Below, piece by piece: positions 1-64,000 of a DNA stretch of 64,000 bases. The position numbers and the translations under genes were made by a program. Below the pieces are notes generated by a model, which had not been told where the DNA came from, made no database searches, and was given only the letters and a program-made list of their open reading frames with translations. The stretch spans positions 28,738,424-28,802,423 of the forward strand of contig NC_092398.1 in the NCBI RefSeq assembly GCF_030028105.1, read 5' to 3'. This DNA is from Mobula birostris (Eukaryota). The number at the start of each line of letters is the position of its first letter. Within the stretch, counting starts at the first letter, position 1.

Positions 1-2189
1 CAAATGAAGGAAAAACCAGGACACTTATTGTAATTGTCAGAAACTTGACAGCCCCCAGGGCCCTCCCTACAATTTATGACCTTCAGTGTCAGCACTAGGC
101 ATATTGCTAATTAAAGGAAGGTGCAGAATATCTCAGATAGCTTAACGTTTTATTCAGAATTTTCTTCCAGACTGACCTACTTCTGCCCTTCTGCTCTGCT
201 GTGCCACAAAGCCTTCGTAAACCATTTCCTTACCACCAATTTCCCTATTTTCACTTCTCTTTGTGAAGTTGGTGAGGTGCATTTCTGTATGTGTGAGCCA
301 TTACTGTTGTTGTAACTTAAAGCTAATCATTAAAAATAAGTCTGTGCTGTTTGTGGAGAATAAAAGGTTTGTTTTGCACAAAATCTGCAGTTCCTCATTT
401 TTGCAACTACTGCTTCTGTAAATTACCATTTTCTTTTCCTGGATAGCTGGGTAGGTGTTTGATGGTAGGAGATTGCACGTTATCCTGCGCTTCAGACAAA
501 TGTGACTCCTGTTTAGTATCTTAGTATTTGAGTCTTGCCAAATGATCATGCTGTTATTTACAACATACAAAAGGCACACAATGGTCAAGGATTTTCGAAA
601 CTATCAACAACTTCAAATTAAAATGCAATTGCTATAGTCTACAAATCACTCAGTTCCCGGGGCGGGGGGTGAGGGGGTGTTGCACCATTCTCAGAAATCC
701 CCTGTAGTGCTCATAGAGGTTGCATGCTCCCTTTCCGTGGAAGTATTTGCATGAATATAATACTGGAAGAGGGGTAGTCAGTCAGCTCAAGCAGAGACCT
801 TGACTGCCTGCTGCCTGGACCCGTGAATGGCCATTTTGGCTAGGCTCAGGAACGAACCTACTGAGAGAGATCTGAGTGATCCACCACGCCGCCACCCCCC
901 CCCCACAATATTGCGTGATTGTAGTTGATGAGCACAAGCACGACGTGCAGCCAGAACTTGAGGAGCAGCTTCTTCAGACATTCAAACAAACAGGCTGCAA
1001 CCTCTCACACTCCATGTACATTCCGTGGCCACTTTATAAGGTACATCTGCTCGTTCATACAAATATCTAATGAATCAATCATATTACAGCAACTTAATGG
1101 ATAAAACATGCAGAAATGTTTAAGAGGTTCAGCTGTTATTCAGACCAAACATCAGAATGGTGTTGAAATGTGATCCAAGTGACTTTGACAGTGAAATGAA
1201 TGCTGGTGCTAGACGGGATGGTTCGAGTATCTCAGAAGCTGCTGAGAAAAGCTTTCCCCACCGTTGAGCACATCTACATGAAATGCTGTCGCAGGAAAGC
1301 AGCATCCATGATTAGGGAATCGCACCACCCAGGACATGCTCTCTTCTCCCTGCTGCCATCATAAGGTACAAGAGCCTCAGGATAACTTCACTCAACTTCA
1401 CTTCCCCATCATTGAAACGTTGCCACCACCAGTGGACTAATTTTCAAGAACTCTTCAGCTCACGTTTTTGATATTTATTCTTATTTATTATAATTTCTTT
1501 CTTTTTTGTATTTGCAGAATTTTTCTTTTGCCCAAGTTGATTTGGTCTTTTATTGATTGTGGGTATTTTATGCCCGTTGAAAAGAAATCCCAGTGTTGAC
1601 ATGTGTATTTTGATAATAAATTTATTTTAAAATTTGACCTCTGTTGGATTTTCATGCACAACAGTTTACAGTGAATAGTGTGAAAAAGAAAAAAAATCCA
1701 GTGACCGTCAGTTCTGTGTGCAAAAACGCCTTGTCAATCAGAGGGTTCAGAAGAGCATGGCTGTACTGTTTCAAGCTGACAGGAAGGTGACAGTAATTTA
1801 AATAACCATACGTTACAGCAGTGGGGTGCAGAAGAGCATCTCTGAATGCACAGCGTGTTCAAACTTGGTCAAGAGCAGCAGAAGACCACAAATATGCACT
1901 CAGTGGCCACTTTATTAAATACAAACGACATCTAATTAAGTGGCCAATGAGTGTACTTTAGTTTTATGAATCATCTTGCTGTTGGATGACAAAGTGTGTT
2001 CAGATTTTATTTGAATCTACAACCATTCTTCATTCTTACAAGCAGGTGTGGCAACAGGAAGATTTTGCTCAGAGGTTAATTGTTCCCTTAAGGATGTAGG
2101 ATTCAGCATCTCTCAATAACGTCTCTGCAGGCATTGACAGCACTGGTCTCCAGCACTGCAGTTAAACAAAAGCACAAGAGATACTGCAA

Positions 2190-2700
2190 TCCGGAGCAAT
2201 AGACACACACAAAATGGTGGAGGAACTCTGCAGGTTAGAGGAACTCTGCAGGTTAGGCGGCATCTGTGCAGGGAAATAAACAGTGGATGTTTCAGGCTGG
2301 GAGCCTTCATCAGGACTGGAAAGGAGAGGAGGAGTGTAAGCTGTCAGGCAATAGGTGAAGCCAGAGAGAGCTGGTGGGCGGGGGAGTGGGGATAGTGACA
2401 AGCTGGGAGGTGATAGGTAGAAAAGGTAACCGCTGAAGAAGCAAGAATCTGATAGGAGAGAATAGTTGACCATAGTGGGAAGGGAAGGAGGAGGAACACC
2501 AGAGGGAGGCAATGGGCAAATGAGGATAAGGGAACAGGTAAAAGGGGAGCCAGAATATGGAATAGACAAGGAAGAAGTGTGGGGAGGGCAATTTCCTGGC
2601 TAGAAAAATCAAAATTTACGCCATAAGGTTGGAGCCCCCATGTGGAACACAGGGGTTGCTCCTCCAACTTGAGTTTAACCTCATCATGGCAGTAAGGAAG
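2190..2700 (-). mobile_element. Penelope-like element 3' fragment (GIY-YIG tail + pseudo-LTR)
   Basis: EEQ..GLQPYGVNFDFS resembles the PLE C-terminus EEQHLIFRLGSLQPDGMNIDFS, followed by a CTGATGA..GAAA pseudo-LTR motif at 2281-2318. Confidence 0.7.
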
Positions 2701-3429
2701 TCATGGACAGACATGTTGGAATGGGAATCGTCATCATCATCATCATATGCCATGTTGTAGGACATGGATGATCATGGTCATAGGTTCTTGGCAAATTCTA
2801 CAGACGTGCCCATTGCTTTCTTCTGGGCAGTTGTTTTACAAAACATGACTCCAGCCATTATTAATACTCTCCAGGGATTGTCTGCCTGGCTATTGCCAAC
2901 TGGCAATGGTCACATATGTTATGTACCAGCTGCTCATATGACCATCCACCACCCGCCCCTATGGCTTCATGTGACCCTGATCATGGGGCTAAGCAAGTGC
3001 TACACCATACCTAAAGGTGACCTGCAGGCTACTAGAGGAGAGAAGCACCTTACACCACCTTTGATAGAGATGTATCTACACTCCCACCACCCCCTAGGAA
3101 TGGGAATAGGAAGTCAAATTAAAATGGTTTAAACTCAAGTTAAAGAGCTGCATTGCAAGGCAGTCAGATTCCAATACACCTCAGGCCAACAAGAATGAGA
3201 CGGTGGATATCAGATGTTCGACTGCCAGCAGGTTGTGAATTTGACATTTTGTTTTAAGCTTCTGTTGTGCATTCAGAGGCAAGTCCTGGCAACTAGCCGA
3301 TTTCTTCTTGCAGACGGTGGACCCCACTCTGTGAGCAGACTTCTGAGAAGAAACAAGAAGAGGGTTGATGAAGATACGGACTGTGGAATATTAAGGTAGC
3401 ACCAGTCAACAGTATGTAACACTTAAGGA

Positions 3430-3980
3430 TATAATTCAGGATACAAGAGATTAGTCAGACTGCACTTGGAGTATTGTGAGCATTTTTGTACCACAAACCC
3501 AAGAATAGATGTACTAGCATTGGTATTGGAGTGGCCCCAGATGAGGTTCATGAGAATAATCCTGGGAATGAAAGAGTTAATGCATGAGGAGCATTTGAAG
3601 GCTCTGGGTCTATAGTCACTGGAGTTTAGAAGGATGGGGGAGGGGTGGGTGGGACCTGGTTGGAGTGGATGTGAGACCTGGGGGAGTCTAGGTCCAGAGG
3701 GCTCAGACTCAGAGTAGAAGGATGTCCTTTTAGAACAGAGATAAGGAGGAATTTCTTTCACCAGGGGGTTGTGAATCTGTGGAGTTCATTGCTACAGGTG
3801 GCCGTGGAGGAGAAGTCATTGGGTATATTTAAAGCTGAGCTTGATAAGTTCTTGATTAGTAAGAGTGTCAAAGGTTATGGGGAGAAAACAGGAGAATGGA
3901 GTTGAAAGGGATGATAAATCAGCCATGATGGAATGGTGAAGTAAACATGATGGGCTGAATGGCCTAATTCTGCTCCTCTG
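3430..3980 (+). mobile_element. CR1 LINE 3' fragment
   Basis: LVRLHLEYCEHF-type motif and CR1 3' UTR ending GGCCTAATTCTGCTCC. Confidence 0.75.
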
Positions 3981-5330
3981 TCGAATGGTTACAGCCTCCT
4001 GACCCCAAGTTCCTGTGTGCATAGTCTGCCCTAGTTAGCTTTTCTGATGTTTACCAGATACAAAATGGGGTGTATGAGAGGGCTAGCACTGCTGGTGAAG
4101 GAACTTGTCGTGTCACTTCTTGGGCAACTCACTCACATTGGTCCCCGACTGACACTCAGCTCTCACCTGCGGCTCCAAGTAGCTGCCACACCCCAGTACA
4201 TTGCTTCGATGGACAGGTTAAAGCAGGTGAGGGTAGCCGGTGGCCTCATACCACAGTGAGATAGGAACATGCCCATCCAAGCATGCAAAGAGATGCGGAC
4301 TGAGTGGATGAGGTCAACAGTGAGATTCAACAGCTAGGAAAGCAGTTCTGTGACACTTCATGGAGAGGAAAGGGCAGGAAAAGGTACAGAAGAAGTCATG
4401 GTTGTCCACTGCAATGAAGGAAGACTTCAGCTGTGACAACTACTCATACCACTGGTGCAGGACTTTCAAATTTCAGAGAGTGCAGCTGCCCCAGTGCAGC
4501 GGTTTTTCCACTTTAAAAACTCTCCTGCACTGGTTTCAAACTCATCATCAGATATGACAGATATCCAATCAATCATATAGATACAAGGCAAACAAGAGAA
4601 GATCTGCAGATTCTGGAAATCCAAGCAAAATGCTTGGAGGAACTCAGCAGGCCAGGCAGTGTCTATGGAAAAGAGTAAACAGTCGACGTTTTGGGCCAAG
4701 ACCCTTCAACAGGAGTGGAGAAAAAAAGATGAGGAGTAGAGTTCTGCTGAAGAATAGGTAAAAATGTTTGCTCTTTTCCATAGACGCTGCCTGTCCTGCT
4801 GAGTTCCTCCAGCATTTTGTGTGTGCTATCCAGATACAAAGTATTACTGACACTGTTGAAGTGATTGCACAGCAAAGAATTTGCATTGTCTTAATGTAAT
4901 TTCCCCCCATATCAAACAGGATTAACGGTTACTCTTGATGACACAGATGTTGGTGGACAGTGTAGTAGGTTGTTGTAGGTTACAGCTGGACATTGGCAGG
5001 ATGCAGAGCTGGGCTGAGAAATGGCAGATGGAGTTCAGCCCAGAAAACTGAAGTGGTTCACATTGGAAGGTCGAATTTGAAGGCAGAGTAAAGGGTTAAT
5101 GGCAGTATACTGAGCAGTGTGGAGCAACAGAGGGATCTTTGGGTCCATGTCCACTGAAATCTCAAAGTTGCCATGCAAGTTGAAAGGATGGTTAAGAAGG
5201 CATATGGTATGTTGGCCTTCATTAGTCGAGGGATTGAGTTCAAGAGCTGACAGGTAATGATGCAGGTCTACAAAACCCAGGTTAGACCACACTTGAAATG
5301 ATGTGTTCAGTCCAGGTCTCTTCATTAGAG

Positions 5331-8300
5331 CATAGAACATAGAAATCTACAGCATATTACAGGCCCTTCGGCCCACAATGTTGTGTCAACCACGTAACCT
5401 ACTCTAGATACTGCCTTGAATTTCCCTACCGCATAGCCCTGCATATTTCTGAGCACCATGTACCTATAAGGCCCTATATGTATCTGCATCGACAACCGTC
5501 ACTGGCAGAGCATTCCAATCACCCACTGCTCTCTGCATGAGAAACTTAGCTCTGACATCCCCCTTGTACCTAATTCTAAGCACCTTAAAACTAAATCCCC
5601 TTGTGTTAACCACTACAGCCCTGGGAAAAAGCCCCAGCTATCCACATGATCAATACCTCTCATCATCTTATACTCCTCTATCAGGTCACCTATCATCCTC
5701 CATCGCTCCTAAGAGAAAAGGCCAAGTTCACTCAACGTATTCTCATAAGGTCTGCTCTCCAATCCAGGCAATATTCTTGTAAATCTCCTCTGCACTCTTT
5801 GTATAGTATCCACATCCTTCCCGTAGTGAGGTGGGCAGGATTGAACACAGTCCTCCAGGTGGGTCTATAGTTTTAACATTACCTCACGGCTCTTGAACTC
5901 AATCCCATGGTTGGTGAAGGCCATCACACCATACACCTTCTGCTGTCAATCTGCCCAGCAGCTTTGAGTGTTCCATGGACACAGACCCCAAGATCTTGCT
6001 GATATTCCACACTGCCAAGAGTCTCACCATTATTATTATATTCTGTCTTCAAATTTGATGTACTGAAATGAACCACCACACCACTCTGGGATGAACTCCA
6101 TCTGCCACTTCTCAGTCCGGTTCTGCATCCTATCAAAGTCCTGCTGTAACCTCTGACAACCCTCCAGACTATCCACAACACCCCCAACTTTTGTGACATC
6201 TGCAGACTTACTAATCCACTCTTCTACTTCCTCATCTAGGTCATTTATAAAAACCAGAAAGAGGAAAGGTCCCAGAATAGATTCCATCCTCACCATCCTC
6301 CATGCAGAATACAAACCATCTACAACCACACTTTACCTTCTGTGGGCAAGTTAGCTCTGGGCCCACAAAGCAAGGTCTCATTGGATCCCATGGCTTATTA
6401 CATTCTGAATGAGCCTTGCATGGGGAACCTTATTAAATACCTTACTGAAATTCATATACACTACATCCACTGCTCTACCTCCATCAATGTGTTTTGTTAC
6501 ATCGTCAACAAATTCAGTCAGGCTCGTAAGGCACGACCTGCCCTTGACCAAGCTATGCTGATGATCCCTAATTAGATTATGTCTCTCCAAATGCTCATAA
6601 ATCTTTCCTCTTGGGATCTCCTCTAAAAGCTTGCCCTCCGCTGAAGTAATACTCACTGGTCTATAATTTCCTGGGTTATCTCTACTCTCTTCCTTGAACA
6701 AGGAAACAACATTTGCAACCTTCCAATCCTCTGGTACTTCTCCCATCCCTATTGATGATGCAAAGATCATCACCAGAGCCTCAGCAATCTCCTCCATCAC
6801 TTCCCACAGTAGCCTGGGGTATATATCGTCCAGTCCCAGCGGCTTATCTAACTTAATACCTTTCAACAGCTACAACACATCCTCTCTCTTAATGTCTATA
6901 CACTCAGGCGTTTCATTCTGCTGCAAGTCATCCCCACAATTGCCAAGGTCCTATTCACTGGTGTATACTGAAGCACAGTATTCATTATGTAGCTCAGCTA
7001 CCTCCTCCGGCTCTGTGCATACATGATTGGTCCTATTCTCACACAGTCCATCCTTATGCTCTTCACATACTTGTAGAACGCTTTAGAGTTTTCCTTAATC
7101 CTGCTCACTAAGGCCTTCTCATGGCCACTTCTAGCTCTCCTAATTTCATTCTTGAGCTCTTTCCTAGCAACCTTGTAATTTTCTATAGCTCTAACCTAGT
7201 TTCTTGAATCTTTCATAAAACTTTCTTCTTAACCGGATTTTCCACATCCTTTGTACACCATGGTGCTTTTACCCTACCATCCTTTTCCTGCCTCAATGGA
7301 ACATACCTATACAGAACGCCATTTACATGTTCCCTGAACAATTGGCACATTTCTGCCATGTATTTTCCTCAGAACATCTGCTCCCAATTTATATTCCCCA
7401 GTTCCTGCTTAATAGCATTGTATTTCCCCTACCCCAATTAAATATTTTCCCAAATTGTCTGCTCCTATCCCTCTCCATCTTTATTGTAAAGGAGATAGAG
7501 TTCTGACCACTTCCTCTAAAATGCTCTCCAACCAAGAGATCACATACCTGAACAAGTTAATTTCCTGATACAAGATCAAGTACAACCTCTCCTCCAGTTG
7601 GCATATCTACATATTGCAACAGGAAACCTTCCTGAACACACCTAACAAACTCCACCCCATATAAATTCCTTGCTCTAAGGAGATGCCAGTCAATATTAGG
7701 AAAGTTAAAATCACCCATCACAACAACCCTACTATTATTGCACCATTGCAGAATCTGCCTCCACATCTGCTCCTCAATGTCTCTGTTAGTATGGGGGGGG
7801 CACTCTATAAAACACTTAGTAGGGTTATTGCCCCCTTTCTGTTTCTGGCTTCCACCCACAATTGACCCAGTAGACAATCCCTCCATGATATCCTCCTTTT
7901 TCTGCAGCCGTGATACTATCCCTGATTAGCAATGCCACTCTCCCACCTCTTTTGACTCCCTCTCTGTCCTTTTTGAAAGATTTAAAGCCCAGCACTCTCA
8001 GCAGCCACTCCTGCCCCGAGACAGCCAAGTATCTGTAATGGCTACAACGTCATAGTTCCACACTCTAAGATCATTCGCCTTGTTTATGATACTCCTTGCA
8101 GTAAAATAGACACATCTCAAACCATCTGGCTGAGTCCATCTTTGCTCTATCATCCGCTTATCCTTCGTCACAAACTAAATGCTGTGTCTACTTGTGTGCC
8201 AACCACTCCATCCTCTGCCTCTTCACTTTGGTTCCTACCCTCCTGCAAAATTAGTATAAACCCTCCCCAAGAGCATTAGCAAACCTCCCTCCCAGGATAT

Positions 8301-8600
8301 TGGTTCCCCTCTAGCTCAGGTGCAACCTGTCCCATGTACAGGTCGCTGCTCCCCAGAAAAGGTTCCAATGATCCAAGAACTTGAAACCCTGTCCTTGCAC
8401 CATCTCCAAAGCCGCTCTGTGATATCTTCCTATTCTGACCTTTCCTAGCTCATGGCACTGGGAGTAATCCAGAGATTACCACCTTGGAGGTCCTGCTCTT
8501 CAGCCGCCTTCCTAACTCCCTAAACTTACTGTGCAGGACCTCCACCCTCTCCTACCTATGCCATTAGTACCAACATGTACCATGACCTCCGGCTGCTCAC
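5331..8600 (-). mobile_element. Degenerate CR1 LINE (endonuclease + RT)
   Basis: WKVANVVSLFKE..NPGNYRPVSITS, DVVYMNFSKVFNKVPHARL, LGPFLFLVFINDLD..SKSADVTK, VVMGDFNFPNIDW. Tandem tail at 5331. Confidence 0.9.
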
Positions 8601-9110
8601 CTTCCCCTTCAAGAAGAATGTAGAAAGTTTAGAGAGAGTGCAGGGGAAATTTACCAGAAAGCTGCATAGATTGGAGAGCATGTCTTATGAGAATATGTTG
8701 AGTGAGTTAGGGCTTTTCTCTTCACAGCGAAGCAAGATGAGAAGGATGAGAAAGGTGTATAAGAGGCAATGGTCGAGCGGATAGCCAGAAACTTTCCCAG
8801 GGCAGAAATGGCAAATGTGAAGGGGCATAATTTTAGGTGCCTGGAGGAAAGTATAAGGGGGGCTCAGGGGTAAGTTTATATTTTAAAACACAGGAAGTGG
8901 TGAGTGTGAGGAATTCACTGCCAGGCGTGGTGGTAGAAGCAGAAACATTAGGGATATTGAAAAGACTCTGAGGCACACAGATGAAAGGAAAATATAGGGC
9001 TATGTAGGAGGGAAGGATAAGTCTGGTCTTAGAGTCGGTTATAAGAGTAGACTACAACATGGGCCTGTACTGTGCTACAGCGTTATATGGTATGTTCTAT
9101 TTCGAAAATG
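8600..9110 (+). mobile_element. CR1 LINE 3' fragment
   Basis: LERVQGKFTR..SYENMLSELGLFS motif and CR1 3' UTR. Confidence 0.75.
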
Positions 9111-10389
9111 TTGCCTTTCAGAAGGAGACCAATCCATGGACAACTGTACCTTGTGCTAGTATTTCATCCACCTGCCCTGACTCTGACATCAACAGGGAAT
9201 TTCACAACAATGAATCCTAGCTCTATCGTCACCCAATTGTTAGCAGATCTGGATTTATTGGATGGGGATCAGGAGTATTAATTCCTACTTCTGGTAATTT
9301 TTCTCCATCCCCCTCCTTTCTCCATTTCCCATTCTGGTTCCCTCTTACCTGTTCCCTTCTCCACCCCCGTCCACCATCTCCTTCTGACACCCCCTCCTCC
9401 TTCCCTTTCTCCTCTCCTTTCTTAGTACATTCCTTCTTCTTCAACCCTTTACCCCTTTCCTTCCAGCTTCTCACTTCATCCCCCATGCCCCCCACCCAGC
9501 CACCTTCCCCGTCACCTTGTCTCACCTATCATCAGTCTGCTTGCAGTTCTTCCCCCCAAAATTGGATTGATAAACCAATTGTCTATTCTTGCCATGTGCT
9601 TGAAGGAATGGAAGCTGCCATTTTGTGAAGCTCCTCTATAGGCACCATTTTGTGAACTGTTTGATGAACTGATTCTTGCTGTGAGATAAGGAGTCTCTGC
9701 TATTGAACTGCTAAACCTGAGATCATAGATAGACTGCGTGTTGTGTACAATGGCATGCTTGCAGAAGCAGTCTCATTATCTCTGCTCAGTGTTTAGGCGA
9801 CCTGGTTTGAACCAGTGTCGAAGAGAACAAAAGAAGTCATCTAAGGCATGAAGTTGTGTAGCCCTTGTTCTACATCCTATGGGAATCTGTTACAGGTCAG
9901 TCGGAAGACCTTGAGCAAACAAGATGGAAGTGCATCGTTTGAATTGTTGAGGAAGACTAAGAGTTAGGACCTTCAAATACAAAATGGAGAGATCTCTAGA
10001 GACTAACCATCACAATGAGGAATCTCCATGCTGTGAGCTGGGAGAAGAAAGAATCAGAAGTCAGGTCAACAGGAGATCCTCTATATAGGTGTTATAAATG
10101 TAAAAGTGGTCTGAGTGAGTATTGAGGGAACAGTAGAATTCATATTTTAAGTCAATATAATTACGTGGTTGTTTGCGCAGAGATAATAAAGTGCGAGCTT
10201 TGATTAATTAAGAGTTGTGTAGTGAATTCCGTAACTTAGATCAGTTAATGAAAACACAGGAAAGCAGCATCCATCATCATGCACCCCAACCATCCAGCCC
10301 AGGCTCTCTTCTCATTACTACTATTGGGCAGGAGGTACAGGAGCCTCAAATCCCACACAACCATCAGGAACAGTCATTATCCCTCAACT

Positions 10390-10681
10390 ATCAGGCCGCT
10401 GAATCAATTGTGGACAACTTTTTAAAATTGCGATACAGCATGGAGTAGGTCCTTCTGGCCCTTTGAGCCACACTGCCCAGCAATCCTCCGATTTATGAAC
10501 AATGACTAATTAACCTACCAACCGTATGTCTTCGGACTGTGGAAGGAAACCAGGCCACCCGGACAAAACCCATGCACTCACCAGGAGAACATACAAATTC
10601 CTTACGGGCAGTGACAGGATTTGAACCCGGGTTGCCTTTACTGTAAAGTGTTGTGCTAACCACTGCACGACTGTGCTGCCC
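10390..10681 (-). mobile_element. tRNA-derived SINE (elasmobranch HE1-like)
   Basis: Head GGGCAGCACAGTCGTGCAGTGGTTAGCAC with B box GGGTTCAAATCC and a LINE-like tail. Related copies at ~25900-26660, 39680-39960 and 58240-58550. Confidence 0.7.
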
Positions 10682-11950
10682 CTCTTTTATTTAGAGACTT
10701 CATTGAACTAATTCCACACTGACAGACTCACTTTCAAGGACTCTGCAACTAGGCCCCAGAATTATTTATTTATTTTATTTGCACAATTTGTCTTCTTTTG
10801 CACATTGTTTATTGGTCAGCTTTTGATTATGTATCATTCTTCATAAATTTGATCGTATTTATTTTCCTGTTTATGGGGTGGCATGTATGTACTTGGATAA
10901 TGAATTTAATCATAAGACATAGAAGCAGAATTAGGCCATTCAGCCTATTGAGTCTGTGCTGGCTATTCCATTCCAGCTGATTGATTATCCATCTCAACCC
11001 CATTCTCCTGCCTTCTCCCCATGATCTTTGATGCCCTTACTAAACTTTAATAAATTTTAATTTTAACAAATTGCAATAAAAATTACAAATTTACTCTGAC
11101 TTTGGTGGTTACACCGCTCAGAAGAGGCCGCATGAAAATAGTATGCACAGCATGGAAGACACAATCAAGATGCTGATTTGATGACACAATCAATCTAGAA
11201 AGAGACATCTACCAATTATATCGTACTTCCTGCCTATAATTTGAATGAATAAAGGTATGTTTTAGAAACAAAGAACTGTTCAACATAGGAAAAGGCCGTT
11301 TGGTTTACAATATTTGTACTGACCACGATACCAAATTACACTAACTCCCTGTAAATGGTCTACACTCAATTATTAGATACACCTGTACACTTGCTTGTTA
11401 GTGCAAATATATAATCAGCCAATCATTCATCAACTCAATGCATAAAAGCGTGCAGACATGGTCAAGAGGTTCAGTTGTTGATCAGGCCAAACACCAGACT
11501 GGGGAAGAAGTGCGATCGAAGTAACTTTGACCACGGCCTATCTCTGAAAGTTAAAACTCTTTAATCCAGCACCCTTGGGACCTGAGTGGTGCTGACCACA
11601 CAAAATATCTCTTCAGACCTGATGACTGGTCTTGGCCCGAAATGTCAACTGTTTATTCCCCTCCATAGGTGCTGCCTGACTGACCGAATTCTTGCAGCGT
11701 TGTGCGCATGTGTCTGTGTGCATTGCTCTGGATTTCCACCACCCGCAGAATCTTTTGAGTTTAGAAACTGTCCCCTGGTCATTTGCCTCTGACCAGGGGT
11801 ACGATTCTTTCAGACACTCCCAAGTCACATGAGGGTTCCAAGAACCATTGTCAACCCGGAGTTATACTGATGGCTGAAAGATCAAAAGTTACATTGGGAG
11901 TTTAACTAGCTACAGGTTAATGCAGATCAGAATCTGGTTAATATCACTGA

Positions 11951-12491
11951 TATAAACTCAGTGTCCACTTTATTAGATACACCTGCTTGTTAATAGAAAC
12001 ATCTAATCAGCCAATCATGAGGCAGCTCGATGCATGCAGACACTATCAAGAGGTTCAGTTGTGCAGACTAAACATTAGAATGGGGAAAGACGTGATCTAA
12101 GTGAGTTTGACTGAGGAATGATTGTTGGTTCCAGACGGGGTAGTTTGAGGGTTTCAGAAACTGCTGATCTGCTGGGATTTTCACATACAACAGTCTCTAG
12201 AGTTTACAGAGAATGGGGTTAAAACCAAACAAACAAAAAAAATCCAGTGGAGTAGCAGTTCTGTGGGTGAAAATGCCCTGTTAATGAGAGAAGTCAGAGG
12301 AGAATGGCCAGATTGGTTTAAGCCGACAGTAGCTCAAATAACCACCCATTACTACAGTGCATCTCTGAGTGCACAACATGTTGAACTTTGAAATTGATGG
12401 GCTGCAGCAGCAGAAGACGATGAACATACACACAGTGGCCACTTTATTAGGGGTGTATGAGGAACATAATAAAGTGGCCACTGAGGGTATA
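11951..12491 (+). mobile_element. Tc1/mariner-derived non-autonomous element
   Basis: Terminal inverted repeats CTCAGTG(T/G)CCACTTTATTA flanked by TA, with an internal transposase relic (ERSQRRMARL). Related copies near 1660-1960, 15080-15360, 16263-16790 and 19840-20330. Confidence 0.75.
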
Positions 12492-12679
12492 ATGGCTCCA
12501 CATCTTGCCTGTTGACTTGTCTGCCAAAATGGTCTTAAACATTGCTATTGTATCTCGTTTCACCACCTCCCCTGGTACCCCTGGTGCCGACCGCTCTCTG
12601 TGTAGAGAAGTTCTCCTCACAAATATCCATTAACATTTCCTCTCTCACCAGGAACCTGCACCATCGAACATTTGATAAA

Positions 12680-13080
12680 CACAAGGGGTTCTGCAGATGC
12701 TGGAAAATCCAGAGCAACACACACAAAATGCTGGAGGAACTCAGCAGGTGAGGCAGCAACGATGGAGGGGAACAAACAGTCAAAGTTTCAGGTCAAGAAC
12801 CTTCGTCAGGACCGGAGTGGAAGGAGACAGAAGTAAGAATAAAGTGGGGTGAGGGAAAGGAATACATGACACTGGGATAGTGAGTAGCATCCAACCTGAT
12901 GGCATGAATATTGATTTCTCTAACTTCTGGTAATATCTCCCCTTCCCATCCTATATTTATCCATTCCCCACTCTGGCTACCCATTACCCCTTCACTTCTC
13001 CTCACCTGCCCAGCGCCTCCCTATGGTGTCCCTCCACCTTCCTTTTCTTCCAAGGTCCACTCTCCTCTGCCGTCAGATTA
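12680..13080. mobile_element. Penelope-like fragments in both orientations
   Basis: QPDGMNIDFSNFW* on + at ~12890-12930. Pseudo-LTR motif on - at 12777-12814. Further copies near 9180-9560, 19140-19460, 29590-30010 and 37830-38260 and their unit paralogs. Confidence 0.7.
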
Positions 13081-13435
13081 GGTGAGTGTGGGGAGCTGAT
13101 TGAATGTCTCTAGTGTGTAGGTGTGGGACAGGGGGTGGTTAATTGGAGCTAATGGGAATGTTGGAAGAACAAAGTTGGATAAATGTAATTGGATATTTGA
13201 TGGTCAGTATGACCCAACGGTCTGTTTCCCGTTTGAATTACTTCTTGTTCTCTGACCTGCCCTTGTGTTATACCACACTTAGTGTAGATTTTGGTGTGAT
13301 AACCCTTGCTGAATCATTGGGTCTCGGATGACCAGATTGGGTATTTGGCCCATTGGATACCTGCAGCTTCTTTTATGAAATGCATGAAGGAAAGGAGTTT
13401 CCCGGACCGATGAGTACGTGCAAAAATATTCCTAC

Positions 13436-13537
13436 CTTTCCACTTGACGATTCCTCCGGACACTGCAATCAGAATGCCAATTATTCCAGCGATTACTCCA
13501 ATCACATATCCATAGACTGGTTTGGTATTCTTGGGAA
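13436..13537 (-). CDS. MHC exon 4, connecting peptide + transmembrane (VPKNTKPVYGYVIGVIAGIIGILIAVSGGIVKWK)
   Basis: Acceptor gattttcctag|TT, donor G|GTAGGA, 102 nt, phase 1-1. Gly-rich hydrophobic helix followed by basic stop-transfer residues. Confidence 0.8.
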
Positions 13538-16500
13538 CTAGGAAAATCAGTAAAACTGGGGTCAGAAGATATTACAGCAGGGAGCAGTTTGGTCTCAGTT
13601 GGTCAGAATATATTACAGCAGACAGTTTAGATGAATATTGTGGGGGTGATCTCATTCAATCCTATCAAATATTGAAAGGCCAAAATAGTTTGGACATGGA
13701 GAGGGTGTTCCAAATACTGGGAGAGTCTCGGACCAGAGGACACAGCCTCAGAATAGGACAGAGATAAGAAGGAATTTCCTTAGCTAAATCCCTGGAATTC
13801 ATTGCCACATATTGCTCTGGAGGCCAAGTCATTGGTTATATTTAAAGGTGAAGTTTACAGGCTCTTAATTTTTAAGGGTGTCAAAGGTTACGGGGAGAAG
13901 GCAGAAATATCGGGTTGAGAGGATAACAAATCAGTCATGATCACATGCCAGAGCAGGCCCAATAGGCCAAATAGACAAATTCTGCTCCTATAATTTATGA
14001 TCTTATGGTGATCAGCATGGTCCAGTTGGGCTGAAGGGCCCATATCTGTATTACTCCATGACTGATGTAGAAAGGGGAGGTACTGGTCCTCACCAGGTTA
14101 CAGCAGGATTCTGTTCCTGCGAAACAATCGTAACCTGAATGGGTTGAAAATGTGAACCCAATCACCCAATCATGTGGCAGCAACTCGACGCAAAAAAAGC
14201 ATGCAGACATGGCCAAGAGGTCCAGTTGTTGTTGAAACCAAACATCAGAATGAGGAAGAAGTGTGATCTCAGTGACTTTGATCATGGAATCTGGTCAAAA
14301 TGGTACCTGCGTACTATGTCTACTCGGTCGACATCTATCAGAAGATTCATGAAAATGGTTATTTCACTTCTTTTACGTCTGCTTCTCATCTTAAACGTGT
14401 TTCTGGAACTGTTACGCATCTGTGATTTACAGTTTGAAGATCAACAGAGTGACCTAGTGCTTTTCTGTTTCAAAGAAAGTGAGTGCAAGCTTGAACGGCC
14501 TTAAAGTGAAACAGTTTAGAGGTGGTGCGCCAGCCAATGATAGACTCCATTTCACCGATTAAAGCATCGAGGAAGATTGAAATCAAGGCGAGTGCAGAAG
14601 GTAAGTGAGGGTTTAGCACTGAGTGCTGTTTGATCGCAGGGACGGATCTCTCTGTTGTCAGGTGAGTTGTGTAGTACCTTTCACTCACTGTTGCCGGAGG
14701 GTAGGCCTCTGTGTTTCAGTAGTCTCTCTATCTCTATCTCTCGACATTGGTCAGAGGATAATACTGGGGCTCTGCATTTATGGACTGGACTCTGGAGTTT
14801 TTCAGTCTTATGATTTTTATATTCTGTGTTTTCGGCAATTATTTCTCATTATTGTGTGGCGTGTTTTGTTAGTTCTTTGTGTGAAAGAAAGGAGTTTGGG
14901 GTTTGATGTTCTTGTTCTTGACAGCTTTTTTTTGTGTGGTGTGGGCTTTGATGTTTATCTTTGAATGATTTCTGTGCATTTCTTTGTACTGTGGCTATCT
15001 GGAGAAGACGAATCTCGGAGTTGTATACTGAGTACATAATTTCATAATAAATGAACCTTTGAACGATTGTTGATGCCTGACGGGGTGATTTGAGTATCTC
15101 AGAGACTGTTGAGCTTCTGGGATTATCCGGCACGAGTCTCTAGAGTTTACAGTGAATACTGTGAGAAAAAAAAAGACAACACCAAACATCTATTGAGTGG
15201 CAGTTGTGGGCGAAAACACCTTGTCAGTGAGATTTCAGAGGAGAATGGCCAGACTGGTTCACGCTAGCGGATGAGCTACAGCAGCATAAGACCACGACCT
15301 TACACTCAATGGTCACTTTATTATGTAGAGGAGGTGCCTGATAAAGTGGCCACTGAGTGTATAATATAGTGTTGGACAGAGTGTGAACCAGATCATCACC
15401 AGCACACTGCACCCCAAATTACTCAGACTCTGAGCCTTACCCCAAACTGCATGCAGCTTGCCAGGGATGCTCAAATGCTTGATTTCACAAGTGTAAGTGT
15501 CACCCTTCCCGGGGTCAATGTTGACCTGTAGCCGGACTTGGAACGTCCCATCCCGGTTGGGTAAAATGCTTGTATTTAGCACTTCCTGATCGATTCCTTC
15601 ACCATTCCGCAGCCACATTACGTGGATATCCTTGGGATAAAATCCATGTACTTGGCATGTCAGGGCCAAGGTATTCTCTCTGTTCTTCATGTGTCTTGAG
15701 GTTATTGTGATAGTCGGCTTCACTGCAGTGGACAGAAACACATTGAAGCTGAACTTGGTTACAGGATCAGAAAAAGTAAAGAGTAACGGAATTTCAAAGT
15801 TCAAAGTATGCTTATTATTAAAACATCTATACATTATACAGCCTTGAGATTCCACCATGATAGAATGGCAGACTAGACTCGATGGACTAAATGGCCTATC
15901 TCTGAAGGCTAAAACCCTTTAATCTTGCACCCTTGGGACCTGACTGACACTGGACCATAGGAATTGTCTCCTTTAGTCCTAGTCTCGGCCCAAAGTGTGT
16001 GTGTGTGTGTGTGTGTGTTGCTCTGGATTTCTACCACTTGAAGAATCTTTAGTGTTTAGAAACTGTCCCCTGGGTCATTTGCCACTGACCAGGGGGATGG
16101 TTCTTTCAGACACTCCCAATTCACACAAGGGTTTCAAGAACTGTTGGCAACCCAGAGTTTCTGTAAGGTGGAAATACTGCTGGCCGAGAAATCAAAAGTT
16201 GAATTGGGAGGTTAATTAGCTACAGGTTAGTGCAGATCAGAATCAGGTTTGATATCAATAACATACACCCAGTGTCCACTTTACTAGGTACACCAGCTCA
16301 TTAATAAAAATATCTAATCAGCCAATCATGTGGCAGCAATGCAATGCATCAAAGCATGCTGGCATGGTCAAGAGGTTCAGTGGTGACAGACCAAACATCA
16401 GAATGAGGAAGGAATATGATTTAAGTGACTTTGACTGTGGACAAGGTGGGGTAGCTCAGAAACTGCTGATCTCTTGAGATTTTCACACATGACAGTCTCT

Positions 16501-18756
16501 AGAATTAACAAAGAATGGTGTGACAAAGAAAAAAACATCCAGTGAGCGGCAGTTTTGTGGGTGAAAACGCCTTGTTAATGAGAGAGGTCAGAGGAGAATG
16601 GTCCGGACTGGTTCAATCGAACAGGAAGACAACAAGAACTCTAATCAGCACGTGTTACAACAGTGGTGTGCAGAAGAGCAACTCTGAATGCCTTAAAGTG
16701 GATGGGCTACGGCAACAGAAGACAACGAACATACACTCAGTGGCCAATTTAGTAGGCACAGGAGATACCCAATAAAGTAGCGACGGACTGTGAGGTCGTG
16801 AAATTTGTTGTTTTGCATAAAAATACAAATTACTAGAATAAAGATTTAAATTAAATTAGGTCAAATAGAGAGCAAAAATAGTGCGTTTATGTTCATGGAC
16901 TGTTCATAAATCAGATGGCAGAAGGGAAGAAGCTCTTCCTGAATCACTGAGTGCGTGCCTTCAGGCTCCTGTACCTCCTCTCTGATCGCTCCTTGAAGAT
17001 TCCTGAACGCTAAGGAGGCTAGTGTCCATGATGGAACTGATTGAGCTCACAACTTTCTGCAGCTTCTTTCAATACATTGCCGTCTCTGCACCCCGCCCCA
17101 TATGCCGCCAGCTAGAATGCTCTCCACGGTACATCTGTAGAAATTTGAGCAAATCTTTGGTGGCATATCAACCTTCCTCAAGCTCCTAATGAGATTGAGC
17201 TGCTGTCGTGCTACCTTCGTAACTGTCTCAATATGTAGGGCCCAGGATAGATCCCCAGAGCTATTGACAACTAGGAACTTGAAATTGCTCACTCTCTCCA
17301 CTTCCGACCCCTCTTTGAGGACGGGTGTTTGTGTGTTCCCTTGTCTTGTCCTTTCTGTCAAGCTATGGCACAAAGCCTGTTTGAACATCACATTGACAAC
17401 AAACTTACTAGTCAGAGCTCGAATGGCATTGCGAATTCGTGGCGCAATAACCTCAAGGATGTGGATAACTTGACTCATAGCCTTTCTGTTGTTGTTCAGT
17501 ATGTCCAAGTAAGGCTGTACAAGCGGATTGACAGCCACAGCCTTTGCTATGTTGCAATCAAAATGAACGAACTCTTCGCCATTGTAAGCATATATCTCCA
17601 GACTGCCAAAATATAGAGTTACTTGAGCGATGCGCATCCCTGGGAAGCAAACAATAATCGATCCATTAGCCACTTGTGAGAGAGGAATGGCGCAGTTTAA
17701 AACCTTAAAATTTAATCGAATTGAAACAGCAAATTTGTCTCTTCCCTTTCTGTGGATACCACACAATGAAAAGGTACCATTCCACCTATGTTTTTACCAG
17801 AACCACCTCTCCCTCCCACTATAAAACTCCAATAATACAGTAGACTTGGGATTCGGTCGTGCTGGGTAAGCAAATCCTTCACCTTCACTCACTGCATCCA
17901 CCTCCCTCAGTTCCGTGCCCACATTCCCACCTACCCCCTCGACCAAACCCCTCTCTTCACCCTCAACGCCTACCTCTCTCTCAATCTCCCTGTCCAAATC
18001 GATACATACCCTCGAAAGGCCCCTCCCTCAACACTCCTTCCACAGATATCTTTACTCACCATCTGCACCAAACTCTTCATCTACGCCCTCAGCACCCCGC
18101 CCTCTCTCGCTATCCACCCGCGGCGATCACTTTCCTCCCACTACAAACACCTTTGCTGCCCCCTCTCCACCTTCACTCCCTTGGCCCCCACTCTCCTTCG
18201 GAGACGCCTCTCCTCCCCTCAATCGACGCCCTCTCCCATTCCCACCCTCCATATGCGCCGCCTCCACCCCGCCCCACCCTCTCTCCCTAGGTGCCCGTTA
18301 CCATCCGCTCCCCACCCTCCCTCGCTGCCTACTCCCCTCTCCACCCGATCATCTTTCGGTGTCCCCTCCCTTCCTCAGTGCTCCTCTCCCAGTGCTACCT
18401 CCCCTCCCTTCCTCGGTGCCCCTCTCCTCCCGACTCTACATCTCTGCCCCCTCCCCTCTTTCGTTGATCGCTCCCGTACCCTCCTCATCCTCCTTCGGTG
18501 ACCCCTCGGCCTTACCCTCCCTTGGTGCCTCGGTGCCCTCTCCATTCTCCTCCCCTACCCACCCTATCCTCCCTCGGTGCCTCTTTACTTCCCCACCCGC
18601 CCTCGGTGCTCCCACTCCGCCCGGGCTGCGCCTCTCACCTAGGGTGGGAGAGCCGTTGAGGAGGAGGAGGAAGGCGGCGAGCAAGGTGGGAGAGCGGCGT
18701 CGCCTCACGCCGGCTAGCTGGCTCACGGTTCGAAGAGACGGCATCATTACCCCCAT
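13436..18756 (-). CDS. WB: MHC gene with class II-type exon architecture and class I alpha3-type Ig domain; probable W-category beta chain. Four exons identified; cytoplasmic tail exon uncertain.
   Basis: Exons 18639-18756, 17409-17672, 15441-15722 and 13436-13537 join in frame through phase-1 GT-AG introns (766 nt, no stops). They give leader + one groove domain + one Ig C1 domain + TM. No second groove-domain exon is visible in introns 1 or 2. Confidence 0.8.
13600..14060 (+). mobile_element. CR1 LINE 3' fragments in MHC intron 3
   Basis: GDLIQSYQILKG..GESRTRGHSLRI motif. Confidence 0.7.
15441..15722 (-). CDS. MHC exon 3, C1-set Ig domain (94 codons), class I alpha3-like
   Basis: LTCQVHGFYPKDIHVMWLRNGE...ILPNRDGTFQ...DTYTCEIKHLS. 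Both canonical Cys and the Trp are present. Acceptor cactgcag|TG, donor G|GTAAGG. Confidence 0.92.
15995..16018. repeat. (GT)12 microsatellite in MHC intron 2
   Basis: Direct reading. Confidence 0.95.
17409..17672 (-). CDS. MHC exon 2, class II beta1-like groove domain (88 codons; alternative acceptor at 17639 gives 77 codons)
   Basis: LEIYAYNGEEFVHFDCNIAKAVAVNPLVQPYLDILN aligns without gaps to the class II beta1 pattern [36 protein letters not shown]. Acceptor ctctctcacaag|TG, donor A|GTAAGT. Confidence 0.8.
17820..18610. repeat. Low-complexity C/T-rich tract (G-rich on the MHC sense strand) filling intron 1
   Basis: Runs of C throughout and several degenerate CTCGGTGCC motifs. Explains the overlapping Pro/Ser-rich ORFs. 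Confidence 0.85.
18639..18756 (-). CDS. MHC exon 1, signal peptide MGVMMPSLRTVSQLAGVRRRRSPTLLAAFLLLLNGSPTL
   Basis: ATG at 18756, basic stretch followed by hydrophobic core LLAAFLLLL, donor G|GTGAGA in phase 1, CpG-rich context. Confidence 0.75.
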
Positions 18757-18925
18757 CTCTTCCGCCGCGGACTGAGAACCTCGTTGCCTCTCGTTGCCTT
18801 TCCGTCCGACGCCCTGAACCGACTGCCAGCCGGCAGGTCCCGTAACTGGAGACGATGGTTGTAGAAGTTTCCCCTGCTGTGTGGGCGGCCGCTGCCACAG
18901 ACAGGTGGGGCGGGGCGGGACCAAC
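18757..18925 (-). promoter_or_regulatory. CpG-rich proximal promoter/5' UTR of the MHC gene with GC boxes
   Basis: GGGGCGGGGCGGG at 18907-18919. Tandem GGCAAC half-sites (+ strand GTTGCC at 18783 and 18793). High CpG density compared with the rest of the window. Confidence 0.5.
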
Positions 18926-20819
18926 GCCTTCCATTTCCAAATGGCGCTTTATTCTCAACACTAGTTGAGAGGGAAGGTGATTGGGATACTAGGTGAGGGG
19001 CAAGGTGGGTGGGATATCAGGTGAGCGATAAGATGGGTGGTAGGAGAAGTGAGGATACCAGGTGAAAAGGGTTAGTAAGTGAGGCGGATGGTAGTTGGAT
19101 GGATAGTTGATGGAGCAATGCATGTGAGGGGGAAGGTGTGAGGCTGGTTCATTTTCTATTCCTATCAGATTTCTTATTCCTCAGCCATTAACCTTTTCCA
19201 CCAATCACCTTTCAGCTTCTTATCTCGAAACCTCAACCCATCCCATCCACCTTCCCCCACTCCTGGTCTCACCTATCACCTGCAGGGATGTACACCTTCC
19301 CCACCTCCCACCTTCTTACTCTGGCTTCTACCTTCACCATCCGCCCCCCTCCCTTTCATTTCCAGTCTCTTATGAAGGTTCTTGGCTTCTCGAGACATTG
19401 CCTGACCTGATGGGTTCCTCTGACATATTGTGTGTTTTACGTAAATATAGCATCTTTGAAGACGTTGCATGCCAATTAAGTGTGTCATCAAATGCGACGT
19501 TGAGGTGCTAATGGTGATAGTTGCAAAGGTCAACAGATGTTTGAAGAAAGAGGTAGCTAAGCTACTTAGAACTTCATTTCATTCACTGAACTTCATTTTG
19601 AAGAGCCTTTTCTGTCCCAGTGTATCATGTGATTTGGATGGCGTATTTTGAAGTTCAAAGTAAAATTTATTATCAGAGTACATACCTGTCACCACATACA
19701 GCACTGTGATCCTTTATCTGTGGGCATACTTAGAAAATCTATAGAACAGTAACTGTAAACAGGATCTGTAAACTGTAAAGATCAGGAACTGGCAACTGTG
19801 AATAAACTGGGCAACTTGTTTCAGTCAGAACAAGGGGAAGTAAACTCAGTGGCTACCTTATTACCTGCAGTTGGTACCTAATAAGGCAGCAGCCATAGTA
19901 CATCCACTTCGAGGTTCGATGTTTTGTGCATTCAGAGATGATTTTCTGTACACCACGCATGGTTATTTAAGTTACTGTCGGCTTGAACCAGTCTGGCCTT
20001 TCTCCTTTGACCCCTTTCATTAAGACATCTTCTGGTTTGCCCACAGAACTGATATGACTGGATGTTTTTTTTTGTTTTCGGACCATTCTGTGTCAACTCT
20101 AGAGACGATTGTGAATATCCCATGAGATCAGCAGTTTCCGAGACTTTCAAACCACCCTATGTGGTACCAACAATCATTCCATTTTCAAAGTCACTTAGCT
20201 CACATTTCTTCCCCCCATTCTGATGTTTGGTCTGAACAACAACTGAGTCTCTTGACCATCTCTACATGCTTTTATACATCGAGTTACTGCTACATGATTG
20301 GCTGCATTAACGAGCAAATGTACAGGTATAGCAAAGAAGTACATAATATTAAACAAACTGTGATATTGCAATGTAACTCTTGCTTTGGCTAGCAGCTTAA
20401 TAGAGGGGGTGATAGCCCCCGGCGCAGCCAAACTTAAGAAATCTCATTTGGGTGGACGCTATGTGATGTGCCCCTAGAGCTGCAACAATGTGCTCTTTAT
20501 TTTTTTTAAAGCTGCATAGACCAACAATTGTTCTGAGCAGGAAATTTTTACAAGGCCTGAAAACTGTATGTGATAGCTTGAATGTTATTTTTTCTTTAGT
20601 ATGTATATTATTGAATACTGAGAATGAAAATTGAAAAATCACATACTTTTTATTTATTAACTGAAGGGTATAATGTAATACAGTACAACAAAGAAAATCT
20701 TTTATGTTTCATAAACCTTTTTTGTCTTCTTTTCTTCCAGCTGCACGGCAACGAAGGCTATGTGTGTGGGAGCATTTCAGTTACACCACGGCTGTGCACC
20801 CTTGCAGCTTAGATGGAAA

Positions 20820-21600
20820 GGTGCCTTAGACAGATTAGGAGAATAGGCAGAGAAGTGGCAGATGGCATACAATGTAGGGAAGTGTATGCTCTTTCACTTT
20901 GGTAGAAGGAATAAGGGTATTGGCTGTTTTCTAAATGGGAAGAAAATTCAGAAAACAGGGGCACGAAAGGACTTGGTAGTTCTCGTGCAAGATTTCCCGA
21001 ACGTTAACTTGCAGGTTGAGTCATTACTAAGGAAGGCAAATACAATATTGACATTCATTTCAAGAACGATGGAAGATAAAAACAAGGATGTAATGCTGAG
21101 GGTTTATAAGGCATTGGCCAGACCACATTTGGAATATTGTGAGCAGTTTTGGGGCCCTTATCCGAAAGGATGTGACGGTATTGAAGAGGCTCCAGAGGAA
21201 GTTCAGGAGAATGATACCGGGAATGAAAGGGTTAACTAATAGCTGAACCTGTGTTTGCTGGAGTTTAGAAGAATGAGTGGAGATCTCATTGAGACCTCCA
21301 GTGGACGTGGATGCTTCCAATAGTGAGAGAATCTAGGACCAAAGGGCACAGCCTTTAGAACACAAATGAGGAGATATTTCTTTATCCAGAGAGTGGAATT
21401 CATTGCCACAGACAGCCGTGAAGGCCAGATCATTGGGTATATTTAAAGAGAGGTTGATAGGTTCTTGATTAGTAAGGGCGTCAAAGGTTATGCGGAGAAG
21501 GCAGGAGAACGGGGTTGATTGGAAAAATAGATTAACCTTGATGAAATGGTGGAGAGGATTCGATAGACTGAATGGCCTAATTCTGCTTCTGTGTATTATG
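20820..21600 (+). mobile_element. CR1 LINE 3' fragment
   Basis: KWQMAYNVGKC..LRVYKALARPHLEYCEQFWGPY. Confidence 0.8.
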
Positions 21601-22431
21601 GAAACCTCAGGGTAATAGTTGAATAAGTGAACAAATAGGGAACTAGCATCATAAAGGACCAGAGGGACACAGATACTGTATTATGGGTGATAATTTTAAG
21701 AGGTGCTGCCACTGAACACTAGGTGGTGTAAGAGACCAGAGATGAGGTAGGTGTCTTCACTGGAATTCCACAAAGTGCATCGTCAGCCCCCTGCTCCCTG
21801 TACACTCACGACCTCCTGGCCGGATTCTGCTCGAACCCCACCCACAAGTTTGCAGATGAGACCACTGTGGCGGGCTGGATCTCAGATACCAATGAGAGGA
21901 AGTGGAGGAAAAAAAGAGAGAGTCCAGGGGCGGACGGATCCGCGCTAACAACCTCTCCCCGACTGTCGGGAGAACGAAAGAGCTGGTCCTTGACTTCGGG
22001 AAGGGAGCGGCGCACGCACTCCTATTTACAGCACCGGTGCCGGGGTGGAGGGCTGAAAATTTTTAGTAGAGAACATTATCAATAAGTTCTTCTGTTCCAA
22101 CCACATAGATGCCGCAGCCAAGAAAGCGCACCATCTCTTCTATGTGCTCTGGAGACTAAAGAAATTTGTCTGCTCCCTTTGTACCTTCACCAATTTTTAT
22201 CGATGCATCATGGAAAGCATCTTATTTGGATGCATTATGGTTTGGTTCGGCAACTTTTCTTCCTGAGGTCTGACACCTGACAATGCAGGAAATCACGGGA
22301 GCTGGTCCTAACTGCTCTGTGTCCGAAGATCAATGAAGAGTTTGAACCGCAGCACGAAAATTATTTGCAGTTCCATGAACACCAGAGCAGCACGTATAGT
22401 AGTCGTGATCGGTGCAGACTCTGGACCTTAC

Positions 22432-22687
22432 TCCAAACTGCGCTCAGTCTCTCCAGGACACTCCTGTACTCCAGTTGAGAATTGTAGGTGTTCGCCACCT
22501 GCTGGAGTCAACGCCGGCATGAAATCTACGTTGGAATCTCCTGTGCTGCTTTGGTAAAATCCTTCGCCATTCCGCAGCCACGCTGTGTTAACGTCGCTTG
22601 GGTAAAATCCATCCACTCTGTACATCAGGACGAAGGGCTTTACTCCCACGTTCAGCTGTGTTAACGTTATGGTGATGGAACGTTTCG
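22432..22687 (-). pseudogene. Decayed paralog of the MHC Ig exon (exon 3)
   Basis: KRSITIT...VLMYRVDGFYPSDVNTAWLRNGEG matches exon 3. Acceptor AG is mutated to GG, the exon is 26 nt shorter with frameshifts, and both Cys codons are lost (TAC, TCT). The donor GTAAGG and flanking intron motifs are retained. Confidence 0.85.
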
Positions 22688-22714
22688 CCGCAGTGGAGAG
22701 AAACCATAAGACAC

Positions 22715-23535
22715 AGGAGCAGAATTCAAAGGTCCAATTTAATGTGTACAATATACATCCTGAAATGCTTTTTCTTCGCAAACATCCACGAAATCAGAGA
22801 AGTGCCCCCAAGAATGAACGACAGTTAAACGTCAGAACCCCAAAGTCTCCTCCCCCCAGTTCCCCCCTCCCGCGCGTAAGCGGCAGCAAGCAACGATCCC
22901 CCTCCCCCCACCAGTGAAAAAAAAAACCCGCATCCGTACCATCATAGAGCCCAAGCGTGTGCTAAGCAATAGAGTTGACATGGGCAAAGTTACCCCAAAG
23001 GCTTTGCATTTCTCCCATTCGACAAACAGCAGGTTCTCTCTCTCCCTGGCAAGGGAAAGGGAGGTGTCCCCCCATTTTCACAGTGAGTGGGAGACATAAC
23101 AACAACCCGCTGTTTATGATCGTAAAAATCCGTTTCTTCGTTTTTTTCGAGCTCTGTGTCCGAAGATTCGCGAAGACCACCGGTTTCGGGCCCACAGCGT
23201 AAGACTTTCCGACCACCCCGACGACACACGAGTCTCCAGCCGTGGCAACGACCCTCGATCCGCCCATCTCCAGAGCCCCGAGATCTTAGGCTTCCGAACA
23301 CGATCGAAATTCTCAGGTCAAACCCTTGTCAAACCGAATAACGGCCAGTTGTGGACCCCGAGAGCTGGTCCCATTCCCGCAAAAAACCGAAGCCTATGTT
23401 TAACCAGGTCAGGGCCTTCAAAAGAATCCTGAAAGAGAAAAATAAAGATATTACAGGTAGAAATAGAGCTGTTTCCGAAGATGCGAGCAAAGGAGTCGCC
23501 GTTAGGCGCCATTATCCCTCCTAAGCTCCGCCTTC
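22715..23535 (-). mobile_element. CpG-rich non-autonomous retroelement just upstream of the MHC pseudo-exon
   Basis: Sharp compositional boundaries, unmutated CpGs, no conserved ORF. Resembles dispersed batoid repeats (recognition only, not searched). Confidence 0.45.
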
Positions 23536-24299
23536 AACTTGGCCCATTGCATCTGCTCTGCCAAACCACCATGGCTGATCTATTATCCCTCTCAACCTCA
23601 TTCTCCTGCCTTATCCCCAGAGCTTTTGACACAATTACTAATCAAGAACCTCGCAACTTCTGCTTTAAACATACTCAATGACTTGACCTCCTCAGCTGTT
23701 TGTGACAATGAATTTCACAAATTCGGCACCCTCTGGCGAAAGAAATTCCTCCTTATCTCTGTTCTAAAGGGACGCACTTTTATTCTGATGCAGTGCCTCG
23801 GTATTACTAAGAATGCTCAGTACAGGAGATGGAATATCATGTTATAGCATATTGGTAAGATCACTTCCATAGTGCTGAGGCTATGAAGACTGTCCCAGCT
23901 GCTGTGCTCCATGCCCGCTAACATGATGAACTGATAAACCAGGCTTTGGGCAGCTTCAGGGTTCGGATCTAAGGATCATTTTCGGTTTGGAATGCTGTTG
24001 TCTGCATGACTTCTTTTTTCTTTCTCCTGCGCATTGATTGTTTGTCTTTTTTATTTTTGTTCTTTTTTTCCTTAATTGGGTTCTTTCAGGTTCCTTGCTT
24101 TGTGGCTACGCATGATCAGGCAAATCTCAATGTTGTGTAATTTTTACATTCTTTGATAATAAATGCACTTTAATCTTGAATCAATGTACAGTTCTGGTTA
24201 CTCTCCTGTAGGAAGAATTTTATTAAATGAATAAGGTGCAAACAGAATGTTACCAAGACAAGAGGTTATAAGAAGCCAGATAGTCTGAGTCTATAACCT

Positions 24300-25420
24300 C
24301 TCAATCGTAGGAGTTTGAAATGTGACCTTATAAACTTACAGAGGTTTATAAGACCACACTTGGAATATTGTGTTCAGTTATGTTTGCCTCATTATAGGAA
24401 AGCTATCGACACTTTAGAGAAAATGCAGAGGAGATTTATCAGGATGTTGTCTGTTCTGGAGGGCCTGTCTTATGAGGACCGTTTGAGTAAGCTAGGGTTT
24501 CTCTCTTTGGAGCAAATAAGATGATGGAGGTGTAAAATGATAAGAGGCATAGATGAGGTAGATAGCCAGAGACTCTTTCCCAGGGTCCTTCCACTTCCTT
24601 TCCCTTGCGCCCTTAACTCCTGGTGGAGTCGTCGGGGCGCCATCATGAAAAGCTTTGCACCAGTCTGTTCCACCTGTCACGGTTGTGTGCCAGAGCCTGG
24701 GTCACCACAAATGTTTTCCCTGTCCACTCTTTAATGTTGTCCGTCCACCTTTTCCTCTGTCTACCTCTCCTTCTGTCTAAGAGGAATAGATAGAGTGGAT
24801 AGCCAGCGCCTCTTCCCCAGGGCACCACTGCTCAATACAAGAGGACATGGCTTTAAGGTAAGGGGTGGGAAGTTCAAGGGGGATATTAGAGGAAGGTTTT
24901 TTACTCAGAGAGTGGTTGGTGCGTGGAATGCACTGTCTGAGTCAGCTGTGGAGGCAGATACACTAGTGAAGTTTAAGAGATTACTAGACAGGTATATGGA
25001 GGAATTTAAGGTGGGGAGTTATATGGGAGGCAGGGTCTGAGGGTCGGCACAACATTGTGGGCCGAAGGGCCTGTACTGTGCTGTACTATTCTATGTTCTA
25101 TGTTCTTTTCCCCTCCACACTTCCTTGTAGAATGGTCTTTGCAAGGCCACTGGATCTTGTTACGTGGCCGTACCATCTCATTTTTCTTTTTTTCACCGTT
25201 GTGAGAAGGTCTTCATGACCGCAGCCGATTTCCCTCAACTAGGTGGCTGCCCTTGGTCGTGAACACGTGGCCGTTATAGTTAATCTGAGAACCTTTCCGC
25301 CCAGTGATGCCGTGTTAACACCACCCCCTCATGGAAGTCATTCGCCCAGTGGTGCCGTGTTAACACCACCCCCTCAGGTGGTTAAATCCGCCAGCTGAAG
25401 CGGTTTACCAGGGCATGGCG
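24300..25420. mobile_element. Nested CR1 3' ends (+) and RTE-type fragments (-)
   Basis: RPHLEYCVQL..LEKMQRRFIRML and RGRFFTQRVVGAWN (CR1). RQRKRWTDNIKEW (RTE) at 24640-24780. Confidence 0.7.
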
Positions 25421-26149
25421 CTTGGAGCCAACACCTCTATCCAGCGCCCCCTATACCCCAGGGTGGAAATCCCTAATAAGAGAGGGTATAATTTTAAGGT
25501 GATAAATGGAAAGTATGGGGGGGGGGGGAGGGATGTCAGAGATTCCCTCCCTCCCCCCACTACCAGCGTTGGTGGTAGAGACAGATATATTAGGGGCTTT
25601 TAAGAAACTCTTAGATAGTCACATGGGTGATAAAAAAAATGGAGATGTATGTGGGAGTGTAGAGTAGATTGATCTTGGAGTAGGTTTAAAGGTTGGCAAA
25701 ACATCTTGCACCAAAGGGTCTGTCTGTGCTCTAATGTTCTGTGATGTCATGAGGGACATAGAGAAGGTGAATACAATCTTTTTCTCCAGGTCGGGCAGAA
25801 GAGAGAAAGTGAGAAAGAAAGACTTATAAGACTTTACGCCCACGGAACCTCGTGACCATTCCCCTGTTTCCACAGTGTCCCTCCCCCACTCTCCCCTTCC
25901 CTGCTGAGTCACAGAGGCAGATTGAGTGCGCGGAACAGGCCCTTCCGGCCCATTAATCCGTGCCATTCAGCAAACCACTCATGTAGCACTGGCCTAATCA
26001 CATAATACATTTGCAAAAACCAATAACCTACCAGGTGGTAGATATTTGGATTGTGAGCGGAAACCGGAGCACTTGGAGGAGAAAATCCATACGTTCACGG
26101 GACGGATGTACAAACTCTTTTCAGAAGACGTCGGCATTGAACTTCGAAC

Positions 26150-26590
26150 GCTGCCGGAGCAGTGCTGCCAGGATAATAAAGGACACGACCCACATTGCCA
26201 ACAGACTTTTCGTCCCTCTTCCCTCCGAGAGAAGGCTCAGGAGCTTGAAGACTCGTACGGCCAGATTTGTGGAACAGCTTCTTTCCAACTGTGATAAGAC
26301 TGATGAACGGATCCTGACCAGGACCTGGGCCGTACCCTCCAAATATCCGGACCTGCCTCTCGGTTTTTTTGCACTACCTTACTTCCCATTTTTCAATTTT
26401 CTATTTATGGTTTATAATTTAAAATTTTCATATTTACTAATTTTTACTATTTTTAATATTTTTAATGTTTAATATTTGTAATCCAGGGAGCGGGAAGCAC
26501 AGAATCAAATATCGCTGTGATGATTGTACGTTCTAGTATCAATTGTTTGGTGCCAATAAAGTATAAAGTATAAAAGTATAAAAAGTATAA
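26150..26590 (+). mobile_element. 5'-truncated Rex1/Babar/L2-type LINE 3' end
   Basis: AARIIKDTTHIANRLFVPLPSERRLRSLKTRT and a (TAAAGTA)n tail. Absent at the unit D site (~58475). Confidence 0.75.
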
Positions 26591-29500
26591 CTCCGATGCA
26601 ACGAGCTGTAATCGCTTCGAGCTGTCTGCGACGCGACTATGGCGCTGTAGGTCGGTTACCGAGCAAGAATCACTGAGAAAAGCAGCAAATATATTGGGAG
26701 GTGGAGACACAGAAACCGGCTTTCAGTGTGTAGGAGAGCGAAGTGTTTCACAAAAAAAAAAGAAAATGCGGAAAATAGGCAACCCTGCTTCTCTCTGAGC
26801 CATAACAGGTTGATAATATATTAGTTTTAAGAGACATGCTAACAGAAAGCCAGGATTCTCAGTTAAAATGTGGTAGTGAGCAACAGATAATATCATCTCT
26901 GCAATGGGTGGTCCTAACCACAACTGTAAAAGAAGGAGACTTGGGCATGGGACCAACAAACTATTTCCGTAAAAACCCAGGGATGCAGAAACGCCCACAG
27001 AACACATCGCTGGGAGAGGAAAGATCTTGGCATAGCAGATGATTGAAGTAGTCTGGAAAACAATGGGACGGCACAGGATCGATTTCTGTCCAATCGGCCC
27101 AGGTCTGAGGATCCTGGCAAGTTGTGCTGGCGGCCTACGTCGCAGTAAGGGTTATGGGATTTAAGAAGGAAAGGAAGACTTAACATTTGGTCACTTTACT
27201 GACAACATCCCAGGCCAAGTTCCTAGGCCACGTGCACATGAACTGAGAGACATCGCAAGGACATCTTCAACACCACTCATCCAGGACATATACCGTACAT
27301 ATAGAAGTGGGCCGGAAAAGAGTCACTAACATCAAGAAGGATCACAGCCATCAGACTGTTAAACCCACTCCACTGATGGAGAAGGCTACTTATGCCCACG
27401 GCAGGACCACAAGCAGTTATTTTCCCCAAGCAGTAAGTCTGAATAACGTCTCCACCCACTAACCCACCCCTGCAGACCCTCAGCCACCAATAGTTTATCA
27501 CCTTAACTACCGACAGCCCAGTACCTAGCGTCCTTTATGGAGATGGGTAAGAATGCTTTGGTTTTACGATTGTATCCTTTATTTACTAGCATTTATTTGT
27601 GCTGCACCGGACCCGGAGTAATAAGAACTTCGTTCTACTTTACATCTATGTACTAGAAATGCCGTTAAGCAACCTTCCATCTTGCATAAACCTGTGTTTT
27701 GTAGCCGTGTTAATGATCATACTGCAGAATAGGTTAATTTCAAATTGCTGTTATTGAGAGGTGATAACAGCATGTCTTACTTTCAGGCCAGACAGAATGT
27801 TAGAGGAACTCAGCGTTTCAGGCAGAATTTATGGAGGAGGAAAATCAGTTGCTGTTTCGGTCAGAGACTCTTTATCAACATAGCGAAGCAAGGGGGCAGA
27901 AGCCGGAATACCCAGTGAGTAGTGGGTGCTTGTGCAGGGAATATTCTGGGTTAATGTTAATTTAGCAGATATTAATTCAATCGAGAACCAGATCTCAGGT
28001 CATATTGTAACTGGCAAGCATTAAATTGAAGTTAAAAGGACTGGCGGCCTAGATATGGAAAGAAAATGTTTGTGAAATAGTGACGATGAGACGTTTTACA
28101 TCCACAACAGCCGAGCGGATCAAATGGATCACAGTGAGAATAATTTATTGGAGTAAGCAACCTAATTGTAACGATCGTAATAGCATTGAATCACCTCCAT
28201 ATATATCTGCTCTGAACGACCAGAAACATGAAGCACTTTTGTGCGACTTTGCCGAGAAGGACATAGAGGCGAGGCTGCTTGTTGTGATGAATATCATCAT
28301 CTTCAGTGTGTCTCCGGTGACTCAGCAGGAATGGAAAGGAAGAGGGCAGAGGCAGTATTACGAGTGCGTACTGTGAGCCTGGACGAGCAGCAGTTGGTAC
28401 CAAGACGGGACTGTCTGTAGTCGAGAAGGAGGCAAGTACGAAATAAGCGTTGAAAGGGCTTCAGGACGGGCACAGGATAGAGGTACAGGAGCGTTATAAC
28501 CTGCAGTTCCATCATGGCCAACGGCCGCAAACCTCTGGCTGTGAAACAGCAGATGACCCTGCCACCACCGGGTCTCGTCACCAGGACAAGAGCTGTTTAC
28601 AGTTTCCTGTTTAACTCTGCTGAGCAGTTCACCGATATTGAGTTATATTTCTCAGCTTACTTTTTCATCTGACGTGTGTCATGTACGTTCTGTGATGTGC
28701 TCCGTGGTCCCGAGGAAGAATGTATTGTTTGATCATATATAAGTATCACATGATGAGAATAAACGTGAATTTTGGAAGGAGTATGTTTAAATGCCACGTC
28801 GATTTTATATATATCACGCACTGCGTGGTAGCTGACTGGAATGCGTTGCGAAACAGAGTCAGAGATAGTTATAGAAAAGCAATATCTGAAAATATGTGGA
28901 AGAACACAAACGCAAGCGGAGGTTGGGGTGCCATGTGTATTTACCATTACCTTTGACATGATTGTATAGAAACAGAGCCAGAACACTTCTCCTGAGTGGC
29001 AATCCAAAACACCAGAGAATATGGAATCAAAGTGAGAACGCGGATATTTCAAAGGAGTCTTCCAGTGCAATCGCTTTCACATCGAGAGTGATGAATGCCA
29101 GGAACGCGTTACCGGGATCGGCGGCGCAGGTACTTTGTAACTGCAGCGGTTCTGCGATGTTTAGAGATGTAGACATGTGAATTGTGTAATATCCATTATA
29201 TGCCGGCACAAACGGTTATTTGAAAATGCTGGGATAATAATTCAGAAATTGGCGGTGTGTGCATGTGTAGGAAGTTTCTCGAAGGATTCTGCACGACGTA
29301 CGCAATTTGGGGATTTGGGAGCAACATACCAGATGGAGGTTAATACGGAATCAATGGCCTGCTGCACACTGTGTGTGGGGTGAGGTTAAATGCAATCATA
29401 AAATATTTATTGTATGTGCTGGATACTTAGAGGCTTTGATGTACAGTAGGAACTTTGGCACGAGCTCGATGTCTTTCTGAACATAACAATGCACGTAGAG

Positions 29501-32148
29501 ATGTTGGCAAAGAAGGCGTATGCATCATTCCATTAACTGGTCGTGTTTTTAGTGATGGGTTTAGGAAGTCATGCAACAGCTGCGTGAATAATTAAACGTC
29601 GATATCTCTAACTTCCAGTTCATTCTCCCCCTCTACTCTCCCCTCTTCTTTAATTCTCCACTCTTCCTGCACTTACTCCCTCTCTTTCCCCCACTACGCA
29701 TTTCCTCCGACTACAGCCCTTCCCTTTCTCCCATGATCCATTCACTTTTCAGATCTGATTCCTTCTTCTGCTATTAGTCTTCCACTTATCACCTCCTAAC
29801 ACTGTTTCGCACCCCCTCTCCTATTTACCTGACTTTATCTGTCACATTCTAGCTTGTACACTTTCCCCTCTGCCCTCCTTCTTACTCTGGTTTCTTTCCC
29901 CTTGCTTTCCAGTTTTGATGAAGGGTACCGGAAACCTCGACTGTTTGTTCATTGATATAGATCCCGCCTGAGCTAATGAGTCCCTCCAGGATTTTGTATG
30001 CATTGCTGCGGATGCCTAGCTTCTGAAGAAACTCTAGACTGCATAAATAATTGTTTTGGCCATCGTTTAATTGCCCGTCTAACCATCACTTAGATAGAGT
30101 ATTGATCAAGCAGACATTGAACACGCAGACACACACGAGCAGTTTAAATTAGCGTTATTGATGGCATCGACATCATGGGCCGAACGGCCTTTCCCTGTGC
30201 AGCACTGATCTGTGTTCATCATTTTCAATCACGTATTTATAAAACTGATTTGAGTGCGTATTCTTTGATTCGATAACCTGGACCAGACAGCCTCGTTTGC
30301 CATAGTTCTTGAGAGACAGACACAATGGTAGAACGCGCAGACAAATGCTAATAATATACTCCGCGACACAGAAGCTTGTCTTTTATAATGGAGCGGGAAA
30401 TTGACGGAGGAAGTTTCATTTTAACAGTATTTTATTTTTCATTCTTATCGATACAGCAGGGTAGCAGGGGTTTGCACCAGAACCTTCACGTCTTTGGAAT
30501 GTGAATGCATTTGGAAGAAACCCACGTCGTCAACGACAGAACATAGAAAATTCATAGAGACGGCTGCGGTGACTGAAACCGCTTTAAACCGCGTTCGACT
30601 AGGTGGGCAGCACCGGTTTCTTACTCTTCATTCCGAATAGTTTCTCTCAAAATGTGAGTGAATGGAAGTTTCACCACCTCTCGCATCTGCTCCCGGAACT
30701 TCCTCTGGGTAAAGGCGTAAAGAGCCGTGTTTGTGCAGCAGCTCAGCAGCTGCAGCATGTAGCCCAGCTCCCTTGTGGTCTCAGGTGGGATCCCAGCACC
30801 AAAATATAGCAAACGCTTCCACACAGTGTGCACAACATAAAGCATCCACAACACTATGAAATTCGCCGACACGACCGACAGTAAAATGATCGACTTCCTT
30901 CGGTTCTCTATCTCCGGGTCCTTGGAACTATCCCCACTGTTGTGACTCCAGAGTCTCCTCCGAGATCTGCTCGCCACTAACACGTGTCTGATGATCAAAG
31001 CATTGAGCAGCAGAATGACCACAAACGGGATCACAGGCGTCAGGAAGTAGCTACTGAACTCAACCAATGTCTAGGCCTCTAAGCGATGTAAAATAAATCT
31101 TTCTATGCAAAACCGAGGGATGTTAGAGAGGCTATAACTTACAAAGAGCATAAAATACCAGAAAATGTTCTTCAAGCAGCTCAGCGCGGCCACAGTCCGT
31201 AGAACCACAGCCGCCGTTCTCTCGGTGTAGTATTTAGCTTTCAGATTCTGGCAGCGAATAGCCACAAATCGGTCAAAGGTGAACATGACGGTAAACCAGA
31301 CGGAACAGTCGTTGGCTGCGTAAAGTAGGACGGCGTGGACATTACAAATGGGGATGTTCACCAGGAATTCAAAAGATTCCGAATAAACAATCGGAATCTG
31401 CCTCAGTACCAGGTCTAAGATAACAACCAGGAGATCCGCTGCCATGGCCATCAGATAACGAGTGACTCCTTTAGAAAGACCGCACTTTCCCCGGGACAGG
31501 ACCACAATCGTCAGCACGTTCACTATTGGGATTGAAGGAAACACCATCTTGTCAGTGGGGAAGTAGAAATGTCGGCCAAGTTACAGACAGGAAATTTGGA
31601 AACATGTTTTTGAACCAAGACGTGTAGACTGTAGTTTTCCAGCATCAGCGATGTCTGCAGGGGACGAGGATGAGAGCTCAGTGAAGTCAACAAAGGACGG
31701 GAAAATAACGTCATCACATCAACAAACGAAGATCTGAGAAGAAGTGTTCCCGGATTTCGGTGACGATGGATTTGGAATAGGGGTCCGAATTGGTCATTGA
31801 ATTGGAATTGCTTTACTGTTACCAAACTGGTATGACAAGGTACAGGGAAACACGCGTCTCCACACTGTGCAGACAGATCAATACATTACTGTACTCAGTG
31901 CTTTGAGACTGTGCCGTAAGTTCAGCTCCAGCTCTCAGGCTTCTTCTGCCGGTCCCTTAAATTTAAACAATATTCCTCAAACGAGAATTGGGAAGTCGTC
32001 TATTTTAAACTACACTCTAACCTGATGAGTTCTATATCTGAAACTTTAAGAGATAGAGACTCAGTTAAAACTTGTAAACTCCAGCTCAGAACCTGTTAAT
32101 TTAACGTTGTTTTTAAATAAAATATTTTGTCTGTTGTTATTTCAGTTT

Positions 32149-32415
32149 TTGCAAACTCTTCAGTAGTTGCATAGACACCCGAAGAGCAGACTATCTGCTG
32201 GATGGAAGTGACCAACAACTCTGATAGAGGCAGATGCCAAGTTTTTAAGCTCACCAGTGGGAGATGGTGCTTTAGCACTGCTGGCCCACCACCTCGAGGG
32301 AGTCTTGATCATAAGCGGGCCGAAACTCCTGAAGACAGGTGGCAGATCAATTGATGATCCCACTGGTGATAGCACAGGACAGTTAACATCTTAGTCCACG
32401 TGTATTTTGTAACTC
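32149..32415 (+). repeat. 5' copy of the HERO 3' UTR (direct terminal repeat)
   Basis: Matches 35997-36237 with about a dozen substitutions and one ~25-nt indel. Confidence 0.9.
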
Positions 32416-35400
32416 TTTTGTTCTGCACACCAGTGACTACCAGGAATAGTCTGGTTGGCAACCGGGAATAGTTCAGTGTCAGCGTGGAGAGACAATGGAC
32501 AACCAGGAAAGACTGGCACCGGGGGTGTCAGGATTGGCAGTCTGGGCACCAGCTCAGAAGAGCACCCACCTCTTGAAGCTTTAGTTTATATGGAGAAACA
32601 TATCCTCGGAGTCCTCCGAGAGGGAGGGAGAATGATGGACCCAATCGGACGGCTGCAATTAATTACAGGGAACGACTATGGCCAAGAGCTAGGATAAGAG
32701 GCTCTGAGTGTCCGGTATGTTGGTGTGGGAGAGCGTTTTCCAGCATTAAAGGTTTACGAGTCCACCAAGCAAAGTTGAGGTGCTAATACATCCCAGTGGA
32801 TGAAGATGAGATTACTTCACTAAGCACAGATGATGTGGTCTTTTCAACCTCTCATTCACAAGCCACAGCGATTCGCTCTGGAGAGTCATCATACTCCAGG
32901 TCAGACGAGAGATAACCCAGGTCAGGTTTCAGACCACAGTACCCAGGTAGATCCTTCGCATGATGGCAGCGGTGTAGAGATAGAGAAGAAGAGGAAGGTC
33001 AAGTGGTCAGCAATGGCAGATGAGAAGGCTTGGCGTGTGTTTGATGAGGATATCAGTATGATGCTGGAGAACACTCTCAGGGGAACATCAAAGAGAAATT
33101 TGGAAGTGATGGGCGATATGATTTACGATGTTGGAAAGTACAGGTTTGGTTTGGTTGAGTTGAAGAAAGCAAAGCCTTCAAGCAGGCGGCAGAAGGAGAT
33201 TAGTAGGTTGAGAAGAGAGCTTAGATCGTTGAGACAGAGGTGGAAGGTAGCAAGTGAGGGTGACAAACTAGGGCTTGCTGATCTCCGAGAGCATTTTCGA
33301 ATAAAGTTAAGATCACTCCGTCGTGCAGAGTCACAACATAAAAATAGAAAGAAGAGAGGGAAGGCAAGAAAGTCATTCTTTGAGAACCCTCACGTGTTCA
33401 CAAAGAAACTGTTTGAACAAAGTAAGAGTGGGCAGCTTAACATCTCTCAACAAGAACTTGAGGATCAGCTGGCAAGCACGTACTCTAACGAACAGCGGAA
33501 GGCTCCTTTGCTTGACATTTCAGGACTTGTGAAGCCTACCAAGCCAAGAGTGAAGTTCGATCTGTCAGAACCCAAAATGGCAGAAGTCGAACGGCTCATC
33601 AGAAAGGCAAGGTCGGGCTCAGTGCCAGGACCTAATAGAGTGCCATATAAGGTGTTCAAGAAGTGTGAACAGCTGAGGAAATACTTGTGGAGATTGTTAA
33701 AGGTGGTGTGGAGACAAGGTGTTGTTCCTTGGAGTGAGGCTGAAGGAGTATACATCCCGAAGGAAAATAATTCTTCTACATTGAATCAGTTACGACCAAT
33801 TTCACTCCTGAATGTAGAAGGGAAGATTATGTTTGGCATTCTGGCAGAAAGAATATCTTCATTTGTGATAGAGAATGGATTAGTAAATGCATTTGTGCAA
33901 AAGGCAGGAGTACCAGGCTTCCCAGGATGCCTTGAACATTCTAGTATGATATGGCATACCATCCAGGAGTCTAAAAGGTTGAGAAGAAATCTGGCTGAAG
34001 TTTGGCTTGATCTGGAAAATGCGTATGGTTCTGTTCCCCATGTCCTGATTGAGTTTGCAATGGAATTGCTATGGATTCCTGCTAAGGTGAGGAACTTTGT
34101 TATGCAGTACTACAATGATTTCTGGATGAGGTTTTCCACTCAGCAGTTTACAACTAGGTGGCAGAGCTTGGATGTTGGAATCCCAATGAGATGTGCAATT
34201 TCACCCATCCTTTTCGTGTTAGTCATGGAGGTCAGTGTGAAGCCTACAGAATCAGTGGGATCTGGTGTCGCACTTGATGGCGGACAGGATTTACCACCAA
34301 TACGAGCGCTCATGGATGATCTTACCCTTTTGGGTCCCAGCACGGAGGCAATGGAAAATGTACTATCTAGACTCGAGGAACTAATGGATTGGGGAAGAAT
34401 GAAGTTCAAGACCAGGTAGTCAAGGAGCCTTGTTCTTAGGAGAGGAAAGCTGGTTGACTTTAATTTCACCCTTTGTGGAGAGGAGATTCCATCCATTCAG
34501 GACCAACCAGTTAAGAGCCTCGGGCGATGGTACACAGAGGAGCTGAGAGACATCAAGAGGGTTCAAGAGACAGGAGAACAGATCAGCAGAGGTCTGATGT
34601 CCGTTGACAAGTGTGGCTTACCTGGCAAGTTGAAGTTGTGGTGCTTGCAGTACGTAGACTGATGCCACGGATAATGTGGCCACTAACTGTCTATGAAGTG
34701 GCAATGTCCCATGTTGAGGCAATGGAATGGAAGATCAACAAGTATGTGAAGGAGTGGCTTGGAATACCGAGCAGCCTCACCAATGTTGCAATCCACAGTA
34801 GCCAGACAAAGCTTACCATCCCAGTTCAATCCCTTGTTGAGGACGTCAAGGTAGCCAAGGTAAGATCATTCTTGATGCTTCGAGACTCAAAAGACCCTGT
34901 CATCAAGAACACCCAGCCGGATGCAAGATCAGGCAGGAAGTGGTCAGCCCGTGTAGCAGTTGATGAGGCCGAGTGTAGATTGAAGCACAAGGAGATGGTT
35001 GGGTCTATCCAGCTAGGCCGCCAGGGACTTGGATGGACAACCCACAAACGGTGGTCATCTTCTACAGGTAAGGAGGGCCGTGCGCTTGTAACACAGGAAA
35101 TACGAGAGGTAGAAGAGGAGAAGAGGTTAACTAAAACAGCTGGCCTGGCCAAACAAGGGGCTTGGACCCAGAGGGAAAGTGTTGAACAACGACATCTATC
35201 TTGGAATGTTCTGTGGCAGATGGAACCGCTCCGCATTTCTTTTCTATACAGAGCAACGTACGATCTGCTCCCAACACCTGCCAACCTCAGCACCTGGTTT
35301 GAAGGTAAGACAGACAGGTGTGCTGCTTGTGGCGAGAAGGGAACACTTCAACATATTTTGAATGCATGCAGAGTCAATCTTTCCAACGGCATGTACACTT

Positions 35401-35996
35401 GGAGACATAACAACGTTCTCAAAGTTGTAACAGAAGCGGTTGAGCAGAGAGTACTGCAGCACAACTTATCTCATGCCCCATGCTGCACAGAACATCCATA
35501 TCATTTGTGAAACAAGGCTCCAAGTCAAGGGTGTACAGCATAGGCTCACGATCAAGCATACTTTCTTCAGCCAATGATTGGTGTGTCAAGGCCAACCTGG
35601 ATGGGAAGGGCAGTTTCCCGGAACAAATAACTTTCACCACATTACGTCCAGATATAATCGTATGGTCTGACACCAGTAGGGAAGCGGTTATTGGTGAACT
35701 CACAGTCCCCTGGGAAGATAACTTCGATGAAGCCCATGAGCGCAAGTTAACGAAGTATGCAGAATTAAGATCAGAGTGCAGAGACAGAGGGTGGAAGGTC
35801 TCGTGCTATCCATTCGAAGTAGTCTGTCGTAGGTTTATTGCATTTATTTTCCGGAAGTGGCTGCGTGACCTTGGCTTCACTAGAAGAGAGATCAAGTCAA
35901 CCAGCAGGGCTGTAGCTGAGGCAGCAGAGAAAGGATCAGCACAGGTGTGGACAAGTATGTCCAGAGGGGCAGATAGTCAGACAGTGTATACATATC

Positions 35997-36237
35997 TTGC
36001 AAACCCTTCAGTAGTTGCATAGACACCTGAAGAGCAGACTATCTGTTGGAGGCAGATGCCAAGTTTTTAAGCTCACCAGTGGGAGGTCGTGCTTTAGCAC
36101 TGCTGGCCCACCACTTCGAGGGAGTCTTGATCATAAGCGGGCCGAAACTCCTGAAGATAGATGGCAGATCAACTGATGATCCCACTGGTGAGAGCACAGG
36201 ACAGTTAACATCTTAGTCCACGTGTACTTTGTAACTC
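35997..36237 (+). repeat. HERO 3' UTR / 3' direct terminal repeat
   Basis: Matches 32149-32415. Confidence 0.9.
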
Positions 36238-36886
36238 ATTTTGTATTTTGAAAACACATTGAAACTTCATCGTCTATATGAACAATGCCCTTTAAATATT
36301 ATTAATGTTTAAAGAAAACATGGAGACACATGTAATTGACTCCATCCGGTCAATATATCAGAGGTTCATCACCCGAAGTTCAGTCAGTGAGGGCGATCGA
36401 ATGTGTTAACCGGAACATATAATTAAATCTCCAACAATCAGAACCTCTTTACCGGAGTCCGTGACCACTACTCGCCAATCTCTCATTCGTCGAATCGGTG
36501 AACAGGAACGTACCGGGAAATGCAACCAAAGCGAGAACGGGATAGTAGACGGGCTGAATTGTCACGAGTAAACACCAGATCCGTATGTCTGCTGTTATCC
36601 ACGGATTTTTCGAAAAAATATAGGGAGCCAGGTAGAAGACACCCTTCCCCGTCGCTGAAACAGTCAATGGTCCTATTTCTCGATCCTGAACCACTTCCGT
36701 CGCTGTTCCCAGATTCTAGTCGGTGACTGGCGCCTCGCACGCTGCAGATCCAACCGTTCACGTAAAATCGCACTTTGATGTTCGCAACTCCCAAATTATT
36801 GTCTTCCGCTGTCCAGCCGCTGCGGTCCTTGTGTGACGGAGGGGTTGCTCTCGTTAGCACTGTGAACCTTCATCGAAAGGTGCAAT

Positions 36887-36894
36887 TTTAAATA
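36887..36894 (-). promoter_or_regulatory. TATA-like box of GPCR copy 1 (paralog at 51754-51761)
   Basis: TATTTAAA ~200 nt upstream of the start codon, conserved in copies 1 and 3. Confidence 0.45.
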
Positions 36895-39310
36895 GAGCTG
36901 TGGAATCCCCCAGTGACACAACCAGGCTCCGTGCGGGTTGATGTTATTTACTCAACATATTTCTACGGTGAACTCCTTTGATTCCGGACCGCTGAGGCAA
37001 CACGTAAAAGGAATTATTTAACAGGGTGGTGATTTCCAGGATGTATGTCCATCGATCCGGACATTCGTTCTGAAGCATCTCGCAGGAGACATAAAATCCT
37101 GAAAGCACGTACCATCAGGCTCAGGAACAGCTTCAATCACGCCGTTATAAATACATTCAGCCTTTCACCCTGACGATTAGATGGACTCTTGATATCGCAA
37201 ACTACCCGCTCTGTCTTTGCAATTTGTTGTTCGCCTGCGCCGCACTTGCTCTGTAACTGCAGCACTTTATTCTGCACTCTGTCATTGTATTACCTGGAAA
37301 CTCAATACACTGTGGCAATAATTTGTTCTGTGTTTATTTTTTTGTGTGTTTGTGCGTTGCGTTGAATGCGGGGTAACAACTATTTGGTTCTCCTTGAAAC
37401 TTGTGAATGCCAATTATATCAAACAATTTTTGAATCCTGAATGTAAAGTCATGTGCTAATTGACCACTACACAGTGGGATGTATTAATGGGGTCAGGGAA
37501 CTGCCTGCAAGGTTGATGCAGTCGTGACATGTGATCTGCAAGTCTGTTAAGTTTGAGCAGTCTCCTCAGAGTGAAAGACTGAGATGAGATCCTTTCCATG
37601 GATTAGAGGAGGGTGATATAAACCCGAGAACCTCGCAGCATCTAATCGGACTTTACCGCGAGGGCGATGAATGAGTGGATCATTCTGAATGGGATGAGGG
37701 ACACTTCGTAAATTATGCGGGGACAAATTGCTTTATGAAAGGGATTTGGACTAAATCTGTATTAAAGTCCTACATGTTCTATCCCGTTTTACAGCCTGTC
37801 CACTCAATCGAAGCTGTGATAACCCACAGAAAATGATGGAGGGGTTCGGCAGGTCAAACAGCATCTAAGGAGGTAAATAAAGAGTCGACGTTTCGGGTGG
37901 AGACTATTTTAAATAGAGCTGCGATATAGACTGGAGAGGAAGGAGGCACATGGCAGAATAAAAAGTTTGGGGAGGCGATAAGGAGTACAGACTGGAACGT
38001 GATACTTGTGGCCAAGTGAGCGGTTAGGTGGGTGGCTGGAGAAGAGGGATTAAGTAAAGACGTTGAAGTTGATAGTTGGAAATAGTAAGAGCTAGAGAAG
38101 AAGGAATCTGATAAGAGAGGGGAATAGACCATGGGAGAAGTGGAAGGAGGTGGTTACAAGGGGGAGGTGATCTGCTGGTGAGGAGATGAAGGAAGAGTTG
38201 TGGCAGAAAGCATCATTGAAGAAAAAGGGAGGGGAGCGGAGAAAATTATCGGAAAACATTAAAACCATCACATAATATTTTTATGCACTTACCATGTCAA
38301 AAAAAAAATCCGCGATTAAACCCGTCTGTATATCTTATAACAACACACATCAAAGTTGCTGGTGAACGCAGCAGGCCAGGCAGCATCTCTAGGAAGAGGT
38401 ACAGTCGACGTTTCGGGCCGAGACCCCATTCTCCTGAACTCCAGGGAATACAGCCCAAGAGCTGCCAGACGTTCCTCATACGGTAACCCTTTCATTCCTG
38501 GAATCATTCTCGTCAATGTTCTCTGATCGATGGGAGAAGGCAGCTGAAATAGTTTGGCATGGACTTGATGGGCTGAAGGGCCTGTTTCTATGCTGTACTT
38601 TGCTCAGACTCTGTGACACTATCTGAGAACCTGCCGAAAAAGCTAGTTTTATTTCTACATGTATATTCAATATTGATACTTTTTCACGTGAAATTACACC
38701 AGGGAGGAAGTGCTTTTATCCTGAAAGTTGTAGACAGATACAAAAGGCGAAAGTATTTTTGAAAAAGAAAATTCTGCTGGAAAATATCGTGGCTTGTGTA
38801 ACGAAGCATCCTTCTTTGATGGCAGGATGACACAGAGGATTCATTACTCATTTAAAATGCAGTGCCTGACGTATTTTGCAAATGGTTTCATCCACCATCA
38901 GCATTGGTTGTAAAAACAAAATATTAATTGTATTTTTATTGCTGATTGGAAGAATATTATATCAATAAAGTATCTCATTCAGAGCTTTAAAGTAACTTTA
39001 TTTTTCATAAACACCTGTAACGTTAAGTTTAGCCTATATTACCTATAACATGTTGAAACCTAAAGATTGACTATCTATGAAACTAACACTGAAAAATCTT
39101 TAGTAACTAATAGAATCTAAGGAGGCTGAGGGCCTGAGGGAAATGCAAGCCACACAGGGGAAACAAGCAGCAAAAAGTTCTAACATGGGGAGGTGCCTTT
39201 GACCTTCTGCATGGGGTAGGGGCGGACTTGGGGGCTGCTGTTGGAGACCATGAAGGATGTGGCACCCTCTCTCCCTGGTGCTCTGCCGTGACAGATTCCC
39301 AGATGGATAC

Positions 39311-39542
39311 TGGACCAGCCACTCTCTCTTGTTCATGCTGCAGCCTCTCTGCTTTAGTTTGGAGAGGCCATGAATCTAATGCCAGGCCTTGTTGGCGTCG
39401 GAGGCCACCAGATCCAAGTTCTTCCTTGTGCCCTTAAATACGATTGTGAAACAGCGGTCGCTGGATTTTTTTTCCCGTGGCGTACCGCTGCTTTCCGCCG
39501 TCTGTTGACCTGGTCTCAACTCCTTGATGTCGTCGATCGAGA
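39311..39542 (-). pseudogene. Orphan phospholipase C-delta (PLCD3/PLCD1-like) PH-domain exon
   Basis: FSIDDIKELRPG...DRCFTIVFKGTRKNLDLVA...WH*IHGLSKLKQR..MNKREWL matches the PLC-delta PH domain. Acceptor cccttgcag|TC, donor CA|GTATCC, conserved Trp mutated to TAG at 39376-39378. Confidence 0.8.
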
Positions 39543-40573
39543 CTGCAAGGGGTCGGGTGGGAGGAGAGAGTAAAATAGCAGCAGAGATCAGAACAAGAGA
39601 TTCAGTCACAGATTCACAAGCACAAGAGATTCAGCAGAAGCGGGGAATTCAGAGTAACACACACACAAAGTTACTTATTCACAGCACTTTACCTATTTAG
39701 AGATACTGTGTGGGACTGGCCCTTCTGCCCCAAAAAACCACATCGCCGAACACCCCACCTGTTTAACAGCAGCCTAATCACAGGAGAACTTACAATGACC
39801 AATCAGCCTTCTTTGAACAGCAGAACCACATGGTCACAGGGAGAATATACAAACTCCTTACACACGGCACTGGTATTGAAGTTTGAATTATTACCTGCGC
39901 ACTCCCTGCCCCCCATCCCTGACCGAGCAGCAACAACATCACACTAACCACTCTGATATGTGGTGCCCTAAAATGCTGGGGGAACTCTGCGGGTCAGGCA
40001 GCATCTGTGGAGAGGAATAAAGAGTCAACACTTCAGGCCAACGTCGCCCATCAGGATGAGTCCTGCAGACGGGCGTCAACCTGTGTGTGTGTGGGTCTGT
40101 GTGTCAGTTATTTTATTTGTCATTTTCCACCCTTTGCTAGTAGTTTTTTACAGCAGTCATTTAGGTCATGTGATCTGCGTCTCCAGTTGATGACATCATC
40201 TGTACCAGTTCTCCATGTAGAGTTGAAGGAGAGCTTGTTCCTTTTCATTCGACATCATCCTGACGTTCAGATCTTTGAACGCATCGTCGGTATGTAAAAG
40301 TCATCTTTGGGTTTATTATTTATTGATGTATATGCATATTTCCACAAATCAGAGATATTTGAATGGTTTGTGTGCAGATAAAGTACAGATGGAATATTCA
40401 TGCGGGTCTCATGTTCTGGCTAACCTGTAGTGAGAAAATGTGCATAAGATACATTGTATGTAGCAACAACTTGCTGACCAGTAGCCTATCTTTATGATAT
40501 ATTCGGAACTTATTTGTATACAGTATCTTGTTTATTATTTTGTATCATTTGTGGTATACCTAATGCTTGCCTT

Positions 40574-41326
40574 TTACTTAACCATAATGGGAATTTGGAC
40601 AGTACTGAAATAAACCAAAGGGATGCACACAATGTGGACAACATAAATCATCTGCAACACAATGAAATTCCCCGACACGGCCAATAGTAAAATGATTCTT
40701 GGGTTCTGCATTTTCGGGTCCTTGGAGCGATCCCCACTATTGCGTCTCCGGAGTCTTCTCCGGTCTCTGCTCGCCACTAACACGTGTCTGATCGTCAAAG
40801 CATTGAGCAGCAGAATGACCACAAACGGGATCACAGGCGTCAGGAAGTAGCTGCCGAACTCGACTACGGTCCAGGCCCCTGAGATCAGGGGAGCAGAACG
40901 TACTTCGCAAAACCAAGGGTTGTGAAACATCCAATATATTCCTGAGAGCAAAAAATACCAAAAAAATGTTCTTTAAACAGGTCAGCGCGGCCATAGTCCC
41001 CAGAACCACAGCCACCGTTCTCTCGGTGCAGTATTTAGCTTTCAGATTCTGGCAGCGAATAGCCACAAATCGGTCAAAGGTGAACATGACAGTAAACCAG
41101 ACGGAACAGTAGTTGGCAGCATGAAGTAAGCCGGACTGGACATTACATACGGGGATGTTCATCAGGAAATAAAACGCTTCCCAGCAAACAACAGGAAATT
41201 GCCTTAGTACCAGGTCTAAGTTAACAACCAGGAGATCCGCTGCTGCCATGGCCATCAGGTAACGAGTGACTCCTTTCGAAAGACCGCACTTTCCCCGGGA
41301 CAGGACCACAATCGTCAGCACGTTCA
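40574..41326 (-). pseudogene. GPR139-like: GPR139-like GPCR, copy 2 (partial exon 2 only)
   Basis: TM1-TM6 homologous to the other copies. +1 frameshift in an A7 run (40960-40966), exon 1 deleted (junction ~41931), TM7 replaced by unrelated sequence after ~40580. Confidence 0.85.
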
Positions 41327-44300
41327 CTATTGGGATTGAAAGAAACACAAGCATGTTTGTGGGCAAGAAGCAAAGCCAGCAAATCACAGACAGGAAATAT
41401 GGAATCATGTTTTTGAACCCAGACTTGAAGAATGTTCCGGCATCGGCGATATCCGCTGGGGACGAGGGTTACAGCTCAGTGAAGTCGACAAAGAAGTTGA
41501 AAATAACGTCATCGCAGCAACCAACGAGCAGCTGATAAAAAGTGTCTTGGATTTCGGTGAAGATGGATTTGGACTAGGGCTCGGAATTGAGCATTGAATT
41601 GGAATTGCTTTACTATTACCGAAGTGGTATAACAAGGTACAGGGAAACACGCGTCTCCACACTGTGCATACCGATTAATTCAATACTCGGTGCTTCGAGG
41701 CGGTGCTGTAATTTCAGCTCGAGCTCTCAGGCTTCTTCTGCCGGTCCCTTAAATTTATTCCATCTCCCTCAAAAAATATTTGGGAAGTCATCTATTTCAA
41801 ACTACACTCCAAACTGACGAATTCAATAATCTAGGGATTCAGACTCAGTTGAAACTTTTAAATGCCAACTCAGAACTTTTTATTTAACGTTGTTTGTAAG
41901 CAAAGTTATTGTTCTGTTCATTTGTATTTTGAAACTCAATGCACTGTGGCAATGATATTTTATCTGTGTTTATTTCTTGTGTTTTTGCCTTGCATTGAAT
42001 GCAGAGTAAGAATACTTCGTTCTCCTTTGCACTTACGAATAAAAAAAAACCCGTTTACAAATTTTACCACTGTGCAGTGGGATGGACCAATGGGATCAGG
42101 GAACTGCCTGCAAGGCTGATGGAGTCGTGGCGTGTGCTCCGCAAGTCTATGAACATTGAACAGTCTCCTCAGAGTGAAAGACTGAGATGAGATCCTTTCC
42201 ATGGTTGGGAGGAGGATGATATAAACCCGCAGAACTTCGCAGCATCTAATCTAACGTCACTGCGAGGGTGATGAATGAGTGGATATTGTGTATCGGATGA
42301 GGAACACTTCGGAAATTATGCGGGGAAAAATTGCCTCATAAAAGGGATTTAGACCATATCTGTATTAAAGTAATATGTAGATATTACTTTCCGTTATGCA
42401 GACCGTTCACTCACCTGAAACTGTGTGAACCCGCACAGAATGCTGGAGGGTTTCAGCAGTTCAGACTGCATCTATGGAGGTGAATAAAGAGTCGACGTTT
42501 CGGGTCGAGACCATTTTAAATGGAACTACGAATAGTTCTGGAGAGGAAGGAGGCACATGCCAGAATAAGACGGTGGGGGAGGCGATACGGAGTACAGACT
42601 AGTACGTGATACTTGTGGCCAAGTGAGCGGTTAGGTGGGTGGGTGAGGAAGAGGAATGAAGCAAAGATGTTGTAGTTGATATTTGGAAAAAGTAAGAGAT
42701 GGAGAATAAGGAATCTGATAAGAGAGGGGAATGAACAATGGAGAAATGGAAGGGGGCGGGGAAGTGAGGGAATGAAGGAAGAGTAGTACCAGAATGGACA
42801 ATTGAAGAAAAGGGAAGGGGAGCGCAGAAAAGTATCGGAAAACATTAAAACCATGACATTTTGTTTTAATGCACCTACCACAGCAAAAATGTTTCCGCAA
42901 TTATACCCATCTGCATATCTCTTAGGTTGATGTAATTCGTTCGGGTCACCTCGCAGGAAAAAATAAGACCAGCTTATCCAATATCTCTTCATAACCTGCA
43001 ACCCAAACAAATTTCCAGAGATTCTCCTCCGCAGCCGATCTCGTCCTCCTGTACTACGGTGACCAGAATTACACACTGTACTCCAAAGCCGGGCTAGGTA
43101 ACGTTATGCATATGAGATGGTGTAGAAAAAAGAAACAGCCATGACTGAATAGTGGAGAAGTCCAGTTGGGCAGAATAGCTTCATTGTGATGCTCTCATTT
43201 TCGGGTTCAATAAATCACCCTGGGTCCCTTTCACTTTCCAGTTTTACCCTTTATACTCACAGGTACGTCCTGGCCTTAACCTGTTGATATCTCCCTCTTA
43301 ATACTCTCTCACCGGACGTCTGTTCCTTCCATTAGACTACTGCTAGATGTCGTCGAAATGTCTGGATATTATCCCTGTTCTAGTTTATGGCTTAATATCC
43401 GGATCCGTCCTCACCTTTCCCATAACGAACTGAAAATTAAAAGTCAATCTCACAGGATTAGGGGACTGCTGAGTAGTCTTGTAACAAGGGGATAGAGGCT
43501 GTCTTTAGCCAGATTTAATTTTCTTTCGAATAGGATCGAGCAGCAGGGAGAATGTCTTGAGTTCAAGGATGTGTTGTTATGTGGGCGCTTTACTGTTCCA
43601 GAGAGGTGTGCAGACAGAATCTCTGAACTGGAGACAAGTTGACCTAATGGACCGGTCTGCGACAGAAAGGGAAGCAGCGTCAGCGAATTCACCGGGAGCG
43701 TTTGGGACGTCAGCCTGGAAACACACCTTGTTTCAGGTGTGTGGTACAGACCAGAATTCATCACACTGCTGGGCTGCGTTGGGCTGTGTTTGTACATACG
43801 GGTAACCATCACATGTGTAGAAGGTCGGAAGTTGTGAGCACGCTCCAGACGCCGGTGCACAGGGGCACAATTTTGGGGATACACACCAGTACACCAGGGA
43901 GCGGTGCTGCGAGACGTGTGGACAGTCAAACCCCAGTGGAGATGGGTAGTGTATAGGGAGGCGTGTGGGAACACAAGACAACGGAACAGTGGTAAACATG
44001 TTTGGATCTCCCTCCTATATGCTGATTTTGTTATCAGCTTCGATCCGGTCAGCGATAATGGTATCGTTGGAAAACCTAAATAAGGCATGGGAGCTGTGCG
44101 GAGCCTTACAGTTATTGAATATGAAGCAAATGTAGCAGTGGGCTCAGCACCCAGTCTTTTGGTGCACCTGTTCTGATGGAGAATATGGAGCAGATGTTGT
44201 TCTCAATCCGAACTCACCGGGGTCTGCATGTGACGATATCGAAGATCTGTTTGCACAAGGAGGTATTCAGAGCATTTTCGTTAAGTTTATTCATTAGTCT

Positions 44301-46208
44301 TGGGTGGGCAATGTCATTAAATGCCGAGATGTCGTCAATAAAGGTCATGTTAATGTGTGCAGGTTTGCTGTCCAGATGTTCCAGCTATGCGTTCATTTCT
44401 CATCGTAGCCGGAGACTCCAATCGGGCTTGTTTGAACAAAACCCCGGGTTTTCCCCGAACAGAAGCCCTGAATGAGATCCGAAATATGCTGAGAAGCATA
44501 TTTCGATACCAAGAACGGTACAAGAAGACACCAAGAAGATACGAAGAAGGGGACAGGAGGTGAAGGAATAATCTCTAGATGTCCGGTCTTTGGGCTGTTT
44601 ATATCTCCCTCTCGATCGTCTCTCACTTACCATTTCTCTTTCCCAATCGACCTCTGCTAGATGTCGCCTCATTGTCTGAATATTAGCCCGGCTCTAGTTT
44701 CGGGTCTTATCTCGCTGTCTGGTTTCCATCCCTTTCCATCTGAGAAGTAATAGTAAATCTTGTAACATCGGGATAGAAGCTGACTTTGAGCCTGGCGTTT
44801 CTATTTTCCTCCGATGGGAGATGGGTGGCAGAGAGATGTCTGGCGTTCAAGCGGATTTTATAATGCCGGCTTCTTGCGTGCCAGACTGGTGTGTAGATCA
44901 GCGTATGGAGTAGAAGTGCATTGGCCTGATAACTTGGGATATATTTACAACTGACCCATCTCCCCCGCCTCCCGCCACCCACGCAACACATTGGTTCTTA
45001 GAGCGGGCGAATTAACTTTGGCGCAGGTAGGCAAGAAGGGGATCATCGTCTGAATATATAAAGAGGGCCGGGACGTCGGTTTAACTCAAGATCCTTAATA
45101 CTACAGTTAAAAGAGGTCTGCATTATTTTACCTATTTTGCCGCTCTCGTGCAACGTCGCTGTCTGTCGCAATTCCCTTACTACCTATGGTTCCTTCTCCC
45201 TCTCTTTAGATTTTGTGTGCTCTTGTTCGTCCTCTCTTCTGAACTCATTGGATCCGCTCTCTCCTATTAGCGACTGTTTTCCTTTTCCTCAGAACGACTC
45301 TCCACCCCCTCTATCCGTACCCTGTCTCCTTGTCTCTGACTCTCTCTCTCGCCGTCTTCCACACCCACTTCCGTTAATTTCCTCTCTCTGGCTTTTACGT
45401 TGCCTTTGACTTCTCTTGGCATCCAAGGTTGTGTCTTTGGAATCATTCTTTTTGTTAGGAATGTGCATATTCCGTCCCTTCCGAATTGCTTTCAGGCATT
45501 TTAGCCATTGCTGCTCTGTCGTCATCCCTGCCAGTCTTATTTCCAAATCATAGAAACATAGAAGCATAGAAAACCTACAGCACAATACAGGCCCATCGGC
45601 CCACAAATTTGTGCTGAACATGTCCCTACAATTCTGGTCAACTCTCTCTCATGCCTCTGTCATTCCCTTTACTCCACGGAAATACTGATACATCTGACTT
45701 TAGCTTCTTCTCAGGGTGAAAGAGATCATTTATCATCATTTTATGATCTCTTTTCCCTTGGGGTTCTTTTACCTTAATCCCTCTAATCAATTCTGGTTCT
45801 TTCTACAGCGCTCAATCCAGAGCAGCTGATCCTCTGGTGGGCCCAACCACGAGCTGCTCTAAAAAGCCATCTCGCAGGAACCCTAGAAATTTCTCCTGAC
45901 TGATTTTCACAATCCTCCTGCATATGAAAGTTTCCCTTGAATAATTTTCCCTTTTGGCATTCATTTTCTATCTTCCGTTGTAATCTGTTGGCCACGTCCT
46001 TAACAGTGTCCGGGTGTCTGTATACAACTCCCAACAGGGTTTTACTTACCTTGCAGTTTCTTAGCTCCATCCACAATAACTGAAGATCTTCCGACCCTAT
46101 GTCACCTCTTACTAATTATTTGATTTCATTTTCTTACCAACAGAGCAACACCGTCCCTTTGCCTTCCTGCGTACGCTTTCGATACAATACGTATCCTTGG
46201 ACATTAAG
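40575..46208. repeat. Segmental duplication unit B (partial; GPCR copy 2)
   Basis: Collinear with 49780-57758 apart from a ~1.05-kb deletion and insertions specific to unit C. Confidence 0.85.
44000..44420 (-). mobile_element. Old Rex1/Babar-type RT relic carried in the duplicated unit (paralog at ~54900-55320)
   Basis: LEHLD..MTFIDDISAFNDI..RTGAPKDWVLSPLL resembles the consensus FIDYSSAFNTI..TGAPQGCVLSPLL. Confidence 0.7.
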
Positions 46209-49200
46209 GTATCATCATATTAAGATTATAAGCTATAAGGCATTAAGACTGCACGCAACCAAATACAACGCCTTCAGTCCTGTAATAACCCTGTTTGATT
46301 CTGTCCACTTATACGCACACACACACATATATCTAGAAACGGGGGCCGGAACAGAGTCACTAACATCAAGAAGGATCACAGCCGTCAGACTGTTAATCCC
46401 ACTCCACTGATGGAGAAGGCTACGTATGTCCACGGCAGGACCACAAGCAGTTATCTTCCCCAAGTCTGAATAAAATCTCCTCCAACTAACCCATCCCTGC
46501 AGACCCTCAGCCACCAATAGTTTATCACCTTATACACCGATAGCCCAGTACCTAACGTCCTTTATGGAGATGAGACCCACAGTAAGAATGTTTTGTTTTT
46601 ACGATTGTGTTCTTTATTGAATAGTATTTATTTTTGGTGCACCGAACCAGGAGTAATAAGAACTTCGTTCTACTTTTCATCTATGCACTAGAAATGCCGT
46701 TAAGTAATATTCAATCTTACATAAACCTGTGTTTTGTGGTCGTGTTAATGATCATACTGTAGAATGGGTTAATTTCAAGATGCTGTTATTAAATGGTGAG
46801 AACAGCACGTCTTACTTTCAGCCCGGACAGAATGTTAGAGGAACTGAGCGTTTCAGGCAGAATTTATGGAGGAGGAATAATCAGTTGCTGTTTCGGGCAG
46901 AGACTCTTTATCAACATAGCGAAGAAAGGGTGCAGAAGCAGGAATACCCAACGAGTAGTGGGTGCTTGTGCACAGATTATTCTGGGTTAATATGAATTTA
47001 CCGGATATTAATTCAATCGAAAACCAATTTTCAGTTCATGTTGTAAATGGTAAGCATTAAATTGATGTTAAAACACTGGCGGCCCAGATATAGAGAGATA
47101 ATGTTTGTGAAATAGTGAAGATGAGCCGTTTTATATCCGCAACAGCCGAGCGGATCAAATGGATGACAGTGAGGATAATCTACTGGAGCAATCAACGACA
47201 TTGTAACGATCGTAATAGCATTGAATCACCTACTGATATAACTGATCTCAACGGCCAAAATAGGAAGTATTTTTGTGCGACTCTACTGAGTGGGACATAG
47301 AGGAAAGGCCGCTTGCTGCGATGAATATCATCACCTTCAGTGTGTCTCCGGTGACTCAGCAGGAACGGAATGGAAGGGGGCAGAAGCAGTTTTGCGATTG
47401 GGTGCTGTGAGCCCGGACGAACAGTAGTTGGTACCAAGGCGGGTCTGTCTGCAGTCGAGAAGGAGGCAAGTACGAAATAAGCTTTGAAAAGGGCTTCAAG
47501 ACGGGCGCAGGATAGAGGTACAGGAGCACTATAACCTGGACTTCCAGCATAGGCAACGGCCTCAAACCTCTGGCTGTGAAACAGCAGATCACCTTGCCAC
47601 CACGGATCCCGCCACCAGGACAAGATCTGTTTACACTTTACTGTTTACTGTTTACCTCTGCTGAGCACTTAATCGATATGAAATTATATTTATAACTTTA
47701 CTCCTAGCAATATATTTTTTCATATCTTTTGTGACATGTCTGTTTTGTGTGTGCTCCTTGGTCCCGAGGAAGGATGTTTCGTCTTATCATATATATGTAT
47801 CACCGGAAGAGAATAAACGTGAACTTCAGAAGGAGAATCTTTAAATAACACGTAGAAGTTATATATATCATGTACTGCCTGGTAGTTGACTGGAATATGT
47901 TGTCAAACAGAGTCAGAGATGGTGATAGAAAAGCAATATCTGAAAATATACGGACGAACACAAACTCAAGCGGAGGTTGGGACGACAGGTGTATTTACCT
48001 TTACCTTTGACATGATTGTATAGAAACAGAGCGAGAACACTTTTCCTGTGTGGCAATCCTAAACACCAGAGAATGTGGAATTAAAGTGAGAACGTGGATA
48101 CTTGAAAGGAGAATTGCAGAGCAATTTCTTTCACAAAGAGAGTGATGGATGGTGCAGGTACTTTGTAACTGCAGCGATTTGGCGATGTTTAGATAGGTAG
48201 ACATGTAAATTGTGTAATATCTATTATATGCTGGCACAAAGTGTTAGTTTCAAATGTTGGGATATAATTCAGAAATTGGCGGTGTTGTGAATGTTGAGGA
48301 AGTTTCTCGATGGATTCTGCATGATGTATGCCAACTGGGGAATTGAGAAGCAATATAGCAGATGAAGGTTAATCCAGATCAGTGGCCTGCTGCACACTGT
48401 GTGTGGAGTGAGGTTAAGTGGAATCATAAAATATTTATTGAATGGATGGATGCTTTGGCTGGACATCCACGTCTTTCTGAATGTAACATGGCACGGAGAG
48501 ATGTTGGCAAAAAAGGCGTACGCTTCATTCCATAATGGGTCGTGTTTTCAGTGATGAGTTCAGGAAGTCATGCAACAGCTCCGTGAATGATTGAACGTAG
48601 ATATCTCCAAATTCCAGTTTATTTCCCCCATCTACCCTTTCCTCTTCCTTAATTCTCCACTCTTGCCCACTTATCTCCTCTCTCTCCTCCAGTACGCATA
48701 TTCTCCGAGTACTGTCACTTCCCTTCCTCCCGTGATCCATTCACTTTTCAGATCTGATTCCTTCTTCTGCTGTTAGTCTTATCACCTCCTAACATTGCTT
48801 CGCACCCCCTCTCCTGTTTACTTGACTTTAACTGCCACGTTCTAGCTTGTAAACTTTCCCTCTGCCCACCTTCTTAACTCTGGTCTCTTTCCCCTTCCTT
48901 TTCAGTTTTGATGAAGGGTTCTGGAATCCTCGACTGTCTGTTCATTGATACAGATCCCGCCTGAGCTAATGAGTCCCTCTAGGATTTTGTATGTGTTGCT
49001 GCGGATGTGTAGCATCTGCAGAATCTCTAGACAGAATAAATTATTGTTTTGGCCATCGTTCATTTGCCAGTCTAAGCATCACTTAAATGAAGTTTTGATA
49101 AAGCAGCCATTGAATACGCAGACGCACATCAGCAGTTTAATTTAGCGATACTGATGGCATCCATATCATGGGCCGAACGGCCTATTCCTGTGCAGCACTG

Positions 49201-49613
49201 ATCTGTGTTCATGATTTTTCAATCACGTATTTATAAAACTGATTTCAGTGCGGATTCTTTGATTCGATAACCTGGACCAGACAGCCTCGTTTGCCACAAT
49301 TCTTGAGAGACAGACACACTGGTAGAATGCGCGGACAACTGCTAATAATATGCTCCGCCACATAGAAGCTTTGCTTCTATAATGGAGCGGGAAATTAACA
49401 GAGGGAGTTTCATGTTAACAGTATTTTACCTTTCTTATTTAAGATACAGCAGGGTAACAGGGGTTTTCACCATAACCTTCATGTCTTTGGAATGTGAGTG
49501 CACTTGGAAGAATCCCACGCCGTCATCGATAGAACGTAGAAAATTCATACAGACGGCTGCAGGGACTGAAACCGCTTTGAACCGCATTCAACTAGGTGGG
49601 CAGCGCCGGTTTC

Positions 49614-51560
49614 TTACTCTTTATTCTGAATAGTTTCTCTCACGATGCGAATGAACGTAAATTTCACCACCTCTCGCATCTGCTCCCTGAACTTCCTCTG
49701 GGTAAAGGCGTAAAGAGCCGTGTTTGTGCAGCAGCTCAGTAGCTGCAGCATGTAGCCCATATCCCACAGGGTCAAAGGTGGGTACGCAGCACTAAAATAA
49801 AACAAGCGCATCCACACAGTGTGCACAACAAAAACCATTCACAGCACGATGAAATTTGCCGACACGACCGACAGTAAAATGAGCGACTTCCTTCGGTTCT
49901 CCATTTCCGGGCCCTTGGAACTATCCCCACTGTTGCGACTCCAGAGTCTCCTCCGGGCTCTGCTCGTCACTAACACCCGTCTGATGGTCAAAGCATTGAC
50001 CAGCAGAATGACCACAAAGGGGATCACAGGCGTCAGGATGTAGCTACTGAACTCAACCACTGTCCAGGCCACTGAGAGATCGACAGCATACCTTAGTTCG
50101 CAAAACCAAGGGATGTTAGAAAGCTGATACTTTCCGGAGAGCATAAAATACCAGAAAATGTTCTTTAAACAGCTCAGCGCAACCACAGTCGCCAGAAATA
50201 CAGCCGCCATTCTCTCGGTGCAATATTTAGCTTTCAGATTCTGGCAGCGAATAGCCACAAATCGGTCAAACGTGAAAATGACAGTGAACCAGACGGAACA
50301 GTCGTAGGTTGCGTAAAGTAGGTGGCGCGGACATTACACACGGGGATGTTCCTCAGGAAATTAAACGCTTCCCAGTAAACAATCGGAATCTGCCTCAGTA
50401 CCAGGTCCAAGATAACAACCTGGAGGTCGGCTGCTGCCATGGCCATCAGATAACGAGTGACTCCTTTAGAAAGACCGCACTTTCCCCGGGACAGGACCAC
50501 AATCGTCAGCGCGTTCACTATTGGGATTGAAAGAAACACAATCTTGTCAGTGGGCAAGGAGCAAAGTCAGCAAAGTCACAGAAATATGGAAACACGTTTT
50601 TGAACCAAGACATCAAGACTGCAGCTTTCCAGCATCGGCAATAGCTGCTGGGGCCGAGGATGAGAGCTCACTGAAGTCGACCAATAACGTCATCACATCA
50701 ACAAACGAAGATCTGAGAAGAAGTGTTCCCGGATTTCGGTGACGATGTTTTGGAATAAGGGTCGGAATTGGTCATTGAATTGTAATTGCTTTACTATTAC
50801 CAAAGTGGCATAACAAGGTACAGGCACACAGATCAATACATTACTCAGGGCTTTCAGTCTGTGCCGGAGGGTCAGCTCGAGCTCTCAGGCTCCTTCTGCC
50901 GGTCTCCTAAATCTAACTAATTTTCCTCAAAAGAGAATTGGGAAGTCGTCTATTTTAAACTACAGTCTGACCTGGTCAGTTGAATATCTGAAACTTTAAG
51001 AGATACAGACTCAGTTGAAACCTTTAAACGCCAGCTGAAAACCTGTTTATTTAATGTTGTTTTAAATAAAATAATTTTCTTCTGATGCGTTCGTGTTATT
51101 TCTGTTTGTATTTTGAAAACACATTGAAACTTCATCGTATATATGAACAGTGCTCTTTAAATACTATTGTTGTTTAAAGAAAAACACGGAGAAAAATGTT
51201 ATTGACTCGATCCGGTCAATATATCTGACCATCATCACCCGAAATTCAGTCAGTGAGGGCGATCGACTGTGTTAACCGGAACATATAATTAAATCTCCAT
51301 CAATCAGAACCTCCTTACCGGACTCCGTTACAACTACTTGCCAATCTCACATTCGTCTATTCTGTATAGAGGAACGTACCGGGAAATGCAACCAAAGCGA
51401 GAACGGGATAGTAGATGGGCTGAATTGTCAGGAGTAAATACCAGATCCGATCGTCTGTTGTCATCAATGGATTTTTCGAAAAAATATAGGGAGCCAGGCT
51501 GAAGACACCCTTCCCCGTCGGTGAAACATTCCATGTTCCTGTTTCTCGATCCTGAACCAT
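49614..51560 (-). pseudogene. GPR139-like: GPR139-like GPCR, copy 3 (exon 1 51380-51560, exon 2 49614-50517)
   Basis: ATG at 51560, N-glycosylation sequon NVS, intact GT-AG intron of 862 bp. 1-nt deletion near 50322 (TM3) and Trp-to-TGA at 49839-49841 (TM6). Confidence 0.85.
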
Positions 51561-53532
51561 TTTCCGTCACTGTTCCCAGATTCCAGTCCCTGACCGTCGC
51601 TTCGCACGCTGCAGGTCCAACCGTTCACGTAAAATCCCTCTTTGATATTCGCAACTTCCCAGTTATTGTCTTCCACTGTCGAGCCGCTGCGGTCCCTGTG
51701 TGACGGAGGGGTTGCTCTCGGTAACACTGTGAACCTTCATCGAAAGGAGCAATTTTAAATAGAGCTGCGAATCCCCCAGTGACACAACCAGGCTCCGTGC
51801 GGACTGATGTTAATTACTCAACATACTTCTACGGTTAACTCCTTTGAGTCCGGACCGCTCAGGCAACACGTAAATGTAATTATTTAACAGGGTATTGATG
51901 TCCAGGATGTTTGTCCACCGATCCCGGATATTCGTTCTGAGTCATCTCGCAGGAAACACAAAAGTCTGGAACCACGTACCATCAGGCTCAGGATCAGCTT
52001 CAAACACGCCATTATAAATATATCCAGCTTTTCACCTTGACCATTAGGTGGACTCTTAATATCGCAAACTACCCGCTCTGTCTTTGCAATTTGTTGCTCG
52101 CCTGCGCCGCACTTGCTCTGTAACTGCAGCACTTTAATCTGCACTCTGTCTTTGTATTACCTGGAAACTCAATACACTGTGGCAATGATTTGTTCTGTGT
52201 TTATTTTTTAATGTTTGTGCGTTGCGTTGAATGCGGAATAACAACCATTTTCTTCTGCTTTAAACTTGTGAATAAAAATGATATAAAATAATTTTGAATC
52301 CTAAATAATAAAGCCATTTGCCAATTGACCACTATACAGTGGGATGGACCAATGGGATCAGGGAACTGCCTCCAAGGTTCATGATCTGCAAGTCTGCTAA
52401 CTTTGAGCTGTCTCCTCAGAGTGAAAGCCTCAGATAAGATCCTTTCCATGGATGGGAGGAGGGTGATATAAACCCGAGAACTTCGCCGCATCTAAGCTGA
52501 CTTTACTGCGAGGGCGACGAGGGAGTGAATCATTCTGTATGGGGTAAAGGACACTTCGGAAATTATGCGGAGACATATTGCTTTATGAAAGGGATTTGGA
52601 CCAAATCTGTTTTAAAGTCCTACATGTTCTATCCCGTTTAACAGCCCGTCCACTCATTTGAAACTGTGAGAACCCACACAGAATGCTAGAGGGGCTCGGC
52701 AGGTCGGACCAGCATCTATGGAGGTGAACAAAGTGTCGACGTTTGTGGTTGGGAACATTTTAAATAGAGCTGCGAGTAGGACTGGAAGGAGCCACATGCC
52801 AGAGTAATAAGGAGGTGGAGGCGATAAGGAGTACAGACTGGTACGTGATACTTGTGGCCAAGTGAGCGATCAGGTGGGCGGGTGGGGAAGAGGGATGAAG
52901 TACAGACGTTGTAGTTGATAGTCGGAAACAGTAAGAGCTGGAGAAGAAGGAATCTGATGTGAAAGGGAAATGGACCATGGGAGATATGAAAGGAGGTGGT
53001 AACAAGGGGGAGGTGTATAATGTTTTTATGCACCTACCATGTCCAAAAAAAAAATGGGCGATTAAACCTGTCTGTATATCGCATAAATTGATATATTTCA
53101 TTCGCGTCACCTCGCAGAAAAAACGAAGACCAGATCATTCAATATATCGTCATAAACTGCAACTCAAACAAATTTCCAGAAATTCTCCTCCGCAGCTGAT
53201 TTGCATCCCCCAGTACTACGGTGACCAGAATTGCACACTGTATTCTAAAGGCGGGCAACGTAATGTTATGCACATGAGAGTGGTGTTGAAAAAAGAAACA
53301 GCCATGACTGAATAGTGAAGAAGTCCTGTTGGGCAGAATAGCTTCATTATGATGTTATAATTTGTGGGTTCAATACCTCACCCTGGGTCCCTTTCACTTT
53401 CCAGTTTTACCCTTTATACTCACAGGTACGCCCTGTCCTCAGCCTGTTGATCACTCTCTTAATACTCAGTCACTGCCGTCTCTTCTTTCCATTAGACTAC
53501 TACTAGATGTCGTCGAAATGTCTGGATTTTAT

Positions 53533-54307
53533 TGTGACGGGGTTCTGAATTACCCCTATGAACTGTGATTTTAAAAGAGAGTTGGAAACGCAGACACCTT
53601 GTTAAAAAGAGAGAGAAAGAGAAAGAGAGCGAGGCGAAGACTGCTCACAGTTTGTTTACGCTTTTGCAAGGACACCAGCAGCTTGGAAGTTCCTATAGAG
53701 AGAGAAGGGTGGGGCTGGTTGATGGACAGTTGCTATTCAGCACGGGGAGATAAATAAAAGGGCAGCTGTTAGACCTACAGACATATGGTTTTGGAAACTG
53801 AATGAGCTTTATTGTGCCCACAGAAAAGATGGGTATTGGAGGATCGATCAGGCGGATCGATCAGTGGCTTCCGCGTTGTGAAAAGGGTGTTACCGATGGA
53901 GAATCGTGTGGCCGACCCTCGCCTGGGTTGATAATTCCACTATGGAAGAACGGTCGCCTTTGTTGTGTCCACAGTCGGTGACTTCGAAAGGAATTCGGAG
54001 GACAACGGGAAGATCGACATCCTCAGCTCACCTGAACACTCAAATCTCTCCATCACTACTCAACTCAACTCAATATCACGAACTGAACTGAACTTTACTC
54101 GTTATCGTAAGACTATCTATTTACCCCTAGACTCGAAGAAGCTTGGTTTTCATATATATATAATCATTGCTAACCTGTTTGATATATCTGCATTTATATC
54201 ACTGTATTGCGTCGTTACTAATAAATACCATTAATTAATAGCAATACTGGACTCCAAAGTGTTTCCCATTTCTGCTGGTTCTTTACCCCGTCACGGGGTA
54301 CGTGGCA
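53533..54307. mobile_element. Solo LTR (Gypsy-like)
   Basis: TG...CA termini, 4-bp TSD TTAT (53529-53532 and 54308-54311), AATAAA near the right end. Empty site in unit B at ~43365. Confidence 0.85.
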
Positions 54308-56016
54308 TTATCCCTGCTCTAGTTCATGGCTTAATATCCGGATCCATCCTCTCCTTTCCCATCACTATAGAAGAAATAACAGTCAATCTAACAGGATTAG
54401 GGAACTGCTGAATAGTCTTGTAACAATGGGATAGAAACTGTCTTTAAGCCTGATTCACTTTTCCTCCGATGGGATAGTAGAGCAGATGGAATCTGTGGAG
54501 TTCAAGGATATGTTGTTAAGCTCCCGCTTTACCGTGTCAGAGAGGTGTGCAGACAGAGTGTCTGAAGCGGAGACAAGTTGCCTATGGACTGGAGCGTCAC
54601 CGAATTCACCGGGAGTGTTTGGTTCGTCAGCCTGCAATCACCCCTTGCTTCAGGTGTGCAGTACGGATCAGACATCAGTACACTGCAGGTCTGTGTTGCG
54701 AAGGGTGTGTACATACGGGAAACCAGCACATATGGAGAAGTTCGGAAGTTGTGTGTACGCACCAGACGCCGGTTCACTGAGGTACAATTTTGGGGAGACA
54801 CACCAGTACACCAGCGAGCGCTGTTGGGAGACCTGTGGACAGACAAACCTCAGTGGAGATGGGTAGAGCATAGGATGGCGTGTGGAAACACATGATGACG
54901 GAGCACTAGTAGACATGTTTGGATCTCTCTCCTATGTGCCGATTTGTTATCAGCTTTGATCTTGGCAGCGATAATGGTATCGTCGGTCAACGTAAATATG
55001 ACATTGAAGCTATGCTTAGCTTTACAGGTATTGAATATGAAGTAAATTAAGCAGTGGACTCAGCATACAGTCTTTTGCGGCACCTGTTCTGATGGAGATT
55101 GTGGAGCCGATGTTGTTGCCAAACAGAACTGATTAGGGTCAGCATGTGAGGAAATCGAAGATCTATTTGCACAAGGAGGTATTCAGGGCAAATTCCTTGA
55201 CCTTATTCATTAGTCTTGAGGGGGCAATGTCATTGAATGCCAGAGATGTCGTCAATAAAGGTCATGTTAATGTATGCAGATTTGCTGTCCAGATGTTCCA
55301 GCTTTGAGTTTATTTCTTATCGTGGCCGGAGACTGCAATCAGGCTTGTTCGCAGAAAACCGTGGGTGTCCCCGAACAGAAGTCCTGAATGAGATCTGAAA
55401 TATGCCGAGAAGCATATCTCGATACCAAGAAAGGTACAGGAAGATACCAAGAAGATGCAAAGAAGGGTACAAAAGGTGCAGGAATAATCTCTGGACGTCC
55501 GGTCTTTGGGCTGTTTATATCGCCTTATTAATCGTCTCTCAGTTACCATTTCTCTTTCCCAATCGACCTCTGCTAGATGTCGCCTCATTCTCTGAATATT
55601 AGCCCGGCTCCAGTTTCGGGTCTTAGCAGGCGGACCCTTTTTCATCCTTTTCCATCTGGGAAGTAATAGTAAATCTTGTAACATCGGGATAGAATCTGTC
55701 TTTGAGCCTGGCGTTTGTAATTTCTTCCGATGGGAGAAAGGTAGCGGAGAGAATGACCGGCGTTCAAGCGGATTTTATAATGCCGGCTTCTTGCCGTGCC
55801 AGACCAGCGTATGGAGTGGAAGTGCGTTGGCCCGATAACTTGGGATGTACTTAGAATCGACCCATCTCCCCTGCCCCCCCCCCCCCCACATAACACACCG
55901 CGGTTTTAGAGCGGGCGGAATTAACTTTGGCGCCGGTAGGCTAGAAGGGGATCATCGTCTGAATATATAGGGAGGACTGGAGTCGTCAGTTTAACTCAAG
56001 ATCCTTAATACTAAAA

Positions 56017-56650
56017 CAAAAGGCGGGAGGAGAGAGAGCAGCGCGCCGCGCGCGCGCAGCCCTCCGGTGAAAAATGATATCGTATCCGTTAAATAGGGGC
56101 CGTGGACAATTCTGATTTGATGGAGGGGGACGTGAAAGTACAGAGAGACACCTGGAGAAATTTCTGAAACGCTCGTTCGCTGCTGTCGTTACGGCGTGGT
56201 CGGGAACTTCCGGAGGGTAGGCCTCTAAATCCCCGGTTTTGCCAGCTGTTGGCGACCGAGATTGAGGTCAAATCGTTCGGACTGAGATGGCGCTCAGTAC
56301 TCCGTGTCGGAGAGCTGATTCGGAGGCTCGAGGTTTTCGGATGACTCCGAGTTGGATTGTGGTCGGGTATGGCAAGGAGAGTTTTTCTGCCTTCTCCCGT
56401 CTGCGTGAGATGTGGGACATTTGAGAGACTTTGAACTTTTACTGTGCTCATGGACTTCTTCAAGTTATGGTATTGTTGCACTGTTCTAACTATATTTTTA
56501 AATTATGTGGTTTTGTCAGTTTTTTCAGCCTTGGTCTGTCCTGTGTTTTGTGATATCGCACCGGAGGAAATATTGTATCATTTTTTAATGCATGCATTAC
56601 TAAATGACAATAAAAGAGGACTGTGTGTTTTCATAATCTAAAAAAAATCT
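56017..56650 (+). mobile_element. Young non-autonomous retroelement (SINE/LINE-tail type)
   Basis: Absent at the unit B site (~45105). CpG-rich 5' end, AATAAA and A-rich tail, possible TSD CTAAAA. Confidence 0.65.
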
Positions 56651-58742
56651 AAAAATAGAGGTCTGCATTATTTTACCTATTTTACCGCTCTGGTGCAAAC
56701 TCGCTCTCTCTCGCAATTTCCTTACCTCCTGTGGTTCCCTCTCCCTCCCTTGACATCTTGCTTGCTCCTGTTCGTACTCTCTTCTACACTCATTGGACTC
56801 ACTTCCCCCCATTAGCGCCTGTGTTTCTTTTCCTGACAACTACTCTCCACCCTCTCTATCCGTACCCTCTCTCCTTGTCTCTGACTTTCTATCTCGCTGT
56901 GTTCCACACCCACTTGCGTTACTGTCCTCTCTTTGACTTCCACGTTGCCTTTGACTTCTGTTGTCAACCACGGTTGTGTCTTTAGAATACTTCTTCCTGT
57001 TAGGGCATCCTGTGCCTTCCGAATTGCTTCCAGCCATTGTTGCTCTGCCGTCATCCCTGCCAGTGTTCTTTTCAAATCATAGAAACAGAAAAACTATAGA
57101 AAACCTTGAGCACAATACAGGCCCTTCGGCCCAAAAAGTTGTGCCGAACATGTCTCCACAATTCTGGCCAACTCTCTCTTCTGCCACTGTTAATCCCTTT
57201 ACTGCACTGAAATACTGATACATCTGACTTTAGCTTCTTCTTCCAAAATTTCAGGGTGATAGAGATAATTTATCATCATATTATGATCTCTTTTCCAGAG
57301 GAGATCTTTTACCTTAATCTCTCTAATCAATTCTGGTTCTTTGTTGAACGCTCAATCCAGAACAGCTGATCCTGCTGTGGGCCCAACCACGAGCTGGTCT
57401 AAAAACCAATCGCGCAGGAACCCTGGAAATTTCCACTGACTAATTTTCCCAATCCATTATGAATCTATTCCATACTGAAGTTCCCTATGAATACATTTCC
57501 CTTTTGGCGTGCATTTATCTAGCTCCCGTTGTAATCTGCAGGCCACGTGCTTAATACCGTCCGGGTGTCTGTATACAACTCCCAACAGAGTTTTACTACC
57601 CTTGCAGTTTCTTAGCTCTGTCCACAATAATTGAAGATCCTCTGACACTATGTCACCTCATTCTAATGATTTGATTTCATTTTCTTCCCAACAGAGCATG
57701 ACCGTCCCTCTGCCTTCCTGTCTACGCTTTCCATGCAATACGTGTCCTTGGACATTAAGCTTCCAGATGTAATCTTTCAGCCTTCAGTCTAGTTTAAACC
57801 CCACTGTGCACAATTAACAAACCTTACCCCTGGTTATCAGTGTCCCTCCAGATCAGTTGCATACCGTCCCTTCTGTACAAGCTCTATCTTCCCTGAAGGA
57901 TCCAAAACTCTTATGCCCTCCCTCCTACAGCAACCCCCTGGCCACGTATTAAACTGTAGATTCTTTATGGTTCTGCCCTTTAACGTAGCACCTAACTCCC
58001 TGAACTCCGTATCCCGAACCACAACACTCGTTCAACCCAGGTCATTCTAACCTACATGGACCACGACTTCTGGCTGTACATCTTCCCATTGAGAATGATG
58101 GGGACTTGATCCGACATATCACGGACCCTGGCACCCGGGAGCTAGCATATCGCCATGGACTCTAGTTCTCTGGACCTCGTGACCGTTCCCCTGTTTCCAC
58201 AGAGTCCCTCCCTACCTCCCCTTCCCTGCTGAGTCAGAGACGCAGATTGAGTGCGCGGCACAGGCCCCTCTGGCCCATTAAACCGCGCCGTTCAGTAAAC
58301 CACCCATTTAGCACTGGTCTAATCACAGGACAAATTTGCAAAAGCCAATTAACCTAGCAGGTGGCAGTTATTTGTATTGTGAGAAGAAACCGGAGCACTT
58401 GGAGTAGAAAATCCATGCATTCACGGGATAGATGTGCAAACTCTTCTCAGAGGACGTCGGAATTGAACTTCGAATTCCGATGCAACGAGCTGTAATCGCG
58501 TTGTGCTGTTTGCAACGCTACTGTAGCACCGTAGATCATTTACCGAGCAAGAACCACTGAGCAAAGGAGCAAATATATTTTGAGATGGAGACACAGACAT
58601 CGGCTTTCAGTGCGATATTTTCCGCATAGTGTTGTGAAACATAGGCAACCCTGCTGCTCTCTGACCCATATCAGGCTGATAATATATTAGTTTTAAGAGA
58701 CATGCTAAGAAAAAGACAGGATTATCAGTTGAAATGTGGTAA

Positions 58743-59415
58743 TAGAAACAAAGAAACATAGAAAATAGGTGCAGGAGTAGACCATTCGGCCCTTTGAGCC
58801 TGCACTGCCATTCAGTATGATCATGGCTGATCATCCATCTCAGAACCCTGTACTTGCCTCCTCTCCAGACCCCTGATCCCTTTAGTCACAAGGGCCATAT
58901 CTAACTCCCTCTTAAATATAACCAATGAATTGACCTCAATTGTTTCCTGTAGCAGAGAACTCCACAGATTCACCACTCTCTGAGTGAAGAAGTTTTTCCT
59001 CATCTCGGTCCTAAAAGGCTTCCCCTTTATCCTCAAAGTGTGAACCCTCATTCTGGACTTCCCCAACATCGGGAGCAATCTTCCTGCATCTAGCCTGTCC
59101 AATCTCTTTAGAATTTTTTATGTTTCAATAAGATTTCCCCTCAATCTTCTACATTCCAGAGAGTATACGCCTAGTCGATCCAGTCTTTCATCATATGAAA
59201 GTCCTGCCATCCCAGGAATCAATCTGGTGAACCTTCTTTGTACTCTCTCTTTGGCAAGAATGTCTTTCCTCAGATTAGGGGACCAAAACTGCACACAATA
59301 CTACAGGTGTGGTCTCACAAAGGCCTTGTACAACTGCAGTAGTACCTCCTTGCTCCTGTACTCGTATCCTCTTGTTATGAATGCCAGCATACCATTCGCC
59401 TTTTTCACCGCCACA
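58743..59415 (-). mobile_element. CR1 3' insertion specific to unit D
   Basis: KEVLLQLYKAFVRPHL and FFTQRVVNLW. Absent at the unit A site (~26875). Possible TSD TAAT. Confidence 0.8.
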
Positions 59416-62400
59416 TATAATGAGCAACATATAATATTATCTCTGCAATGGGTGGTCTTAACCGCAAATGTAAAAGAAGGAGAGTTGGGCATGGGACCAG
59501 CTAACCAAATCTGTAAAAACCCAGAGCTGCAGAAACGCCAACAGAACCTCCAACGAAACCTCCAACGAACACATCGCTCGGAGAGGAAAGATGTTGGCAT
59601 AGAAGACGATTGATGTAGTCTGGAAAAAAATGGGACGGCACAGGGTCGATTTCTCTCCAATCGGCCCAGGTCTGAGGATCCTGGCAAGTTGTGCTGGCGG
59701 CCTATGCCACAGTAAGGGTTATGGGATTTAAGAAGAAAAGGAAGCGTTAACATTTGGTCACTTTGCTCATAACATCCCAGGCCAAGTTGCTAGGGCATGT
59801 GCACATGAGCTGAGTGACATTGCAAGGACATCTTCAACACCGCTCATACAGGACATATAAATATAGAAACGGGCCAGAATGGAGTCACTAACATCAAGAA
59901 GGATCACAGCCATTAGACTGTTAATCCTACTCCACTGATGGAGAAGTCTACTTATGTCCACGGCAGGACCACAAGCAGTTATCTTCACCAAGCAGTAAGT
60001 CTGAACAAAATCTCCACCTACTAACCCACCCCTGCAGACTCTCAGCCACCAATAGTTTATCACCTTATCCACCGACAGCCCAGTACCTAACGTCCTTTAT
60101 GGAGATGGAACACAGAGCGAGAATGTTGTGTTTTTACGATTGTGTTCTTTACTTAATAGCTTTTATTTGTGCTGCACCGGACCGGGAGTGGTAAGAACTT
60201 CGTTCTACTTTACATCTATGTGATAGAAATAGGGTTAAGTAATCTTTAATCTTGCATAAACCTATGTTTTGTAGTCGTGTTAATGATCATACTGCAGAAT
60301 AGATTAATTTCAAAATGCTGTTATTGAGCGGTGACAGCAATAGGTCTTACTTTCAGCCCAGACAGAATGTTAGAGTTTCAGGCAGAAGTTATGGAGGAGG
60401 AAGAATCAGTTGATGTTTCGGAGAGAGGCTCTTTATCAACATAGTGAAGCAAGGGGGGCAGAAGCAGGAATACCCAATGAGTAGTGGGTGCTTGTGTAGA
60501 GAGTATTCTGGGTTAATGTGAATTTAGCAGATATTAATTCAATCGAAAACTAGATTTCAGTTCATACTGTAAATGGCAAGCATTAAATTGAAGTAAAAAG
60601 CACTGGCGGCCCAGATATGTAGAGATAATGTTTGTGAAATAGTGACGATGAGGCGTTTTACATCCGCAACAGCCGATCCACTCAAGTGGATGACAGTGAG
60701 AATAATCTATTGGAGTAAACAACGTCATTGTAACAATCGTAATTGCACTGAATCACAAGCTGATATGTCTGATCTCAACGGCGAAAAATATGAAGGACTT
60801 TTGTGCGACTCTACCGAGTCTGCTTGTTGTGATGAATATCCGCACCTGCAGTGTGTCTCCGGTGACTCAGCAGGAATGCAAAGGAAGGGGGCAGAGGCAG
60901 TATTGCGAGTGGGTACTGTGAGCCTGGACGAGCAGTAATTGGTACCAAGGCGGGACTGCCTGTAGCCGAGAAGGAGGCAAGTACGAAATGAACGCTGAAA
61001 GGGCTTCAAGATAGGCACAGGATAGAGGTACAGAGCATTATAACCTGGACTTCCAGCATGGGCAACGACATGAAACCTCTGGGTGTGAAACAGCAGAGGA
61101 CCCTGCCACTAGGGTGTCTCGTCAACGGGATAAGAGATGTTTATTGTTTACTGTTTACGTCTGCTGAGCAATTCACCAATATTGAATTATATTTATAACT
61201 TTTCTCGTAGTAATATTTTTTTTTCATCTGACGTGTGTCATGTATGTTTTGTGATGTGCTCCGTGGTCCCGGGGAAGGATGTTTCGTTTGATCATATATA
61301 TGTATCACCGTCTGAGATTGAACTTCAACTTGAGAAGGAGGATGTTTAAATGCCACGTGGAAGTTAAATATATCATGCACTGCGTGGTAGCTGACTGGAA
61401 TGCGTTGCGAAACAGAGTCAGAGATTGCGATAGAAAAGGAGTATCTGAAAATATATGGACCAACACAAACGCAAGCGGTGTTTGGGATGACAGGTGTTTT
61501 TACCATTACCTTTGACATGATTGTATAGACACAGAGCCAGAACACTTTTCTGTGTGCCAATCCTAAACACCAGATAATATGAAATCAAAGTGAGAACGCG
61601 GATATTTTAAAAGAGTCTTCCAGAGCAATTGCTTTCACACTGATAGTGATGGATGCCAGGAACGCGTTACCGGGATCGGCGGCGCAGGTACTTTGTAGCT
61701 GCAGCGATTCTGCGATGTTTAGAGATGTAGACATGTGAATTGTGTAATATCCATTATATGCCGGCACAAAGGGTTATTTGAAAATGCTGCGATAATAATT
61801 CAGAAATTGGCGGTGTGTGCATGTTGAGGAAGTTTCTCGAAGGAGTCTGCATGATGTAAACAAATTGTGGATCTGGGAAGCAAAATGGCAGGTTGAGGTT
61901 AATCTGGAATCAGTGGCCTGTTGCATACTGTGTGTGGGGTGAGGTTAAGCGCAATCATAAAATATTTATTGTATGTACTGGATACTTAGAAACTTTGATG
62001 TACAGTAGGAACTTTGGCTCGAACTCGGTATCTTTCTGAACGTAGTAATGCCCGTAGAAATGTTGGTAAAGGAGGTGTACGCCATCATTCCATTAATTGG
62101 TCGTGTTTTAGGTGATGAGTTCAGGAAGTTATGCAATAGCTCTGTGAATGATTGAACGTCGATATCTCCAACTTCCAGTTCATTCTCCCCCTCTATCCTC
62201 TCCTCTTCTTTAATTCTCCACTCTTCCCCCACTTACTTCCTCTCTCTCCCCCACTACGCATGTCCTCCGACTCCTGCCCTTCCCTTTCTCCCGTAATCCA
62301 TTCACTTTTCAGATCTAATACCTATCTATCTATTAGTACTATACAGATCTATTAGTCTTCCACTTAATCACCTCCTAACATTGGTTCGCACTGCCTCACC

Positions 62401-63161
62401 TATTAACCTGACTTTAACTGCCGCGTTATAGCTTGTACACTTTCCCCTCTGCCCACTTTCTTATTCTGGCATCGTTCCCCTTCTTTTCCAGTTTTGATGA
62501 AGGGTTCCGGAAACCTCGACTGTTTGTTCATTGATATAGATCCCGTCTGAGCTAATGAGTCCCTACAGGATTGTGTGTGCATTGCTGCGGATGCGTAGCA
62601 TCTGCAGAAACTCCAGACTGCATCAATAATTGTTGTTGTCATCGTTCATTTGCCCATCTAAGCATCACTTAGATGGAGTATTGATCAAGGAGACATTGAA
62701 CACACAGACGCACACGAGCAGTTTAAATTAGCGTTATTGTTGGCATCCATATCATGGGCCGAACGGCCTGTTCCTGTGCAGCACTGATCTGTGTTCATTA
62801 TTTTCAATCACTTATTTATAAAACTGATTTCGGTGCCGATTCTTTGATTCGATAACCTGGACCAGACAGCTTCGTTGGCCATGATTCTTGTGAGACAGGC
62901 ACAATCATAGAACGCGAAGACAACTGCTAATAATATGCTCCGCGACATAGAAGCTTGCGTTTTATAATGGAGCGGGGAATTTACGGAGGGAGTTTCATTT
63001 TAACAGCATTGTATTTTTCTTATTTCCCGACACAGCAGGGCAGCAGGAGAACTACCAGAACGTTCACGTCTTTGGAATGTGAATGCATTTGGAAGAAACA
63101 CACACCGTCACTGATAGAATGTACAAAGTTCATAGGGACCGCTGCGGTTCTGAAACCGCTT

Positions 63162-63829
63162 TCAATTTCTTTCTCTATGCGGGCAGCGCCGGTTACTTAG
63201 CTGTTCATTCCGAATAGTTTCTCTCAAACTTCGAGTGAATGGAGATTTCACCACCTCCCGTATCTGCTCCCGGAACTTCCTCCGTGTCAAGGCGTAAGGA
63301 GCTGTGTTTGTGCAGCAGCTCAGCAGCTGCAGCATGTAACCCAACTCCCCGATGGTCAAAGGTGGGTACGGAGCACTAAAATAAAGCAAACGCATCCACA
63401 CAGTGTGCACAACAAAAACCATCCACAATACGATGAAATTCGCCGACACGACCAACAGTAAGATGAGTGAATTCCTGCGGTTCTCCGTTTCCGGGTCCTT
63501 GGAACTATCCCCACTATTACGACTCTGGAGTCTCCTCCGGGCTCTGCTCGCCACGAACACGTGCCTGATGGTCAAAACATTGAGCAGCAGAATGACCACA
63601 AAGGGGATGACGGGAGTCAGAAGGTAGCTGCCGAACTCGACTGCGGTCCAGAACACTGAAAGCAGGGCATCATAACTTATATTGCAAAACCAAGGTACGT
63701 TAACAAGCTGATAGTTTTCTGAGAGCATAAAATACCAGAAAATGTTCTTTAAACAGCTCAGCGCAGCCACAGTCCTCAGAACCACAGCCGCCGTTCTCTC
63801 CGTGCAGTATTCAGCTTTCAGATTCTGGC
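63162..63829 (-). pseudogene. GPR139-like: GPR139-like GPCR, copy 4 (TM4-TM7 only)
   Basis: Open frame from TM4 to the C-terminus. At 63830 the sequence jumps directly into intron sequence, a ~0.66-kb deletion relative to copy 1 that removes the acceptor and TM1-TM3 including DRF. Confidence 0.8.
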
Positions 63830-64000
63830 GGTTCCGTAAGTTCAGCTAAAATTCTGAGGCTTCTTCTGCAGGTGTCTTAAATTTATACAGTCTTCCTGAA
63901 AAGATAATTGGGAAGTCGTCCATTTTATACTACACTGCGACGTTGTGAACTCAATATATGAAACTTTAAGAGATACAGACTCAATTGAAACTTTTAAACG

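Follow-up and report, generated by a model that had tools for sequence, protein, structure and literature searches.

The minus strand of the window, by which we mean the whole 64 kb stretch of Mobula birostris DNA that was analysed, contains a five-coding-exon MHC beta-chain gene (18756-3293), and this gene very probably encodes a W-category MHC beta chain of the WB_DS1 lineage. W-category molecules have been proposed as intermediates of MHC class II and class I. To our knowledge, the batoid record of this category in 2021 consisted of skate fragments only, with a partial WB_DS1-like skate sequence reported. The predicted product of the manta gene is a type I membrane protein of 260 residues, in which a leader (39 residues) is followed by the half-platform of beta1 (77 residues), a beta2 domain of the C1-set type, a transmembrane helix rich in glycine and a short tail. 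The W-category family was published in 2021 by Okamura et al. (PMC8713811), and the gene is an additional member of that family, the picture of which it leaves unchanged.

The initial annotation of this DNA described four in-frame exons. Exons 1, 3 and 4 (18756-18639, 15722-15441 and 13537-13436) were confirmed as being in frame and flanked by canonical AG/GT sites, but exon 2 starts at 17639 rather than at 17672, and a fifth exon is located at 3342-3293. Coding exon 1 (18639-18756, on the minus strand like all exons described here) begins with the ATG at 18756-18754 and encodes the leader, which has a basic n-region and a hydrophobic core; its donor is in phase 1 (AG/GTGAG). Residues 1-42 of the orthologous protein P0001 matched the exon 1 region with 93% identity in a tblastn search. 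A sister-species RNA contig spans positions 18654-18800 and continues upstream, which identifies the stretch immediately upstream of the ATG as 5' untranslated region and shows that this region reaches past 18800.

Coding exon 2 (17409-17639) encodes the beta1 groove domain in 77 codons, as supported by Pfam, by the orthologue P0001 and by RNA contigs. The acceptor is at 17640/17639, and the same start is found in the 273-residue Mobula hypostoma orthologue P0001 and in the RNA contigs of runs X1 and X2, in which exon 2 was recovered as pieces covering 17409-17638. The alternative in-frame acceptor at 17672 was rejected because the orthologous protein and the RNA contigs use 17639. The RNA depth of the sister-species contigs is zero between 17639 and 17743, the orthologous and paralogous proteins pass directly from the leader to G-M-R/H-I, and the 33 nt between the two acceptors (17640-17672) are by this evidence intronic.

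Coding exon 3 (15441-15722) encodes the beta2 C1-set Ig domain, including both cysteines, the conserved Trp and the stretch LPNRDGTFQ, which contains P57 and G61. Coding exon 4 (13436-13537) encodes the connecting peptide and the glycine-rich transmembrane helix, ending with KWK. A four-exon model with its end at 13436 was rejected, since a tblastn search with residues 243-273 of P0001 located coding exon 5 (3293-3342), which encodes a 16-residue cytoplasmic tail and sits 10 kb downstream of exon 4, and since a 1219-nt RNA contig in which exon 4 is spliced to exon 5 confirms it. The 3' untranslated region extends at least over 2780-3292, including 39 nt that belong to the coding sequence of the orthologue; the 1219-nt contig (run X2) covers 2780-3344, and more contigs reach to about 1617.

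Exons 2, 3, 4 and 5 are joined at the exact borders of the model in two RNA contigs from a sister Mobula species, one of 1219 nt (run X2) and the other of 505 nt (run X1). Two of the junctions predicted from the sequence, 17409/15722 and 15441/13537, were thereby recovered as such, while the third had been given the wrong acceptor, 17672 instead of 17639. The six exon 2 differences in the X1 and X2 contigs account for the five residues by which the manta protein differs from M. hypostoma P0001. In the sister species, two runs contain transcripts of the orthologue.

The gene had been described as intact, which is correct for the reading frames and splice sites but not for the end of exon 5. Here, a TAG (3295-3293) is found where the orthologue has the Glu codon GAG, with the stop codon of the orthologue located at 3256-3254, and the last 13 conserved C-terminal residues are therefore lost. 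Plus-strand position 3295 is a C in both DNA and RNA of the sister species, giving GAG, whereas a DNA contig from M. birostris itself matches the window. The C-terminal motif that is lost here is conserved in the Hemitrygon akajei orthologue and among most ray paralogues.

The divergence from the orthologue looks near neutral. We counted about 13 nonsynonymous and 5 synonymous changes, which corresponds to an omega of about 0.8 and disfavours values of 0.3 or below (P 0.04), although these counts are small and also compatible with an omega of 0.4-0.5. All six differences to the orthologue in exon 2 are nonsynonymous, and the exons have diverged by about 2.4%, as compared to 2.2% for the flanking noncoding DNA. 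In three runs from M. birostris (X3, X5, X24), the depth of RNA contigs on exons 2 and 5 was zero and a paralogue transcript was present; these are Logan contigs, which attest presence rather than absence, and the tissues behind the runs are not stated. With a truncated tail, a dN/dS near 1 and zero own-species RNA contigs on exons 2 and 5, the earlier description of the gene as functional is not established, and we put the chances that the M. birostris copy is still working at about even.

These data also bear on the idea that the gene belongs to the same family, but that in M. birostris it has recently become a pseudogene or been silenced and now drifts neutrally, in which case the TAG would be the earliest lesion to be seen and the frame would otherwise be open only for lack of time. 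We take this as a serious possibility, but on the whole lean against it. The removal of the conserved C-terminal motif, the ratio of nonsynonymous to synonymous changes, an exon divergence close to that of noncoding DNA and the zero own-species contig depth for a gene with an expressed orthologue in the sister species are all in its favour, as is the presence 4 kb upstream of a decayed WB-type Ig exon (22433-22685, minus strand), which shows that gene decay does happen in this cluster. The decayed exon is frameshifted, with tblastn pieces in different frames, and its first Cys has changed to Tyr; its best match is shark WB_DS1 P0158 (36%), and it scores 16.9 bits for C1-set, which is below the cutoff. 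Yet, in the gene itself all splice sites, both Ig cysteines, the transmembrane helix and 260 codons are intact, and an open frame has been kept in the lineage since the split from the stingrays (P0008). Stop codons in the last exon do not trigger nonsense-mediated decay, and a transmembrane protein with a 16-residue tail is predicted to be made still. Moreover, omega is often near or above 1 in MHC groove domains under selection.

The assignment to the WB_DS1 lineage is based on database searches and on a tree of the Ig domain. In an exhaustive HMMER search of 1.84 billion representatives, the first proteins outside the rays were shark proteins (P0018, E 5.5e-43). The P0018 cluster includes the great white shark protein XP_041035565.1, the beta1, beta2 and transmembrane strings of which are those of the "great white shark WB DS1L" rows in Datasets S1-S3 of Okamura et al. 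(PMC8713811). The Ig domain shares 49% identity with great white shark WB_DS1L, as compared to 36% for WB_DS3 and 33-38% for class II beta2. The ray family was recovered in the Ig tree with values of 98/99 (starred) and as the sister of shark WB_DS1 with values of 93/90 (below the starred level). With WB DS1L as the nearest relative outside the rays and this sister position in the Ig tree, the gene is placed as a batoid member of the WB_DS1 lineage. The WB assignment proposed in the initial annotation is thereby upheld. Of the two outcomes that had been named there as contrary to it, neither occurred: the Ig domain lies outside class II beta2 and the class I lineages, and the transcripts contain no further groove exon.

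The ray WB family has undergone an expansion in myliobatiform rays, and M. hypostoma has at least five of its products. In NCBI, the relatives from rays and sharks all carry the name "class II histocompatibility antigen ... beta chain-like", a mislabelling that had been anticipated from the sequence, and as a consequence of this annotation the W family is hidden from comparative surveys.

The manta gene has the domain order of the published WB genes (Okamura 2021, PMC8713811), with leader, beta1, beta2 and CP/TM/CY each encoded by an exon of its own. It also resembles them in the P57 and G61 residues of beta2, a beta2 opening of K-P-x-I-T-I-T, an A-Y-(D/N)-G motif and a Gln near the start of beta1, no beta1 disulfide, and a transmembrane helix of the type G-Y-V-x-G-I ... 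G-G-I. Pro57 of beta2, the equivalent of P235 in class I alpha3, is common to shark WB_DS1 and to every member of the ray family in which this region is present, and the combination of P57 and G61 is present in most of the ray family. When compared by eye, the transmembrane segment of exon 4 resembles the WB DS1 rows in Dataset S3 of Okamura, and G231 of the helix is nearly invariant in the family alignment. The Ig domain of the manta gene is 47-49% identical to those of the shark WB_DS1 proteins. The likeness does not extend to the whole chain: the manta beta1 domain is 9 residues shorter than in the ray paralogues and the sharks, and the cytoplasmic tail of the ray gene is unrelated to the shark tail.

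The gene is part of a ray-specific short-beta1 subgroup that includes M. hypostoma P0001 and Hemitrygon akajei P0008, and the three sequences group together in the Ig tree (99/94, starred). Members of the subgroup lack a disulfide pair in beta1, and both their S1-S2 hairpin and their helix are shortened. When aligned with paralogue P0003, the manta beta1 domain lacks stretches of 6 and 3 residues, and it contains a single Cys, with Ser at that site in the H. akajei orthologue. It shows Q5 and the AYNG motif. Of the class I alpha2-type residues named for the first half of a WB beta1 domain (Q6, A32, G35, D37), the Gln, Ala and Gly are present (M-R-I-A-Q; Y-A-Y-N-G), whereas position 37 is Glu, as it is also in the shark WB_DS1 rows, and not the Asp that has been named as the class I/W residue. 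Since one conventional class II beta chain in the set also has Y-D-G, this motif is not fully discriminating. Beta1 alone has an identity of about 20% to shark WB_DS1 and likewise to a conventional class II beta1, with BLASTP scores of 31 and 24 bits, respectively; because this similarity is poor, the lineage call depends on the Ig and transmembrane parts, with the 39%-identical ray paralogues as a bridge.

As judged from the sequence, the features of the short beta1 domain point to a nonclassical role rather than to classical peptide presentation. They could be taken further, to a structurally distinct W molecule that is confined to stingrays and mantas, has a narrowed or closed groove and, instead of presenting ligands, would partner or regulate other W heterodimers, like DM/DO for class II, with the manta in the process of losing the gene. 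We consider this proposal unlikely.

The groove exon was recognized at the outset as class II beta1-like, and the searches agree: it matches Pfam MHC_II_beta (E 1.3e-8, 35.4 bits, cutoff 20.9), and its best sequence match among solved structures is chicken class II BLB2 (E 2.9e-5), with about 16 of the first 36 aligned positions identical by our count, about 35% identity and the stretch Y-x-Y-N-x-E-E-F-V-x-F-D. The domain order, exon plan and whole-chain fold are also like those of class II beta chains (chicken BLB2, HLA-DRB1). In the whole-chain AlphaFold model of the orthologue, beta1 consists of four strands and a helix, modelled with low confidence (pLDDT 41-66), while the Ig domain is confident, and class II beta chains, HLA-DO beta among them, make up all of the best 50 fold matches in the PDB, over about 180 columns. 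Together with the NCBI naming of the relatives, these similarities would suit a divergent nonclassical MHC class II beta chain, DOB/DMB-like, in which the Ig domain has merely lost the Trp. However, the Ig domain does contain LPNRDGTFQ as first reported, with Pro and Gly at the class I positions (P57 and G61, as in WB and class I), and the invariant W61 of class II beta2 (HLA-DR W153) is absent, a position at which WB chains mostly have Gly. In addition, the manta beta1 domain has no pair of the Cys15-Cys79 type, and the nearest relatives of the gene are published WB_DS1 genes. The class II beta chains that do carry W61 rank far lower in the HMMER search (E 6e-20 versus 5.5e-43), and the three included in the Ig tree form a separate clade (95/83, starred). 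A conventional class II beta reading is already disfavoured, and the divergent nonclassical form of it is in our view very improbable.

The Ig exon matches Pfam C1-set (E 6.7e-19), its best PDB sequence matches are MR1, CD1 and class I alpha3, and the 60 PDB matches listed include no class II beta chain; the motif P-x-x-D-G-T-[FY]-Q is shared with class I alpha3 domains (MR1, CD1, classical). Class I alpha2-alpha3 regions also align to beta1-beta2, with E values from 1e-19 to 1e-22. Even so, a gene for a class I-type heavy chain with an overlooked alpha1 exon is scarcely credible, given that the spliced sister-species RNA contigs contain no second groove exon (one of them runs from 42 nt upstream of exon 2 through exon 2 to the Ig, transmembrane and tail exons, with nothing extra), that the orthologous proteins are 269-273 residues long with a single groove domain, and that a tblastn search with the collected MHC proteins found no further MHC-like exon in the window. 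The single groove domain proposed initially therefore stands, and the W-category chain differs from a class I heavy chain in having one groove exon, not two, and a transmembrane segment of the class II beta type; the use of beta2-microglobulin is not expected.

A WA/WB heterodimer and its cell-surface expression have been shown only for the tiger salamander (Okamura et al., PMC8713811). By analogy with the salamander WA/WB proteins (Okamura 2021), the manta chain would pair with a WA alpha chain to form a class II-shaped heterodimer, in which the membrane-proximal contacts would be of the class I type. Pro57 of beta2 would bond with Tyr8 of the beta2-microglobulin-like alpha2 domain of WA. The Trp of beta2 that props up the platform in class II is absent, and its role would pass to Trp61 of the WA alpha2 domain. 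What the data show is the gene structure, the sister-species splicing, the identity of the domains and the lineage of the chain; its heterodimerisation, interface chemistry and ligand type are inferred.

The locus provides a complete, transcript-supported gene model for a ray gene of the WB_DS1 lineage, a lineage that in myliobatiform rays is not only expanded but also split into long- and short-beta1 forms. The truncated and apparently silent manta copy, set against the expressed orthologue of the sister species, represents a small natural test of whether the short-beta1 subgroup is dispensable.

We found no WA gene in the 64 kb window by an Ig tblastn search with word size 2, a six-frame scan for C1-set motifs, a listing of short ORFs in positions 1-3400 and a tblastn search with all of the collected MHC proteins. 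Apart from the WB Ig exon and the single decayed copy, these searches yielded nothing but a match of 26 residues at 56.1 kb that looks like a repeat. In both M. hypostoma and H. akajei, a C1-set gene is located 4.5-7.3 kb downstream of the orthologous gene, on the other strand. This ray neighbour is convergent, i.e., arranged tail to tail, unlike the WA/WB pairs of sharks, teleosts and coelacanth, which are oriented head to head (Okamura, PMC8713811).

The W-category beta-chain (WB) gene consists of five coding exons on the minus strand (18756-3293, approximately 15.5 kb, as compared to 15.4 kb for the orthologue in Mobula hypostoma), with canonical splice sites, a single continuous frame and every intron in phase 1. 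Exon 1 (18756-18639) contains the ATG start and encodes a 39-residue leader, exon 2 (17639-17409) the groove domain (beta1), exon 3 (15722-15441) the Ig domain (beta2), exon 4 (13537-13436) the connecting peptide and transmembrane (TM) segment, and exon 5 (3342-3293) the tail. Exons 3 and 4 were defined by frame and splice sites, the start of exon 2 by RNA contigs and the M. hypostoma protein P0001, and exon 5 by an RNA contig and the last 31 residues of P0001. The leader, groove, Ig and TM exons of the four-exon model in the initial annotation are in frame, but that model lacked the fifth: the final 31 residues of P0001 lie at 3349-3257, roughly 10 kb past exon 4, where a clean acceptor places the first base of exon 5 at 3342. 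Its exon 2 start at 17672 has also been replaced, since the leader of P0001 passes directly into G-M-R-I-A-Q, which sets the start at 17639, behind an acceptor with a good pyrimidine tract.

Splicing was observed in RNA from a sister Mobula species. A 1219-nt contig from run X2 covers 17409-17638, 15441-15721 and 13436-13537 at contig positions 43-272, 274-554 and 555-656, and 2780-3344 at positions 655-1219, while the joint of exons 2 and 3 is also present in a 505-nt contig from run X1. RNA depth in the sister-species contigs is zero at 17639-17743. The DNA of the source organism of both runs differs from the window. In exon 2 its contigs show six differences, which account for the five amino-acid differences to P0001, so this organism and the P0001 species are the same or cannot be told apart.

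The combination of a class II-type groove domain with a class I-type Ig domain, proposed from the nucleotide sequence, agrees with the Pfam and solved-structure matches. The groove exon matched MHC_II_beta (E 1.3e-8, 35.4 bits, cutoff 20.9), and its nearest solved structure is chicken class II BLB2 (E 2.9e-5). The Ig exon matched C1-set (E 6.7e-19) and is nearest to MR1, CD1 and classical class I alpha3, with no class II beta chain among the 60 solved-structure matches listed. The Ig domain carries LPNRDGTFQ, whose Pro and Gly correspond to P235 and G239 of HLA-A, in the place of W153 of HLA-DR beta. An AlphaFold model for the orthologue scores low overall (pLDDT 60.7), with a good Ig domain and a poor beta1, for which four strands and a long helix are predicted. 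The best 50 PDB fold matches to this model were all class II beta chains, aligned across both domains.

Eleven proteins matched the Ig exon in a word-indexed search. Their sources are without exception myliobatiform rays (M. hypostoma, M. birostris, Hemitrygon akajei and Hypanus sabinus), and each carries the name "class II histocompatibility antigen ... beta chain-like". The best match, P0001 (273 aa), is 97% identical to the window in the Ig domain and, judged by sequence, plainly represents the orthologue. When P0001 was compared exhaustively by HMMER with 1.84 billion representatives, ray family members (E 3e-139 to 1e-47) were followed by the shark proteins P0018 (E 5.5e-43) and P0038 (E 2.8e-31), a catshark WB_DS3-type protein, P0059 (E 6.6e-26), class I heavy chains (E about 1e-22 to 1e-19) and the first full-length W61-bearing class II beta chain, P0127 (E 6e-20), with fused multi-Ig gene models interspersed between these ranks. 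The cluster of P0018 includes XP_041035565.1 from the great white shark, whose beta1, beta2 and TM strings are identical to the rows labelled "great white shark WB DS1L" in the datasets of Okamura et al. 2021 (PMC8713811).

According to that study, the beta2 domain of WB chains has the class I-type interdomain residues P57 and usually G61, but never W61, the first half of beta1 has class I alpha2-type residues, and WA (alpha-chain) and WB genes are paired; three WB lineages were described in cartilaginous fish (DS1, DS3 and Nds5L), and the batoid material was limited to little skate fragments (PMC8713811). The first half of the window beta2 is closely similar to the rows "little skate WB DS1 like" and "spiny dogfish WB DS1 like", sharing A-K-P-x-I-T-I-T-S, G-F-Y-P-x-D-I and W-L-R-N-G with both, and the TM segment resembles the WB DS1 rows (PMC8713811 datasets). 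In a maximum-likelihood tree of 54 Ig domains, the 12 ray sequences form a single clade (98/99, starred) with shark WB_DS1 as its sister (93/90); three W61-bearing class II beta chains form their own clade (95/83, starred), and the class I groups are placed elsewhere. Identity of the window Ig domain is highest to great white shark WB_DS1L (49%), as compared to 35-47% for class I alpha3, 36% for WB_DS3 and 32-38% for class II beta2. Based on the HMMER ranks, dataset rows, Ig tree, identities and fold matches, the gene belongs to the WB_DS1 lineage as one of its batoid members. The original reading as a W-category beta chain is thus borne out, with shark WB_DS1 nearest outside the rays in the HMMER ranking and sister in the tree; no additional groove exon is present in the sister-species transcripts, and the Ig domain falls within neither class II beta2 nor class I.

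The W-category family has been in print since 2021 (PMC8713811), and this is not a new kind of gene; what is added here is the corrected five-exon model, a short-beta1 subgroup and signs that this copy is possibly being lost in the manta. The subgroup consists of the window gene, P0001 and the H. akajei orthologue P0008 (99/94, starred, in the Ig tree), with a beta1 of 76-77 residues, as compared to 85 in the paralogue P0003, other full-length ray paralogues and sharks. The S1-S2 hairpin is six residues shorter and the helix three, and the disulfide pair is absent. Identity of the window beta1 is 39% to the ray paralogues with a long beta1 and about 20% to shark WB_DS1 and a class II beta1 alike; a family call from beta1 alone would be weak. 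With gene structure, domain identities, lineage and the splicing of the orthologue established, the family suggests how the product might assemble: the WB chain would pair with a WA chain in a class II-shaped heterodimer with beta2/alpha2 and platform/Ig contacts of class I type, in which P57 would contact Tyr8 of WA alpha2, and Trp61 of WA alpha2 would take over the platform support of the missing beta2 Trp. A nonclassical role is favoured by the short beta1, which lacks the disulfide pair.

Exon 5 of the manta copy ends in TAG (3295-3293). Plus-strand position 3295 is C in the sister species (X11 DNA, X2 RNA), giving GAG, and the TAG version is matched by a DNA contig from the window's own sample. 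The stop costs 13 C-terminal residues, which end in A-S-E-C-T-T-E-A, a motif that most Mobula paralogues retain and the stingray orthologue nearly retains, and leaves a predicted 260-residue membrane protein with a 16-residue tail. Apart from the nonsense change, window and orthologue differ by 13 nonsynonymous (594 sites) and 5 synonymous (186 sites) changes; omega is about 0.8, with values up to 0.3 disfavoured (P about 0.04) and 0.4-0.5 compatible. Exon divergence (about 2.4%) is similar to that of flanking noncoding DNA (2.2%, 48 differences in 2149 bases). No contig in three M. birostris RNA runs (X3, X5 and X24) covers exon 2 or exon 5, such contigs being informative about presence and not absence, and those over exons 3-4 differ by about 8% from the window and thus originate from paralogues. 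Given the short beta1, the TAG, the near-neutral rate and the missing own-species contig, the odds that the copy is "functional" in M. birostris, as the initial annotation had it, are about even. That the copy is silenced or decaying is a substantial possibility, though less likely than not; transcript decay is not expected, since the stop is located in the last exon.

Word depth of own-sample DNA contigs (X7) is 5.2-6.8 at 3048-5017, as compared to 11-15 at 237-2694. Sister-species depth is even (24-27). The two haplotypes of the sequenced animal could differ past 3048, in which case the TAG allele may be heterozygous.

Head-to-head WA/WB pairs have been reported, with great white shark WB_DS1L adjoining WA_DS10L (PMC8713811). 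No WA exon was found within the 64-kb window, which holds a decayed WB-type Ig exon, rhodopsin-type receptor fragments and a LINE element upstream of the gene and extends just 3.2 kb downstream of it. An opposite-strand C1-set gene is located 4.5 kb past the 3' end of the orthologue in M. hypostoma and, in the same arrangement, at 7.3 kb in H. akajei, which suggests a convergent WA/WB pair in rays with this neighbour as the candidate WA. The gene model of the M. hypostoma neighbour gives a 473-aa product that combines SRCR domains with C1-set, and is probably a fusion of an SRCR gene and a WA-like gene. An 823-nt M. birostris RNA contig (X24) covers 1-306 with zero mismatches and continues for 517 nt past the window start, and a sister-species contig covers 1-353; the transcribed segment 1-306 may belong to the 3' end of the convergent candidate WA gene.

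The decayed Ig exon (22433-22685, minus strand, ORF 22428-22781), 4 kb upstream of the gene, is solitary, with no matching beta1 or TM exon found nearby. It is broken over three frames, has Tyr in place of the first Ig cysteine and shows greater similarity to shark and skate WB_DS1 (36%) than to the family of intact ray genes. Four copies of a rhodopsin-family receptor without introns (Pfam 7tm_1; 30621-31547, 40574-41408, 49839-50557 and 63162-63785, minus strand), at least three of which are broken into two ORFs by stops or frameshifts, constitute a partly pseudogenised tandem GPCR array beside the WB gene. A LINE-type retroelement with several ORFs (32830-36022, plus strand) contains reverse transcriptase (RVT_1) and zf-RVT domains. 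In the Mobula paralogues P0005 and P0010, a 34-residue end (G/E-A-V-H-N-P-D-V-M ...) replaces the TM helix, and a similar stretch is located at 56096-56173 on the plus strand, distant from any MHC exon; the sequence likeness suggests an exonised repeat that may give rise to tail-less, possibly soluble WB isoforms.
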